A DNA stretch of 64,000 nucleotides from Hormiphora californensis (Eukaryota; Animalia; Ctenophora): positions 1,550,001-1,614,000 of the forward strand of contig CM035354.1 in the NCBI GenBank assembly GCA_020137815.1. Direction: 5' to 3'. Both the position numbers and the translations under genes were made by a program. Below the pieces are notes generated by a model that saw only the letters and a list, made by a program, of their open reading frames with translations, searched no databases and was not told the origin of the DNA. Each line of letters opens with the position of its first letter. Positions within the stretch are counted from its first letter, which is position 1. Shown here piece by piece: positions 1-64,000 of this stretch.

Positions 1-538
1 AGTATTGAAAATGTGTGTAAACACACAGTTCTGTCAACAAAAGAAAGGGGAAACATGTCTGCAACACGTTTCAATGTTATCTCTCTCATAAGGAGTGAAA
101 AGAATCACATTCCATTCATTTCTCTCTCTCATTGTCTCTTTTACTGTTCACTACCTCTGACAGTGTGTATTGCCCCTAATCTTTCTCTCTCTTTCTCAAA
201 CATGTTAGGAACAGTAGACACTAAGTCTACACACATTTTCAGGGTGTCTATTGACTATTTGCCAGCAGTTCTAGTGTGTTTCACCTTGTGTTGTGTCTCT
301 TATTTGTGTGTAATTACTATCGGGTTTCATAAAATATGAACGTTTGTTAGCCTATCGCGTTATAGGTTTAAATCACCTCCCCCTCACCCTCGGCTGGCGC
401 CTCGGGATCGGCGTCGGGATTTAAACCAGTTTAATCGCCCTGCCGGGCGATTAAACTCCAGTTGGCTGTCCCCAGCTCGCGCTGGGAACAGCCAACTTCA
501 TAACGCGCCAGTCTACAAACGTTCATACTTCATATGAA
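1..538 (+). mobile_element. Non-autonomous composite repeat element, copy 1 (truncated by window edge)
   Basis: Reverse complement of about 7385-7922. The 108-aa ORFs at 13-339 (+) and 7583-7909 (-) are identical. Confidence 0.85.
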
Positions 539-963
539 CGAAAAATTAGAAAAATCTATCGAGCCAATCCTTCTCGTCCTTAAAGGGTTAACTAGTTAGT
601 TAAGCGGAAATTGGGTGATATAACTAGATGGGAGATAATTTGGTCTTATTATAGAAGATTGGGTCTCTAACTAGTTAGTTAGATTCCGCTATTTTCGCTT
701 AGATATAAACTAGTACTAGTTAGTTAAGCGGAAATAATTGGTATAACCCCGGTATAAATGCAATCTTAACTACTTTACTTGATACTTGACTGCTAAACGC
801 AAAGGTTATATCGTAACTTTTAATGAGTATGGTATTTATATCTGGGGGGTAGCTGCAGGGGGATGTGCAGGGGGGGGGGGGTAGCTTATGAGTATGGCAT
901 ATCAGAAGTTATAAAATCAAGAGCTGGGGGGGAGCTGCAGGGGGATGTGATTATAACCAGTAC

Positions 964-3900
964 CTGCGCAAAGTCCCGTACAAGCAGAAGAAGTTCTTTC
1001 ATCTCCAGAAATCCAGAATGATCCTGATCGTAGTTCCTCCACATCTTGAGGAAATCTGAAGAATCAGGAATAGTTAGGAACCTAAGACTATCATGTAGAG
1101 GCAAAATAGGATACCTTACATTCTAAGTAACATTCTTTGTTACACATCTTGAGGAAATATGTACAAAGGGAGGGGTTTAAGAAAATCTGTATAGCGGAAT
1201 CAGGAATAGCATTAGTTAGGAACAATTGACTATCATGCAGAGGATAACTAGGATCTACCATGTTCTAAACATTTTTTAATACACAGCGCCAGGGGTAAGA
1301 TCTCTTAGTATCCTAGTATGGGAAGTAATTTTGATCTCTCCTTCTGGTGATCAATACACACACACACACACACACACACACGCCCTCTGTACAACAGTTT
1401 AATGGGGAATCTCACACATACACGGGCAGAACTCGGTTAAGGAGAGATTAATTAGTATCCTAGTATGAATTGAAACAAACTGCTGATTATTTAGTTAGTG
1501 GTTAGGTACCTGCTGAGGGTATCCTGTGCCCTATCCTAATGAGGTAGTTCTGCTCGGTAGGGATGCAGTCTATCAGGACATCTTTAGGTATCTCAGCGGG
1601 TAACCTCTCTCCCATTATATCGTGTATCTTGTGCAGTACCTCCATGGTGAAACTGAATATTTGGACTATTTTTATATGAACTATGAACGTTTGTAGACTG
1701 GCGCGTTATCAAGTTGGCTGTTCCCAGCGCGAGCTGGGGACAGCCAACTGGAGTTTAATCGCCCGGCAGGGCGATTAAACTGGTTTAAATCACGACGCCG
1801 ATCCCGAGGCGCCAGCCGAGGGTGAGGGGGAGGTGATTTAAACCTATAACGCGATAGGCTAACAAACGTTCATAGTTTATGAAACCCGATAGTAATTACA
1901 CACTAACATGAGACACAATACAAGGTAAAACACACAAGGAGTACTGGAAAATATTCAACAGACGTCCCCAAACTATGTGTAGACTAACTGGCACCTAGTT
2001 GCAACTGTTCCTAACATATTTGAGTAAGAGAGAGCAAGATTGGAGCCAATACACACAGTGAGAGATATTGAATAGTAAAAGAGAGAATGAGAGAGAGAAG
2101 AGATAGGAATGCGACTCTTTTGACTTTTTATGAGAGAGATAACATTGAAAAGTGTTGCAGATGTGTTTCCCTCTCTGTTATTGACAGAACTGTGTGTTTA
2201 CACACATTTTAATTACTCTGAATTTTACACGCATTTTACTGGGAAGAACTATTTTAGGTATACTTACAAAGGCAAATAAATCAATACACACATCAGAACC
2301 GTACACACTAAGGACCCCACACAGCGTCTGCTGCAGCTAAGGGGCCCTGAAATCTAGATAGAAGGCTAGTAAAATACTGCAAAAGCCTCGTCACGGTAAT
2401 TGAAGTACTAAAGAGAGGGGGTAGAAAATACCTGGTGGACTGGGCGGCTATCCCGAGGGTGGAGCAGGCCTCATATCTCGGACTGTGAACATGAACAGAG
2501 TGGGGAGGGGTAGGGCGTAGGGGAGGGGTAGGGGAGGTGTATTGTGTACTAGAGAACGTTACTGGGTACAATGGACTCAATCAGGTGTTTCTTAGTGAGA
2601 CGGACAAACTCAGTCAGTGAATCACTCTGTCTGATAGAGTAGGGCAGCTTATTCCACAAATCAGTGACTCGGTGAAAAAAGCTAGTCCCTAAGAGCCCTA
2701 TGAGTGTTCGTGTGGTAGGCAGACATGAACACTAGAGTCGTTTTGTCACGACCCTCACGAATGTCACTATTCTGACGGGTGGCTCTGAGTGTGCTGGGGT
2801 TGATCGGTTGAATGTACTGAGGGACAGTGATGCTAATCATACCATACACAATCTTGTAAAACAATCTAAGATCGTAAAACTCGAACAGCTGCTTAAACGG
2901 GAGAAGGTTCAAACTCAGCAGATGATCCACATACTCGTCATTTGTATACGAGGCAAGTGGTTCATTTCTGATCCATTTCACAACCCGTTTTTGCAGCAGT
3001 TCAAGTGACCTCAGACTACCAGCATTCACACACGACCAGACCTGGTTACAGTGCTCAACTAACGACCTCACCATGGACAGATACAGTGTTCTCTTACAAG
3101 AACTCCTACTAAGGAAATAACAAGTCCTGCGGAGCAGGTTGAACTTAAACGACATGGATGTGATAATAGAGTCACAGTGGGAGTTGAAATCTAAAGTGCT
3201 GTTGATGACAATACCCAGGTCACGTTGGTTAGTGACATACTCCAGAGCCACCCCTCCAAGAGAGTAGAAGTACTTGTGGAAGGGGAGGCTACTGAATGGG
3301 TTAGATGACTGTGTGGTAGGGCTGATGACACTCAGAACCTGGCACTTAGCTGGGTGAAACCGCATCATGCTCCGAATTGACCAATCATACAAGGCATCAA
3401 TTGACTTCTGAAGTTCAAAATGATCACTCATACTGTCTATTCTGCGCCAGATCTTGGTGTCATCAGCGTACAGGGAGATGTTAGTCCCAGGTGACGTTAA
3501 GTTAAATATATCATTAATAAACAGGACGAACAATACAGGACCTAAGATGGATCCCTGGGGTACACCAGAGGCCACCGGAAGGATATCAGAGCTCCCACCA
3601 TCAATAACAACTTTCTGACATCTATCCTTCAGGTAGCTCCTAATGAGTCCCAGCAACTGACCACCCACACCAAAACCCAGCTTCAGCTTACTCAGTATCA
3701 GATCATGATTACAAGAATCGAAGGCACGGGAGAAGTCAAAGTATACAACATCTACCCTTGCCCTCGCGTCTAATGCTTCTGCCAGATTGTGGGTGAATGG
3801 AATAAGTTGTGTGGTACAGGATCTACCTCCTAGAAAACCATGCTGACGGGGGTCTAGGTGAGGGGAACATATATCTAGAATCCTAGGCTTGACAAGCCTC

Positions 3901-6900
3901 TCTAGGACCTTAGAAACAAGAGAAAGTAGAGATATGGGTCTATAGTTAGCCACGTCTCTCCGATCTCCTTTTTTAAAGACAGGTACTATTGAGGCAAGCT
4001 TCCAAGCGTCGGGAAATGTACCCTCCCTCGCACAAATGTTATACAGTAACCAGAGGGGGTAAGTGAGAGACCCAGCACAGTTTTTGAGGACTCTGCCAGG
4101 TATCCCATCATCCCCACAGGCCTTAGAACTATCAATAGATGCAAGGGCAGTATACACTTCGTTATAGGTAAAGAACACTGAGCTCTCAGACACATCTACC
4201 TCAATATCGTAGCTACTAGGAGCAGTGAAATGTGAGACAAGATGGTTGTTGAACAGGTTCGCCTTACCAGAGGGATCAGACCTATACACACCGTCACTAA
4301 ACACACTCTCGGGGATCCGCAGGGTCTTACTGGACAACTTAATATGAGACCAGAACCTCTTGGTGATACCACACCCAGAATCAACATCAAAATAGTCGTT
4401 CATTCTAGATGAGATAACCCTCTTTAGGTTTTTTCTAGCCACATAATAAGCTGTCTTATTCTCAGGAGAGGGGTTGCCACTGAGACGAGATCTCAGGGTC
4501 TCCTTCCTGTTTCTAGCTCTCACCACATCACGATCATCATGCCACGACGGGGTGAAAGGGTTTCTCACACGCTTCTTGGGGATGTACTTCTCACACAGAC
4601 TAACAATCACTCTCCTCACATTCTCCCAGGAATCGTTGATATTAACACTGATAAGCCGATCCCAGTTCACCATGCCAAGGGCGACATTCAGTGGAATGGG
4701 GTCGAACTTTCTAAAATCATAACGAAATCTGGCAGGACGGCTACTACGGTTGAAACTTAGATTTATATTAAATCTCAGCCCGTAGTGATCAGAACAACAC
4801 ACCTCATTCACATCACAAACTGACAACTGACCAACGAGATCCGGGCAGTTGGTGAACAACAAATCTAATGTGTTACCAGAGACATGTGTAGGGGACATAA
4901 CCAGCTGGGAATGACCTAGTTCACCACAGAGAAAGTCAACGAACTCACCTTCAAGAGCATTCTTAGTGGTGCCATCGGGCCAGGAGATCCCTGGTAGGTT
5001 GAAGTCACCGACTAAGAAATGCCGCTTGAAACTCCTGGTTTTGGCCAGATTCAACAAATAACTTTTAACATTGGACAGGTTAACAGATGTTAACGAACTA
5101 ACACGGTAAAAGGTGGTTATACAGAAACTGATGTTGGTACTACAGTTGAAAACAACACTGAGAATCTCTGCCTGGGTACTAAAGCGGTCAAACTTATAAC
5201 TAGAAAGAGAAAGGTCTTCCCTATGCGCTATGAGCACCCCACCACCGTTGGCCCTAAACTTCTTGGGTTGATCGGGGTCAAAGGGATGGGTAGCAGCACA
5301 GCGATCCAGTCTGAACACTTTGTAACCATTAGAGAATATCTCACTAGGCTTGATATTGCTTTTCAACCATGTCTCGTTAATGACTATAATATCGGGCTTG
5401 TGAGTGTAGATGAAGTCCTGGAATTCTAGGACCTTGCTCACAGCCAGGTCAGGAGAAGTCTGACTAAGGTTGGCAGTGTGAACAAAGCCCCGAACATTAT
5501 TATAGAGCACACTCAGAGAACGAGGTCCTGGGTTGGCAATACTGGGGTTACAGACAAACAGCATGAGAAAGTTCATCACACACAAGAAGAGAGAAATCAC
5601 CATATGGGACGTACTATGATCTCTCTGTCTGGTGGTGAAGATGAGGATACACACTAGATTAACAAACGGTCTAATAGCACACAGGGGGTGGGTAGGGGGG
5701 AAGAGGGGCAGAACAGCTGGGGTTACTGTAGGGGGTGGGTTAGTGATAGACAGGTGAGCAAAGAAACAGAGTGAAACGATAAACGTGTACATGAACAGTC
5801 CGAGAATGAGGCCACATACCAGTTCGAGGAAAGCCGCAAAGTCCGCAGGTCCTTCTAGATTCCCCTGGTTTACACATCTAGAGACATAAACACACTTTCC
5901 AATCCTCTCTCTATATAACTCTAAACATATTGGTATTAGTGGCGAGAAGGGGGCTACCCGTGCACAGGTAAAAACAGTATAGTGGGGGCAAGAAGGGGGC
6001 GGACCGGGGTAAAACAGCGAGGTAGGTTGAGCAGAGGGGTTAGGGAACGACCAGCAAGTAGAGTTCAGGGAGTGGGGATCAAATAAACAAACCCGAGTAA
6101 ATATCCAATTAAATATTCAATCACTGTGAGAGTAAAAACTGAGAATCTAGACTTGTTTCCAAAAAAGAAACAAAACACAGTTCAGCTAAAAATAGACACT
6201 ATAGCTCCACCCTCCCCAACATTCTCTACTCCTGGGTTAGGAAGAACAGTCTCCCAAATAAGGTATAAAGAGTTCGATCACGTGACAAGCGGTGCAACAC
6301 AGTGCTCTCTCTCCCTCGCTCCTTACTACCCTTGCCTGCAGATGTACAATACATAGAATACACGACACGTGATCAATCAGGCAGGGGCTAAAAAAGACAG
6401 TCAATACTAAGATCTCTCATTCAGTTGATTCACATTTGTGATCCGTCTCTTGAAAGTATCGTCAGACATCTTAACAGAGAACATCTTAACCGGCCCGTCG
6501 AAATACACCTTGCTCACTCCCTCACACTCCTCCAGTTGCCTCTTCCTCTCCAGAACAGCAGGTGGGGTATAATGGTAAGCACCAATATTCTTCTTTCTCA
6601 GGGGACCCTGTCGCCTGTAATCAGAAACAATGTCCTTATCCCGGATGTGACTAAATACAACAGTAACAGAGCGGGGTTTGGCTGGATCCTTCAATTTGTT
6701 CCGGTGTACAGTTGATATCCGGCTGGATGTGAAGTCGGGAATGATCTCCCTAACATGCTTGGCCACCACCTCAGTGATGTCCTCGCTGGGGTCCTCTTTT
6801 ATACCGGTCAGGATGGTGGTAGATCTCCCGGAGTATGATTCAGACTTCAGCAGGCGGTCCTCAAGGGAGGGGTCGCTGGTCTGGCCAGTGGAGACAAGAG

Positions 6901-9900
6901 GTCCCATCGACTCCAAACGAGTCTCAAGAGCTGCATTACTCTTCTGGAGCTCAGCAACGGTGCTTTTGAGAGCAGCATTTTCCTCTCGGATCTCAGCGAT
7001 GGCAAAATACAGAACATTGAATACTGCGGCAATGTCACCATGTTTAGCAGCAAGTTTTTTGGACTCAGCTATCACCTTAGACTGGTCTAGAGCAAGAAAG
7101 GCACTGGTATCGGTTCTAGTACGGGTAGCAGTGACCATGTTTAATTAATCAAGGTGGCAGGAATTTGTTGGGGGTGAAGAAGAGTAGATGTATCAGGAGC
7201 TCTAAAAACACGACCAAATATACGATGGCAATTGCAATGGCAATTGCATGTTATTCAAATGAAGAGAAATGCGTGAAAAGGGGCACTGGTCTGTTAAATC
7301 GCTAGGAGGATGTAAAATCTCCCAGCTCGCAGTTAACATGTGCGCGTAAAATGTTCAAACGACTGATAAATTAGCTATCGGGTTTCATATGAAGTATGAA
7401 CGTTTGTAGACTGGCGCGTTATGAAGTTGGCTGTTCCCAGCGCGAGCTGGGGACAGCCAACTGGAGTTTAATCGCCCGGCAGGGCGATTAAACTGGTTTA
7501 AATCCCGACGCCGATCCCGAGGCGCCAGCCGAGGGTGAGGGGGAGGTGATTTAAACCTATAACGCGATAGGCTAACAAACGTTCATATTTTATGAAACCC
7601 GATAGTAATTACACACAAATAAGAGACACAACACAAGGTGAAACACACTAGAACTGCTGGCAAATAGTCAATAGACACCCTGAAAATGTGTGTAGACTTA
7701 GTGTCTACTGTTCCTAACATGTTTGAGAAAGAGAGAGAAAGATTAGGGGCAATACACACTGTCAGAGGTAGTGAACAGTAAAAGAGACAATGAGAGAGAG
7801 AAATGAATGGAATGTGATTCTTTTCACTCCTTATGAGAGAGATAACATTGAAACGTGTTGCAGACATGTTTCCCCTTTCTTTTGTTGACAGAACTGTGTG
7901 TTTACACACATTTTCAATACTTAGAATTTTACACGCATGTTATTCAAATGAAGAGAAATGCGTGAAAAAGAGAGCGGGACTGTTAAACAGCGAGCAGGGT
8001 GTTAAATCTCCCAGCTAGCAGTTATCATGAGCGCGCAAAATGTCCAAACGACTGTTAAATCACCTATCGGGTTTCATAGTTCATTTAATTTCAGCTAACA
8101 AGTTGTTTTCCAGAAGTTTATGTGTCCCGTTTTTCGTTAGACTTTTTTCAATTTTTTTTTGGAGTATATAATCAGTAGATGTGTCTATTTTGTTCTAAGT
8201 GAGTCAGGATATTAACAATCTTGGTGTACCGCTCTGAATCTGGGCAGTGTTGGACTCATGTCAATGATCCAGCCCTGTCTGGACTGAGCGGTATACTAAA
8301 AACCCTTTATTATTATTATTATTATTAGTATATTCGAACATCCCACGTACCAGCCCCACGTACCAGCCCCACGTACCAGCCCCACGTACCAGCCCCACAT
8401 ACCAGCCCCACGTACCAGCCCCACGTACCAGCCCCACGTACCAGCCCCACGCACCAGCCCCACGTACCAGCCCCACATACCAGCCCCACGTACCAGCCCC
8501 ACGTACCAGCTCCCCACGTACCAGCCCCACGTACCAGCCCCACATACCAGCCCCACATACCAGCCCCCCACGTACCAGCCCCACGTACCAGCCCCACGTA
8601 CCAGCCCCACATACCAGCCCCACATACCAGCCCCACGTACCAGCCCCACATACCAGCCCCACGTACCAGCCCCACGTACCAGCCCCACGTACCAGCCCCA
8701 CATACCAGCCCCACGTACCAGCCCCACGTACCAGCCCCACGTACCAGCCCCACGCACCAGCCCCACGTACCAGCCCCACATACCAGCCCCACGTACCAGC
8801 TCCCCACGTACCAGCCCCACGTACCAGCCCCACGTACCAGCCCCACATACCAGCCCCACATACCAGCCCCACATACCAGCCCCCCACGTACCAGCCCCAC
8901 GTACCAGCCCCACGTACCAGCCCCACGTACCAGCCCCACATACCAGCCCCACATACCAGCCCCACGTACCAGCCCCACATACCAGCCCCACGTACCAGCC
9001 CCACGTACCAGCCCCACGTACCTGCCCCACGTACCAGCCCCACGTACCAGCCCCACGTACCAGCCCCACGTACCAGCCCCTCGTACCAGCCCCACGTACC
9101 AGCCCCACGTACCAGCCCCACATACCAGCCCCACGTACCAGCCCCACATACCAGCCCCCCACGTACCAGCCCCACGTACCAGCCCCACGTGCCAGCCCCA
9201 CGTACCAGGCCCAGGTACCAGCCCCAGGTACCAGCCCCACATACCAGCCCCACGTACCAGCCCCACGTACCAGCCCCACATACCAGCCCCCCACGTACCA
9301 GCCCCACGTACCAGCCCCACCTACCAGCCCCACGTACCAGCCCCACATACCAGCCCCACCTACCAGCCCCACGTACCAGCCCCACATACCAGCCCCCAAC
9401 ATACCAGCCCCACGTACCAGCCCCACGTACCAGCCCCACGTACCAGCCCCACATACCAGCCCCACGTACCAGCCCCACGTACCAGCCCCACGCACCAGCC
9501 CCACATACCAGCCCCACGTACCAGCCCCACGTACCAGCCCCACGTACCAGCCCCACGTACCAGCCCCACGTACCAGCCCCACGTACCAGCCCCACGTACC
9601 AGCCCCACATACCAGCCCCACATACCAGCCCCACGTACCAGCCCCACGTACCAGCCCCACATACCAGCCCCACGTACCAGCCCCATGTACCAGCCCCACA
9701 TACCAGCCCCACGTACCAGCCCCACATACCAGCCCCACGTACCAGCCCCACGTACCAGCCCCACATACCAGCCCCACGTACCAGCCCCACATACCAGCCC
9801 CACGTACCAGCCCCACGTACCAGCCCCCCGTACCAGCCCCACATACCAGCCCCACGTACCAGCCCCACGTACCAGCCCCACGTACCAGCCCCACATACCA

Positions 9901-11024
9901 GCCCCACGTACCACATACCAGCCCCACGTACCAGCCCCACATACCAGCCCCAAGTACCAGCCCCACATACCAGCCCCACGTACCAGCCCCACGTACCAGC
10001 CCCACGTACCAGCCCCCCATACCAGCCCCACGTACCAGCCCCACATACCAGCCCCACGTACCAGCCCCACGTACCAGCCCCACATACCAGCCCCACGTAC
10101 CAGCCCCACGTACCAGCCCCACATACCAGCCCCACGTACCAGCCCCACGTACCAGCCCCACGTACCAGCCCCACGTACCAGCCCCACGCACCAGCCCCAC
10201 ATACCAGCCCCACGTACCAGCCCCACATACCAGCCCCACGTACCAGCCCCACGTACCAGCTCCCCACGTACCAGCCCCACGTACCAGCCCCACATACCAG
10301 CCCCACATACCAGCCCCACGTACCAGCCCCACGTACCAGCCCCACGTACCAGCCCCACGTACCAGCCCCACGCACCAGCCCCACATACCAGCCCCACGTA
10401 CCAGCCCCACATACCAGCCCCACGTACCAGCCCCACGTACCAGCTCCCCACGTACCAGCCCCACGTACCAGCCCCACATACCAGCCCCACATACCAGCCC
10501 CACGTACCAGCCCCACGTACCAGCCCCACATACCAGCCCCACGTACCAGCCCCAGGTACCAGCCCCACGTACCAGCCCCACGTACCAGCCCCACGTACCA
10601 GCCCCACGTACCAGCCCCACGTACCAGCCCCACGTACCAGCCCCACGTACCAGCCCCACATACCAGCCCCACGTACCAGCCCCACGTACCAGCCCCACGT
10701 ACCAGCCCCACCTACCAGCCCCACGTACCAGCCCCACATACCAGCCCCACGTACCATTTAGTATCCTCTGAACTGAGTTTCCACACATATTCCTTTGAAA
10801 CAAGACAGTTCAGGAACTCATCAAGCAAAACCGTCTCTAGGCAACCACTGAAAATTATTGGAGTTTAGACTTTAGTACCGTTTCTCCATAGGCGTCTATC
10901 TATCACGTAATTTATTCAAACGATACTAACTTGTCATAAACGTCGTTATTTTCTAATTCATTTCTCAAAGTGGCTGGCGAGATCCTGAACTTCTTTTCCA
11001 TCACTTTCCGTCTCACTCTTGAAC
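964..11024 (-). CDS. Calbindin/calretinin/secretagogin-like EF-hand protein (partial, spliced; 3' end not recovered in window)
   Basis: Phase-consistent GT-AG exons 11024-10931, 10847-10755, 1652-1510 and 1055-964. They translate to ...NNDVYDNGCLETVLLDEFL...CIPTEQNYLIRIGHRIPSADFLKMWRNYDQDHSGFLEMKELLLLVRDFAQ, matching the calbindin pattern LPTEENFL...[21 protein letters not shown]. The start is uncertain (possible ATGG|gt near 11246). Confidence 0.8.
2549..5792 (-). CDS. LINE ORF2: APE endonuclease plus reverse transcriptase (1-bp frameshift near C-terminus)
   Basis: APE motifs NNVRG, NETW, GGGV, GDFN, GNTLD, SDH. RT motifs YRPISLL, QHGF, DFSRAFD, GVPQGSILGP, YADD. The CR1-type tail SFFHRVTDLWNKLP lies in a shifted frame after about 2685 and ends at 2549. 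The true start codon is uncertain. Confidence 0.92.
6407..7138 (-). CDS. LINE ORF1 (coiled coil plus L1-ORF1-type RRM-like region)
   Basis: Heptad region IREENAALKSTVAELQKSNAALETRLE, followed by ESYSGRSTTILTGIKE...ISTVHR...PRSVTVVF. Lies upstream of ORF2 on the same strand. Confidence 0.85.
   Translation of the reverse strand: MVTATRTRTDTSAFLALDQSKVIAESKKLAAKHGDIAAVFNVLYFAIAEIREENAALKSTVAELQKSNAALETRLESMGPLVSTGQTSDPSLEDRLLKSESYSGRSTTILTGIKEDPSEDITEVVAKHVREIIPDFTSSRISTVHRNKLKDPAKPRSVTVVFSHIRDKDIVSDYRRQGPLRKKNIGAYHYTPPAVLERKRQLEECEGVSKVYFDGPVKMFSVKMSDDTFKRRITNVNQLNERS
8342..10754. repeat. 13-bp minisatellite (CCCCAC[G/A]TACCAG), about 185 units
   Basis: Directly visible tandem array inside the large intron of the EF-hand gene. 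Confidence 0.97.
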
Positions 11025-12086
11025 CTAGAAAGAGCTGGGATTATAAACGCCGCTATAATAATCACCTTTCTATAACTCCTAGGAAAGAAATATATGATGT
11101 ATTACATCATTCATTCAAAGTGAATTGTAAAATACTAGTAGGCCCGTTCGCCCTACGGGCGAATTTCGGGGAAATGGTAGCTGGATTAGGGAACGCTGAC
11201 ATCACATGCACCATCCGTTCCTAGCCTCTCTCACTTTCTCCCTACCCATGTTGTTGTACGCTCTGGGCTTCCTGACAATGTCAAGGTGCGAATTTAAGAG
11301 ATCAATGTCATGGAGGTGCAGTGCTGTTCCAGAAACTCATCACGTGAAAACTTCGCCGCTATGTAGCCGATTCGGAGATTTCTATATTCGACTGGAGTAA
11401 TCACCCTTGGGCGACGTTGGGTAAAGCTATCCGTAGTCGTTGTCCGTTGATTGGCTCGCTTGAACACGTTGGCGTAATCTGTCATATTCTCTAGCCTGCT
11501 CCCTGACAGCAGCAGATCTTCTGGACCTATATAACCGTTGCCGAATAGCGCTTGGGGTGGAAGAGCTAGACATCAGGACAGAAGTAAAAGAATGCACGTG
11601 CAGAATTGAATTGGCCCTTGGTACCCAAAACTGCAACTGGGAGTGAGGTTTCTAAGTTGCTCTAATAATTGCACGTGCAGGTGTAGTTGCTAGGTGATGT
11701 AGCACTGACAATTTGAATAGTAAGTAGTATGATTTTACTAGGTTCGTTATGAGGTAAATTAGCGACTATAAAAACGCTAATAAATTCCAAGGTGCGATAT
11801 AAATTTCTCTGTGGAACAATTCTTTCGAAACGTTTACCATCCCAAAAACAGCTGCTTTGCGTTTCTTTCAAATCGAAATTCAATCTCACCCACAAAATTA
11901 TATTCTTGCACCCTATCCTATTAAAAGCTAGTAAGACTGGTAAAACCATGGCTGCATGTGTGTGATTACAAAGTAACTACAAAGTAACTAGGATGGAGAA
12001 TGCGGTAACTAGGACGACAACAACCCACATTAGATACAATCTAATGCAGTTGCCTCGATATCTCAGTTGTTTACCAGTTGCCACTG

Positions 12087-12227
12087 CCCTACTAAAATAT
12101 AGTTCGACGCGACGCGACGCGCGATCGATGAACGATCGATAAACGATCGATAAACGATCGATATCGAACGTTTATCGATCGTTCATCGATCGCGCGTCGC
12201 GTCGCGTCGAACTATATTTTAGTAGGG
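12087..12227. mobile_element. Short palindromic MITE-like hairpin
   Basis: CCCTACTAAAATATAGTTCGACGCG...CGCGTCGAACTATATTTTAGTAGGG with CGATCG-rich arms. TG flanks both sides (possible 2-bp TSD). Confidence 0.75.
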
Positions 12228-12567
12228 TGCAGACACACAAACCGACACACAAACCGACACACAAACCGACACACAAACCGACGTCCGACACACAAAATTG
12301 GAAACCGACGTCGGGGGAGATAGTTAACTTTTATTCTTCACTTCCTATTATCCCTCCAAGCTAATATACCTCTCAATTACCTGTTATCATGATGACGTAT
12401 TATATTTCTATCGAATATTATTGAACAAAAGTAAAACGAAAGCGGAGCGAATGAAAACGGAAAATAATTTGTGACTAATGAAGATTTCCGAAATAACATA
12501 ATCGATATCAAAGTAGCGATGTTGGACGAAGATAGCAATACTGAAAAATAGAGAGAGAGAGATATAG

Positions 12568-12606
<39 letters not shown>

Positions 12607-13182
12607 AAGATAGTGATTATATTGCTAATTACGTGGTCAATTTCCTGATTTCTCTAGCTCTAGATGTTATTTTACATTTAAAGAAACGATCAAGTAATTT
12701 TGAAAAACATTAACACGTTGGACCTAACTTAAACTAAGTAATACTTAGTAACTATACTTCCTAATTTAGTATGCACTTTATTATATTGTACTAATAAAAT
12801 TCAATAATAAGTAATTGCTGTTTATTAATCTTAAATCATTGCAAGACCGAAAGAATTATGAATGTGGTTTACGAAGAGAGAGATTTGTAAGACAAGGAGA
12901 GTAAAACATGCCTATAGAATTAGGACAGACAAAAGGTTCATGAATTTGAGATGATTGTTCCTAGCTATGATTCATCCCGTAGTTTTACAATGACAGCCTT
13001 CTTTAATTGAACACTGACGTGTGTGTAATTTTCCGGTGAAGGAATCTCATTAGAAGTTGTCATCACGATAAAAAATTCACTTTCACTGCACTGAATAACA
13101 GAGATCAACAATAACAATTGAATGATCGATTGCACCTTTCATGGAATCTACCATCGTATATTATACTGATACTAATACTAAC

Positions 13183-13927
13183 GGGTGACAACTAAAAATT
13201 GTTACTAATTTAAAACAGCTGTAGAATTTTTCCCTTTGGAGATACAGCTTCGGGCCAGTGATAGAACGATTTTTCAGACAATTTTGAATCAGGATAACAT
13301 AACGGCGATGAATAAAACATTCATTCTCATAGCGATATCGGATCATTTCCTCTTGCCCCACCAAAGCATATAGTCCGTGAAATCTACACGTTTTTCTAGC
13401 ACCTCTAGCGCCTGTTCTAGTCGAAATAAAGCTTCGGGACAGTGATAGAATGATTTTTCAGACAATTTTGAACGAAATTAACTTTGCTTCAAACTTCATA
13501 AATCTCAATTTCCTGATCAGAATCTTCTGTAACAAAGCGTAGTTTACAGGTAATTTGAGAAATCGCCATCTTCGAAACATTAATGACCGTGGAAACCCAA
13601 CTTCCCAATGAGCCAAAATCTTCAAACTTGGCAGTTATGTTGGTTATGGCATGAACAACCAGACTTCCAATTATGAAAATTCTATCTCATCGGGAAGGTC
13701 GTTTCTGATAACATAGAAATTTCAAATCTCCGTACTATATGCTTTGGTGGGGCAAAAGGAAATGATCCAATATCGCTATGAGAATGAACGTTTTAGTCAT
13801 CGCCGTTATGTTATCCTGATTCAAAATTGTCTGAAAAATCGTTCTATCACTGGCCCGAAGCTGTATCTCAAAAGGGAAAAATTCTACAGCTGTTTTAAAT
13901 TAGTAACAATTTTTAGTTATTCACCCA
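13183..13927. mobile_element. Non-autonomous DNA element with about 195-bp terminal inverted repeats
   Basis: About 13183-13378 is the inverted copy of about 13735-13927. Near-identical ORF translations appear on opposite strands. Confidence 0.75.
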
Positions 13928-13950
13928 CTTGTCTATATATGTATATATAT

Positions 13951-14153
13951 ATTATACCAAAACTAATTGAAATTAGTAGGCCGGAAAGGTTGCCTTACGA
14001 TTTGAGCTACCTTAGGCACCGTAACTTTCACGGGGTATAGACAGGTTACAGATGCTTCGGTTATCTTCAAAAGGGAATGAACCAGTGCCAAAGGTAGCTC
14101 AAATCGTAAGGCAACCTTTCCGGCCTACTAATTTCAATTAGTTTTGGTATAAT
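13951..14153. mobile_element. MITE-like element with about 63-bp inverted arms
   Basis: ATTATACCAAAACTAATTGAAATTAGTAGGCCGG...CCGGCCTACTAATTTCAATTAGTTTTGGTATAAT. Confidence 0.75.
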
Positions 14154-15459
14154 TTGCATCATTTTTGGGATTTTTTATCCATGTAGATTTAGTAGAATAG
14201 GTACAGAGAGGTTAGAATCGCGAAATTGAGAAATTTTCATTTTTGACGTCATTTTGACGTCATAAAATGACGTCACGACGTTGTAACGTCAAAATTATGA
14301 CGTCATATTATCGGGACCACCTAGATGAAGATACTGACCAAGTTTGAGATCGATTGGATGAGATTTGAGTCCGCTATAGCGAGAAAACCCATAACGTCAT
14401 ATCTGTTTTTAAACAGTCATAACACTTCCGACGCGTTTTAAGACCCTTATACGTCTGGTTTTCAAAATTCACAATATGGTTTCTGAAAGTTCAGACAATT
14501 CTCTTTCCATGATATAGTCTTAAATTTTCGATTAGAATCCGTCTTCAGGGTGTTAATTGAGCTCAAAGAATTTTGGTTAGAGTCTGAAAAATGACGACTT
14601 TAAGACGTTCTGTAGGACGTTCCTGGCGATGAAAAGGGACCCCACTACGACTAATGCACACACATCCAGTAGATCTACCAGCTGTGAAAAGATGAAGTCT
14701 CTATCTCTTTTCGTTTGGCGACACATTCACTTATAAAAAGCGTCTCTCCTACGCGCGCGCGCGCGCATGCCTGTTACACTGAATTTAGGGCAAATGGGAC
14801 CTGTCTGTAACTTCGGTTCCAGATGAGATAGAGACTTGAAATTTTGAACTTGAGTCAAAGACCCCAAGCCGGGTATACATTCCAAATTTCAAGCCAAACG
14901 GATGAAAGGGAGCCACGCTATAGCCTTCTGAAATCTGGATTTTCAGCCAAACACCCATAAAACGTATAACTGCGTTTCTGGCGGCGCTTTTTGAGGGGGG
15001 GGGGGAATGGCAACCTTTGCGCTTGCCAGCGCAGTGATATATAAGGAAATGAGAATCAAATAACAACACCGTTATACAGATAGCCTACAATTTCTACTAC
15101 TATTGCAATAGTATAGCAGGCTGCAGGGATAAACGGGAAATGGAAGACTATGGAACTATAGGACGTTTATATAAAGGATAAAAGAAAGGGTTGATTATAT
15201 ATAGAAGCACAAAACAGTATAGCTATAGAGTATCTATTATTCATCGATATAGAATCAATAGAATAGGCATGTCTATTGTCTATTCTATAGATTTAGTAGA
15301 ATGTGCAATAAAGGCTAATTAAAGTTAAGACCAAGTAAAGACCAAGTAAAGACCAAAATGTTGGTTGTGGATTGCACATCCTACACAACTATACGTAAAA
15401 AATAGACTGTATTAACTTCAATGTGGCCTAAATATTTGTAACTTGGTTCCTGTACCACC

Positions 15460-15830
15460 AGAGAGAGAGAGGATAGAGAGCGATAGAGCGCGCGATAGAG
15501 ATCTGATACTCGCTAGAGCTAGTAGATAGAGATGAGATAGAGGGAGAGAGAGATCTATATAGATATAGCGATACCTCCAGCAGAGAGACAGCGAGGGCTA
15601 TCCTCTACTTTCTCTCGATCTTCTCTAATCTTCTCTAGCTCGCCATCTCTCTCCTTCCTCTCGCTCTCCTCTCCTTCTCCTCTCCTCATCTCTCCTACTC
15701 CTCTTCTCTTTCCTCTCTCCTGGCCTCTCTCTCTCTCTCTCTATCGCTCGCTACGCTCTCTGATCTCTCTCTCTCTCTTCTACTCTACTCTCTCTCTCTC
15801 TCCTTCCATCCTCTCTGCTCTCTTTCTTCC
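15460..15830. repeat. Degenerate (GA)n followed by (TC)n low-complexity tract
   Basis: A purine-rich half is followed by a pyrimidine-rich half, both irregularly interrupted. Confidence 0.7.
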
Positions 15831-18800
15831 TTCTCTTTCCCTCTAGCCTTGGAAGAGAGATTTAGTGGTCTGGAAACTATTTGCTGAACGGAGCTTTTCT
15901 GAATCAGCTTTTCGAGACGAATCCAACGCAACCGGATTAAGCTTTTTATCTTATCGAGATGTCGTAGGGCCACTTCATTGATCATTCATATCATTGTTAG
16001 TGAGTGAGCCAATCAGAGGCTAGAAGTTCGTAATGAAAACCAAAACCCAAAAGCTTTTGTATCACTTTTGCTTTTTCCCGTAGTTGTTTTCTCTTAATAA
16101 CGTCTAAAATCAGCGTCCTGGCCCATAATAGTACATTTATAAACAGTTTACTGGTTTGGTGTGTGGGGGACACATGAGTTTACTGGTTTACCAATTGGTT
16201 CACAACATCATCAATACTTGTGTGTCATTTGTTGTGTCATGGACGTCCTGGCCGTTCGTTCAGCGGGTTTGTAAGTTCGGCAACAATAAAAATTGACGTA
16301 AAAGGGCGAATAAAGAGGGCCAGCCGGGAGGGATTGTCATCAGCCCGTGCTTGAGGCACACCCGGGTGTGTGCTAATATAAGAATACTCTGTACATATTG
16401 ACGAGTGATGTGCCTCTTAGCACAAAGAAAGGTTTACCTCACTAGGTTTAGTTAGATGTATAGTTAGAATTATAATATTAAACTCCTACTGGTAAATCCT
16501 CTCTGGGATTAAATCTATCATGTGCCCTCCTTCATCAATATTAATATGATCGGTGCTACTCGATCCTTCGCCTGCACTGGACAGTGGACACCCTGCCCCC
16601 TTTTTTATACGGTTAGGCATCATCTTCAAAAGATGGCTCTTTATTATTTTCAACTATAAATATGTACATGTATACGCAGCGGGTCGCACGGGTATCGACA
16701 GCAGGAGTGTGTTGTTATTGAGTTGAATTTGCTCGCAGTTTTGATATATCCCGGAATGTAATTTACAGGGTACAAGTAACTAAATAAGGCCCATTAAGTT
16801 ACAAATTTGGAAACTGGTATTCTAGCTTCCAGTGTCACATCGAAGTGATGACACTATACGTAGCGCTACTTTCATTGCAATTCCATCGAAATTCGGTCAC
16901 GTGACCGTAGATGACGTGCACAGCATGGTTCATCAGGAGTCTCCCAGCTGGAAACTGGCGCCAGTTTCCAATTTGTATAACTGGAGCGTAACACACAAAA
17001 ACACAACACTGAAGGGGCAATGTGTGTTATATCACATCACTGTGGCAATGGGGCGCCCCATTACCACTTTTTGAAAAAGTCTATGCTATGACAGTAAGGA
17101 ATGGTTGACAACAGACAAAGGGGCATGATTGAGATAGCAAATAAGGGAGCCATTCCGATCTCTCATAGTGTGATAAAGTTTGATAAAGTTGTTGTGTGTC
17201 TGAAGGACCACGCACAATGTTTTGGCCTGTTTGTGTGAAATTGTGTGTCTTTGAAATGTGTTTTTTACCTTCTCTCTCCACTATATAAACTGTATTTTAC
17301 TGTTTACCTTGGTTCATAACATCAATACCTATATCATGTGTCACGTGTGTGTTTGTGTGTGTATACACATTTATTGAGCAAGCTACCTGCTACGTGCCTG
17401 ACGTAGTTGATACCACTATAATAAACAAGACAGATATAGTTAGATAGATTCATAGATCATTTGTAAACAGTTATAGTTTGATACGGGCGGCTGGCTGTGT
17501 AACGAGTATCAGCTATACATAAACACCGTATTTCACTTCCTTAATTTTCCCAATGTTCTTTGCATGCTCATAGTCTGTTTCCCGCCCCCTCCCCTCCTGC
17601 AGGCATGTAGGGGACGTTTTGGAAGTACTCTGTCCTCTCCTACATGCGTGCCCTCTCTGTTCAGTTCCCCGCCCATCTCTGCTTAGTTCCCCGCCCATCT
17701 CTGTGCTGAATAAAATGCTGTGTGTGTGTGTAGGATTAGTCCTGTATCACCCTGATTTGTCCTACGTACAGCATTTTATCCAGGGGCCCTGATTTGGTTT
17801 TAAAATTAACGGGATCCGGTTGCCACTTTGAAGAATCTTCATTGAGTCTTTCGCAGCAGTAAGAATTCGCTTACCTAACCCATTCTTTTTTCCGACTTTC
17901 GCCGTAGTAACATGTTGTTAAAACAGTAATTTTGCTTTTGAATTTTAAACAGATCAACCACTAGCAGCTGGGAATTGGAGGCAAGTTTTAAGAGAGTCTA
18001 TAGAGGTTTGTAAGCTGTATGCACACTAGCATTCGCAAGCACGATACACACGTCACACAGAAATACACATCCATACACTTTTTACTGATATTGTTGGGAA
18101 AATTGCGATGTCTTGAACATATATTACCTCCTGAATCACTGAATGTTGTTATACTTTGTTTTACTCCAGAAAGACACAATTATATTTTGGGTGACAAGTC
18201 CCATGTTCACAGTAAACAGTTGTAGTACATGTTAATATGCTCGTTATATATTTACATGTTACGCATATAATAGTCACACACTATATTGAGAGTGCCCTGT
18301 TGTTTAAGGACCACACATGTGTGTTGGGACACCTGTTGTTTGTGCTCTTATACATTCTCTCTTTCTTTATCTACCTCTCTCTTTCCCTCTCTCTTTTTCC
18401 CTCTCTCTTCTTATTATGTTGTACATGCAGAGATGAGAGATGTTAACCCTTGGCCTATACCATTACTAACATCTCAGGTCCTTTTACATTTTCACCATGA
18501 ACTCGTACCTTACGGTTCACCTTGCATTGTTTTATTCATACTCTTCATCATCTTTAGACTAAGGACTTTAGTCCTTGTATAATAGTGTTGTCTTTCTTTC
18601 TCTCTTTTTTTAAGATCGATGCAAGGATGATCTACCTAGTTTTCATCGCGTCCGCCTTTTCCAAGCTCAATCTGAAGCATTTGTCTTCTGCTGTGAATGC
18701 ATGTATGCTGTATAGCGGTGCAGCTTCAGGAGCTCCATGGAGAGAGATCAGTAATTGGTATCCATTATATGTAGATCGGTACACGTCCTATGCTTATACA

Positions 18801-19194
18801 TCTGACTGCTCTTCCTATAATAATTGGTCTCTCTCTCCCTTTCTTTCTTTCTTTCTCTCCCTCTCTCTCCCTCTCCCTCTCCCTCTATCTCTCCCTCTAT
18901 CTCCTCTATTTCTCTCTCCCTTCTCTCTATGATGATAATCGTTCGCACGTGTTCCAGTTGAGTCTCAACGTGTGCACTATAACATGTACCATTTTGTATC
19001 TCCGATATATGTTCTATAGGTCTTTGCTGCATTTTGGTTGATTCCCATTATACGACACTTGTATCATTGTATAAAGCTAATCCTGTTGTTGAAGGTAGGA
19101 AGCAATTGTTTCCATGGGAACGATACCTGGCAGTAATCGTATGAGAGTTGAATATACTACACGTCTTTCCTGAATTCCAGTAGCCATGACTACG

Positions 19195-20535
19195 CACGGC
19201 GTGCCTGGTGAAATTTTAACACGACCTAGCATGCGACGGGAAACCACCACTTGTACGTGGTAGCTGAGGGTCTACAGAATGGCGCTACGGTGCGGGAAAA
19301 AACATTCCATTCCCTAAAATCGTTTTTTTTACTTTTATTTGATTTGGGTCAAAATTGGCTATATTAAACGTGGTCTCGAAAAATCCATAATGACTTAGCA
19401 CACGAAATATGTCACCCCCACCTATTTTTGCACGTAGAATCGATTGCCGTTGAAGTCGAATCTCTAAAATGACTGTAAAATGGTCAAAAGTTGATTTTTT
19501 ACCATTTTTTGGAGGTTTTTGGCCCCTAAACCATTGAAAACGTTGAGATAGGAATTTGAAACTGGTGCCAATCGTTAAAATGGTCATTTTTCTAACAAGA
19601 ACCAAGTTTTCGTGTATATCCGATTTATGGTTAGATTTGGGCAAATTGTTGAAATCTGCCAACTAGGAGAACCGTAACTTGATTTTCTTGTTTTTTGGAT
19701 TTTGGCATTTTCGACAAACTTCTGATTGAAATGGTCAATCGGGACCATGCTTAAGTTGTTTATGGGACAATTTTCGACTAAAATCCAAGATTTCATACCA
19801 ATCCAATAACAGATCGTTGATTTATAGAAAATTTAAGTAGGCAAAACGGTGAAAATAAGCAAGAAAAGTTGTCATTTTGACCGTTTTGCCTACTTAAATT
19901 TTCTATAAATCAACGATCTGTTATTGGATTGGTATGAAATCTTGGATTTTAGTCGAAAATTATCCCATAAACAACTTAAGCATGGTCCCGATTGACCATT
20001 TCAATCAGAAGTTTGTCGAAAATGCCAAAATCCAAAAAACAAGAAAATCAAGTTACGGTTCTCCTAGTTGGCAGATTTCAACAATTTGCCCAAATCTAAC
20101 CATAAATCGGATATACACGAAAACTTGGTTCTTGGTAGAAAAATGACCATTTTAACGATTGGCACCAGTTTCAAATTCCTATCTCAACGTTTTCAATGGT
20201 TTAGGGGCCAAAAACCTCCAAAAAATGGTAAAAAATCAACTTTTGACCATTTTACAGTCATTTTAGAGATTCGACTTCAACGGCAATCGATTCTACGTGC
20301 AAAAATAGGTGGGGGTGACATATTTCGTGTGCTAAGTCATTATGGATTTTTCGGGACCACGTTTAATATAGCCAATTTTGACCCAAATCAAATAAAAGTA
20401 AAAAAAAAGATTTTAGGGAATGGAATGTTTTTTCCCGCACCGTAGCGCCATTCTGTAGACCCTCAGCTACCACGTACAAGTGGTGGTTTCCCGTCGCATG
20501 CTAGGTCGTGTTAAAATTTCACCAGGCACGCCGTG
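19195..20535. mobile_element. 1.34-kb near-perfect palindromic non-autonomous DNA transposon, Chapaev/CMC-like termini
   Basis: Arms about 19195-19850 and 19880-20535. Termini are CACGG...CCGTG. The 4-bp TSD TACG lies at 19191-19194 and 20536-20539. Confidence 0.85.
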
Positions 20536-20727
20536 TACGGTACGTTAACTTGATCATTCCTCACAATGGAAGCGGGGATTCTCTTTCTAAAATTTATACA
20601 CATTTAAAGTCCCTGGCAGTTATAGCCAGTGCTTCTCCTCTTCTTTCCCTCCAAATAGTACAGCAATTATTAATTATTCGTTGTTATTTTGTTTTTCTGT
20701 GTTCAATTATTTATCATTTTGCAGGTT

Positions 20728-23700
20728 ATGTTACCATGGTTGGTGTGTCTGGTTACCATGGTAACTGCATCTCACTACAGAGTTCCACGAGAATCCTCCA
20801 ATCTCACTCATCCAACACTGAGGATAGCCCACGGTGACAACGCAGACTCAGGAGAGTTTCCCTTCGTAGTAAGTATTGTACAGATACCAAGTTGCACTCC
20901 ATCCATTGGATAAAGTTTCAGTTACTCCTTCATATAAAATTCCAATACTCCTTCATAAACACATTTGTCGTCTAGGGACTACTTATCCAAGTGACGGGGT
21001 TCACGGAACTGTCCCTCTACCAAAGTATGTGTGGAGGCTCCATCATATCCAACAGGATCATCCTTACAGCAGCCCACTGTGTAATTAAGTCTACCTTGGT
21101 GGATCTCAGTGGATCGGAGAAGGTCGACGAGATATTTCACCCTCGGAATCTTCAGGTACTGAATTAATTAATTATTATTAATTATCCAAAACTTCTCATG
21201 AACTCATAGTCAGGTACTTATCAGGTACTGCAGTACAGTGCTCCGTACTCATAAATTCTCAGCCAGAGTTAAACTCTACTTTTATTTTCTGAGACGCATG
21301 CCAGCGTACCACTATAATAATAATTGGTGGCTCTAACTAACTATTAATATAACTAACTATTAATATAACTAACTAACTAACTGTAATTTCGAATCTTTCC
21401 ACCGTTTCCTTTTAATTTTGCCTAATATACAAAAAATGGGGTACAACTGCAGTTTAACAGCATAATTTAGCAGCATAATTTAGTATTCCCAGAGAATCCT
21501 TTGACTAAGAGAATCCTCAATAATATATTCCACGCGGGGGGAGACCCTTCCAAAATATAAATCCTCTATATTTCACGCGGGGGGAGACCCTTCCAAAATA
21601 TTAATACAAATCCTCTATATTTCACGCCGGCGGAGACCCTTCCAAAATATTAATACAAATCCTCTATATTTCACGCCGGCGGAGACCCTTCCAAAATATA
21701 AATCCTTTATATATTTCAGTTTCACGCCGGGGAAACGAACCTCTTTACGGACGAGAACACAGAGGCAATTTACAACATCGTGGGGGTGATTGTCCACGAG
21801 GACTACGATGGAGAGACAATAACCAATGATATAGCCATGTTAATTACCCAGGAAGAGATTGAAATGAGTTCTACTGTGGCGCCCATTGCCCTGCCAACCA
21901 GTTCTGATAGCTCCATGTACGATGTAGGGTCCCCTGTTACTGTCATAGGTAATATTGATCTACTGTATGCTGTACGAGTTGCTAAAGCTTGTACCGTACA
22001 TGAACTGGTCATTTTACCACGCAGAGAACCCAACCCGGAGTTCGGGACGCCATGGTAACCATGGAGTTCGGGGCGCTAGATAGCTATTAGGGGTTGCTAT
22101 GTGTCTAGATATAGCTATTCATTGAATTCCAGGTTGGGGAAAACTGAGGACGGGGAGACGACTCACCTTGATAACCATTGTAGCCATGGTAACCATGGTA
22201 ACCATGTTTGCATTTCAGGTTGGGGTACCACAGAGGACGGAGAGACGACTCACCTTCTACAGAAGTTGGAGTATTCATTCCCTGGTATGGAAGCATGTAA
22301 GGCAGCGTATGCCACTGGTATGATTGAGGACGGGATGGTGTGTACAGGAGAGAAGCCAATGACACAAGAACATAGTGGCACCGGGGATTCAGGTGTGTTT
22401 GTTTGTGTGTTTGTTTGTTCGATTTGTTTGTTTGTTTGTGTGTTTGTTCGATTTGTTTGTTTGTATGTGTGTTTGTTCGATTTGTTTGTTTGTGTGTTTG
22501 TTTGTTTGTATGTTGGTTTATTTGTTTGTGTGTTTGTTTGTTTGAGACCGGTGCTTTATGTACATATTATCACGGATTATAGGGTATCATGCGGCAGTGC
22601 AAAATCTAGCCATTTCTTGTTGAGACTTTTTCAAACGTGGGGTGCGGCTGAGTCGAGTGGTTTAGTGCCATTTTGGAAAACCGCCAGTGACGGGGGCGCC
22701 ACTGACGCACAATTATTAGACTGGGTCTCTCTGGGATTTAACCGGATTCTCCCCTCTCTGCGGGGAATTATTTTAAATACCTGCCAGGCCAATGCTCGAT
22801 AACCGCTGTTCTCGCGTGAAATGAAAATAGGGTCAATGCTCTGACTAGACAGTAAAGATTCGTGTTAATTGCAAGGTGTACCTTTGTAACCATGGTAACC
22901 ATGGTAACCATGGGTATATTTCAGGTGGTCCTCTCTTCACCAAGAAGGACGGTGACTGGATGCAGTTAGCGCTGGTAACCATGGTAACCATGTGTGTATT
23001 TCAGGTGGTCCTCTCTTCACCAAGAAGGACGGTGACTGGATGCAGTTAGCGCTGGTGAGCTGGGGTCCAGAAAGCCAAACCCACTCCAGCTATGATGTAA
23101 ATACTGATGTCCTCTATTACAAAGATTGGATCTCAACCCACATGGACGCGTGAGTAACCATGGCAACCATGGTGATTTCATTTCGGTCGCCTTGGTTTTT
23201 ATGAAAATGGTAACCATAGTAACCATAGTAACCATGGTACAATAATTTTAGAGCGTTCACTGAGTATGTTGATACTAAGACGGCGACTGATACCACGCAG
23301 GAGGTGATTCTAATAGGATCCCTACGAAACTACCTTTACAAAACGGTTACCATTACTCCTGCGGATTCCTTGAAATTTACCCAGATAAGTGAGTTACTTT
23401 GATTTGGAAGCTTGTTAAATCCAGAATATAAGTGAGTATTTAAATTGTTAACGAGTTCTACAGGATAGAAATAACAGCTATAGTTAAGTTATGCGACATG
23501 CTGAGTAGTTTAACTCAGCCAAATTAGCAGTCGAGACTAAACTACACAAAAATAACAAATCGTATTTTCTAAAACCCATGGAGGAGTTGATTTATTAAGC
23601 TAATCACTATCAATATTATACAGCGATAACAGAGGGAGAGATGAATGAGTACGACTTTATAATTATCTATGATGGTGTGGACGTTGTGACCGACCAAATG

Positions 23701-24628
23701 CTGGCAATGCTAACAGGAACAATCACAGACAAAACTTTCACCGCAACCTCTAACAAGGTGATATCTTTATGAAGGAGCATTTGAAATGAAAACAAATTAA
23801 AGAGCAAGACATCTTGTGGCGAAGTTACATGGCGTCATACTTTAGGTACGCAGGAAAGAGTGCCATTCCCTCCTACCTCTCGAATCCTCTCCTAGAACTT
23901 CGTCGGGGTGTTCCGTTGACAGGTGTTCTCCAAGTGGTGTCTTGTTGTTGCCCATCCGGGAACTATTTTCGTTCCATTTTCGTGTCATACTTTAGAAATC
24001 ATTAACAACTTCATGTTTGTTTCAGGGCCTTACACTTGTCATAATGACGGGAAAGTATGGTGAATCAGATGGGTTCACATTTCAATTCAAGCAAGTGGCT
24101 GAAAGGGGGACCTCAACCAACTTGGAATGCAGTCAAGGGTAATCAATTCTCCATGACGTTATGCTAATTGAGGCTCTATTATAAATAACTATAGATACAG
24201 ATATAATGACATCCGAATAGTCCAGAAGTTTCCAATTTTACTCCTTCATAAAATACCGTATCTAACTGCTCCTTTATAAACAATGCCCGTTTCTAGGTAT
24301 ACAGCGTGTGGAGATAAGTACTATTGTATACACGATGATTTGGTCTGTGATGGGAGCGAATACGGTGACTGTAAGTTCTACTACTATAGGATATATTTCA
24401 ACACGGCATTTTATCCTCCAAAAACAACTAACAAGATGTGGTCAGAGTTTCTAATTCGAAATTGTTTTCCTAAACGCAGGTTATGATGCATTGGATGAAA
24501 ATAACTGTGGAAGTAACAACAATAACAATAACAATAACAATGGTGATGGTAAAAACTCTGCAGACTCGATACATAGCTCTGTACTATTGACACTGATTCT
24601 AGCAGTTTTTAGAACTTTAGTTTATTAG
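20728..24628 (+). CDS. S1A serine protease with signal peptide, C-terminal CUB-like and LDLa domains and a probable GPI-anchor signal
   Basis: Ten phase-consistent exons: 20728-20868, 20976-21155, 21720-21948, 22219-22392, 23005-23149, 23252-23388, 23624-23757, 24026-24138, 24297-24370, 24480-24628. Protease motifs R|IAHG, CGGS, TAAHC, DIAML, GWG, GDSGGP, VSWG. CUB-like YDFIIIYDG...GF. LDLa CIHDDLVCDG...DC..ALDENNC. Hydrophobic tail SSVLLTLILAVFRTLVY*. Confidence 0.9.
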
Positions 24629-25527
24629 CATAATCGATATCATGTGATTTTGTACAAAAGTAAATCTTGTTTTGTGTGGGGGGGTTGGATTTTACAGAGA
24701 GAGTTTAAGTTTAATAAAAGTTTAATTGAAACTGTATAAAGCATTCAAAGTTATAGTGTGCTTTGTTATTTTAGCCGTTTTAAGGGGTTATATTTTTGTG
24801 TGTGATCAGATATATCTGTTGGTTACTGTCAAGTGGTGTGTATGTGTTGATTTTTTATAGCTTTCAGACTTTTCTTACCTTCAATAAAAACAGACTTGTA
24901 GTTCTATAATAGGAGATTATCTTGCGGGGTGTGGGTAGGGAGGGTCGAACAAAATATTCTCTGCATGCAGGAGCTACGAGACCAAATGAGAAAACTGCAG
25001 CCCAGTCGGAGCAAGGAGGAGGGAGGGTCGAACAAGGCAAATGATAAAACTGCATCCCAGTGGGAGCATTGAGCAAGGATCTGTTATGTTCTAACCCTTC
25101 TAAACCATCCTTTACATGGGTAGAGAGAGAGGGTTGTTGAGTAAGGGGTGGAGGACAACAGGGGGAGAGAGAACAAGGATCTGCATAGTAATCTCTGCTG
25201 CTGCAGTGCAGTGGGCAAGTTTTTTTACGTCATGTCTTGAAATGACGGCCGGTACTATACATTATAACATCCGGAGGGAGAAAACTAAACTTCCTCATTG
25301 ATATGCAGCTCTAATAAACAATCAACCGATCCTTATTATTTCTATGCACCGAACAGAACATTTCTCTCTATCGAGTGGTAGGCACATGTTGTATTGTTCA
25401 TACTATTATTAACAGCACAAGGCATGCATGTTGTAATTGTACGAGCTCCTCATGTCACCCTACACTCTTTTATCACACAAACCCGGGGCAGCCCTCACAT
25501 GATACACACCGTACTACTACTAGTATT

Positions 25528-27834
25528 ATGATACACCTTTGCTTTGTCCTCTTCCTTCTAACTGCCACCACCCATGGTCTGGATCCCCTGCGGGTCCGAT
25601 CTGATGGCCATTTTGTGGACCCCGCTGGCAGGGTGGTCCTTCTACACGGCTTCAATGTGGTAGTAAAACAGTTTCCCTGGTACAGTGAGGACTTGTTCAA
25701 CACAACTCTACTCGCAAGATACAAGGAATGGGGCTTCAATGTGGTCAGGTTGGGCACCATGTGGAGTGGAGTGGAGCCTGATCAGCAGGGCGTCTACAAT
25801 GAGACATATCTGGGCATTATAAAGGAGCAGGTGGAGCTACTGGAACAACACGGTCTGTACGTCTTCCTGGACATGCATCAGGATGTTCTAGAGAGTCGGC
25901 TGGGGACCTATAATGGTGTACCAGGGTGGGTTGCTGATAAACTACCCCGGTCATCCAAACACCCATATCCCTGGCCATTTGGTGACACATCCCACTTTAA
26001 AGGGGGAGGATGGGCTCTCCAGTACCTCACTAAAGATGCTGGTTTAGCATTCCAGGGTCTCTATAACAATGCTAACGGAACCCAGGACAACCTAGCTGCA
26101 TTCTGGAGGAAGGTAGCTGAGACCTTTGTGGGTATGGACAGTGTGATGGGGTACGAGCTGATAAACGAGCCTTGGGCGGGTGATGTGTTTTCCAGACCGT
26201 CCCTCTTTGAGCCGGGTGTAGCCGGGAGACACAACCTCTTCCCCATGTATGAGAAGATAGCTGCAGCGATAAGAGAGGTAGATACATTATTATTAATTAA
26301 CATGTCACCTCCTCCCCCCACGTGGTGAGCTGTATTAGCATGTCGCCTCCTCCTCCCCAAGTGGTGAGTTGTATTAACATGTCGCCTCCTCCCCCCCTAC
26401 CCCAGGTAGATAACGAGACCATTATCATGACAGAACCGGTTACCTGGGGTGTCGTACTAAACGGTAAGCATCCCTTCGTGTTGATCACCTCTCTAGAGGC
26501 TTCGTCAATTACCGCAGGAGTTATAAGTGTGACTGCATCACCAACCCTTCGTGGAATCATTTTAGCATCTTGAAACACATCAGCAAATCAAATTTGAATA
26601 TTATACACCCAACTTCCGACTACCGACCCTACTAGGTAAAAGTGCGGGTACGGGATTTGAAGGAGTCCCTGGTGGGCCGGATTATAGAGACAGGAGTGTT
26701 CTCTCCTACCACCTGTATTGCTGGGGTAGACCAGGTGACCACGACCCTCTGAAACCTCTACAGAGGGTGGTTTGTGAGGACTTTCTGGCACGGGATGTCT
26801 TCAAGGTAAAGGGGTGGGGTGGGGGAGGTTGGGGTGGGAGAGGGGCGGGGTGGGGAGGGAGAGGGGTGGGGGAGGGGCGGGTTTGTGAGGACTTTCTGGC
26901 ACGGGATGTCTTCAAGGTAAGGAGAGGGGTGGAGGAGGGTCGGGTTGGGTGAGGGGCGTGTTGGCCATTGGGGTGGGCGGGGTGGGCCATGGGGTATAAT
27001 GTTCCAGGTATCTGTCTGGGAGTGGGGTGGAGGGATGGGAGTGTCTTCCAAGTATGCATAATATCCAGGGTGGAGGCGGTCTTTCGACCAACTGATTCGT
27101 ATCATAGTCGCTGTAATTCTATTGATTTTGTCACAAATCACGGTGTGAAGTGTTGCCTTGATCCTTGCTTTACCCTCTCTAACAAACATTGTGAAGGCTA
27201 GGGCTAGAAGATATGGTTGTCACTGTTTATAACTTTATCCCCACTGCAGGTAGCCCAAGAGGAGGCCCGTAGGACGGGAGGGGGACGGTTCCTCACCGAG
27301 TTTGGGGAGTGTGACCCGGACGGGAGGAAGAACTCATCAGACACGGTCATGTGTGAAACAGCACTGAACCTGGCAGACCAACATCTCGCATCATGGACCT
27401 ACTGGGATTCTGACTTCAGCAAGGATCCTGCAGCGGCATCTCCATCACCATGGCAACTAGAAGAAGATGCATCATCATCACCATGGCAACTAGAAGGAGC
27501 TGCATCTTCATCACCATGGCAACTAGAGAGTTCAGGGAAGTGGGAGGGTGTGAGGGTATTTGCGAGGTGTTACCCCCAGTTCACAGCCGGTACACCCACC
27601 TACCTCAGTTGGAGTGTGGACTCAGCATCAATGGTCCTTGAGTTCCAGATAGACCCCACCATCACCCGGCCAACAGTTATCGTCACCCCAATGTTACACT
27701 ACCCGGATGGGCTTCATGTCTCGGTGTCAGCGAACTTGAAATACACAGTTGATCGAGGAGAGGTATATGTTTACTCAAAGACAGGGGTGGGGGCAGGTGA
27801 GGTGGGTAAAGTTGCCATAGCCAGGATAGGTTGA
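25528..27834 (+). CDS. Endoglycoceramidase-like glycoside hydrolase family 5 enzyme, secreted or lysosomal
   Basis: Exons 25528-26277, 26406-26463, 26636-26805 and 27250-27834. Signal peptide; GRVVLLHGFN, FNVVRLG, LDMHQD, acid/base YELINEP, YHLYC, nucleophile LTEFG, SWTYW; C-terminal beta domain R.YP...AGTP. Confidence 0.9.
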
Positions 27835-29799
27835 TGCGAGAAATACGGTCAGAGCATTGGCCTGACAGTTGAAAAGAATGGACTAGAGACAGATGATATT
27901 ACTATTATGTGTATTATTATCATTCTGTGTGTAGGATGGCTCAAGATAAACATGAGCCCCGTTTGGTAAATTTCGATTGTAAATTGTGTTCAGATATTCC
28001 TTGTTATATCCGAAAACATATTTGATAAGTCATGTTGCAATGTTCCATAATGGAAACTAAACTCTTCATATCGGGAAGTAATTTTGATATCTCCTTCTGG
28101 TGCTGATATACACTCACACGCCCTCTGTAACAACAGATGAATGGGGAATCTCACATATACAACATACTCTTCCTGCTACACTGCAATATGTTTAACTTCC
28201 CTCGAATGTGTACCAGTGTAACTTCCGTGGAAGGGAGCTAGCAGTGGGAAGTATCAAATCAAATCACATTACCTACCTACATGTACACCCAAACGCCGCT
28301 AATTTGTCGACTGTCGAATAGCACAGCGTCTTGTACATATATTCCCTCTTCAAATATATTGGTATGCACATTACTTTTGAAGTTTTGGTTTTTGTGATTC
28401 TGTACAGTGGTGGAGATCATCTAATGCACAATACCATGTGTTTAATTATTGGTCAATCAGTCCTTGGAAGTATAGTAGTCATTAGCCCTTGTGTGTGTGG
28501 GATAAATTAGCACGCAACGGAATTCTCTTTTCCTCACACTAGAATTCTCCTCTCTTTTCTCCCTCACTCACACTTTAGAATTCTTCTCTCTCAACAACTC
28601 TCTTGAGCTAGCTGCTTCCACTCATTAACCCTCGCATATATATGACACTGTGTGGGTGTGTGTGTGTGTGTGTGTCGTATACCTCTCGTACTTCCACCCA
28701 CTTGCTGTCGTTGGGGAGCAGCGTTCCCTAGATCTCACAATTCTCTCCACTGTGTGTGTGTGTGTGGACAGTATTTGCTGGAAGCTCCTTTGAAAATGTT
28801 CAGAATCCAATATCATGATATTCCACTTTACTGTTTGTGTGTAAGGCTGCGATCTATTAGGGCGATTTATTCGGGCTCCCCTTTTGAGCCCCCGTAATCC
28901 CGTGTAATCCCCCGTGTTAGGAATTCGGTCCGCCGCCCGCCGGTCTTTTTTATATGATGTTTTGCTAACGTTAATTAGCAACGTCCTATTATCTCTTATC
29001 TTGTTTATTATCATTTATATCAAATCTATCAAATCTATCATTCTTTGTTCTTGCTAGCATGGCCCCCGGGCCGTTTTAAAAGCTTTCTTCGTTATATATT
29101 GTAGCCCTAAGTTATAAAATTTTCGACTCTTAGAGAAACGAGCTAGCTTGCTAATGTCTGCACACTCTCCCCCACCAGTCACCACTAGTAATTGTAGTTG
29201 TAGTTGTACCGGTTGTACGTTCTACATTCATCCGTCTGCAGAGCAAATATTGTTCACCAATCACAACTATACACGTGTCTCTCAACTGCAGGGCAGATGT
29301 TGTTACATCAACATTCGACGTTCACCCACATCCAGTGACCACTGACCAGCTCTACCCGGCATATCGTTCTACCTCATTCAGTTTGAACTGTGTGTGTTCT
29401 GCTTTGCTACATAGTATGCTGCTCATACGATGCATGCTCTCTCTCACAGCTTGAATTTGGGATAAATTAGCTGCTGTAATTGCACTTCCTTCTCTTTCTC
29501 TGTATATTCTCGTATGTTCTCTACCCTCTCATTCTTTCTCTCATATTATTTGATCTGCTGCATCTTTCTTTCCTCCATTCTATTATTCCCCGATCTATCA
29601 TTATATATTCTAATATTATCTTCGTGATTTCTCTGATTTCAATTCGCATCCAGTTTTTCCATAACCCATTATTTCTGGTATTGCCGGGTATAATTCGTCT
29701 TTTGTTATGCTTTATCTCGAATAAGTCTAAGATCATTTTACCACTTATAACTTTTGCTTTATATTAACTGAGTAGTTAGTAGTAGTTGAACGACACGAC

Positions 29800-32700
29800 A
29801 TGGATTTTGGAACTGTCCTCGAGGCTCTCATCGATCAGGTCAGTAACTTATTTTCAGACAGAAAACCAGTCCCGACAATCCCGTATCATGTGATATTACT
29901 GTCAGGCCAATGCTCTGACAGTACGTTATCAAGTGGTGTATGATTGTTAGGGCTTGTATACAGCTCGAGTCTCAACACTGAGGTGTCCTCAGCTTCTGAA
30001 GAACTGAGGTGTGTATTATATAGTAGCTCGCATGAAAATGGATATATATTCCTGGAGCCATATCATCTCCACATCATCTTAAGGCCAGAGGGGGGGTCGA
30101 CCTTAAGTGCTTTCTTAAGTAATTTCTTGGCCCCATTAATGGATAATGGAGCCAGATATAACATACCATCCAAATACATTCAAATTCCATTTCTGCGATT
30201 CAATATTTCTCATTTCTAATATTGTTGTGGCTATATATGGCCCCTATATTAGTACTTGACATACTAGTCCTCCTCGCCGCCCAGATGGGTGAACGGCACG
30301 TGATGCTCAGCTACCAATGGGACAGTCAGGAACTGGTAAAGAAGGTCTACGCAGCCATCAAGGAAAAGGGCGTCAACGTATGGATGGACATAGAGGGGGG
30401 TGTCACAGGTTGGTTTTGCGATATTCCCTTGTTGGCCCAGGCACTCGGAACTTGGTAGTTGGTTCTAACTCTCCTTTACAATTATAGAGAGAGTCGAGCA
30501 AGTCTCAGGTCTTGATACAATGTATGAAGTAGGTTTCTACATTCCTCCGTCCTCCAGGTAATATCAACGAGGCCATGGCTGAGGGGGTGGATGGGGCTGC
30601 CGTTGTGTGCCCCTTTATGACACAGAAATACCAGGAATCAAAGAACTGCTCCAAGGAACTGAACTACACTAACGACTCCAGTATCGTGGTAAGTGAGGCA
30701 GGTTAGGTAAAACAGGTCGATTTAGGGGAGGTCTGAACTTAATAGGGCTTTTTGTGGTACCAAAATGGTTACTTAGAAATCCCGAAAGGTATTGAAGACT
30801 TCTTCTTTTAGATAGATATACCTTAAGTAGGTTGCTACATTCTAACCTTCCTAGTTCCTCTATGGGGAACGGTGAGAAGCGATCGAGCAAGGCAATGAGT
30901 TATAGGTAGTTGTAAAAACCCAAAGTCCGAAGTCACTTGAACTTTTTACAAATCGAATGTGTCTCTAGGTAGTTCCGTGTATGGCCCAGACCCGAACTGA
31001 CAATGGTAACATGTATAGAGCGAGGGGCTGGCTTGGTATTATCACTGCCGGGAAACTCTGGATAGATTTCAAAGGAGAGGACCAGATGGAATATAGGGTC
31101 ATTCAGTTGCTGACAGAGTGCTGCAATCAACTCAATAAAACCGGTAATTGGTAATTAGTAATTAGTATTTAGTATTGGATAATTAGTAACTAGTATTGGA
31201 TTCATACTTGATAGTGGGTTGTTGTGGGAGTTGAATTGGAGTACATAGTTACAGCCATTATACACAAGTAGTGTTGAATTGATTTCAACCCTTCTTACTG
31301 TTTGTTCATCAGATTAAATAATGTTTTCCCTGCATCTTCAGAGCAGCCGGTGGGTAAAATGAAGATGATGAAGGAAGCAAAGGCAGAGAGAAAGAAACCA
31401 GAGGTCAAGAAAAAGGAGAACTCCTTCCAAGGTAAAATATTACAATAAACTCGCCATGGGTTAATTTCCATAAACTCTTGCATCAAAAGTCTAACGAGAT
31501 GTTTTGTTAACCCAAAGTTTCGCAACTCTTCACAAATCAACTAGTACTAACTGATCCCGTAAGCGATAGTTCCTAGTGGGTTTTTCCCAGGCACCCCTCA
31601 GAAGAAGAAGAAGAAGAAGCAGTACTAACAAGTCCCCTTCTATTTTACAGCTAAATTGAGTGCGGGGATGTTGGTGCTACCTAAGGATCAGAAAATCACT
31701 ATTCCCCTAAAGCAACCCCTAGAGACAGGCGATGAAATTGAGGTATATCAAATTATTTGTAGGACAGTTAACTTTTAGCTGTTATTGATTCATAATTGTT
31801 CTAGAATCTATCTAATCCTCCCACGTGCAATTTAATAGGATATCCGACTAGTTAACATTTGTTAACATTAGTTAACCTTCCACCAGGTAACGGGAGAGTT
31901 CAAATGGGGTAACAAGTTCAATTTCAACCTCATTGGCTCCTCCTATGAAGAAGTCCTGGTTCACTTTGACCTCAGACCACAAGAGAACTGTGTGGTGATG
32001 AACAACAAGCGACACGGATCATGGCAGACAGAGATCCGGGATCACAGTGTCGTCTCTGCATTCATGAACGGTGAAATGGACAAGAACTTTACTCTGATTG
32101 TCCGGTGTGAGAGGGATGAGCTGACGTTTACAATTAACGGAAGGAATGTCACCCCATTCCCCATTCGAGTGCCACTCCGGGAGGGTAAGAACATACTGCT
32201 GCAAAACCCTGAAAACAGCGGTGACTTCCTCTGGAGGACCCTCCGGATCCCAGGGAAGAAGGAAAACAGCTCAAATGCTAAAGATACCCTCCCTGTGGTG
32301 TCAGGGGAGCAGGTCCTGCTGGAGGAGAGCCTGTGTGAGGGTGGTGGGGTGGAGTTATGGGGAGCCCATAGTGGGGGTAACGAATATTGGGCGAGTTTAT
32401 CCCGGGGGAGTGGCGATGGAAAGGAGGATCTTGTACGGGTTGTTGTCAAACCTAGTATGAACACAGTCTACCTTGGTGACACACAGGTTGATGGAGCATT
32501 TGAGGAGTTGACCAGGAAGGAGACCTTTGACCTGAAGATAGTGTTTGAGGGAGAGGGAGAGGCAAGGTTGGTTATCAATGGAAAGGATCAGGGAGAGACA
32601 GTGAAGCTTCCCTTCCCGATTGGTGCTGTATCCTATGTTCTTTGTGAGGGGTCACCATGGCAACGGATTAAGATTCCCAAACCCCGGCAAGCCTTCCAAT

Positions 32701-33152
32701 CCTACGCTCGATACCCAATCAACCAGCTAGGTATCGGTGATGTTATAACCTTTACGGGAAAATACCGCCCTGGTCTCTCAGCCACTAGTGCTAACATCAA
32801 CATAGACGACAACAACAGGATCCTGCACGTTGCAATACGACCTGCTAGTGGTGTGATAGTGTTGAATACCATGTCAGGTGGGGGGTGGATGAGCGAGATC
32901 AGATCTCCCATTCCCCAGGAGATGATGTCCTGTGATCAGTTTGATATGTTCGTTATGGTTAACGAGGACGCACTAGATATTGAGTTCTCTCCGGATGGTG
33001 ATAATGGCAAAGTGTTCCTACAGATGAGCATGCCTCACAGGCTGCCATACAACAAGGTAACTGAGGTACAATTTGTAGATTTTAATGATGATTTCTGGTG
33101 TGAGTTGGAACTCCAGGATGGGTCCCTATTTACCAAGGAACTGACACACTAA
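29800..33152 (+). CDS. TIR (TIR_2-type) plus three galectin-fold domain fusion protein, 638 aa
   Basis: Exons 29800-29838, 30285-30408, 30558-30688, 30969-31143, 31342-31431, 31651-31742 and 31887-33152 total 1917 nt in frame. TIR: HVMLSYQWDSQ...VWMDI...MAEGVD...YQESKNCSKEL...GWLGIITAGKLWIDF. Galectins: VHFDLRP..VVMNN..GSWQTEIR, a degenerate middle domain, and LHVAIRP..IVLNT..GWMSEIR. Confidence 0.85.
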
Positions 33153-33196
33153 ACCATATGAGACTCAAAGACACTGAATCTGTATCCATATGAGAC

Positions 33197-34807
33197 TCAA
33201 AGACACACTGAATCTGGATCACTGAGTAGGTCCTCTCTAACTACCGGGACATGTCGCGAGAGAGAGCAGTGCAGGATAGGGAGAGAATGAGGGAGATCTG
33301 ATCGTATTCGCAAGAATCTGTTACGGAGAGACTCGAAAGGGATCTCTGTTGTTAAGAGACTCAAAGTATTGTTTAGATCTACGGAACTGATAAATGTTAC
33401 TAAATAATCATATGATAATATATTCCGAGAACATAAACTTCCTTGAAATGCTGTGTTGCCAAGTAGTTCTCCCGAAATATTAAGAAGCTTCCTCTCTCTC
33501 AGTACTACCCGCAGAATATGGCGGATACGGGTAGTACCCATCTCTCTCAAGAAGCTTCCTCTCTCACAACCTGAATTTACCGTCTTGTTTGACAGCATCA
33601 CGCCGGAGATTTATTTAATATTTAATCAACGATCACGCACAATATCCTTGAGTTTTACTGATCTCCAGACGTCAAACATCCTTGAGTTTTACTGATCTCC
33701 AGACGTCAAACATCCTTGAGTTTTACTGATCTCCAGACGTCAAACATCCTTGAGTTTTACTGATCTCCAGACGTCAAACATCCTTGAGTTTTACTGATCT
33801 CCAGACGTCAAACATCCTTGAGTTTTACTGATCTCCAGACGTCAAACATCCTTGAGTTTTACTGATCTCCAGACGTCAAACATCCTTGAGTTTTACTGAT
33901 CTCCAGACGTCAAACATCCTTGAGTTTTACTGATCTCCAGACGTCAAACATCCTTGAGTTTTACTGATCTCCAGACGTCAAACATCCTTGAGTTTTACTG
34001 ATCTCCAGACGTCAAACATCCTTGAGTTTTACTGATCTCCAGACGTCAAAGAAAATGATCTTTCCGAAATATAATTTTGGCTATGATAATCAAGACCATA
34101 TTCTCATTTCTTCAAACTGCATTGGCCTGACAGGTTTTAATCGCAGAGTTAAGTCACGCGGCCCTTACTCAACAATTTATCATAACGACCCCAAACCATG
34201 AACAAATATAAGATTTAAGAAACCTAACCCAAAAATTATTTTCCAAACACAGCAGGACATAATATTATAATTACACATGCATGGCTCTAGTTAAAGATTG
34301 GAACCTGACATACGTATACTCCCCCGATAGATAAATAACTAAATAAATGTGGCAGCAAAATCTGCATCTCTCTCACCAAGTGTACGTACAGTGGGACCCT
34401 GATCATTTACCGGCTGTTGCTCGGGGAAAGGCCAAAGGGTTTGCCCGCGCTAAATCGTGGTCCGACTCTACCTTCACATTGTCCCCCCCCCCAAATATCT
34501 ATCCTAGAATAAACGTACCTTGATCAACGTGGCCCTCAGGGCTAGCATCTCCTCCTCCGGTGGGGGAGTCAGTGGCTCTCTCTCGACTGTACCCTGTAAT
34601 TAGATGGAAGATAGAAGATGGATAAGGAAGAGCTATTTTGTTACAATAAACCTCTTTTTGTTACAATGTACCTCTTTTTGTTACAATAAACCTCTTTTTG
34701 TTACAATAAACAGCTCATTTTGGAAACTAACCTTGTTCAGGAATATTGTTGGCAGGGTCATACCCGTCAATATCAAGGGTTAGGCGATCTCTCAGTAGAT
34801 TATACAT
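33197..34807 (-). CDS. Possible small spliced gene, or 3' part of a gene, of unknown function
   Basis: Phase-compatible GT-AG segments 34807-34732, 34593-34519 and 33297-33197 give MYNLLRDRLTLDIDGYDP...DLLSDPDSVCL*. No recognisable motif. Confidence 0.3.
33644..34050. repeat. 34-bp perfect tandem repeat, 12 units
   Basis: ATCCTTGAGTTTTACTGATCTCCAGACGTCAAAC repeated head-to-tail with no spacers. Confidence 0.95.
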
Positions 34808-35797
34808 TGTTCAACTGGGGAGAGGGGTATCAATTATAGTTAATTAGTTGATAATTAGTTAATTAGTTGATACTTAGAAATATAATCGAAATGATCTGTA
34901 GTTAAATGGAATCTTACAAAACGGGCGACAGAACCTGTCAGTGTGGATGGCTGGCAGGAAAAGGGAAAGAAAATACTAATTATAAGAGATAAAGAAGGAG
35001 AGAGAAAGAGAGAGAAAGAAGGAGAGAGAAAGAGAGAGAAAGAAGGAGAGAGAACGAAGGAAAGACTATAAGAATTGGGTGGTGTAAATAATTGTCATAG
35101 CTAAATAGGTCCGCATTCATAACATGTCAAGTATGTGTGTGCCACAAAGCCTGCAAAAGAGTGCTTATTACAAATTGGAAATCAAACAAGCCTGACTGAC
35201 TGCAGTTACCTATCACCTATAATGCACTATACACATGCCTGACTGGCAATATACTCAACCTGTGCAGTTTGTGGCATTTCCTGTAACCTATAATGCAGTT
35301 TTAATGCTATAAAACACTATGCAGTTTGTCACACTGTCACTCGAGTGACACTTGACAGTGTGACAAACTGATCAGTTCTAAGAAGACTAGATTGGAGCTG
35401 ATCTTGAACAAAAGAAGTTAGACATGACCTAAAATACAATCACATGATCACATGATCACCACATTATTCACAATACCATCTACACATTTCCAGTTATCAT
35501 ATCCGGTCTATGACAATGTGTCCTCATCTATACATACTAATTAGCTGTTAATCACACGTGTTACATAACAGTTCCACCAGCCACACAATAGCACAGGTTC
35601 TATGATGGTTGCAGTACCGCGACCAGGGCGGGGATCAACGCGACATGTTGAGTTACCTTGTACAAAATCCTACCTCTCCAACCAGCTCATTAGTGTACAG
35701 TGCCACACAATAGGTTCTAACTAAATTGAGAGTCAGATTCTACATGGGCAGCTCACTTCAAGTAAGAGACATATTGGCAGAGAACACAAGTGGGCAG

Positions 35798-37050
35798 GTG
35801 AGTAGAACTTCGCTCCTAATAAAAGGCTGCAATAAAAGGCTGCAGAAAAAGGCTGCAATAAAAGGCTGCAATAAAAGGCTGCAATAAAAGGCTGCAATAA
35901 AAGGCTGCAATAAAAGGCTGCAAGGGGTCACGTATCCAGGCCAACCAGACTAAAGCGGGGGATAGACCGAATCGTCCTACCCTAATAGTGTTTCGTATCA
36001 CGTATCGGCTGTAGAGAGACCGAACCACCATCCCCTAACTATAGTGATTCGTGTCACGTATCCAACTAGACCATATATGCGATAGAGACCGAGATAGAGA
36101 GCGAGTACGAGTGAGAACTGAGAGAGTGAAAAATCAGAATCACGGTATGGTATCACGTACCATGGTATCCTCTAATGAAAAGCGGTTACCAATTGACAAT
36201 GAGACCTCATAGGTCCCGATACGTGATTCTCTACCGCTATGTATTCTCCATTGGTCTTTCCGTATCGATCCACGATTCAGTAGAGGTAGTCAGTAACTAC
36301 TGAGAGTGTTGGTCTAATGAGGTAGCTACCTACCGGTACGATAGATCCATTGATTGAGCGTGTAGCACAATGACAGGTGAACCACCCAACCACTTGGTTC
36401 ACCTATCATAGTATTATGTGTGATTCCGCTCTACTGAATTGTGTACATATAAAGACTATTGGCGAATAACGGTAGAAAATCAGTAATCACGTATTGGCAC
36501 CGATTAGGTGAAATTATAGGTAACCGCCTTTCATTTAATTAACCAACACTCTCAGTAGTTACTGACTACCTCTACTGAATCGTTGATCGATACGGAAAGA
36601 CTAATGGAGAATAAATAGCGGTAGAGAATCACGTATCGGGACCGATGAGGTCTCATTGTCAATTGGTAACCGCTTTTCATTAGAGGATACCATGGTACGT
36701 GATACCATACCGTGATTCTGATTTTTCACTCTCTCAGTTCTCACTCGTACTCGCTCTCTATCTCGGTCTCTATCGCATATGGTCTAGTTGGATACGTGAC
36801 ACGAATCACTATAATTAGGGGAGGGTGATTCGGTCTCTCTACAGCCGATACGTGATACGAAACACTATTAGGGTAGGACGATTCGGTCTATTCCCCGCTT
36901 TAGTCTGGTTAGATACGTGATCCCTTGCAGCCTTTTATTGCAGCCTTTTATTGCAGCCTTTTTCTGCAGCCTTTTATTGCAGCCTTTTATTGCAGCCTTT
37001 TTCTGCAGCCTTTTATTGCAGCCTTTTATTAGGAGCGAAGTTCTACTCAC
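35798..37050. mobile_element. Foldback-type element with about 510-bp inverted arms carrying subterminal 13-bp tandem repeats
   Basis: GTGAGTAGAACTTCGCTCCT(AATAAAAGGCTGC)n...(GCAGCCTTTTATT)nAGGAGCGAAGTTCTACTCAC, with a spacer of about 230 bp. No clear TSD. Confidence 0.8.
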
Positions 37051-37616
37051 ATATACAATTCGATCTCACACCAGTTTTGATTTAGCAGTGTCGAGAACCT
37101 GCGTCTAAACAATATTCAACCAGAATAAATAAATATATATCTGCTATAGCTAAATAACAATGCTCGACTACTATATATTAGCTTGGATCATTATTAGAGG
37201 ACCATTTAGTTGTAACAATGATAAGATAACTGCGCTTCCTTTTCTATTTTAATATCCTAGCTCTGGACGACTATTATATAGTAGTAGGTTATATATTACA
37301 ACGTTGTAATATATAACCTTTGTAAATGTTAAAGAGGAGAGCTTAGTATATGATATAAAGATATATAGTTTTCTGGTTCGTATCAAATCGGTAATCGCCT
37401 GTAATCTATATATACATCACTGCACTGGCAAGTGCCCCGTGACCCTGTAATCTATATATATATATATTTCTAAACTCATTCTGAATCTCATGGGTCGGCG
37501 ATGCCATTCAGGTAACTGGTAAAGTATATATCACCTTGCCGAATTACTGGAAGCAAAATCTAGGAACTAAAGTACTAGGTACTTATAAGGAGTAAAGGAA
37601 AACTAAACCAAAATAT

Positions 37617-39547
37617 TGACTTACTTGACTTAAGGCGGGTGGAATTCCCGAACGCCTTGAACAAGTTTTCTCCACGCATCACGTTCCTCCATCACTGAAG
37701 CTATCTCCTTCACGTCACTCAGACCCGTATCTTGCCTTAGAACGTCCACATAAGTTTTCTCAGGTCTGCCACGTTTGGCTTGACCGTGAAGTGGTTCCCA
37801 AAGAAGAACTCTGTGGAGGGTTAGCTCAGGATGGCGTTGAGCGTGACCGGCTAGACGTAGTCTGCGTTCTGCTATTTTCGTGCTGAGGATTGGTAGCCCT
37901 CCAATACCATACAACGTTCCATTGGTCATACGGAGTTGCCACTGGTTCTTGTTGAGCGCCATTCTCAGCATCCGGGTGTATGTTCCATTGATGCTCTTCT
38001 CCATTTGTTTGGTGAGGGTCCACGTTTCACATCCGTAGAGGAGAACGGTTTCGACGGTAGCTACAAATAACCTGCACTTTAGTTCGTCTTTCAGATCAGA
38101 GTTCCAGACTTTCTTCAATCCGTGGCAAGCAAGCCATGCTTTACTCTTCCGGTTCTTGATGTCCTTATTGGAATCTCTGATCCACGATCCAAGGTATTTG
38201 AAGTCATCTGCTCTTTTGATCGTGTGTCCATCACAGGTAAGGAGCGGCTCTGGATCAGGGATGTTCTCCACTATGAGCTCCGTTTTGTTCTGGTTGATAG
38301 CCAGACCAACCTCCTTACAAACCGTCTCAACCTCACGTAGTATAACGCCTAACTCCTCAACTGAGTTTGCCAGCAGGGCCACGTCGTCCGCAAAGCCTGT
38401 GTCAGTAATTCTAGATGCCCCAACTCTCCTACTCCTAGCAGGTCTCAGAGTGAAACCGATCTCTGGGTGTCTGCTGAGTGCTATCCGTAGACAGTAATCC
38501 AGTACTATAATAAAGAGATATGGGGCTAAAGTGTCGCCTTGAAGGACACCAGCCACGATCTCAAAGATAGCAGAAAGGCCGTCAGCTGTTAAGACCTGTG
38601 CTTTAGTATTAGTATAAAGCCATTGGATAAGGTCAACGATAGCATCCGGTATACCATATGCTCTCAGGATCTTCATTAGGCTGGATCGGTTGATACTATC
38701 GAAAGCCTTTACGAAATCAATAAAAGCCATAGCGACCGGAAGCTGTTTCCTCCTCGCACCCTCTAGTATCCTCCTTAGTGTCAGGATGTGACTGGTGGTT
38801 GAGCGCCCCTCCCGGAATCCGTTCTGGGAGTCGAGAAGTTTGGTCTCGACATAGGGCCGGATGCGATGTAGTAGCATCCTGTTCAATGTCTTTGCGACGA
38901 TTGAAGTCAGTGCAATACCACGGTAGTTCCCAGGCTTGGACAGATCACCTTTCTTCGGGACAGGGATGATGTTACTGACTGTCCATTGTTCTGGGATACC
39001 CTTACCTTCTAATGCACCGTTACAAAAGCCCAGCACTATCTCATCCAGATCACACCTCTTAAGAACCTCAGGAGGGATGCTATCATCCCCATAGGCCTTC
39101 CCCTCCTTAATCCTCTTCTTGGCCCTCTGATATTCCTCAAGAGTGAAGCTGCCAGTGAAGATGTCCGCCGGGGGAAAGAGCTGTTCGACTTCCGTGTCTG
39201 TTGACCCTGATGGTGCGGACCCTAGTAGGGTTCGGAAGTGATTCAACCATATATCATTCCTCTCGTCCGGCGAGCCCCCCTCCAACTGACTAGCTGTCCT
39301 CAGATTTCTACCAGAGACCTCGTTTACTATTCTCCAAACTTCTCGTGACTTAGCATTCCTAGCAGCATCCTCTACCCTCCTAATCTTACCCTCAATAATC
39401 TCTGACTCAACTTCTCCATAGGCCCCCGATAACTCTTCCTTCGCCCTATTAACTCTGGTCCTCGTTCTCTCGTCTGGCGCTTCGTGATACTCCTTACTGG
39501 CACACTCCAACTCTGTCCTCACTCGCTTAACTCTATAATCCTCTGCC
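37617..39547 (-). mobile_element. 5'-truncated RTE-clade non-LTR retrotransposon with an uninterrupted RT reading frame
   Basis: RT motifs YRGIALTS, QNGFR, DFVKAFD, GVLQGDTLAP, FADD, FKYLGS. RTE-type C-terminus GRPEKTYVD...RDAWR. 3' tail TAAGTCAAGTAAGTCA. The 12-bp TSD AAACCAAAATAT lies at 37605-37616 and 39548-39559. Confidence 0.92.
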
Positions 39548-41654
39548 AAACCAAAATATAGCAACCTATTATGAAAAGCAGAAAATGGCATGTAATGAGG
39601 CATGTAATGAGCTATTTTGTTACCGTATCGCATGAGGTTTGTCATAATGGGTCATATCACGTCATATCATGTTCAGAGAGAGGGAGAGAGAGAGAGAGAA
39701 AGAGAGAAAGAGAGAGGGAGAGAGAGAGAGAGAGAGGAGATAGCGATAGAGATAGCGGTCGACAGAGAGAGAGATAGAAGCTAGAGACCAGAGAAGAGAG
39801 AGAAGAGCGATAGAGAGAGAGAGAGATGAGACGAGAGCCTATCGATATCTCTATCTGCTTCTCGTCTTAGAGGAGTCTACTCGCCTCTCTGCGTGGCGGT
39901 TGTCCCTCGTGCTGTGGTTTGTTGGTGGTGGTTGGGGTGGGTGTGGGGGGAGAGACGATCTCTATAGTTTACATAGTGGAACGCATTAAAACTAAACAGT
40001 AGGCTAGGGATAAAGATCAATTGATGATGATCCTATTATAAACCACCTCCCCCCCTGATATCACACACACACATGTGATGAGTAACCATTAGACAACATC
40101 TCACACGATCTAAAACAATGGTGTTTAACAGAGGATAATAATAAAACGTGATCCACTTCACATTGCCTAAGCGTGTTGTGATGTAAAGGAGGGTTAGAAC
40201 ATAACAAACCAGGTATTAGAGACCCTGCTGCTTCAAAATAATCTTTGTATAAGAGCTGGTATAGAACATAACAATAAATGTGAGCAGCATCTTCACTTTG
40301 TGTACTATGAAGCCTAACATCTGTCTCTCACGGTGTCTCTTAAGATGCGGAAGTGCAAGACAGAACAAAGGTACAGACAGCGCTATGTTCATCTAGCTGC
40401 ACAGTGTGATAAAATATAAGGATAATAATAAGGTGCTAAAAGAACTACCCGGAGCCGGGTTAAAAAGCCCGTTACCTAGAGGCGCACCCAACGGGTGCGT
40501 TATAGTATTACATAATTTTTAAGACATTCATTTAGTATACTGAGACTCCCTTGTGGGATATGAGAGATACCCCTGTTACCCCAGTATCCCTTTCCCTAGT
40601 TTTAGTGGTGAGTTGTCACGTTTTCCCAGCCATGTGCGAGAGCTCTGGTGAAGTGAGGGTGTGAACAATGAGCTTACTAAGACTGTCAGATAGCTTAGAG
40701 TGAGAATAGGTAGTTGAGTAGAGAGAGCCATAGTGAAAGTCAGTCAGACGGGTCTGTCCGATAGTATCGCCTCTTTTACTTGGACGGTGTCGACAGTTCG
40801 AGTCGGAGAAGTGGTACAGAACTTTGGTGTTGTTCCGAATTGTTTCTGGTACGGATATCACGTGACTTGTTGTTAGTCGGGATATTTAAAGCCAAGTGAA
40901 AGAGTGAGACAGTGTGCATTTTATTGCCCGAGAGCACCTACCATCCTTGCTTGAGGGAGAACTTGCCCGTGTTCTGACCGTATCCGATTGTCGATGTGAG
41001 CTGTTTACTTTGGCGTGCATGTGCACCAAAGTTTGTGTGACCAGTGAAGATTGAAGATTGTGTGAGTGATTCCTACCCCCCAAGACTACAGTTACGAAAC
41101 CCGGTGAATCCCCTGTGTTTTGAGAATCCTGGGTGGGCAACCCGCAATCTGAACAAACCTATCACCCACCACCCCCAAACCCCCCTCCCAATTCACCCCC
41201 CGAGTGATATTTCTTTCCCCCGTTCACCCTGACGGTTGAAACCCAGACTATAAAAGACAACTGAATTGTAATGAAAGTCTGAGTAGCTCTCTTAGCATTA
41301 GTCGCCGGTAGTAACATAGGGAACACCCGGGTATGTTGGTACGTTATAATTGCGACGTGTAACCAGTCCGCTTAAAAACTTGGATAGTACTGATTTTTTT
41401 TCCCTCTATGGGGGGAGGGGGGAGGCGGGCCCCGGGGGCCAGGTCTCCCTGCTCCACATTTTTTCGTGTTTATCGTCTCCTCCGCATCGGCTCTCTGGCT
41501 GTTCCTGGTAAAAAATTACCTTTGAAACAAACATTGAAAACAACTAATATAAGCAACGATCCCTCAGCCAATCCTGTCAGCAAACCACATAGATACCCCC
41601 CGGGAATTAATTTTACTTAGATATCACATCCGTTACTCGTTAGGGTACACTAAA

Positions 41655-42905
41655 TTTAGAAAAAGAAAATAAAAAAAAAAAAATTCTTTTTTTTTTGTTT
41701 TTTTTTCCCCCCCTTTTTTCCCTTTCCTTTCCCTTTTCCCCGCCCTTTTTTTTTCCCTTTTTTAAAAAAAAAAAAACAATTTTTCAACCCTTTCCCCCCT
41801 TTTTTCCCCATTTTAAAAAAAAAATTGCCCAAAAATCGAAACCTTAAAGGGTTTTTTGCAGGGGGGGTTTTTTTTTGGAAAATTTTAAAATTTTCAAAAC
41901 TTTTCCCCAAAAATTTTAAATCAGGGAAAAATTTTTTTCGGGGGGAAAAAATTTGGGAAAAAATTTTTCCCCTTTTTTTTTTACTTATTTAACAAAATCC
42001 CCTTTTTTTTAAATAAAAGGGTTTTAAAAATTTGGGTTTACGGCTTGGGCTTTTTAAAATTTTTTCCAAAAATGGGGGCCCCCCCCTTTTCTTTTTTTCT
42101 TTTATGATATTCTTTTCCCAAAAAACTTTTTAAAATAATTTGGGGAAAGGGGGAAAAAAAAAAAAAGGGGAAAAGAAAAAAATTTTGGGAGGGGGGTTTT
42201 TTGGCGGGGGGGGAAAAAAAAAAAAACCCCAAAAAAAAAAAAAAGGGGGGAAAGAATTTAAGGGGGGGGGAAAAAAAGGGGAAAGGGAAAAAAAAAATTT
42301 TAAGGGAAAACATAAAAAAAAAAAAGGGCCCCAGGGGGCCCCCCCAAAAAAACCCCCGGGGGGGGGGGGTTTTTTTTTAAAAGCGAGGGGCAAAACTTTT
42401 TGGAAAAGGGGGTTTGGGGGGGGGAGGTTTTGGAAAACCCGGGGGTTGGGGGGGGGAAAAAAAAAACCAAAAAAAAAACCCGGGGGGGGGGGTTTAAAAG
42501 GGGTTGGGGGGGGGGGGGAAAAGGGGGGAAAGGGGGAAAAGGGAAAAGGGAAAAAAAGGGGGAAAGGGGGGAAAAAAAATTTTAAAAAAAAGGGGTGGTT
42601 TTTTTGGGGGGGGGTGGGGTTTTTTTTGGGTTTGAAGGGGGGTGGTTTTTTGGGGGGGGAAATTTCAGTTTTTTTGGGTCTTGTCCTTTTTTTTGGGGGG
42701 GGGGTTTTTTCCCCCCCCAAAGGGGGGGCAAAGGGGTTTAGAAAATTGGGGGCCCCGTTTGGGCCCCTCCCCTTTTTTTTTTTTTTTCCTTTTTTTTTTT
42801 TTTTTTGGGGGGCACTGATAAAAAATAAGTGACAAAATGAGGTAAAAAATAAAAAGAAAAAAAAAAATCGAGTTGGATAAAAAGTAATTATGAAAAATTA
42901 AATTA
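41655..42905. other. Homopolymer-run-dominated segment, probable sequencing or consensus artefact
   Basis: Almost entirely 4-12 nt runs of A, T, G or C with no periodicity. The ORFs here are K/G/F/P low-complexity. Confidence 0.7.
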
Positions 42906-42924
42906 AATTTAGTAAAATAGTTGC

Positions 42925-45168
42925 TCATTTTGTCCTGGATGCCCTAAACCGACTAACAGGGCGTCCCGATCCCGCTCCAACTCTACCCAGATCCCTGATC
43001 CCGCTAATTGTCTCTCAGTAATCTGACCGTGAGGGTTAAAAGCTCTCTTAGTACCAGTGGGTGTTGGCTGGGTGTCAGTTGTAGTGGGTGTTGGCTGGGT
43101 GTCAGTTGTGGTGGGTGTCGGTTGGGTTCCAGTTGTAGTTGGTGGTGGGCATTCTTTAGTGTCCGGAGAAAAGCTCACCCTCTTCTCTTCAGCCGCTGTG
43201 CTTGATCTGTTCCTACAAATGGGGAAACGTCGATTATATGTTGGTGTTGTTTCTAAAAATCTTTTGAAAAGCGTCAAGATCGGTGTTTCCAAGGATGTTC
43301 CTAAAGTTTTTCCTAAAAGTTGTTACTAAAATTAATATTGGTACCTTGACAAGAGCCGTTCGATGTTTCCCGGGTGTAATTGGTCGCCATGGCAACTGTT
43401 ACCCGTTACCATGGAATGTCCAAACTCTATGGTGGATGTAACCTCTTCATCACCAGATTCATCATTATAATCATCATCATCATCATCGTCATCATCATCA
43501 TCGTCACTGTCATCTTCATCGGTACCATCTACTGCACACAATCGGGCGAAAGATTCCAATTCTTCTTCAGTGAAGGCGGGTCTTGGTGGGGGTACGTTGT
43601 TCCGTGGGGTGTGGGCTTTGTGCCTATTTTCACCTGCAGGATAGAATTAGTTACTTTTATTAGTAACTGGGGTAAAAACTAATAACTTTAATTAGTAACT
43701 GGGGTAGAAACTAATAACTTTAATTAGTTACTGAGGGAGTAACCCAGGAGTAATCAATGTAAAACTCGGTACAGTTAGGGGCAGAAGTATCTTGGTGGGG
43801 AAATCTTGCAACCAACTACTCATCCCCCCTAGACGCCTCCTCCCACCCCGCCCCCCCACCATGAAACCACGTGACTCACTTCTTTGCAGGTCCTGTTCTG
43901 TTAACTGCTCCACTATTTGTCCCCTCCCACCCCCACACACCCCCTCCACCCCCCCCCCCCCCCCACCCTGAAACAACGTGACTCACTTCTCTGCAGGTCC
44001 TGTTCTGTTAACTGTTCCACTATTTGTCCCTCCCACCCCCCTCCACCCCCCCCCCCCCCCCCCCCCCCTCTACCCCCTCTACCCCCTCCACCCCGCCCCC
44101 CACCATGAAACCACGTGACTCACTTCTTTGCAGGTCCTGTTCTGTTAACTGCTCCACTATTTGTCCTTCCTGATCGAGTTCAGAAGAAAACTCTGCCCTG
44201 CTCTGTAGATTGTCCATCACCTTCTTCTGATCTGATATCTCCTTTCCTAGGTACTCCCTCCTTCTCTTTGCTATGTCTATACCTGTAATATATTGGTTGT
44301 CAGGCACTGATTGTAACTGATTGTAATAACACATACGCTGTGGAGAGGACAGTCTTATATCAGACAAGTATAATTGGGGGTTCGACAGGATAAGTATTGA
44401 TAAAATCACTGCGTTTTCTTTTAACCACGGTCTCGATTGCAGCGGGATCAAGGAGCCATTATTTCTACAGATATTTTATTGTATTTGCGGTGTTGTTGGT
44501 TAGCTGCTGTGCGGGTTGTGTAACTGCAGCTCGATGTCTTAATCAGTCAAGCCAATGCTCTAACTTCGGCATTCACCCGGCCAGGGAAAAATAAGTCCAA
44601 TGCACATTGCTCTGTTTCACAATCCTTGAAGAACATGGTGCAAGCTATTACACTTGAGCAGTATAATACGTAGAGGGGGAATAACTTGCCTAGTTTACCT
44701 GCCATGCAGTAGGAATTGTTAGTTAAATATGTGTCTCCCAGCGGGGAGAGATAGATGGATTTATAGTTATCTGATATTTAACCTTCTGGTGCCCAGTTAC
44801 ATGGATGAGTGGTCAAATGCAGCAATAGAATTATTATATTTTGATTTTTTTATACGCATGAGCTATAACTAGTGATAAATGTCTGTCCGGTAAAAAGCTG
44901 TCACTAGCAAAGAAGATAATTTTACCTACCTACCAGAGATTTGAAAAGATTGATGATATGGCCTGGGACCGTCGGGGTCAGTTCGAGGTTATTTCGAGGG
45001 ATCAATTGTTGAAGAAATCAGACTGTTAATAAGGTTGAGAAAGCTAAGTTGTCTTGGAGAGGGAGCTAGGGCAGGGAGGGAGAGCTGTCTGCTGATATGA
45101 GTTATTAAGGGAGCTTAAGAGCATCGGACACAATCCTGCCCCGTTATAGATAATGCTTCGCTTAAGCA

Positions 45169-45267
<99 letters not shown>

Positions 45268-45268
45268 G

Positions 45269-45309
<41 letters not shown>

Positions 45310-45334
45310 GGAGAGAGAGTGAGAGTGAGAGAGA

Positions 45335-45383
<49 letters not shown>

Positions 45384-47849
45384 GAGTTATAGTAATAGCT
45401 AGTATCATGTCTCTTAATATTATTTTTTCTCTCTCCAGCAGACAGCTGTCTCTCTTTTATAGATTTCCAAATCGCACCATTTTTATAAAATCGGCTAGCT
45501 TTCCCAGACCCTCTCTCTCTCAGTCTTAACCCCCTAGTAGATGATTTTAGCGCTAAGTGGTGCACTACTCTCCCTCCCGTGACCTGCCTAAAATTCATTA
45601 CACAAATTTTGTCTGTGTCTTACCTCTCTAAAATATCAAATGCTAAAATATTATCCCGAATTCTGCCTAGATATTATTAAACTTTTTATAGCAATGTTGT
45701 TAGTAGGCCGGTGATCGGAAAACTCTGACAATGTTGTTGGTGTTTCTGGTGTCTCTTTTGACCTCACTGTCCGCGGAGACCGGGACGACAGGTAAGATTT
45801 TTTTGTCGTCGTAGAAGGTCGTCACTGGTCGCATTTGATAGGCCTTATAGAGCTGAACAAAGCCCCAACCCGTTCAAGAGATATAGGGGGTTTTCTGTTT
45901 CCCTCAAAAAATATTTTCCTACCCGTTCCCGCCAAAACCTAAAAACTCTTGTAAATCTTGAACGGGTTGGGGCCGAGGTCTGATCTTTTGGGGCTTTGTT
46001 CAGCTCATTGAGACCTATCAAATGCGACCAGTGACGACCTCCTACGACGACAAAAATTTTTGACTTTACTTATTCTAGGCTTATAATACGTATTTAATAC
46101 GTATTAAATACGTATTCACGCCCGTATTTAATACGTATTATCGAAAAAAATACATATTATATTCTGACTAGGGTTTAGTATCCAATTAGCTCAATTGTTA
46201 TACTTGAAATGAATGTCAGCACTTTTTACTATTTAGATTGCAGGGCGAGGTGTTAAGATACCTCTGTAATGAACTGATATCGTACTGAGCTTTCAGCACC
46301 AGTGTCATTAGATATAGCTAGCTATTATAGGACCCACACCCTTATCCATCAGACATAGATTGATTGATTGATGCAAACACTTCTTGTTACATCATCAGTA
46401 TATCGAAGCTTATTGCGTTTCAGACTGGACAGCTGTAGAGCGGGAAGTAAGGATACCCTGGGACCTAGAGGCAACACCTCTCCAGATAAAGACGGACTCG
46501 ACACTGGGCAGTAATGAGGAGATTCACGTGACGTTGCTAAACCAGAAAGGCGGGTATATCAGTCGTGTTAGACTGATGTTCTCCTCCCCAATGCAGTATG
46601 GGATAAGTGGCTGCAATGGCGACAACGACCTGCCAGTACAACCCCCGGTGGAGGTGGATAAGATCTGGACGATTGCCAAAACAGAGACCGCCATCACCAT
46701 CACATGTAATGGTGTTGAGGTACTGAACTACTTGTTTGCAAGTAGTTCGGATAACAACTGTGTGAAAAAGTTGGTTCCTTATAAAGTGGAACAGATCAAA
46801 ATAAATGTTGATGATACAGCATCCGACTTCTACAAAGCATCGTCAGTAGGGTCGCTAATTATCGGTAAGTTAACTGAATACACAACAAACAACAACATAA
46901 TACACAACATAATACACAAACAACATCCCTCCCTCATAATACTGACACCCTCCCTGGTCTATGATAATAACTAAGATATCTAGTGCTATAATACTGCATT
47001 TTCGGAACGTGTTCGTCTCGACATTGCGCGTCGCGGGCTGTACCAAACCCGGGTGAACAAGCTAACAATAGTGCAATTACATGCGCGCGATGTAGTATAT
47101 CGGGGCTAAATTGCGTGAAATAGCGTGGAAGAATGTTTAAAAACAGTAAAAGTTCGAACAATAATAGTAAATTACCATATAAAACTGTTTTTATTTTTTT
47201 GTATTTTTTTGTACTTTTTTGTACTTTTTTGTATTTTTTTGTATCTTTATGTTTGAGGAAACCCCTGTTTTTTTCCGTACAAACATACAAAAAATAGGTT
47301 GGAACCCCCCCCCCTCGTTACCTAGTTATCATGGTTACCTTGTTATCATAGTTATCATGGTTACCATAGTTACCTTGTTTAACAGTCCTGTTGACAAACC
47401 AGGAATCCCCGTAGTGGACCATAACCTCGCCAGTATGCACCAACTGGAGGAGGAAAACATGCACAATGATAATTGTACAATAAAAAAGGATAAAATTGTG
47501 ACAAAAACGAGTCATCCCAGTCATAAAATCCTGGGATTTTCTGATTCGAATCTCACCTCCCCGGGTATAAAACCCTTTTTAGAGACAGGCACCATTATCT
47601 CTAATCTGTGTTCGGAGCACAGTGTTTCCATAGTTTCTATCACTGTCTCGTACTCTTTATCAACCCTGCACATGATTTATGTCACGTGATGCCCATATAT
47701 GGTGTTGTGTGTCACGTGATGTCTTCATTTTATTTCATAATGGGAGGGCTCAATCAATAATAATATCATATCACTTACTTCCCTAGTTCCTCAATCCGGG
47801 AGCCGACATATTTGATATTCTGCCTGTGAGCTCTTCTCAGCTGCTCTAT
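42925..47849 (-). CDS. URI1: Unconventional prefoldin RPB5 interactor (URI1/Bud27) homolog; first exon unresolved, 1-bp frameshift near C-terminus
   Basis: Exons 47849-47779, 47665-47557, 47443-47374, 44282-44124, 43633-43345 and 43212-42925. Alpha-prefoldin region IMVPVSKKGFIPGELVHTGEVMVHYGDSWF...KKVMDNLQSRAEF; HKAH; poly-Asp; TIEFGHS; KRVSF; terminal PVSRFRASR in a shifted frame. Confidence 0.88.
45171..45380. repeat. (GA)n microsatellite
   Basis: Directly visible. Confidence 0.95.
45798..46058. mobile_element. MITE-like inverted repeat element in URI1 intron
   Basis: TTTTTGTCGTCGTAGAAGGTCGTCACTGGTCGCATTTGATAGG...CCTATCAAATGCGACCAGTGACGACCTCCTACGACGACAAAAA. Confidence 0.7.
46424..46864 (+). 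CDS. Isolated phase 1-1 exon encoding an approximately 145-aa beta-rich extracellular-type module
   Basis: tttcag|ACTGG...ATCG|gtaagt, 441 nt, open. It translates to WTAVEREVRIPWDLEATPLQIKTDS...KIWTI...CNGVEVLN...DTASDFYK. I recall this as a highly repeated ctenophore module (not verified by search). Confidence 0.65.
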
Positions 47850-47864
47850 CTGCTGAACACCCAA

Positions 47865-48175
47865 CATACTGCTGACGTCATAGGGGGGTTAGCTCTCACG
47901 TGATGCCCATATATGGTGTTGTGCGTCACGTGATGAACATTGAACACTGCTGACGTCATAGGGGGGTTAGCTCTCACGTGATGCCCATATATGGTGTTGT
48001 GTGTCACGTGATGAACGTTGAACACTGCTGACGTCATAGGGGGGGTTAGCTCTCACGTGATGCCCATATATGGTGTTGTGTGTCACGTGATGAACATTGA
48101 ACACTGCTGACGTCATAGGGGGGTTAGCTCTCACGTGATGCCCATATATGGTGTTGTGTGTCACGTGATGAACAT
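47865..48175. repeat. 78-bp tandem repeat, about 4 units, containing TGACGTCA and two CACGTG per unit
   Basis: Directly visible. Partial units also occur at about 47680-47720 and 48855-48920. Confidence 0.9.
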
Positions 48176-48925
48176 CAAACATTGGGGGAGGGTGAAATAT
48201 TTCAAACGACGTGCCAGTCCCATAAATTTCTAGTTCAACTCTACGTTAATAATATTATAAGTGGATCGGCCGATTTATTCTCGAGAGGAGAATCAGGAGA
48301 TTCTCGATAGAAAGAACATTTTGATATTTGTCCGATGCAATATGTCTAGACTTGTTGGCTTTCCCCCTTCTCTCTTGCATATACTAATTATATGTCAAGA
48401 ATCAAGACATATGTAACTGGCAAGACGGATATAAAATTAGTACAGTATTATCTGCAGAACTTGCCTTGCTCGACCCTGTCTCACCGTGTCCCGAAAAAGG
48501 GTTTGAACATGTTGCTAAAAGGAAAGTGATAGAGATTAGAAAAATGTCATGTATTATGTGATGAAAATGAAACTCAGGGTCTGAAAAATATACATTTTTA
48601 AATGAAAAACAATACATCATCCACAAAATCACACGCACACCAGCAAAGTAAAAGTCTACAAAAATTTGTTCAAAAAAATAGTCTGAATTAAGTGTTTCTT
48701 TCTGGTGACATCTGGAAACCATCCCTCGTTATTTTCAAAGCATGCAAAAAATTGTCTGATCTACTCCGCACGTTGATCTACCGAACCCTCACACAATCCG
48801 CACAGTCAGAGAGTCGAAGACCCACACCTAGCTGTACTTACTGCAGGTAGCTGCCACGTGATGCCCATATATGGAGTTGTGTGCCACGTGATGCCCATAT
48901 ATGGAGTTGCGTGTCACGTGACCAG

Positions 48926-50968
48926 CTACTCCTCATCTACTCTCCTATAAACCAGGCACGTCCTCACAGGTAGATAGGTCTGGATATAATACCTCCCGTT
49001 CTCAGTCATTGAGAAGTACTCGGACTCCCCATCGACCCTGCCCTGCCCTCCAAAATACCCGTGATCACTATCCAGAGCGACCTTCCACTTTCCAGGTCTG
49101 TTAACCTCCGTCCGGTATCCAGTATAACTGGTGCTCCAGTGAAAATTGAACACAAAACAGAGACCACCCCTCTCAAAGACGACCACTCGATCGCTCTCAT
49201 GTGTCAGGTACACATACCCATTACCCCGGTCCAACCAGGGATGATCTCTCTCCAACTCCAACACAGCTCCCTCCCACCTCTCCAGGAACTTGTACCGTAG
49301 AGTCTCATCAGCAGGTAGGTTAAACTGCCTCCTACAGTAGTGGTAGCTACTGTTATTGCCTTCACGGGGGAAATCCAACCACTCTGGGTGCCCGAACTCG
49401 TTTCCCATAAAGGTGAGGATTCCTTCCCCTCCCAGGGAGAATGTGAGGAGTCGGATGATCTTGTGGAGGGAGACACCCCGCTCAATCCGGGGAGTTAACT
49501 CTGACAAGACACTCATATTGGTATACATCTCACTGTCCATCAGCCAGAATGCTAGAGTTTTATCCCCCACTAGGGCCTGGTCATGACTCTCCGAGTAGGC
49601 TATGTTCTTCTCCTCCCACCTCCTGTTGTTCAGAGTCCACACAATGTTTCCCAGATCCCATTCTGAGTCTGTGGAACACTCTTTAATCAGCTTTATCCAC
49701 ATGTCCGGGATGGACATGGCTAGCCGGTAATCAAACCCAACCCCTCCCTCTGAAACAGGTCTACAGAGCCCCGGGAACCCTGACACGTCCTCAGCTATTG
49801 TCACCATTTGGGGGTGCATATCGTGGAGGATCTTGTTACACAGTTGGAGGTAGTTAACCGCATCCCTGTTTAACTGCTCGTTAAAGTATTCCCCAAAGTT
49901 CCCGGTGAACCCGTGACCCACACCATGGTGGTGATATAACATGGAGGTAACCCCATCAAACCTGAACCCATCAAACCGGAACTCAGTTGCCCAGTAGTGC
50001 AGGTTGGACAGTAGGAATCGGAGGGTGGCTGGCTTTGAGTAATCGAATATTCTGGAACCCCAGGCAGCGTGGTTCCCTGCCGGACCCTCAATGAAATAGT
50101 GGGAATCGCTTCCATCGAACGAGTTCAGCCCGTCAACAGTGTTACTAGAAGCGTGACTGTGAACCAGATCCAACAGCACCACCAGCCCATGACGGTGAGC
50201 TGTGTCTACAAGATATCTCAGGGAGTCAGGATCACCGAATCTGGAGGAGGGGGCGAAGAAAGATGTCACTTGGTAACCAAAACTCGCGTAGTAAGCGTGT
50301 TCCATCACCGCCATCAACTGGATGCAGTTGTAACCTAGTTTAGCAATTCTCGGGATAACGTTATCTGCAAACTCTATATAAGATGCAACCCTTGGTTCAG
50401 GTGATGCTATACCAACATGACTCTCATAAATGTATAGCCGGGCGGGGGTCTTGGGTCGGGAGAACGACCACTCATATCCCTGTCCCTGTCCCACAAGGAC
50501 CTCGTTAAAGAAGGCCCGGTCACCTTGCTGGACGTGAAGTGCCCAAGGACTGATCCTGTCGAAGGTGTTACCATGGTGATCGGTACAGAAATACCGGAGT
50601 TCCGTTCCCATGGGAATGACACATTGTCCAGAGGAAGAAAGAGGGATCACCAACTCCCACTCCCCGTCCCTATCTGACTTTTCAAACACATACTCCTTCT
50701 TGTTCCAGTTATTAAAATCCCCGGCTAGACAGAGTTTAGAGAGGTTCGGTGCCCATTCCCGGCACTTTACAGAGTTATCTGGCTGGACTCTGACCCCATA
50801 TCGCTCATAGGATGACAGCAGATCGCCAAGGGAGTCTTCCTCCGCAAGCAACTTGGAGAATTGACGGGAGAAGGATCGGTAAATGTCGATTATTGTACCC
50901 TTGTGTGGGTCAAGGTGGGGGTCCCTCGATACGAGATCCTGGATTTTGGGTGGAACGTCTTCTGGCAT
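48926..50968 (-). CDS. GBE1: 1,4-alpha-glucan branching enzyme (GH13_8), intronless
   Basis: Motifs REWAP, GDFNNW, YESHVG, YYASFGYQVTSFFA, LDLVHSHAS, FDGFRFDGVTSM, IAEDVSG, YSESHDQALVGDK, FMGNEFGHPEWLDFPR. ATG at 50968. Confidence 0.96.
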   Translation of the reverse strand: MPEDVPPKIQDLVSRDPHLDPHKGTIIDIYRSFSRQFSKLLAEEDSLGDLLSSYERYGVRVQPDNSVKCREWAPNLSKLCLAGDFNNWNKKEYVFEKSDRDGEWELVIPLSSSGQCVIPMGTELRYFCTDHHGNTFDRISPWALHVQQGDRAFFNEVLVGQGQGYEWSFSRPKTPARLYIYESHVGIASPEPRVASYIEFADNVIPRIAKLGYNCIQLMAVMEHAYYASFGYQVTSFFAPSSRFGDPDSLRYLVDTAHRHGLVVLLDLVHSHASSNTVDGLNSFDGSDSHYFIEGPAGNHAAWGSRIFDYSKPATLRFLLSNLHYWATEFRFDGFRFDGVTSMLYHHHGVGHGFTGNFGEYFNEQLNRDAVNYLQLCNKILHDMHPQMVTIAEDVSGFPGLCRPVSEGGVGFDYRLAMSIPDMWIKLIKECSTDSEWDLGNIVWTLNNRRWEEKNIAYSESHDQALVGDKTLAFWLMDSEMYTNMSVLSELTPRIERGVSLHKIIRLLTFSLGGEGILTFMGNEFGHPEWLDFPREGNNSSYHYCRRQFNLPADETLRYKFLERWEGAVLELERDHPWLDRGNGYVYLTHESDRVVVFERGGLCFVFNFHWSTSYTGYRTEVNRPGKWKVALDSDHGYFGGQGRVDGESEYFSMTENGRYYIQTYLPVRTCLVYRRVDEE

Positions 50969-51397
50969 ACTTCTCAATTATACATACTGCTAAAATGGGA
51001 GGTTTCTGTTAGAGTTTACGTACGAGCTGCGTACTGTGTAGTACAATGTACAATGTACACTGTACATACACAGTGTGTACACTGTACAATTGGGTAATAA
51101 ATACAACTCATTAAATAAATATGATAATTAAATAAATACATATTAATTAGGAATTCAAAAAACGCACTCAGAAAAGAAAATTAACAAACTGTAAAACAAC
51201 TACAAAACACAGCGTACAGGGTTCGGACCGCAATTACACAGTATACCTCAATACCGCCTTGCCATGCTCGACTCGGGAGGGTTAAAACATAACAAATACC
51301 GCCCACCCCTAATACCGCCCACCCCTATAGTCGGGGCAAAGTCAGGAAAATAGTCGGGGCGAAGTCAGGAAAATGGTGAGGACGAAGCCGCAGGTTG

Positions 51398-52756
51398 CTA
51401 ATGAGCTAGGCCCTTATCGAGTTGCTGACAGATTCCCAGCTGTTTTATCACTAGCTTGTTACAGCTGAAGTAGCTGATCAACAAACCAACTGCGGGGGAA
51501 TTAGTTGATGGCATGTAGGGGACGGGGAATTAGTTCATAATGGTGGGGCAAGAAATTGCGGGGGGAATGTTATACAATTACAACCACCTAAATGATCCCA
51601 ACTTGATAGTCATGAAATAAAAAAGGTTTTGCATTACCTGTACTGAAACCGAGGGAGCTCCCTGCCAGTTGGTATTTCCCTGCTCGTGTAGGATCTGTAT
51701 GTGGGCCACCGTGCCAGCCATCGTTCTGATTTAGAAGGTACAGGCAGGTACAGGCAGGTACAGACAGGTACAGACAGGGAGATTATTTAGATTAACCTAT
51801 CGATTGAAAGGCCGATTTTTTTTACAATACGTTGCCTAGCTCGACCCCCTCTTCGCGATGGGTTTAAACAAAATAAGTATTAGACAATTTTGACCGGTGA
51901 TCTAAGTTTTCACAGTGCACCGTTTCCGGTGGTTACAGTGCACTGTGAAAACTTAGACCACTGCAAAACACTAGTAATTATAAAGAAAATACCGTTGCAG
52001 TGGTATGTGAAAATAGAACATTTCTAGTCACACACAGTATAAACATTACGTCACTACACAGTACACGCCCTAACCCTTACTTTCTTCCCTCGCAACTATA
52101 GGTCACGTGATCGTCACGTGATGGCACCACACCAAATGAGCGTCCTGCATCTGCTTTCCCTTTGCATCTCGATTCTCTCTTCCCTATCGCTCTCTCTCTC
52201 TCTCTCTCGCTCTTCTCCTCTCTCTTCTCACACTCATTCTGGTCTCTCTACTCTCTCTCTTCTCTCTGCTCACACTCATTCTCTTTCCTCCTCTTCTCCT
52301 CTCACTCAATCTTATCCGTTCACTCAGTTGTTCCAAAATCAATCTAATAAAATTAGATGACTGCTTTACATGCTCTATTAAAACAATAATGTTAAAGATT
52401 CTTTCACTTTTAGGCTCGCAGGCTCGGCCAAAGTACAATACAGAGCTCGCAGGCTCGTCAGTAGTTACACAGCGGGCCTGCAGGCTCGGCAGCTAAGTAA
52501 AAGGATCTAACCTCGACCTGTCGGTCTCGTCATTATTGTTGTATTTAGAACACTCGGCCTTCGGCCCTCGTGCACTAAATAGTAATAGACCATTTTAACC
52601 AGTCATCTAATCATATAATACGGTAACAAGTTGTAATACCTCAGTGATAGGATATAGTGGGGAGTAGAGTGGCTCATCCTAACTAGAAATGTAGCGGGGG
52701 ACATTCCATGGAGCTTGCTTTCCGCTGCTGTTCGTCCAAGTTCTCCAAAGTACCAT
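51398..52756 (-). CDS. C-terminal SH2 domain of a spliced gene (5' exons not identified; 1-bp frameshift in middle exon)
   Basis: Exons 52756-52640, 51725-51638 and 51489-51398 translate to WYFGELGRTAAESKL...TFLVRMS...YILSLR...VAHIQI...G[fs]KYQL...FSTVGLLISYF...*. Confidence 0.8.
52353..52611. mobile_element. Small MITE-like element in SH2-gene intron
   Basis: Short inverted termini TTAGATGACTG...CAGTCATCTAA. Confidence 0.5.
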
Positions 52757-53409
52757 CTGCAGAGTCAGGAGAGTTAGTGCCGGCAATTAAATACACGCAC
52801 ACTTTTATAGACAAGGTATTATTGATTAAAACGGGGGGGGGGACATGTTAATTTTGTTAACTTTGTTAATATTAACATCGAGAAAACAGGTGATTATTAA
52901 CAAATTAACAAAAGAAAACAAACGTTAACAAATGTCATTATGTCATCTAAATCCCCTTTAGCACGTTTTTAGTATTAACATTGTTTTGCGAGCAAAGTTG
53001 TTCCTCTGTACGATTTACATACCCCTACTACCTCTATTACGGCTTTTCTACCAGCGTTTATTCCATTTTGTAAATGTTAATAACATACTCGCCAACTACC
53101 GCCAATTGAAGTCAAATGACACTGAATCCACTCTTGCACCCTACAAACTAAATAAGACTCATTTTTACCTTAAAACGAAAAATATCCCAAAAATCAATTT
53201 TTCTAAAAAACACACAGGATTTGTAGCGGCAAATTTTCACTACTACCAAAAAATTGATTTGGGAAAATTTTTCTTTTCACACAGAACGGTGTACATCATT
53301 TATTAGTACCACGAATCGATTACCAATTTAAAATTACGTTTAAAGTGATATTATACGCTAAATTGAATATTTGAACTTTTGATTTATCGATTTGAGCCAA
53401 CAAACTATG

Positions 53410-56400
53410 TAGGGTGGAGGGTTAGAAGTGGGTCATTCTGTAAAAATGGGGGAAGGGGGTTAAAAAAGGGGGTTTTTGGGGGTGTCTTTTTCTGATAAAA
53501 TGGGAGGGTTTTAGAAGGGGGGTCATTTTTCTGATAAAATGGGGGGTTAGAAGTGTTCATTCTATAAAATGGGGGGTTAGAAGGGTCATTCTGAAAAATG
53601 GAGGGTTAGAAGTGGTTTTTCTGATAAAAGGGGGGGGTGGTTGGAGGGTTGAAGGGTTTTCATTCTGATAAAATGGAGGGTTAAAAGGGGGTATTCTGAA
53701 AAAAAATGGGGGGTTTAAAAGTTTTCTTTTGATAAAATGGAGGGTTAGAAGTGTGGTCATTCTGATAAAATGGAGGGTTAGAAGTGTGTCATTCTGATAA
53801 AATGGAGGGTTAGAAGTGGGTCATTCTGATAAAATGGAGGGGTTAGAGTGTGTCATTCTGATAAAATGGAGGGTTAGAAGTGTGTCATTCTGAATAAAAT
53901 GGAGGGTTAGAAGTGTGGTCATTCTGATAAAATGGAGGGTTAGAAGTGTGTCATTCTGATAAAATGGAGGGTTAGAAGTGTGTCATTCTGATAAAATGGA
54001 GGGTTAGAAGTGTGTCATTCTGATAAATGGAGGCTAGTTAGAAGTGTGTCATTCTGATAAAATGGAAGGGTTAGAAGTGTGTCATTCTGATAAAATGGAG
54101 GGTTAGAAGTGGTCATTCTGATAAAATGGAGGGTTAGAAGTGTGTCATTCTGATAAAATGGAGGGTTAGAAGTGTGTCATTCTGATAAAATGGAGGGTTA
54201 GAAGGTGTGGTCATTCTGATAAAATGGAGGGTTAGAAGTGTGTCATTCTGATAAAATGGAGGGTTAGAAGTGTGTCATTCTGATAAAATGGGAGGGTTAG
54301 AAGTGTGTCATTCTGATAAAATGGAGGGTTAGAAGTGGGTCATTCTGAATAAAATGGAGGGTTAGAAGTGTGTCATTCTGATAAAATGGAGGGTTAGAAG
54401 TGGTCATTCTGATAAAATGGAGGGTTAGAAGTGTGTCATTCATGATAAAATGGAGGGTTAGAAGTGTGTCATTCTGATAAAATGGAGGGTTAGAAGTGGG
54501 TCATTCTGATAAAATGGAGGGTTAGAAGTGTGTCATTCTGATAAAATGGAGGGTTAGAAGGTGGGTCATTCTGATAAAATGGAGGGTTAGAAGTGGGTCA
54601 TTCTGATAAAATGGAGGGTTAGAAGTGTGTCATTCTGATAAAAATGGAGGGTTAGAAGTGGGTCATTCTATAAAATGGAGGGTTAGAAGTGTGTCATTCT
54701 GATAAAATGGAGGGTTAGAAGTGTGTCATTCTGATAAAATGGAGGGGTTAGAAGTGTGTCATTCTGATAAAATGGAGGGTTAGAAGTGTGTCATTCTGAT
54801 AAAATGGAGGGTTAGAAGTGTGTCATTCTGAATAAAATGGAGGGTTAGAAGTGTGTCATTCTGATAAAATGGAGGGTTAGAAGGTGTGTCATTCTGATAA
54901 AATGGAGGGGTTAGAAGTGTGTCATTCTGATAAAATGGAGGGTTAGAAGTGTGTCATTCTGATAAAATGGGAGGGTTAGAAGTGTGTCATTCTGATAAAA
55001 TGGAGGGTTAGAAGTGTGTCATTCTGTATCTGATAAAATGGAGGGTAGAAGTGGGGCATTCTGATAAAATGGAGGGTTAAGAAGTGTGTCATTCTGATAA
55101 ATGGAGGGTTAGAAGTGGGTCATCTGATAAATGGAGGTTAGAAGTGTGTCATTCTGATAAAATGGAGGGTTAGGAAGTGTGTCATTCTGATAAAATGGTA
55201 GGGTTAGAAGTGGGTCATTCTGATAAAATGGAGGGTTAGAAGTGGGTCATTCTATAAAAATGGAGGGTAGAAGTGTGTCATTCTGATAAAATGGAGGGTT
55301 AGAAGTGTGTCATTCTGATAAAATGGAGGGTTAGAAGTGGGGTCATTCTGATAAAATGGAGGGTTAGAAGGGTGTCATTCTGATAAAATGGAGGGTTAGA
55401 AGTGGGTCATTCTGATAAAATGGAGGGTTAGAAGTGGGTCATTCTGATAAAATGGAGGTTAGAAGTGTGTCATTCTGATAAAATGGAGGGTTAGAAGTGT
55501 GTCATTCTGATAAAATGGAGGGTTAGAAGTGGGTCATTCTGATAAAATGGAGGGTTAGAAGTGTGTCATTCTGATAAAATGGAGGGTTAGAAGTGTGTCA
55601 TTCTGATAAAATGGAGGGTTAGAAGTGGGTCATTCTGATAAAATGGAGGGTTAGAAGTGGGTCATTCTGATAAAATGGAGGGTTAGAAGTGTGTCATTCT
55701 GATAAAATGGAGGGTTAGAAGTGTGTCATTCTGATAAAATGGAGGGTTAGAAGTGTGTCATTCTGATAAAATGGAGGGTTAGAAGTGTGTCATTCTGATA
55801 AAATGGAGGGTTAGAAGTGTGTCATTCTGATAAAATGGAGGGTTAGAAGTGGGTCATTCTGATAAAATGGAGGGTTAGAAGTGTGTCATTCTGATAAAAT
55901 GGAGGGTTAGAAGTGTGTCATTCTGATAAAATGGAGGGTTAGAAGTGGGTCATTCTGATAAAATGGAGGGTTAGAAGTGGGTCATTCTGATAAAATGGAG
56001 GGTTAGAAGTGTGTCATTCTGATAAAATGGAGGGTTAGAAGTGTGTCATTCTGATAAAATGGAGGGTTAGAAGTGTGTCATTCTGATAAAATGGAGGGTT
56101 AGAAGTGGGTCATTCTGATAAAATGGAGGGTTAGAAGTGTGTCATTCTGATAAAATGGAGGGTTAGAAGTGGGTCATTCTGATAAAATGGAGGGTTAGAA
56201 GTGTGTCATTCTGATAAAATGGAGGGTTAGAAGTGTGTCATTCTGATAAAATGGAGGGTTAGAAGTGTGTCATTCTGATAAAATGGAGGGTTAGAAGTGG
56301 GTCATTCTGATAAAATGGAGGGTTAGAAGTGGGTCATTCTGATAAAATGGAGGGTTAGAAGTGTGTCATTCTGATAAAATGGAGGGTTAGAAGTGGGTCA

Positions 56401-58318
56401 TTCTGATAAAATGGAGGGTTAGAAGTGTGTCATTCTGATAAAATGGAGGGTTAGAAGTGTGTCATTCTGATAAAATGGAGGGTTAGAAGTGGGTCATTCT
56501 GATAAAATGGAGGGTTAGAAGTGTGTCATTCTGATAAAATGGAGGGTTAGAAGTGTGTCATTCTGATAAAATGGAGGGTTAGAAGTGGGTCATTCTGATA
56601 AAATGGAGGGTTAGAAGTGTGTCATTCTGATAAAATGGAGGGTTAGAAGTGTGTCATTCTGATAAAATGGAGGGTTAGAAGTGGGTCATTCTGATAAAAT
56701 GGAGGGTTAGAAGTGTGTCATTCTGATAAAATGGAGGGTTAGAAGTGTGTCATTCTGATAAAATGGAGGGTTAGAAGTGGGTCATTCTGATAAAATGGAG
56801 GGTTAGAAGTGGGTCATTCTGATAAAATGGAGGGTTAGAAGTGTGTCATTCTGATAAAATGGAGGGTTAGAAGTGGGTCATTCTGATAAAATGGAGGGTT
56901 AGAAGTGGGTCATTCTGATAAAATGGAGGGTTAGAAGTGTGTCATTCTGATAAAATGGAGGGTTAGAAGTGTGTCATTCTGATAAAATGGAGGGTTAGAA
57001 GTGGGTCATTCTGATAAAATGGAGGGTTAGAAGTGGGTCATTCTGATAAAATGGAGGGTTAGAAGTGTGTCATTCTGATAAAATGGAGGGTTAGAAGTGT
57101 GTCATTCTGATAAAATGGAGGGTTAGAAGTGTGTCATTCTGATAAAATGGAGGGTTAGAAGTGTGTCATTCTGATAAAATGGAGGGTTAGAAGGTGGGTC
57201 ATTCTGATAAAATGGAGGGTTAGAAGTGTGTCATTCTGATAAAATGGAGGGTTAGAAGTGGGTCATTCTGATAAAATGGAGGGTTAGAAGTGTGTCATTC
57301 TGATAAAATGGAGGGTTAGAAGTGTGTCATTCTGATAAAATGGAGGGTTAGAAGTGTGTCATTCTGATAAAATGGAGGGTTAGAAGTGTGTCATTCTGAT
57401 AAAATGGAGGGTTAGAAGTGGGTCATTCTGATAAAATGGAGGGTTAGAAGTGTGTCATTCTGATAAAATGGAGGGTTAGAAGTGTGTCATTCTGATAAAA
57501 TGGAGGGTTAGAAGTGTGTCATTCTGATAAAATGGAGGGTTAGAAGTGTGTCATTCTGATAAAATGGAGGGTTAGAAGTGGGTCATTCTGATAAAATGGA
57601 GGGTTAGAAGTGTGTCATTCTGATAAAATGGAGGGTTAGAAGTGTGTCATTCTGATAAAATGGAGGGTTAGAAGTGGGTCATTCTGATAAAATGGAGGGT
57701 TAGAAGTGGGTCATTCTGATAAAATGGAGGGTTAGAAGTTTGTCATTCTGATAAAATGGAGGGTTAGAAGTGTGTCATTCTGATAAAATGGAGGGTTAGA
57801 AGTGGGTCATTCTGATAAAATGGAGGGTTAGAAGTGGGTCATTCTGATAAAATAGAGGGTTAGAAGTGGGTCATTCTGATAAAATGGAGGGTTAGAAGTG
57901 TGTCATTCTGATAAAATGGAGGGTTAGAAGTGGGTCATTCTGATAAAATGGAGGGTTAGAAGTGGGTCATTCTGATAAAATGGAGGGTTAGAAGTGTGTC
58001 ATTCTGATAAAATGGAGGGTTAGAAGTGTGTCATTCTGATAAAATGGAGGGTTAGAAGTGGGTCATTCTGATAAAATGGAGGGTTAGAAGTGGGTCATTC
58101 TGATAAAATGGAGGGTTAGAAGTGTGTCATTATGATAAAATGGAGGGTTAGAAACGGGTCATTCTGATAAAATGGAGGGTTAGAAGTGTGTCATTCTGAT
58201 AAAATGAAGGGTTAGAAGTGGGTCATTCTGATAAAATGGAGAGTTAGAAGTGTCATTCTGATAAAATGGAGGGTTAGGAGCGTGTCATTCTGATAAAATG
58301 GAGGGTTAGAAACGGGTG
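53410..58318. repeat. 32-bp satellite (TCATTCTGATAAAATGGAGGGTTAGAAGTG[T/G]G), about 150 units
   Basis: Directly visible. Highly homogeneous on the right and indel-rich on the left. Confidence 0.97.
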
Positions 58319-58450
58319 CTAAGCCAGGATTAGAGAGAATCTGTTAATTCTAAAAATTGTTAAATTAAATAGGTATGGCATAAATCACAAAATCAACTCA
58401 AGTACTATAATATAAATCAAAACTACAATAATCAACTAACTAAACAAAAT

Positions 58451-60061
58451 TCAAAACTTTACAAAATGCTTTTTAAACTGTTCAATATTCTGTTTAAACA
58501 GCAAGGAAACAGCGACAGTGTTAACCATAAACAGGTCACCATCTGAAGATTTACCAACCAAGAACCTACTGTTAATCCCATCAAATGTCCTGGCCACTGA
58601 GAGATTGGAGCCCGGGCACCACAGCACCACCCTTGAAATATAAATCTCCGTCCCGTTATAATAATCATTCTCCGTCCTGGAGTGCAGGATGACAAGGCCA
58701 TAACCACAATCAACCGTGTCCGTGAAAGTTCCGAGAAAACCATTGGAGTTGAACATGTCAGATATTACAATCCTGCGAAGAATATCAAGTGATTCTGAAT
58801 ATTCAACAAGATCTGGTGCTAAGTTATCATAATAGACGTATATTCGGTCTTCACCGGTCGGTAGAGCAACAGTGAAGAGTGCCCCTACCCACGCGTACGA
58901 TACTAATCCATCTCGCGATACTAATCCATCTCGTCTAGTAACGATAGGATCAACATGGTAACAGTTGATATCAGATGAAGTGTAATCAGCAACCACACAC
59001 CTCCCACCCTCCCCACAAGATGAACAGGAATGATCTTTATCCCTGATCCCGTCACTCAGTATCGCTTGCTTCACAAAGGTAGCACCCGGGTGGATACCTT
59101 CCGTCACGACAACAAGTTCTTTCAGCCCAGTTTTCCGGTTGCTCAGAAGCAACTCATTCCGTTCTAGTAGCGGTATATCAAAATGTACCCGCTTGCTCTC
59201 TCCGGTTACTATAGAAACAATGCATGCAGTTGTTGATTCGTCGCTGTTGCCACAGTACAAGACTGTTTCTCCCCCTAAAAACCACACTCGTGGCCAGAGG
59301 GTGTCAGTATCCTTCCGTTTGAATTTGATCTTGTTAACCACCTCAAAACTGGGTACACTGAACACCAGGATCCAATTGTAGTCAAGTCCATCACGATATG
59401 TGGCTATCAGGTAGTTCTCTAACGGGTCAAAGAACATGTTATAAATTACACCTACATCATCAACATCTCGAACAGGGTGTGAGTGTAGGATCTTCACAGC
59501 AAAGTTGTCATTGACAAAAGAGACAGCCAGCTCGAACCGGTCCTTTTGGTCCGTGAAAGCCATAAATTTACCCGACGGGGACATTGCAAAGTCCTCAAAT
59601 TCCGGGAACATATCTTTCTGAACCAGATCTTTGGACGATGGAAATGGAATTGTTTTGAACCCAGAGAACACCCTGAAATCCTGTCGATAGGAACCAGTAC
59701 AGGGCGCATAGATTTCACTGCCATTACTAAAATGTATCTGTAGTAACTTTTTGTAGAATGCTTCTCCTGTAAGAGAGGATTCCGTTAGCAGTTACCCCGG
59801 TGTCCCAAAGTGAGGAATACAGCTGCCAGTTGCCTAGGTATAATGTTGTCTAACGCTAATTTATCTACAACTACAAACGTGTCCTGGTCCTATGATACCC
59901 TGTGGGCCGTGATGATGATACTGACCCTGAAAGAGGTTGTTCCACGCCCTACATACAACTGCACACTCCCATAGGTCAGCCAGGTCCGTGGTGTACAACA
60001 GAATCTGCTCAATTAGCTCGGGAGGAAGTACAGAAAACGCTCCCTCATCTTGCCCAGTCAT
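58451..60061 (-). CDS. F-box protein with a beta-rich (propeller-like) C-terminal region
   Basis: Exon 60061-59926 (FSVLPPELIEQILLY..DLADLWECAVVCRAWNNL) splices in phase 1 to exon 59766-58451 (FAMSPSGKFMAF, FFDPLENYLIA). Confidence 0.8.
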
Positions 60062-60340
60062 TTCCTAAATTGTTCTTCAAATAACACTTGAATTCATGGA
60101 GAGCAATGGCTGCTGATGGGACGGGTGGGGCCCTCGTAACGGGGGTGCATCATGCATGAGGGAAACGCAGCGCAGGGAACCGTTAAAACCTGAGTGTGTG
60201 CGAGGCTAGGTTTTGTCCAGTGTATCAAGGACACACTTTTTGTTGCGAGAACAGGGAGAAAACTGAAAACAAAACGGTGACTTTCGTAAAAAATGACTGC
60301 GAAATTTGAACAAGGAAAATTTTTCCCAATAAGGAACCAT

Positions 60341-60705
60341 AATAAAGTTCAAGAGCGCACCCCATCCAAGAGCGTACCACCTCCAAAAGACACCACTCCA
60401 AGAGCGCACCACATCAAAGAGAGCTCCCCGTCCAGAAGATACCGCGCGCAGGGGACACCACGCGCAGAAGAGACCGCACGCGCAAATACAACGCCGCGCT
60501 GGTCTCTTCTGCGCGTGGTGTCCCCTGCGCGTGGTATCTTCTGGATGGGGAGCTCTCTTTGATGTGGTGCGCTCTTGAAGTGGTGTCTTCTGGAGGTGGT
60601 GCGCTCTTGGATGTGGTCTCTTTTGGGTGTGGTGCGCTCTCAGGTGTGGTCTCTCTTTGATCGGGTACGCTCTTGGGTGCTCTTGGAGGCTCTTGAACTT
60701 TATTA
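60341..60705. repeat. Palindromic element with internal AAGAGCGCACC sub-repeats
   Basis: AATAAAGTTCAAGAGC...GCTCTTGAACTTTATT, centred near 60490. Confidence 0.75.
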
Positions 60706-60742
60706 TCAGGGTGTGAACTGCATGTCGTGTTTGCTAGTCGCG

Positions 60743-63700
60743 AGCGCGCTCGCGAGACAAGCAAACACGTCAAGGTTCATTAACAAGCATGCTGCTCAGT
60801 CATTTTAGATTTAATACACAATGTAAGGATACCATGTAATAGGTGAGACTCTTGCCGTCACCCTCGTTCAAGTCCCGTGAAAAACGGAGCAGTACACGCA
60901 AACTGATGCCCATTTTCCTCGCGTGACCCCGATTCAGCAGTTTGAGACACCAACTCTTTAGGGGGCCATATCTCAGGAACCAGACAAGATAGGAAAAATC
61001 GCCGTCTAACGAGGCGTACAGTTTTTAATCTAGTTTACCACTGTACCGGCCGTTTCACTCTCCGACCTAAAACAAAAATCGCAACCCCACAAAACTTCAA
61101 AATAATGAAATTCGCATCTCGCATGTCGTGTTGCATGTCGTGTTGCATGTCGTGTCATGTTATTGACGCGCTCGCGTTCAACTCTCACACAGCAGCTGCA
61201 GAACATGGCGGGAAACATCGAGGAGTAGAGAGAGGGTCGGTGCCGAATCGAATATTTCTCGATCTTGATTTACTCCATCTCTCAGCTATCCTACCCCTCA
61301 TCTACTCCATCTTTCAGCTACCCAACCCCTTATCTAGTCCATCTCTCAGCTACCCTACTCCCCATCTACTCCATCTCTCAGCTTCCCTATTAGGGAAGCA
61401 TAGAGATGGAAACGATTAGGGGTAGGGAATCCCTATCCATAATCGTTTCCATCTCTATGCTTCCCTAGCCCTCATCAACTCCAACTTTCAGCTACCCTAC
61501 CCCTAATCTAGTCCATCTCTCCGCTACCCTACTCCTCATCTACTCCATCTCTCAGCTACCCTACCTCCCATTTACTCCATCTCTCAGCTTACTTACCTCC
61601 CATTTACTCCATCTCTCAGCTTCCCTACCTCCCATTTACTCCATCCCTCAGCTTCCCTACCTGCCATTTACTCCATATCTCAGCTACCCTACCACCCATT
61701 TACTCCATCTCTCAGCTACCCTACCTCCCATTTACTCCATCTCTCAGCTTACTTACCTCCCATTTACTCCATCTCTCAGCTTCCCTACCTCCCATTTACT
61801 CCATCCCTCAGCTTCCCTACCTGCCATTTACTCCATTTCTCAGCTTCCCTACCACCCATTTACTCCATCTCTCAGCTACCCTACCTCCCATTTACTCCAT
61901 CTCTCAGCTTCCCTACCTCTCATTTACTCCATCTCTCAGGGGTAGGAATGTTAGGATAAATGAGAGATGGAGTAAATGGTAGGTAAGGAAGCTGAGAGAT
62001 GGAGTAAATGGGAGGTAGGGAAGCTGAGAGATGGAGTAAATGGGAGGTAGGGCAGCTGAGAGATGGAGTAAATGGGAGGTAGGGAAGCTGAGAGATGGAG
62101 TATGTATGGGAGGTAAGGAAGCTGAGAGATGGAGTAAATGGGAGGTAGGGAAGCTGAGAGATGGAGTAAATGAGGGGTAAGGAAGCTGAGAGATGGAGTA
62201 AATGAGAGGTAGGGAAGGTAAGAGATGGAGTAAATGGGAGGTAGGGAAGCTGAGAGATGGAGTAAATGGGAGGTAGGGAAGGTAAGCGATGGAGTAAATG
62301 GGAGGTAGGGAAGCTGAGAGATGGAGTAAATGGGAGGTAGGGAAGCTGAGAGATGAAGTAAATGGGAGGTAGGGTAGCTGAAAGATGGAGTAAATAGGAG
62401 GTAGGGAAGCTGAGAGATGGAGTAAATGGGAGGTAGGGAAGGTAAGCGATGGAGTAAATGGGAGGTAGGGAAGCTGAGAGATGGAGTAAATGGGAGGTAG
62501 GGAAGCTGAGAGATGAAGTAAATGGGAGGTAGGGTAGCTGAGAGATGGAGTAAATGGGAGGTAGGGAAGCTGAGAGATGGAGTAAATGGGAGGTAGGCAA
62601 GCTGAGGGATGGAGTAAATGGGAGGTAGGGAAGCTGAGAGATGGAGTAAATGGGAGGTAGGGTAGCTGAGAGATGGAGTGAATGGGAGGTAGGGTAGCTG
62701 AGAGATGGAGTAAATGGGAGGTAGGGATGGAGTAAATGGGAGGTAGGGAAGCTGAGAGATGGAGTAAATGGGAGGTAGAGAAGCTGAGAGATGGAGTAAA
62801 TGGGAGGTAGGGTAGCTGAGAGATGGAGTGAATGGGAGGTAGGGTAGCTGAGAGATGGAGTAAATGGGAGGTAGGGAAGCTGAGAGATGGAGTAAATGGG
62901 AGGTAGGGAAGCTGAGAGATGGAGTAAATGGGAGGTAAGTAAGCTGAGAGATGGAGTAAATGGGAGGTAGGGTAGCTGAGAGATGGAGTAAATGGCAGGT
63001 AGGGAAGCTGAGATATGGAGTAAATGGGAGGTAGGTAAGCTGAGAGATGGAGTAAATGGGAGGTAGGGAAGCTGAGAGATGGAGTAAATGGGAGGTAGGG
63101 TAGCTGAGAGATGGAGTAAATGGGAGGTAGGGTAGCTGAGAGATGGAGTAGATGAGGAGTAGGGTAGCGGAGAGATGGACTAGATTAGGGGTAGGGTAGC
63201 TGAAAGATGGAGTTGATGAGGGCTAGGGAAGCATAGAGATGGAAACGATTATGGATAGGGATTCCCTACCCCTAATCGTTTCCATCTCTATGCTTCCCTA
63301 ATAGGGAAGCTGAGAGATGGAGTAAATGAGGAGTAGGGTAGCTGAGAGATGGACTAGATAAAGGGTTGGGTAGCTGAAAGATGGAGTAGATGAGGGGTAT
63401 GGTAGCTGAAAGATGGAGTAGATGAGGGGTAGGGTAGCTGAGAGATCGAGTTGATGAGGGGTAGGATAGCTGAGAGATGGAGTAGATCAAGATCGAGAAA
63501 TATTTGATTCGGCACCGACCCTCTCTCTACTCCTCGATGTTTCCCGCCATGTTCTGCAGCTGCTGTGTGAGAGTTGAACGCGAGCGCGTCAATAACATGA
63601 CACGACATGCAACACGACATGCAAGATGCGAATTTCATTATTTTGAAGTTTTGTGGGGTTGCGATTTTTGTTTTAGGTCGGAGAGTGAAACGGCCGGTAC

Positions 63701-64000
63701 AGTGGTAAACTAGATTAAAAACTGTACGCCTCGTTAGACGGCGATTTTTCCTATCTTGTCTGGTTCCTGAGATATGGCCCCCTAAAGAGTTGGTGTCTCA
63801 AACTGCTGAATCGGGGTCACGCGAGGAAAATGGGCATCAGTTTGCGTGTACTGCTCCGTTTTTCACGGGACTTGAACGAGGGTGACGGCAAGAGTCTCAC
63901 CTATTACATGGTATCCTTACATTGTGTATTAAATCTAAAATGACTGAGCAGCATGCTTGTTAATGAACCTTGACGTGTTTGCTTGTCTCGCGAGCGCGCT
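60743..64000. mobile_element. Large foldback element: long inverted arms with internal 32-bp tandem arrays (runs to window edge)
   Basis: About 60743-61937 is inverted relative to about 61960-64000. The inner arms consist of CTCCATCTCTCAGCTTCCCTACCTCCCATTTA repeats, with more copies in the right arm. Confidence 0.85.

Follow-up and report, generated by a model that had tools for sequence, protein, structure and literature searches.

A gene of seven exons in the ctenophore Hormiphora californensis joins an N-terminal TIR domain to three galectin-fold domains in one 638-aa frame. It lies in a 64,000-nucleotide stretch of contig CM035354.1 (the window), and its features are given in Table 1. Spliced between positions 29800 and 33152, the exons form a single stop-free frame with an in-frame stop directly 5′ of the ATG, and the six introns, all GT-AG and matching in phase, measure 144-446 nt each and 1,436 nt in total. 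A previous sequence-only reading had proposed seven phase-consistent exons in one protein as well as the motifs SYQW, VWMDI, CSKEL and GWLG..WIDF; the introns, the frame and the alignment with orthologs bear out the first proposal, and all of the motifs are present. It had also described a protein devoid of signal peptide and transmembrane segment, in agreement with hydropathy, by which the 638-aa product shows neither a signal-peptide-like N-terminus nor a transmembrane segment (best 19-residue mean, 1.25). We regard this protein as a candidate cytosolic sensor-enzyme, in which the galectins would bind beta-galactoside-type glycans on damaged vacuoles or microbes and the resulting crowding would activate the TIR, an interpretation that we hold to be about an even bet.

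Table 1. Positions in the window of the exons and galectin-fold domains of the TIR-galectin gene.
Feature	Position	Strand	Content
Exon 1	29800..29838	+	aa 1-13; short N-terminal segment preceding the TIR; upstream in-frame stop, ATG, GT donor
Exon 2	30285..30408	+	aa 14-54; TIR start: SYQW (Ser22, Tyr23), VWMDI (Asp48); Pfam TIR_2 E 8e-6
Exon 3	30558..30688	+	aa 55-98; TIR core: Ser82, predicted catalytic Glu88 (CSKEL); Pfam TIR_2 E 8e-5
Exon 4	30969..31143	+	aa 99-156; TIR end: GWLG, WIDF (Trp129); 61-71% identity to orthologs (tblastn)
Exon 5	31342..31431	+	aa 157-186; lysine-rich linker
Exon 6	31651..31742	+	aa 187-217; galectin domain 1, opening strands; branch-point-like motif 26 nt 5′ of acceptor
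Exon 7	31887..33152	+	remaining domain 1, domain 2, domain 3, stop codon
Galectin domain 1, exon 7 part	31887..32255	+	to about aa 340; site H243 D245 R247 N256 W263 E266 R268
Galectin-fold domain 2	32283..32681	+	about aa 350-482; sugar site lost in window species
Galectin domain 3 and stop	32682..33152	+	about aa 483-638; site H531 A533 R535 N544 W551 E554 R556

Exon 1 is homologous to the N-termini of the orthologs, and on a contig from a relative (run X2) its homolog adjoins exon 2, with 25 of 30 letters matched versus 19 of 30 for the runner-up in the window. Alignment of the spliced product with full-length orthologs is gap-free across junctions 1-4, while junctions 5 and 6 are letter-for-letter identical in the Pleurobrachia bachei record P0001. 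The boundaries of exon 4 apparently coincide with the start and end of two short unnamed ORFs (P0208 and P0277), and splice sites and phases are intact at every junction. Two contigs from run X1, whose RNA origin is a guess, are near-identical (32866-33010 and 33112-33304); they cross no junction and were left out of the evidence. Contig 4 of run X2 bridges exons 2 and 3; we discounted it as support for the gene because its flanking sequence looks like a TIR paralog. Proteins combining TIR_2 with three galectin domains are annotated, merely as "uncharacterized" or "hypothetical", in Bolinopsis microptera (XP_063688557.1) and Mnemiopsis leidyi (KAL5270461.1); they are similar in length to the window protein (653-656 aa versus 638), identical in domain order and 72-73% identical in the TIR. 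Separate mRNAs for the TIR and galectin exons were the outcome that the sequence-only reading had named as fatal to it; what we found is the fusion in these two annotated genomes and, unbroken, on three contigs of 2295, 2161 and 1984 nt, which leave only 196-324 spare bases. Record P0001 is 93% identical to the window protein, begins in the linker and lacks the TIR. By these sequence comparisons, the TIR-galectin gene is conserved among ctenophores. Its best-conserved part is the TIR, with 71-73% identity to orthologs versus 26-56% for the galectin domains, and in the full-length orthologs only TIR_2 and Gal-bind_lectin exceed the Pfam cut-offs, with no LRR and neither ARM+SAM, a death domain nor NB-ARC+LRR next to the TIR.

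The C-terminal part was examined for both fold and sugar site. Exon 7 scored 79.5 bits against Pfam Gal-bind_lectin in two stretches only, whereas the orthologs show three. Domain 2 is nevertheless a galectin-fold repeat, as HHalign matches it to domain 1 with a probability of 99.1, and it is 26-34% identical to the orthologs. In a structure model of the Mnemiopsis ortholog, domain 1 matches galectin-8N/9N (Z 20.0, rmsd 2.1-2.3 A over 142-145 residues), domain 3 matches galectin-2 (Z 16.8, rmsd 2.4 A, 130 residues) and domain 2 is covered by tandem-galectin matches; exon 7 of the window, folded alone from its single sequence, reached a pLDDT of 35.9. Together, the ortholog model and HHalign support the galectin beta-sandwich of about 135 residues and answer the concern that the C-terminal domains might not be galectin folds. 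We then scored seven site residues, taken from the motifs H-x-N-x-R, N and W-x-x-E-x-R (PMC13084444). In domain 1, six of the seven are present in 8 of 10 sequences, including that of the window, and all seven in the other two; Asp (Asp245 here) replaces the canonical Asn of HxNxR in 8 of the 10, and H, R, N, W, E and R are kept in all ten despite 42-56% identity. The HxNxR heptapeptide is also variable in sponge galectins (PMC13084444), and three seemingly stand-alone galectins near domain 1, two of them with signal-like N-termini, share the H-x-D-x-R variant. Domain 3 retains six site residues in the window protein and four other sequences and four or five in the remaining five, the Asn of HxNxR being Ala533. 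Domain 2 has none of the seven, together with a 12-residue deletion, in the window species and P0001, and retains H/R/W in eight more distant sequences. The proposal of three galectin-fold domains is thus correct as to folds, but in the window protein a sugar site can be recognised only in domains 1 and 3, and domain 1 alone retains a recognisable predicted site in every species compared. Given the lost site of domain 2, the eroded site of domain 3 and the Asn-to-Asp change in domain 1, as few as one of the domains may bind sugar.

Further information on the sensor part comes from the closest relatives of the TIR. The tree of TIR domains places the galectin fusions inside a clade of 12 rows (98/97). 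Each of its 10 complete members has a lectin-type fold at its C-terminus: galectin in five, a fascin-like trefoil plus F5/8C in two, tectonin in two and DUF3011 in one. Such an exchange of lectin modules within a single TIR clade suggests that its members form a family of receptors. We tentatively put forward, as a possibility weaker than the sensor-enzyme reading itself, that ctenophores possess a family of cytosolic glycan receptors in which a single enzymatic TIR clade is combined with interchangeable lectin sensors (galectin x3, trefoil + F5/8C, tectonin, DUF3011), and that each of these receptors would convert a different foreign or misplaced sugar directly into an NAD-derived alarm. If true, animal innate immunity would include an arm of lectin-gated TIR enzymes that is undescribed in the literature searched. 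In a separate TIR family of about 300 aa, ranging from cnidarians to fish, a trefoil lectin was considered as the unannotated C-terminal domain and rejected (HHalign probability under 1); the match of that C-terminus to SeviL was non-significant (E 0.78).

The loss of site residues could also mean that the chief task of the galectin block is to bind proteins, or to restrain the TIR enzyme through autoinhibition or localisation, that something other than a glycan cluster is the trigger, and that the role is perhaps housekeeping (control of lysosome or membrane damage) and not immunity. This would accord with the lost site of domain 2, the erosion of domain 3 in half of the sequences and the mostly Asn-to-Asp domain 1; galectin-8, moreover, has been solved with an NDP52 peptide bound. 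In the accessible parts of PMC11797021, the four Mnemiopsis TIR2 genes induced by Vibrio are described as TIR2-only (three) and TIR2-FN3 (one), so that TIR-galectin is absent among the induced architectures as described, which we counted against an immune sensor-enzyme and in favour of housekeeping. However, the preservation of six site residues of domain 1 in every sequence at such low identity, the H-x-D-x-R variant shared with apparently stand-alone galectins, two of which have signal-like N-termini, and the presence of three other lectin-type folds on sister TIRs all point back to sugars, and we consider a protein-binding or restraining role rather unlikely.

To evaluate the enzymatic half, we relied on profiles, as a phmmer search of the PDB with the single TIR returned nothing relevant and profiles were needed to reach structural matches. 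Against TIR_2 (PF13676; gathering score, 28 bits) the orthologs score 59-65.5 bits, and exons 2 and 3 of the window, taken singly, 26.8 and 23.5 bits, as fragments below the gathering score. Among solved structures, the NADase Cat1 ranks first for the TIR profile (E 1.9e-6), and its S7, D33, S68 and E74 align identically with Ser22, Asp48, Ser82 and Glu88. Cat1 Y122 aligns with Trp129, where the alignment is less certain; H8/N9/N10, aligned with Tyr/Gln/Trp, and K121, aligned with Leu128, are unmatched, and the position four before the Glu is Trp in Cat1 and Asn84 in the window protein. Ser82 and Glu88 are invariant in 93 aligned proteins, all four identical residues are nearly invariant across the subfamily, and all 124 related proteins, a set collected with Glu-bearing queries, keep Glu88 in their best TIR. 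The TIR is accordingly predicted, from residue conservation, to carry an intact NAD+-cleaving site. PADLOC and NCBIfam gave weak TIR-type matches only, and an Atlas search with the whole protein returned a single bacterial TIR cluster at 0.81, a chance-level lead. In the structure model, the TIR is predicted too unreliably (pLDDT < 50) to show which way Glu88 points.

A conserved Glu is required but insufficient for TIR activity. Of 61 animal TIRs bearing this Glu, 12 proved active in E. coli in a recent screen, as described in its accessible part, and the majority of these produced cADPR and left NAD+ undepleted (Hurieva et al. 2026, bioRxiv 10.64898/2026.04.20.719644); TLR2, IL-1R9 and IL-1R10 retain the Glu and yet are inactive, according to the available text of that screen and of PMC7075850. 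The catalytic Glu that had been assigned to CSKEL, the helix alpha-C residue of NAD+-cleaving TIRs such as Cat1, SARM1, plant TNL and Thoeris, gains from its alignment with Cat1 E74, although the Glu alone is no proof of activity (12 of 61). Of the two outputs that had been offered, NAD+ cleavage or signalling, depletion of NAD+ is no more likely than signalling, because so few of the screened TIRs were active and most of those made cADPR without depletion. These inactive TIRs also leave some room for galectins that sense glycans next to a TIR that is a non-catalytic scaffold on which further TIR proteins nucleate, in the manner of TLR-MyD88 signalling. The replacement of the Cat1 Trp by Asn84 would be compatible with such a scaffold, and so would the 15 Mnemiopsis TIR2 genes, one of which includes a death domain, described in the accessible parts of PMC11797021. 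The near-invariance of Ser22, Asp48, Ser82 and Glu88 is rather what would be expected of a pocket; the published tree, as far as the same source presents it, groups no ctenophore TIR with MyD88 or TLRs; and the screen, as described in its accessible part, assayed isolated TIRs without activation and for three products only (Hurieva et al. 2026). We judge the scaffold improbable.

For the sensor-enzyme that we prefer, the following sequence of events can be proposed. Consistent with its hydropathy, the protein would remain in the cytosol, which is normally free of such glycans; those on damaged vacuoles can be reached by cytosolic galectins (PMC5758549). Domain 1, aided by domain 3, would bind a glycan-dense surface, domain 2 serving as a spacer or protein-binding unit, and the basic linker may strengthen binding to anionic membranes. 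High local density would then lead to TIR stacking and a two-protomer active site as known from Cat1, which would use NAD+ to make a signal derived from ADP-ribose, most probably cADPR, or alternatively deplete NAD+ locally. Of the one-protein sensor-effector suggested previously, the domain order, the site residues and their conservation are supported, while the clustering trigger and the immune role are still conjecture. The linker has 11 K/R in residues 157-192, and the matching linkers of four orthologs have 10-13 although their sequence diverges; over 157-195 the window protein and P0001 agree at 30 of 30 aligned residues. Such a strongly basic linker might also suit a protein exported without a signal peptide, as galectins and discoidins are, to act as a lectin-targeted NADase outside its own cytosol on microbes or food cells, and enzyme-plus-lectin chimeras are a known class according to the accessible parts of PMC12355970. 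We find this very improbable, given the lack of a recognisable translocation domain, the high conservation of the TIR (71-73%), which runs contrary to what we would usually expect of an offensive protein, and the signal-like N-termini of the secreted-looking related galectins, which the TIR-galectin protein does not have. Least probable is that the TIR and galectin exons mostly give separate products in the window species, the fusion being a modelling artefact or minor isoform: P0001 without its TIR, the lack of a read of the window species spanning any junction, the TIR and galectin pieces on different contigs in run X2 and an in-phase acceptor at 31591 that could terminate a TIR-only form are outweighed by the full-length fusion in two annotated genomes and on three short contigs, the TIR-linker junction aligned without a gap, and the intact splice sites and phases.

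Vertebrate galectins detect broken vacuoles and must recruit separate effectors. If the sensor-enzyme interpretation is true, glycan detection would be wired directly to a TIR enzyme within a single chain, and the protein would offer a small soluble test case for whether a defined ligand can switch on an animal TIR enzyme, a question beyond the reach of a screen of isolated TIRs. The accessible parts of PMC11797021 treat ctenophores as sister to all other animals and report them to be without TLRs. They also cite a statement that Pleurobrachia bachei lacks TIR domains, which is called into question because P0001 begins after the TIR exons present in a 93%-identical relative.

TIR and galectin occur together only in these ctenophore orthologs (6 of the 282 proteins examined), and the sequence-only reading, which knew of no characterised TIR-galectin architecture, agrees with the literature searched, where, judging from listings and some passages, we found no description of both in one protein. 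Galectin is unmentioned in the accessible text and Fig. 3a legend of the Mnemiopsis immune-genome paper (PMC11797021), and ctenophore, galectin and lectin in the accessible main text of Hurieva et al. 2026. A TIR-lectin fusion as such has a precedent: according to the accessible parts of the review PMC12355970, the defence-linked Arabidopsis PP2-A5 (Santamaria 2019) also has an N-terminal TIR and a C-terminal lectin, with catalysis and sugar binding both uncharacterised, but there the TIR is a plant one and the lectin a single PP2-fold domain, whereas the lectin of the window protein is Gal-bind_lectin by Pfam and by fold. Galectin-8, -9 and -3 and the tandem galectins of sponges and nematodes share with it the galectin fold, the lack of a signal peptide and, in domains 1 and 3, most motif residues, whereas the three galectin classes in PMC13084444 contain a single domain or two and lack an enzymatic effector, against three plus a TIR here. 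SARM1 and, as far as the accessible part of Hurieva et al. 2026 describes them, the cADPR-making TIRs resemble it as non-TLR animal TIRs with an alpha-C Glu and fused domains; the ARM and SAM domains of SARM1 are missing from it, as are the transmembrane helix of Toll-like receptors from the window protein (best hydropathy 1.25), and their LRR ectodomain, the death domain of MyD88 and the NB-ARC+LRR of plant TNLs from the orthologs (Pfam). Its N-terminal TIR and C-terminal sensor are arranged as in Cat1 (TIR-CARF, type III CRISPR; PMC12162218), TIR-STING and TIR-SAVED, and with Cat1 in particular it shares the four aligned active-site residues; in those systems a cyclic-nucleotide ligand builds a filament, whereas the ligand predicted here is a glycan surface. 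Undescribed as a combination in the literature searched, TIR-galectin is a variation on the known sensor-TIR design.

The joining of a TIR domain to galectin domains in this Hormiphora protein is real and conserved. The gene model, built from region 28500-34500, has seven exons and six GT-AG introns, and the exons joined by coordinate give a single 638-aa frame without stops, whose product aligns end to end with its orthologs with no gaps over junctions 1-4, which bears out the seven-exon frame proposed in the sequence-only reading. A Pfam scan of 10 pieces, a check which that reading had recommended, placed TIR_2 on exons 2 and 3; on exon 7 it matched Gal-bind_lectin in two stretches.

Features in and around the TIR-galectin locus
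Position	Strand	Feature
2682-6116	-	LINE-type reverse-transcriptase frame and endonuclease domain; 245-aa frame upstream
25318-27834	+	Glycoside hydrolase family 5 gene with GH5 C-terminal domain (Pfam), upstream neighbour; presumably endoglycoceramidase-like
29800-33152	+	TIR-galectin gene
31591-31629	+	Intron 5: AG acceptor in exon-5 phase, short lysine run (GAA repeat), stop
33154-33220		32-base duplication directly past the TIR-galectin stop codon
33644-34050		34-base unit, twelve perfect copies, downstream of the TIR-galectin gene
37630-39651	-	Second LINE-type reverse-transcriptase frame
48926-50977	-	683-aa open frame, apparently intronless, CBM48 and alpha-amylase domain matches; presumably glycogen-branching-enzyme-like

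With exon 7 as query, five proteins among 3,249 candidates matched: P0001 of Pleurobrachia bachei is 93% identical and the others 37-41%, among them Bolinopsis XP_063688557.1, which carries TIR_2 and Gal-bind_lectin. Mnemiopsis KAL5270461.1 joined the set through a cluster look-up, and a search with the TIR region, which 4 of 124 candidates matched, brought in another collected protein, P0016. Identity to the orthologs is 71-73% in the TIR and 42-56%, 26-34%, and 36-47% in galectin domains 1, 2, and 3. A TIR profile search of 7,995 candidates found Gal-bind_lectin in two of the best 120 of 525 matches, both orthologs, and from a second, exhaustive profile search the best 150 of 4,404 matches were taken. 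The 282 proteins collected include 260 with a TIR, 26 with a galectin domain, and six with both, all six orthologs; among these best-ranked matches the fusion looks ctenophore-specific.

The most likely reading, to which we give about an even chance, is that the protein is a cytosolic, glycan-gated TIR enzyme, a function that is predicted. Galectins bind glycans on damaged vacuoles or microbes, as described in PMC5758549; such binding by the galectin block would concentrate the protein, and the concentrated TIRs would stack, with either an ADP-ribose-derived signal or NAD+ depletion as the output. The linker, with 10-13 basic residues kept in five sequences, may contribute membrane affinity.

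In a model of the Mnemiopsis ortholog, built on a 12-row alignment, three beta-sandwiches are modelled with confidence and the TIR part is unreliable. On this ortholog, the kind of fold check proposed earlier likens domain 1 to galectin-8N/9N (Z 20, rmsd 2.1-2.3 Å) and domain 3 to galectin-2 (Z 16.8); tandem galectins cover domains 1-2 in the structure comparison, and domain 2 is related to domain 1 (HHalign probability 99.1). The seven residues of the galectin sugar site are established knowledge. Scored against the motifs set out in PMC13084444, domain 1 has six of seven in 8 of 10 sequences and all seven in the other two, domain 3 has six in 5 of 10, Hormiphora included, and four or five in the others, and domain 2 has none in Hormiphora. 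The "triple galectin" of the sequence-only reading thus holds for the fold, but sugar binding is predicted for two of the three sites at most, and consistently for that of domain 1 only. A galectin block acting as a protein-binding or inhibitory module would suit the bare site of domain 2 and sit less well with domain 1, and we consider it unlikely. Three apparently stand-alone galectins close to the domains of the fusion (P0166, P0180, P0222) have the H-x-D-x-R variant in common. Two of them begin with a signal-like N-terminus, and in P0166 thrombospondin repeats separate the two domains.

The subfamily profile of the TIR matches the NADase Cat1 at E 1.9e-6, and RPP1 weakly. The Cat1 pocket is described as S7, H8, N9, N10, D33, S68, and E74 of one TIR with K121 and Y122 of the next (PMC12162218). 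In the profile alignment Ser22, Asp48, Ser82, and Glu88 are identical to four of these, Trp129 takes the Y122 position within a weaker stretch, and the remaining four differ. The glutamate that the sequence-only reading predicted as catalytic is in place: Glu88 aligns with E74, and all 124 proteins (a set gathered with Glu-bearing queries) keep it in their best TIR, as do 132 of all 145 TIR copies, the 13 without it being second copies in multi-TIR proteins. Tyr79, Ser82, Glu88, and Leu120 are invariant across 93 aligned proteins. Counting against activity, Asn84 occupies the position of a Trp in Cat1, and glutamate frequency does not necessarily track TIR activity, according to PMC7075850. 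In the preprint of Hurieva et al. (bioRxiv 10.64898/2026.04.20.719644), activity was found in only 12 of the 61 animal TIRs with the glutamate, most making cADPR and most without NAD+ depletion; as its authors point out, work on isolated TIRs overlooks activation that depends on oligomers. A non-catalytic scaffold TIR would accommodate Asn84 and fit less well with the near-invariant Ser22, Asp48, Ser82, and Glu88, and we regard it as rather improbable.

Hydropathy revealed no signal-like N-terminus or membrane segment in the 638-aa protein, as the first reading had it. An exported, lectin-targeted NADase is very unlikely. Each of three orthologs runs without a break along a single contig; these are 2295, 2161, and 1984 nt long, with 324, 196, and 226 spare bases, respectively, against an intron total of 1,436 nt in Hormiphora; judged by this, the contigs are most simply spliced mRNA assemblies, and separate transcripts for TIR and galectin have the slightest probability of all. 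In sequencing run X2, a relative's contig has an exon-1 homolog immediately before exon 2 (25 of 30 letters match; next best, 19). No Hormiphora read crosses a junction. P0001 reproduces junctions 5 and 6 exactly and begins at Met167, without the TIR, which reflects either a cut gene model or a genuine short form. Splicing to the intron 5 acceptor may yield a TIR-only isoform of ~198 aa; alternatively, the stretch may be a microsatellite that arose by chance.

For a tree, 61 TIRs were chosen and 60 used, P0277 being too short; the galectin fusions sit in a 12-row clade with support 98/97, of which two rows are fragments and four are named ctenophores; a 123-row quick tree recovers an 8-row version (SH-aLRT 97). 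The other complete members of the 12-row clade, sister TIRs of the fusions, all carry lectin-type partners above Pfam cut-offs: fascin-like trefoil plus F5/8C galactose-binding-type domains in Bolinopsis XP_063675560.1 and Mnemiopsis KAL5264916.1 (P0035, P0044), tectonin in P0040 and P0157, and in P0160 DUF3011, the Aplysia egg lectin domain (PMC5484111). Since the tectonin forms nest next to the Mnemiopsis trefoil-F5/8C TIR, a recent domain swap is suggested. TIR fusions to ricin-B-type lectins (P0064, P0077, P0107, also P0187 and P0220) form a separate clade outside the ctenophore one, and the pairing may have more than one origin. The strongest indirect evidence that sugar sensing is the purpose is that lectin folds of unrelated kinds are repeatedly paired with one TIR clade. 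Elsewhere, 61 proteins of 260-340 aa (the P0024-P0126 group) represent a conserved TIR protein of cnidarians, worms, and teleost fish, whose C-terminal domain of ~130 aa lacks annotation and has a sole, non-significant match, the mussel lectin SeviL.

The orthologs are already in public annotation, as uncharacterised. Among the 15 Mnemiopsis TIR2 genes of PMC11797021 the partners named are znF, EF-hand, LTD, FN3, and death domains, and the four Vibrio-induced genes have other architectures as described, which counts against an immune role so far. In the portions of text covered, "galectin" is absent from that paper, whose figure or tables may still show the architecture, and from the Hurieva et al. 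preprint. The literature searched yielded no description of TIR and galectin in one protein, in agreement with the sequence-only reading, which knew of no characterised one. The architecture is apparently undescribed so far, a variant of the sensor-TIR design with a predicted function, and its nearest concept is Arabidopsis PP2-A5, which joins a TIR to a PP2 lectin (as described in PMC12355970).
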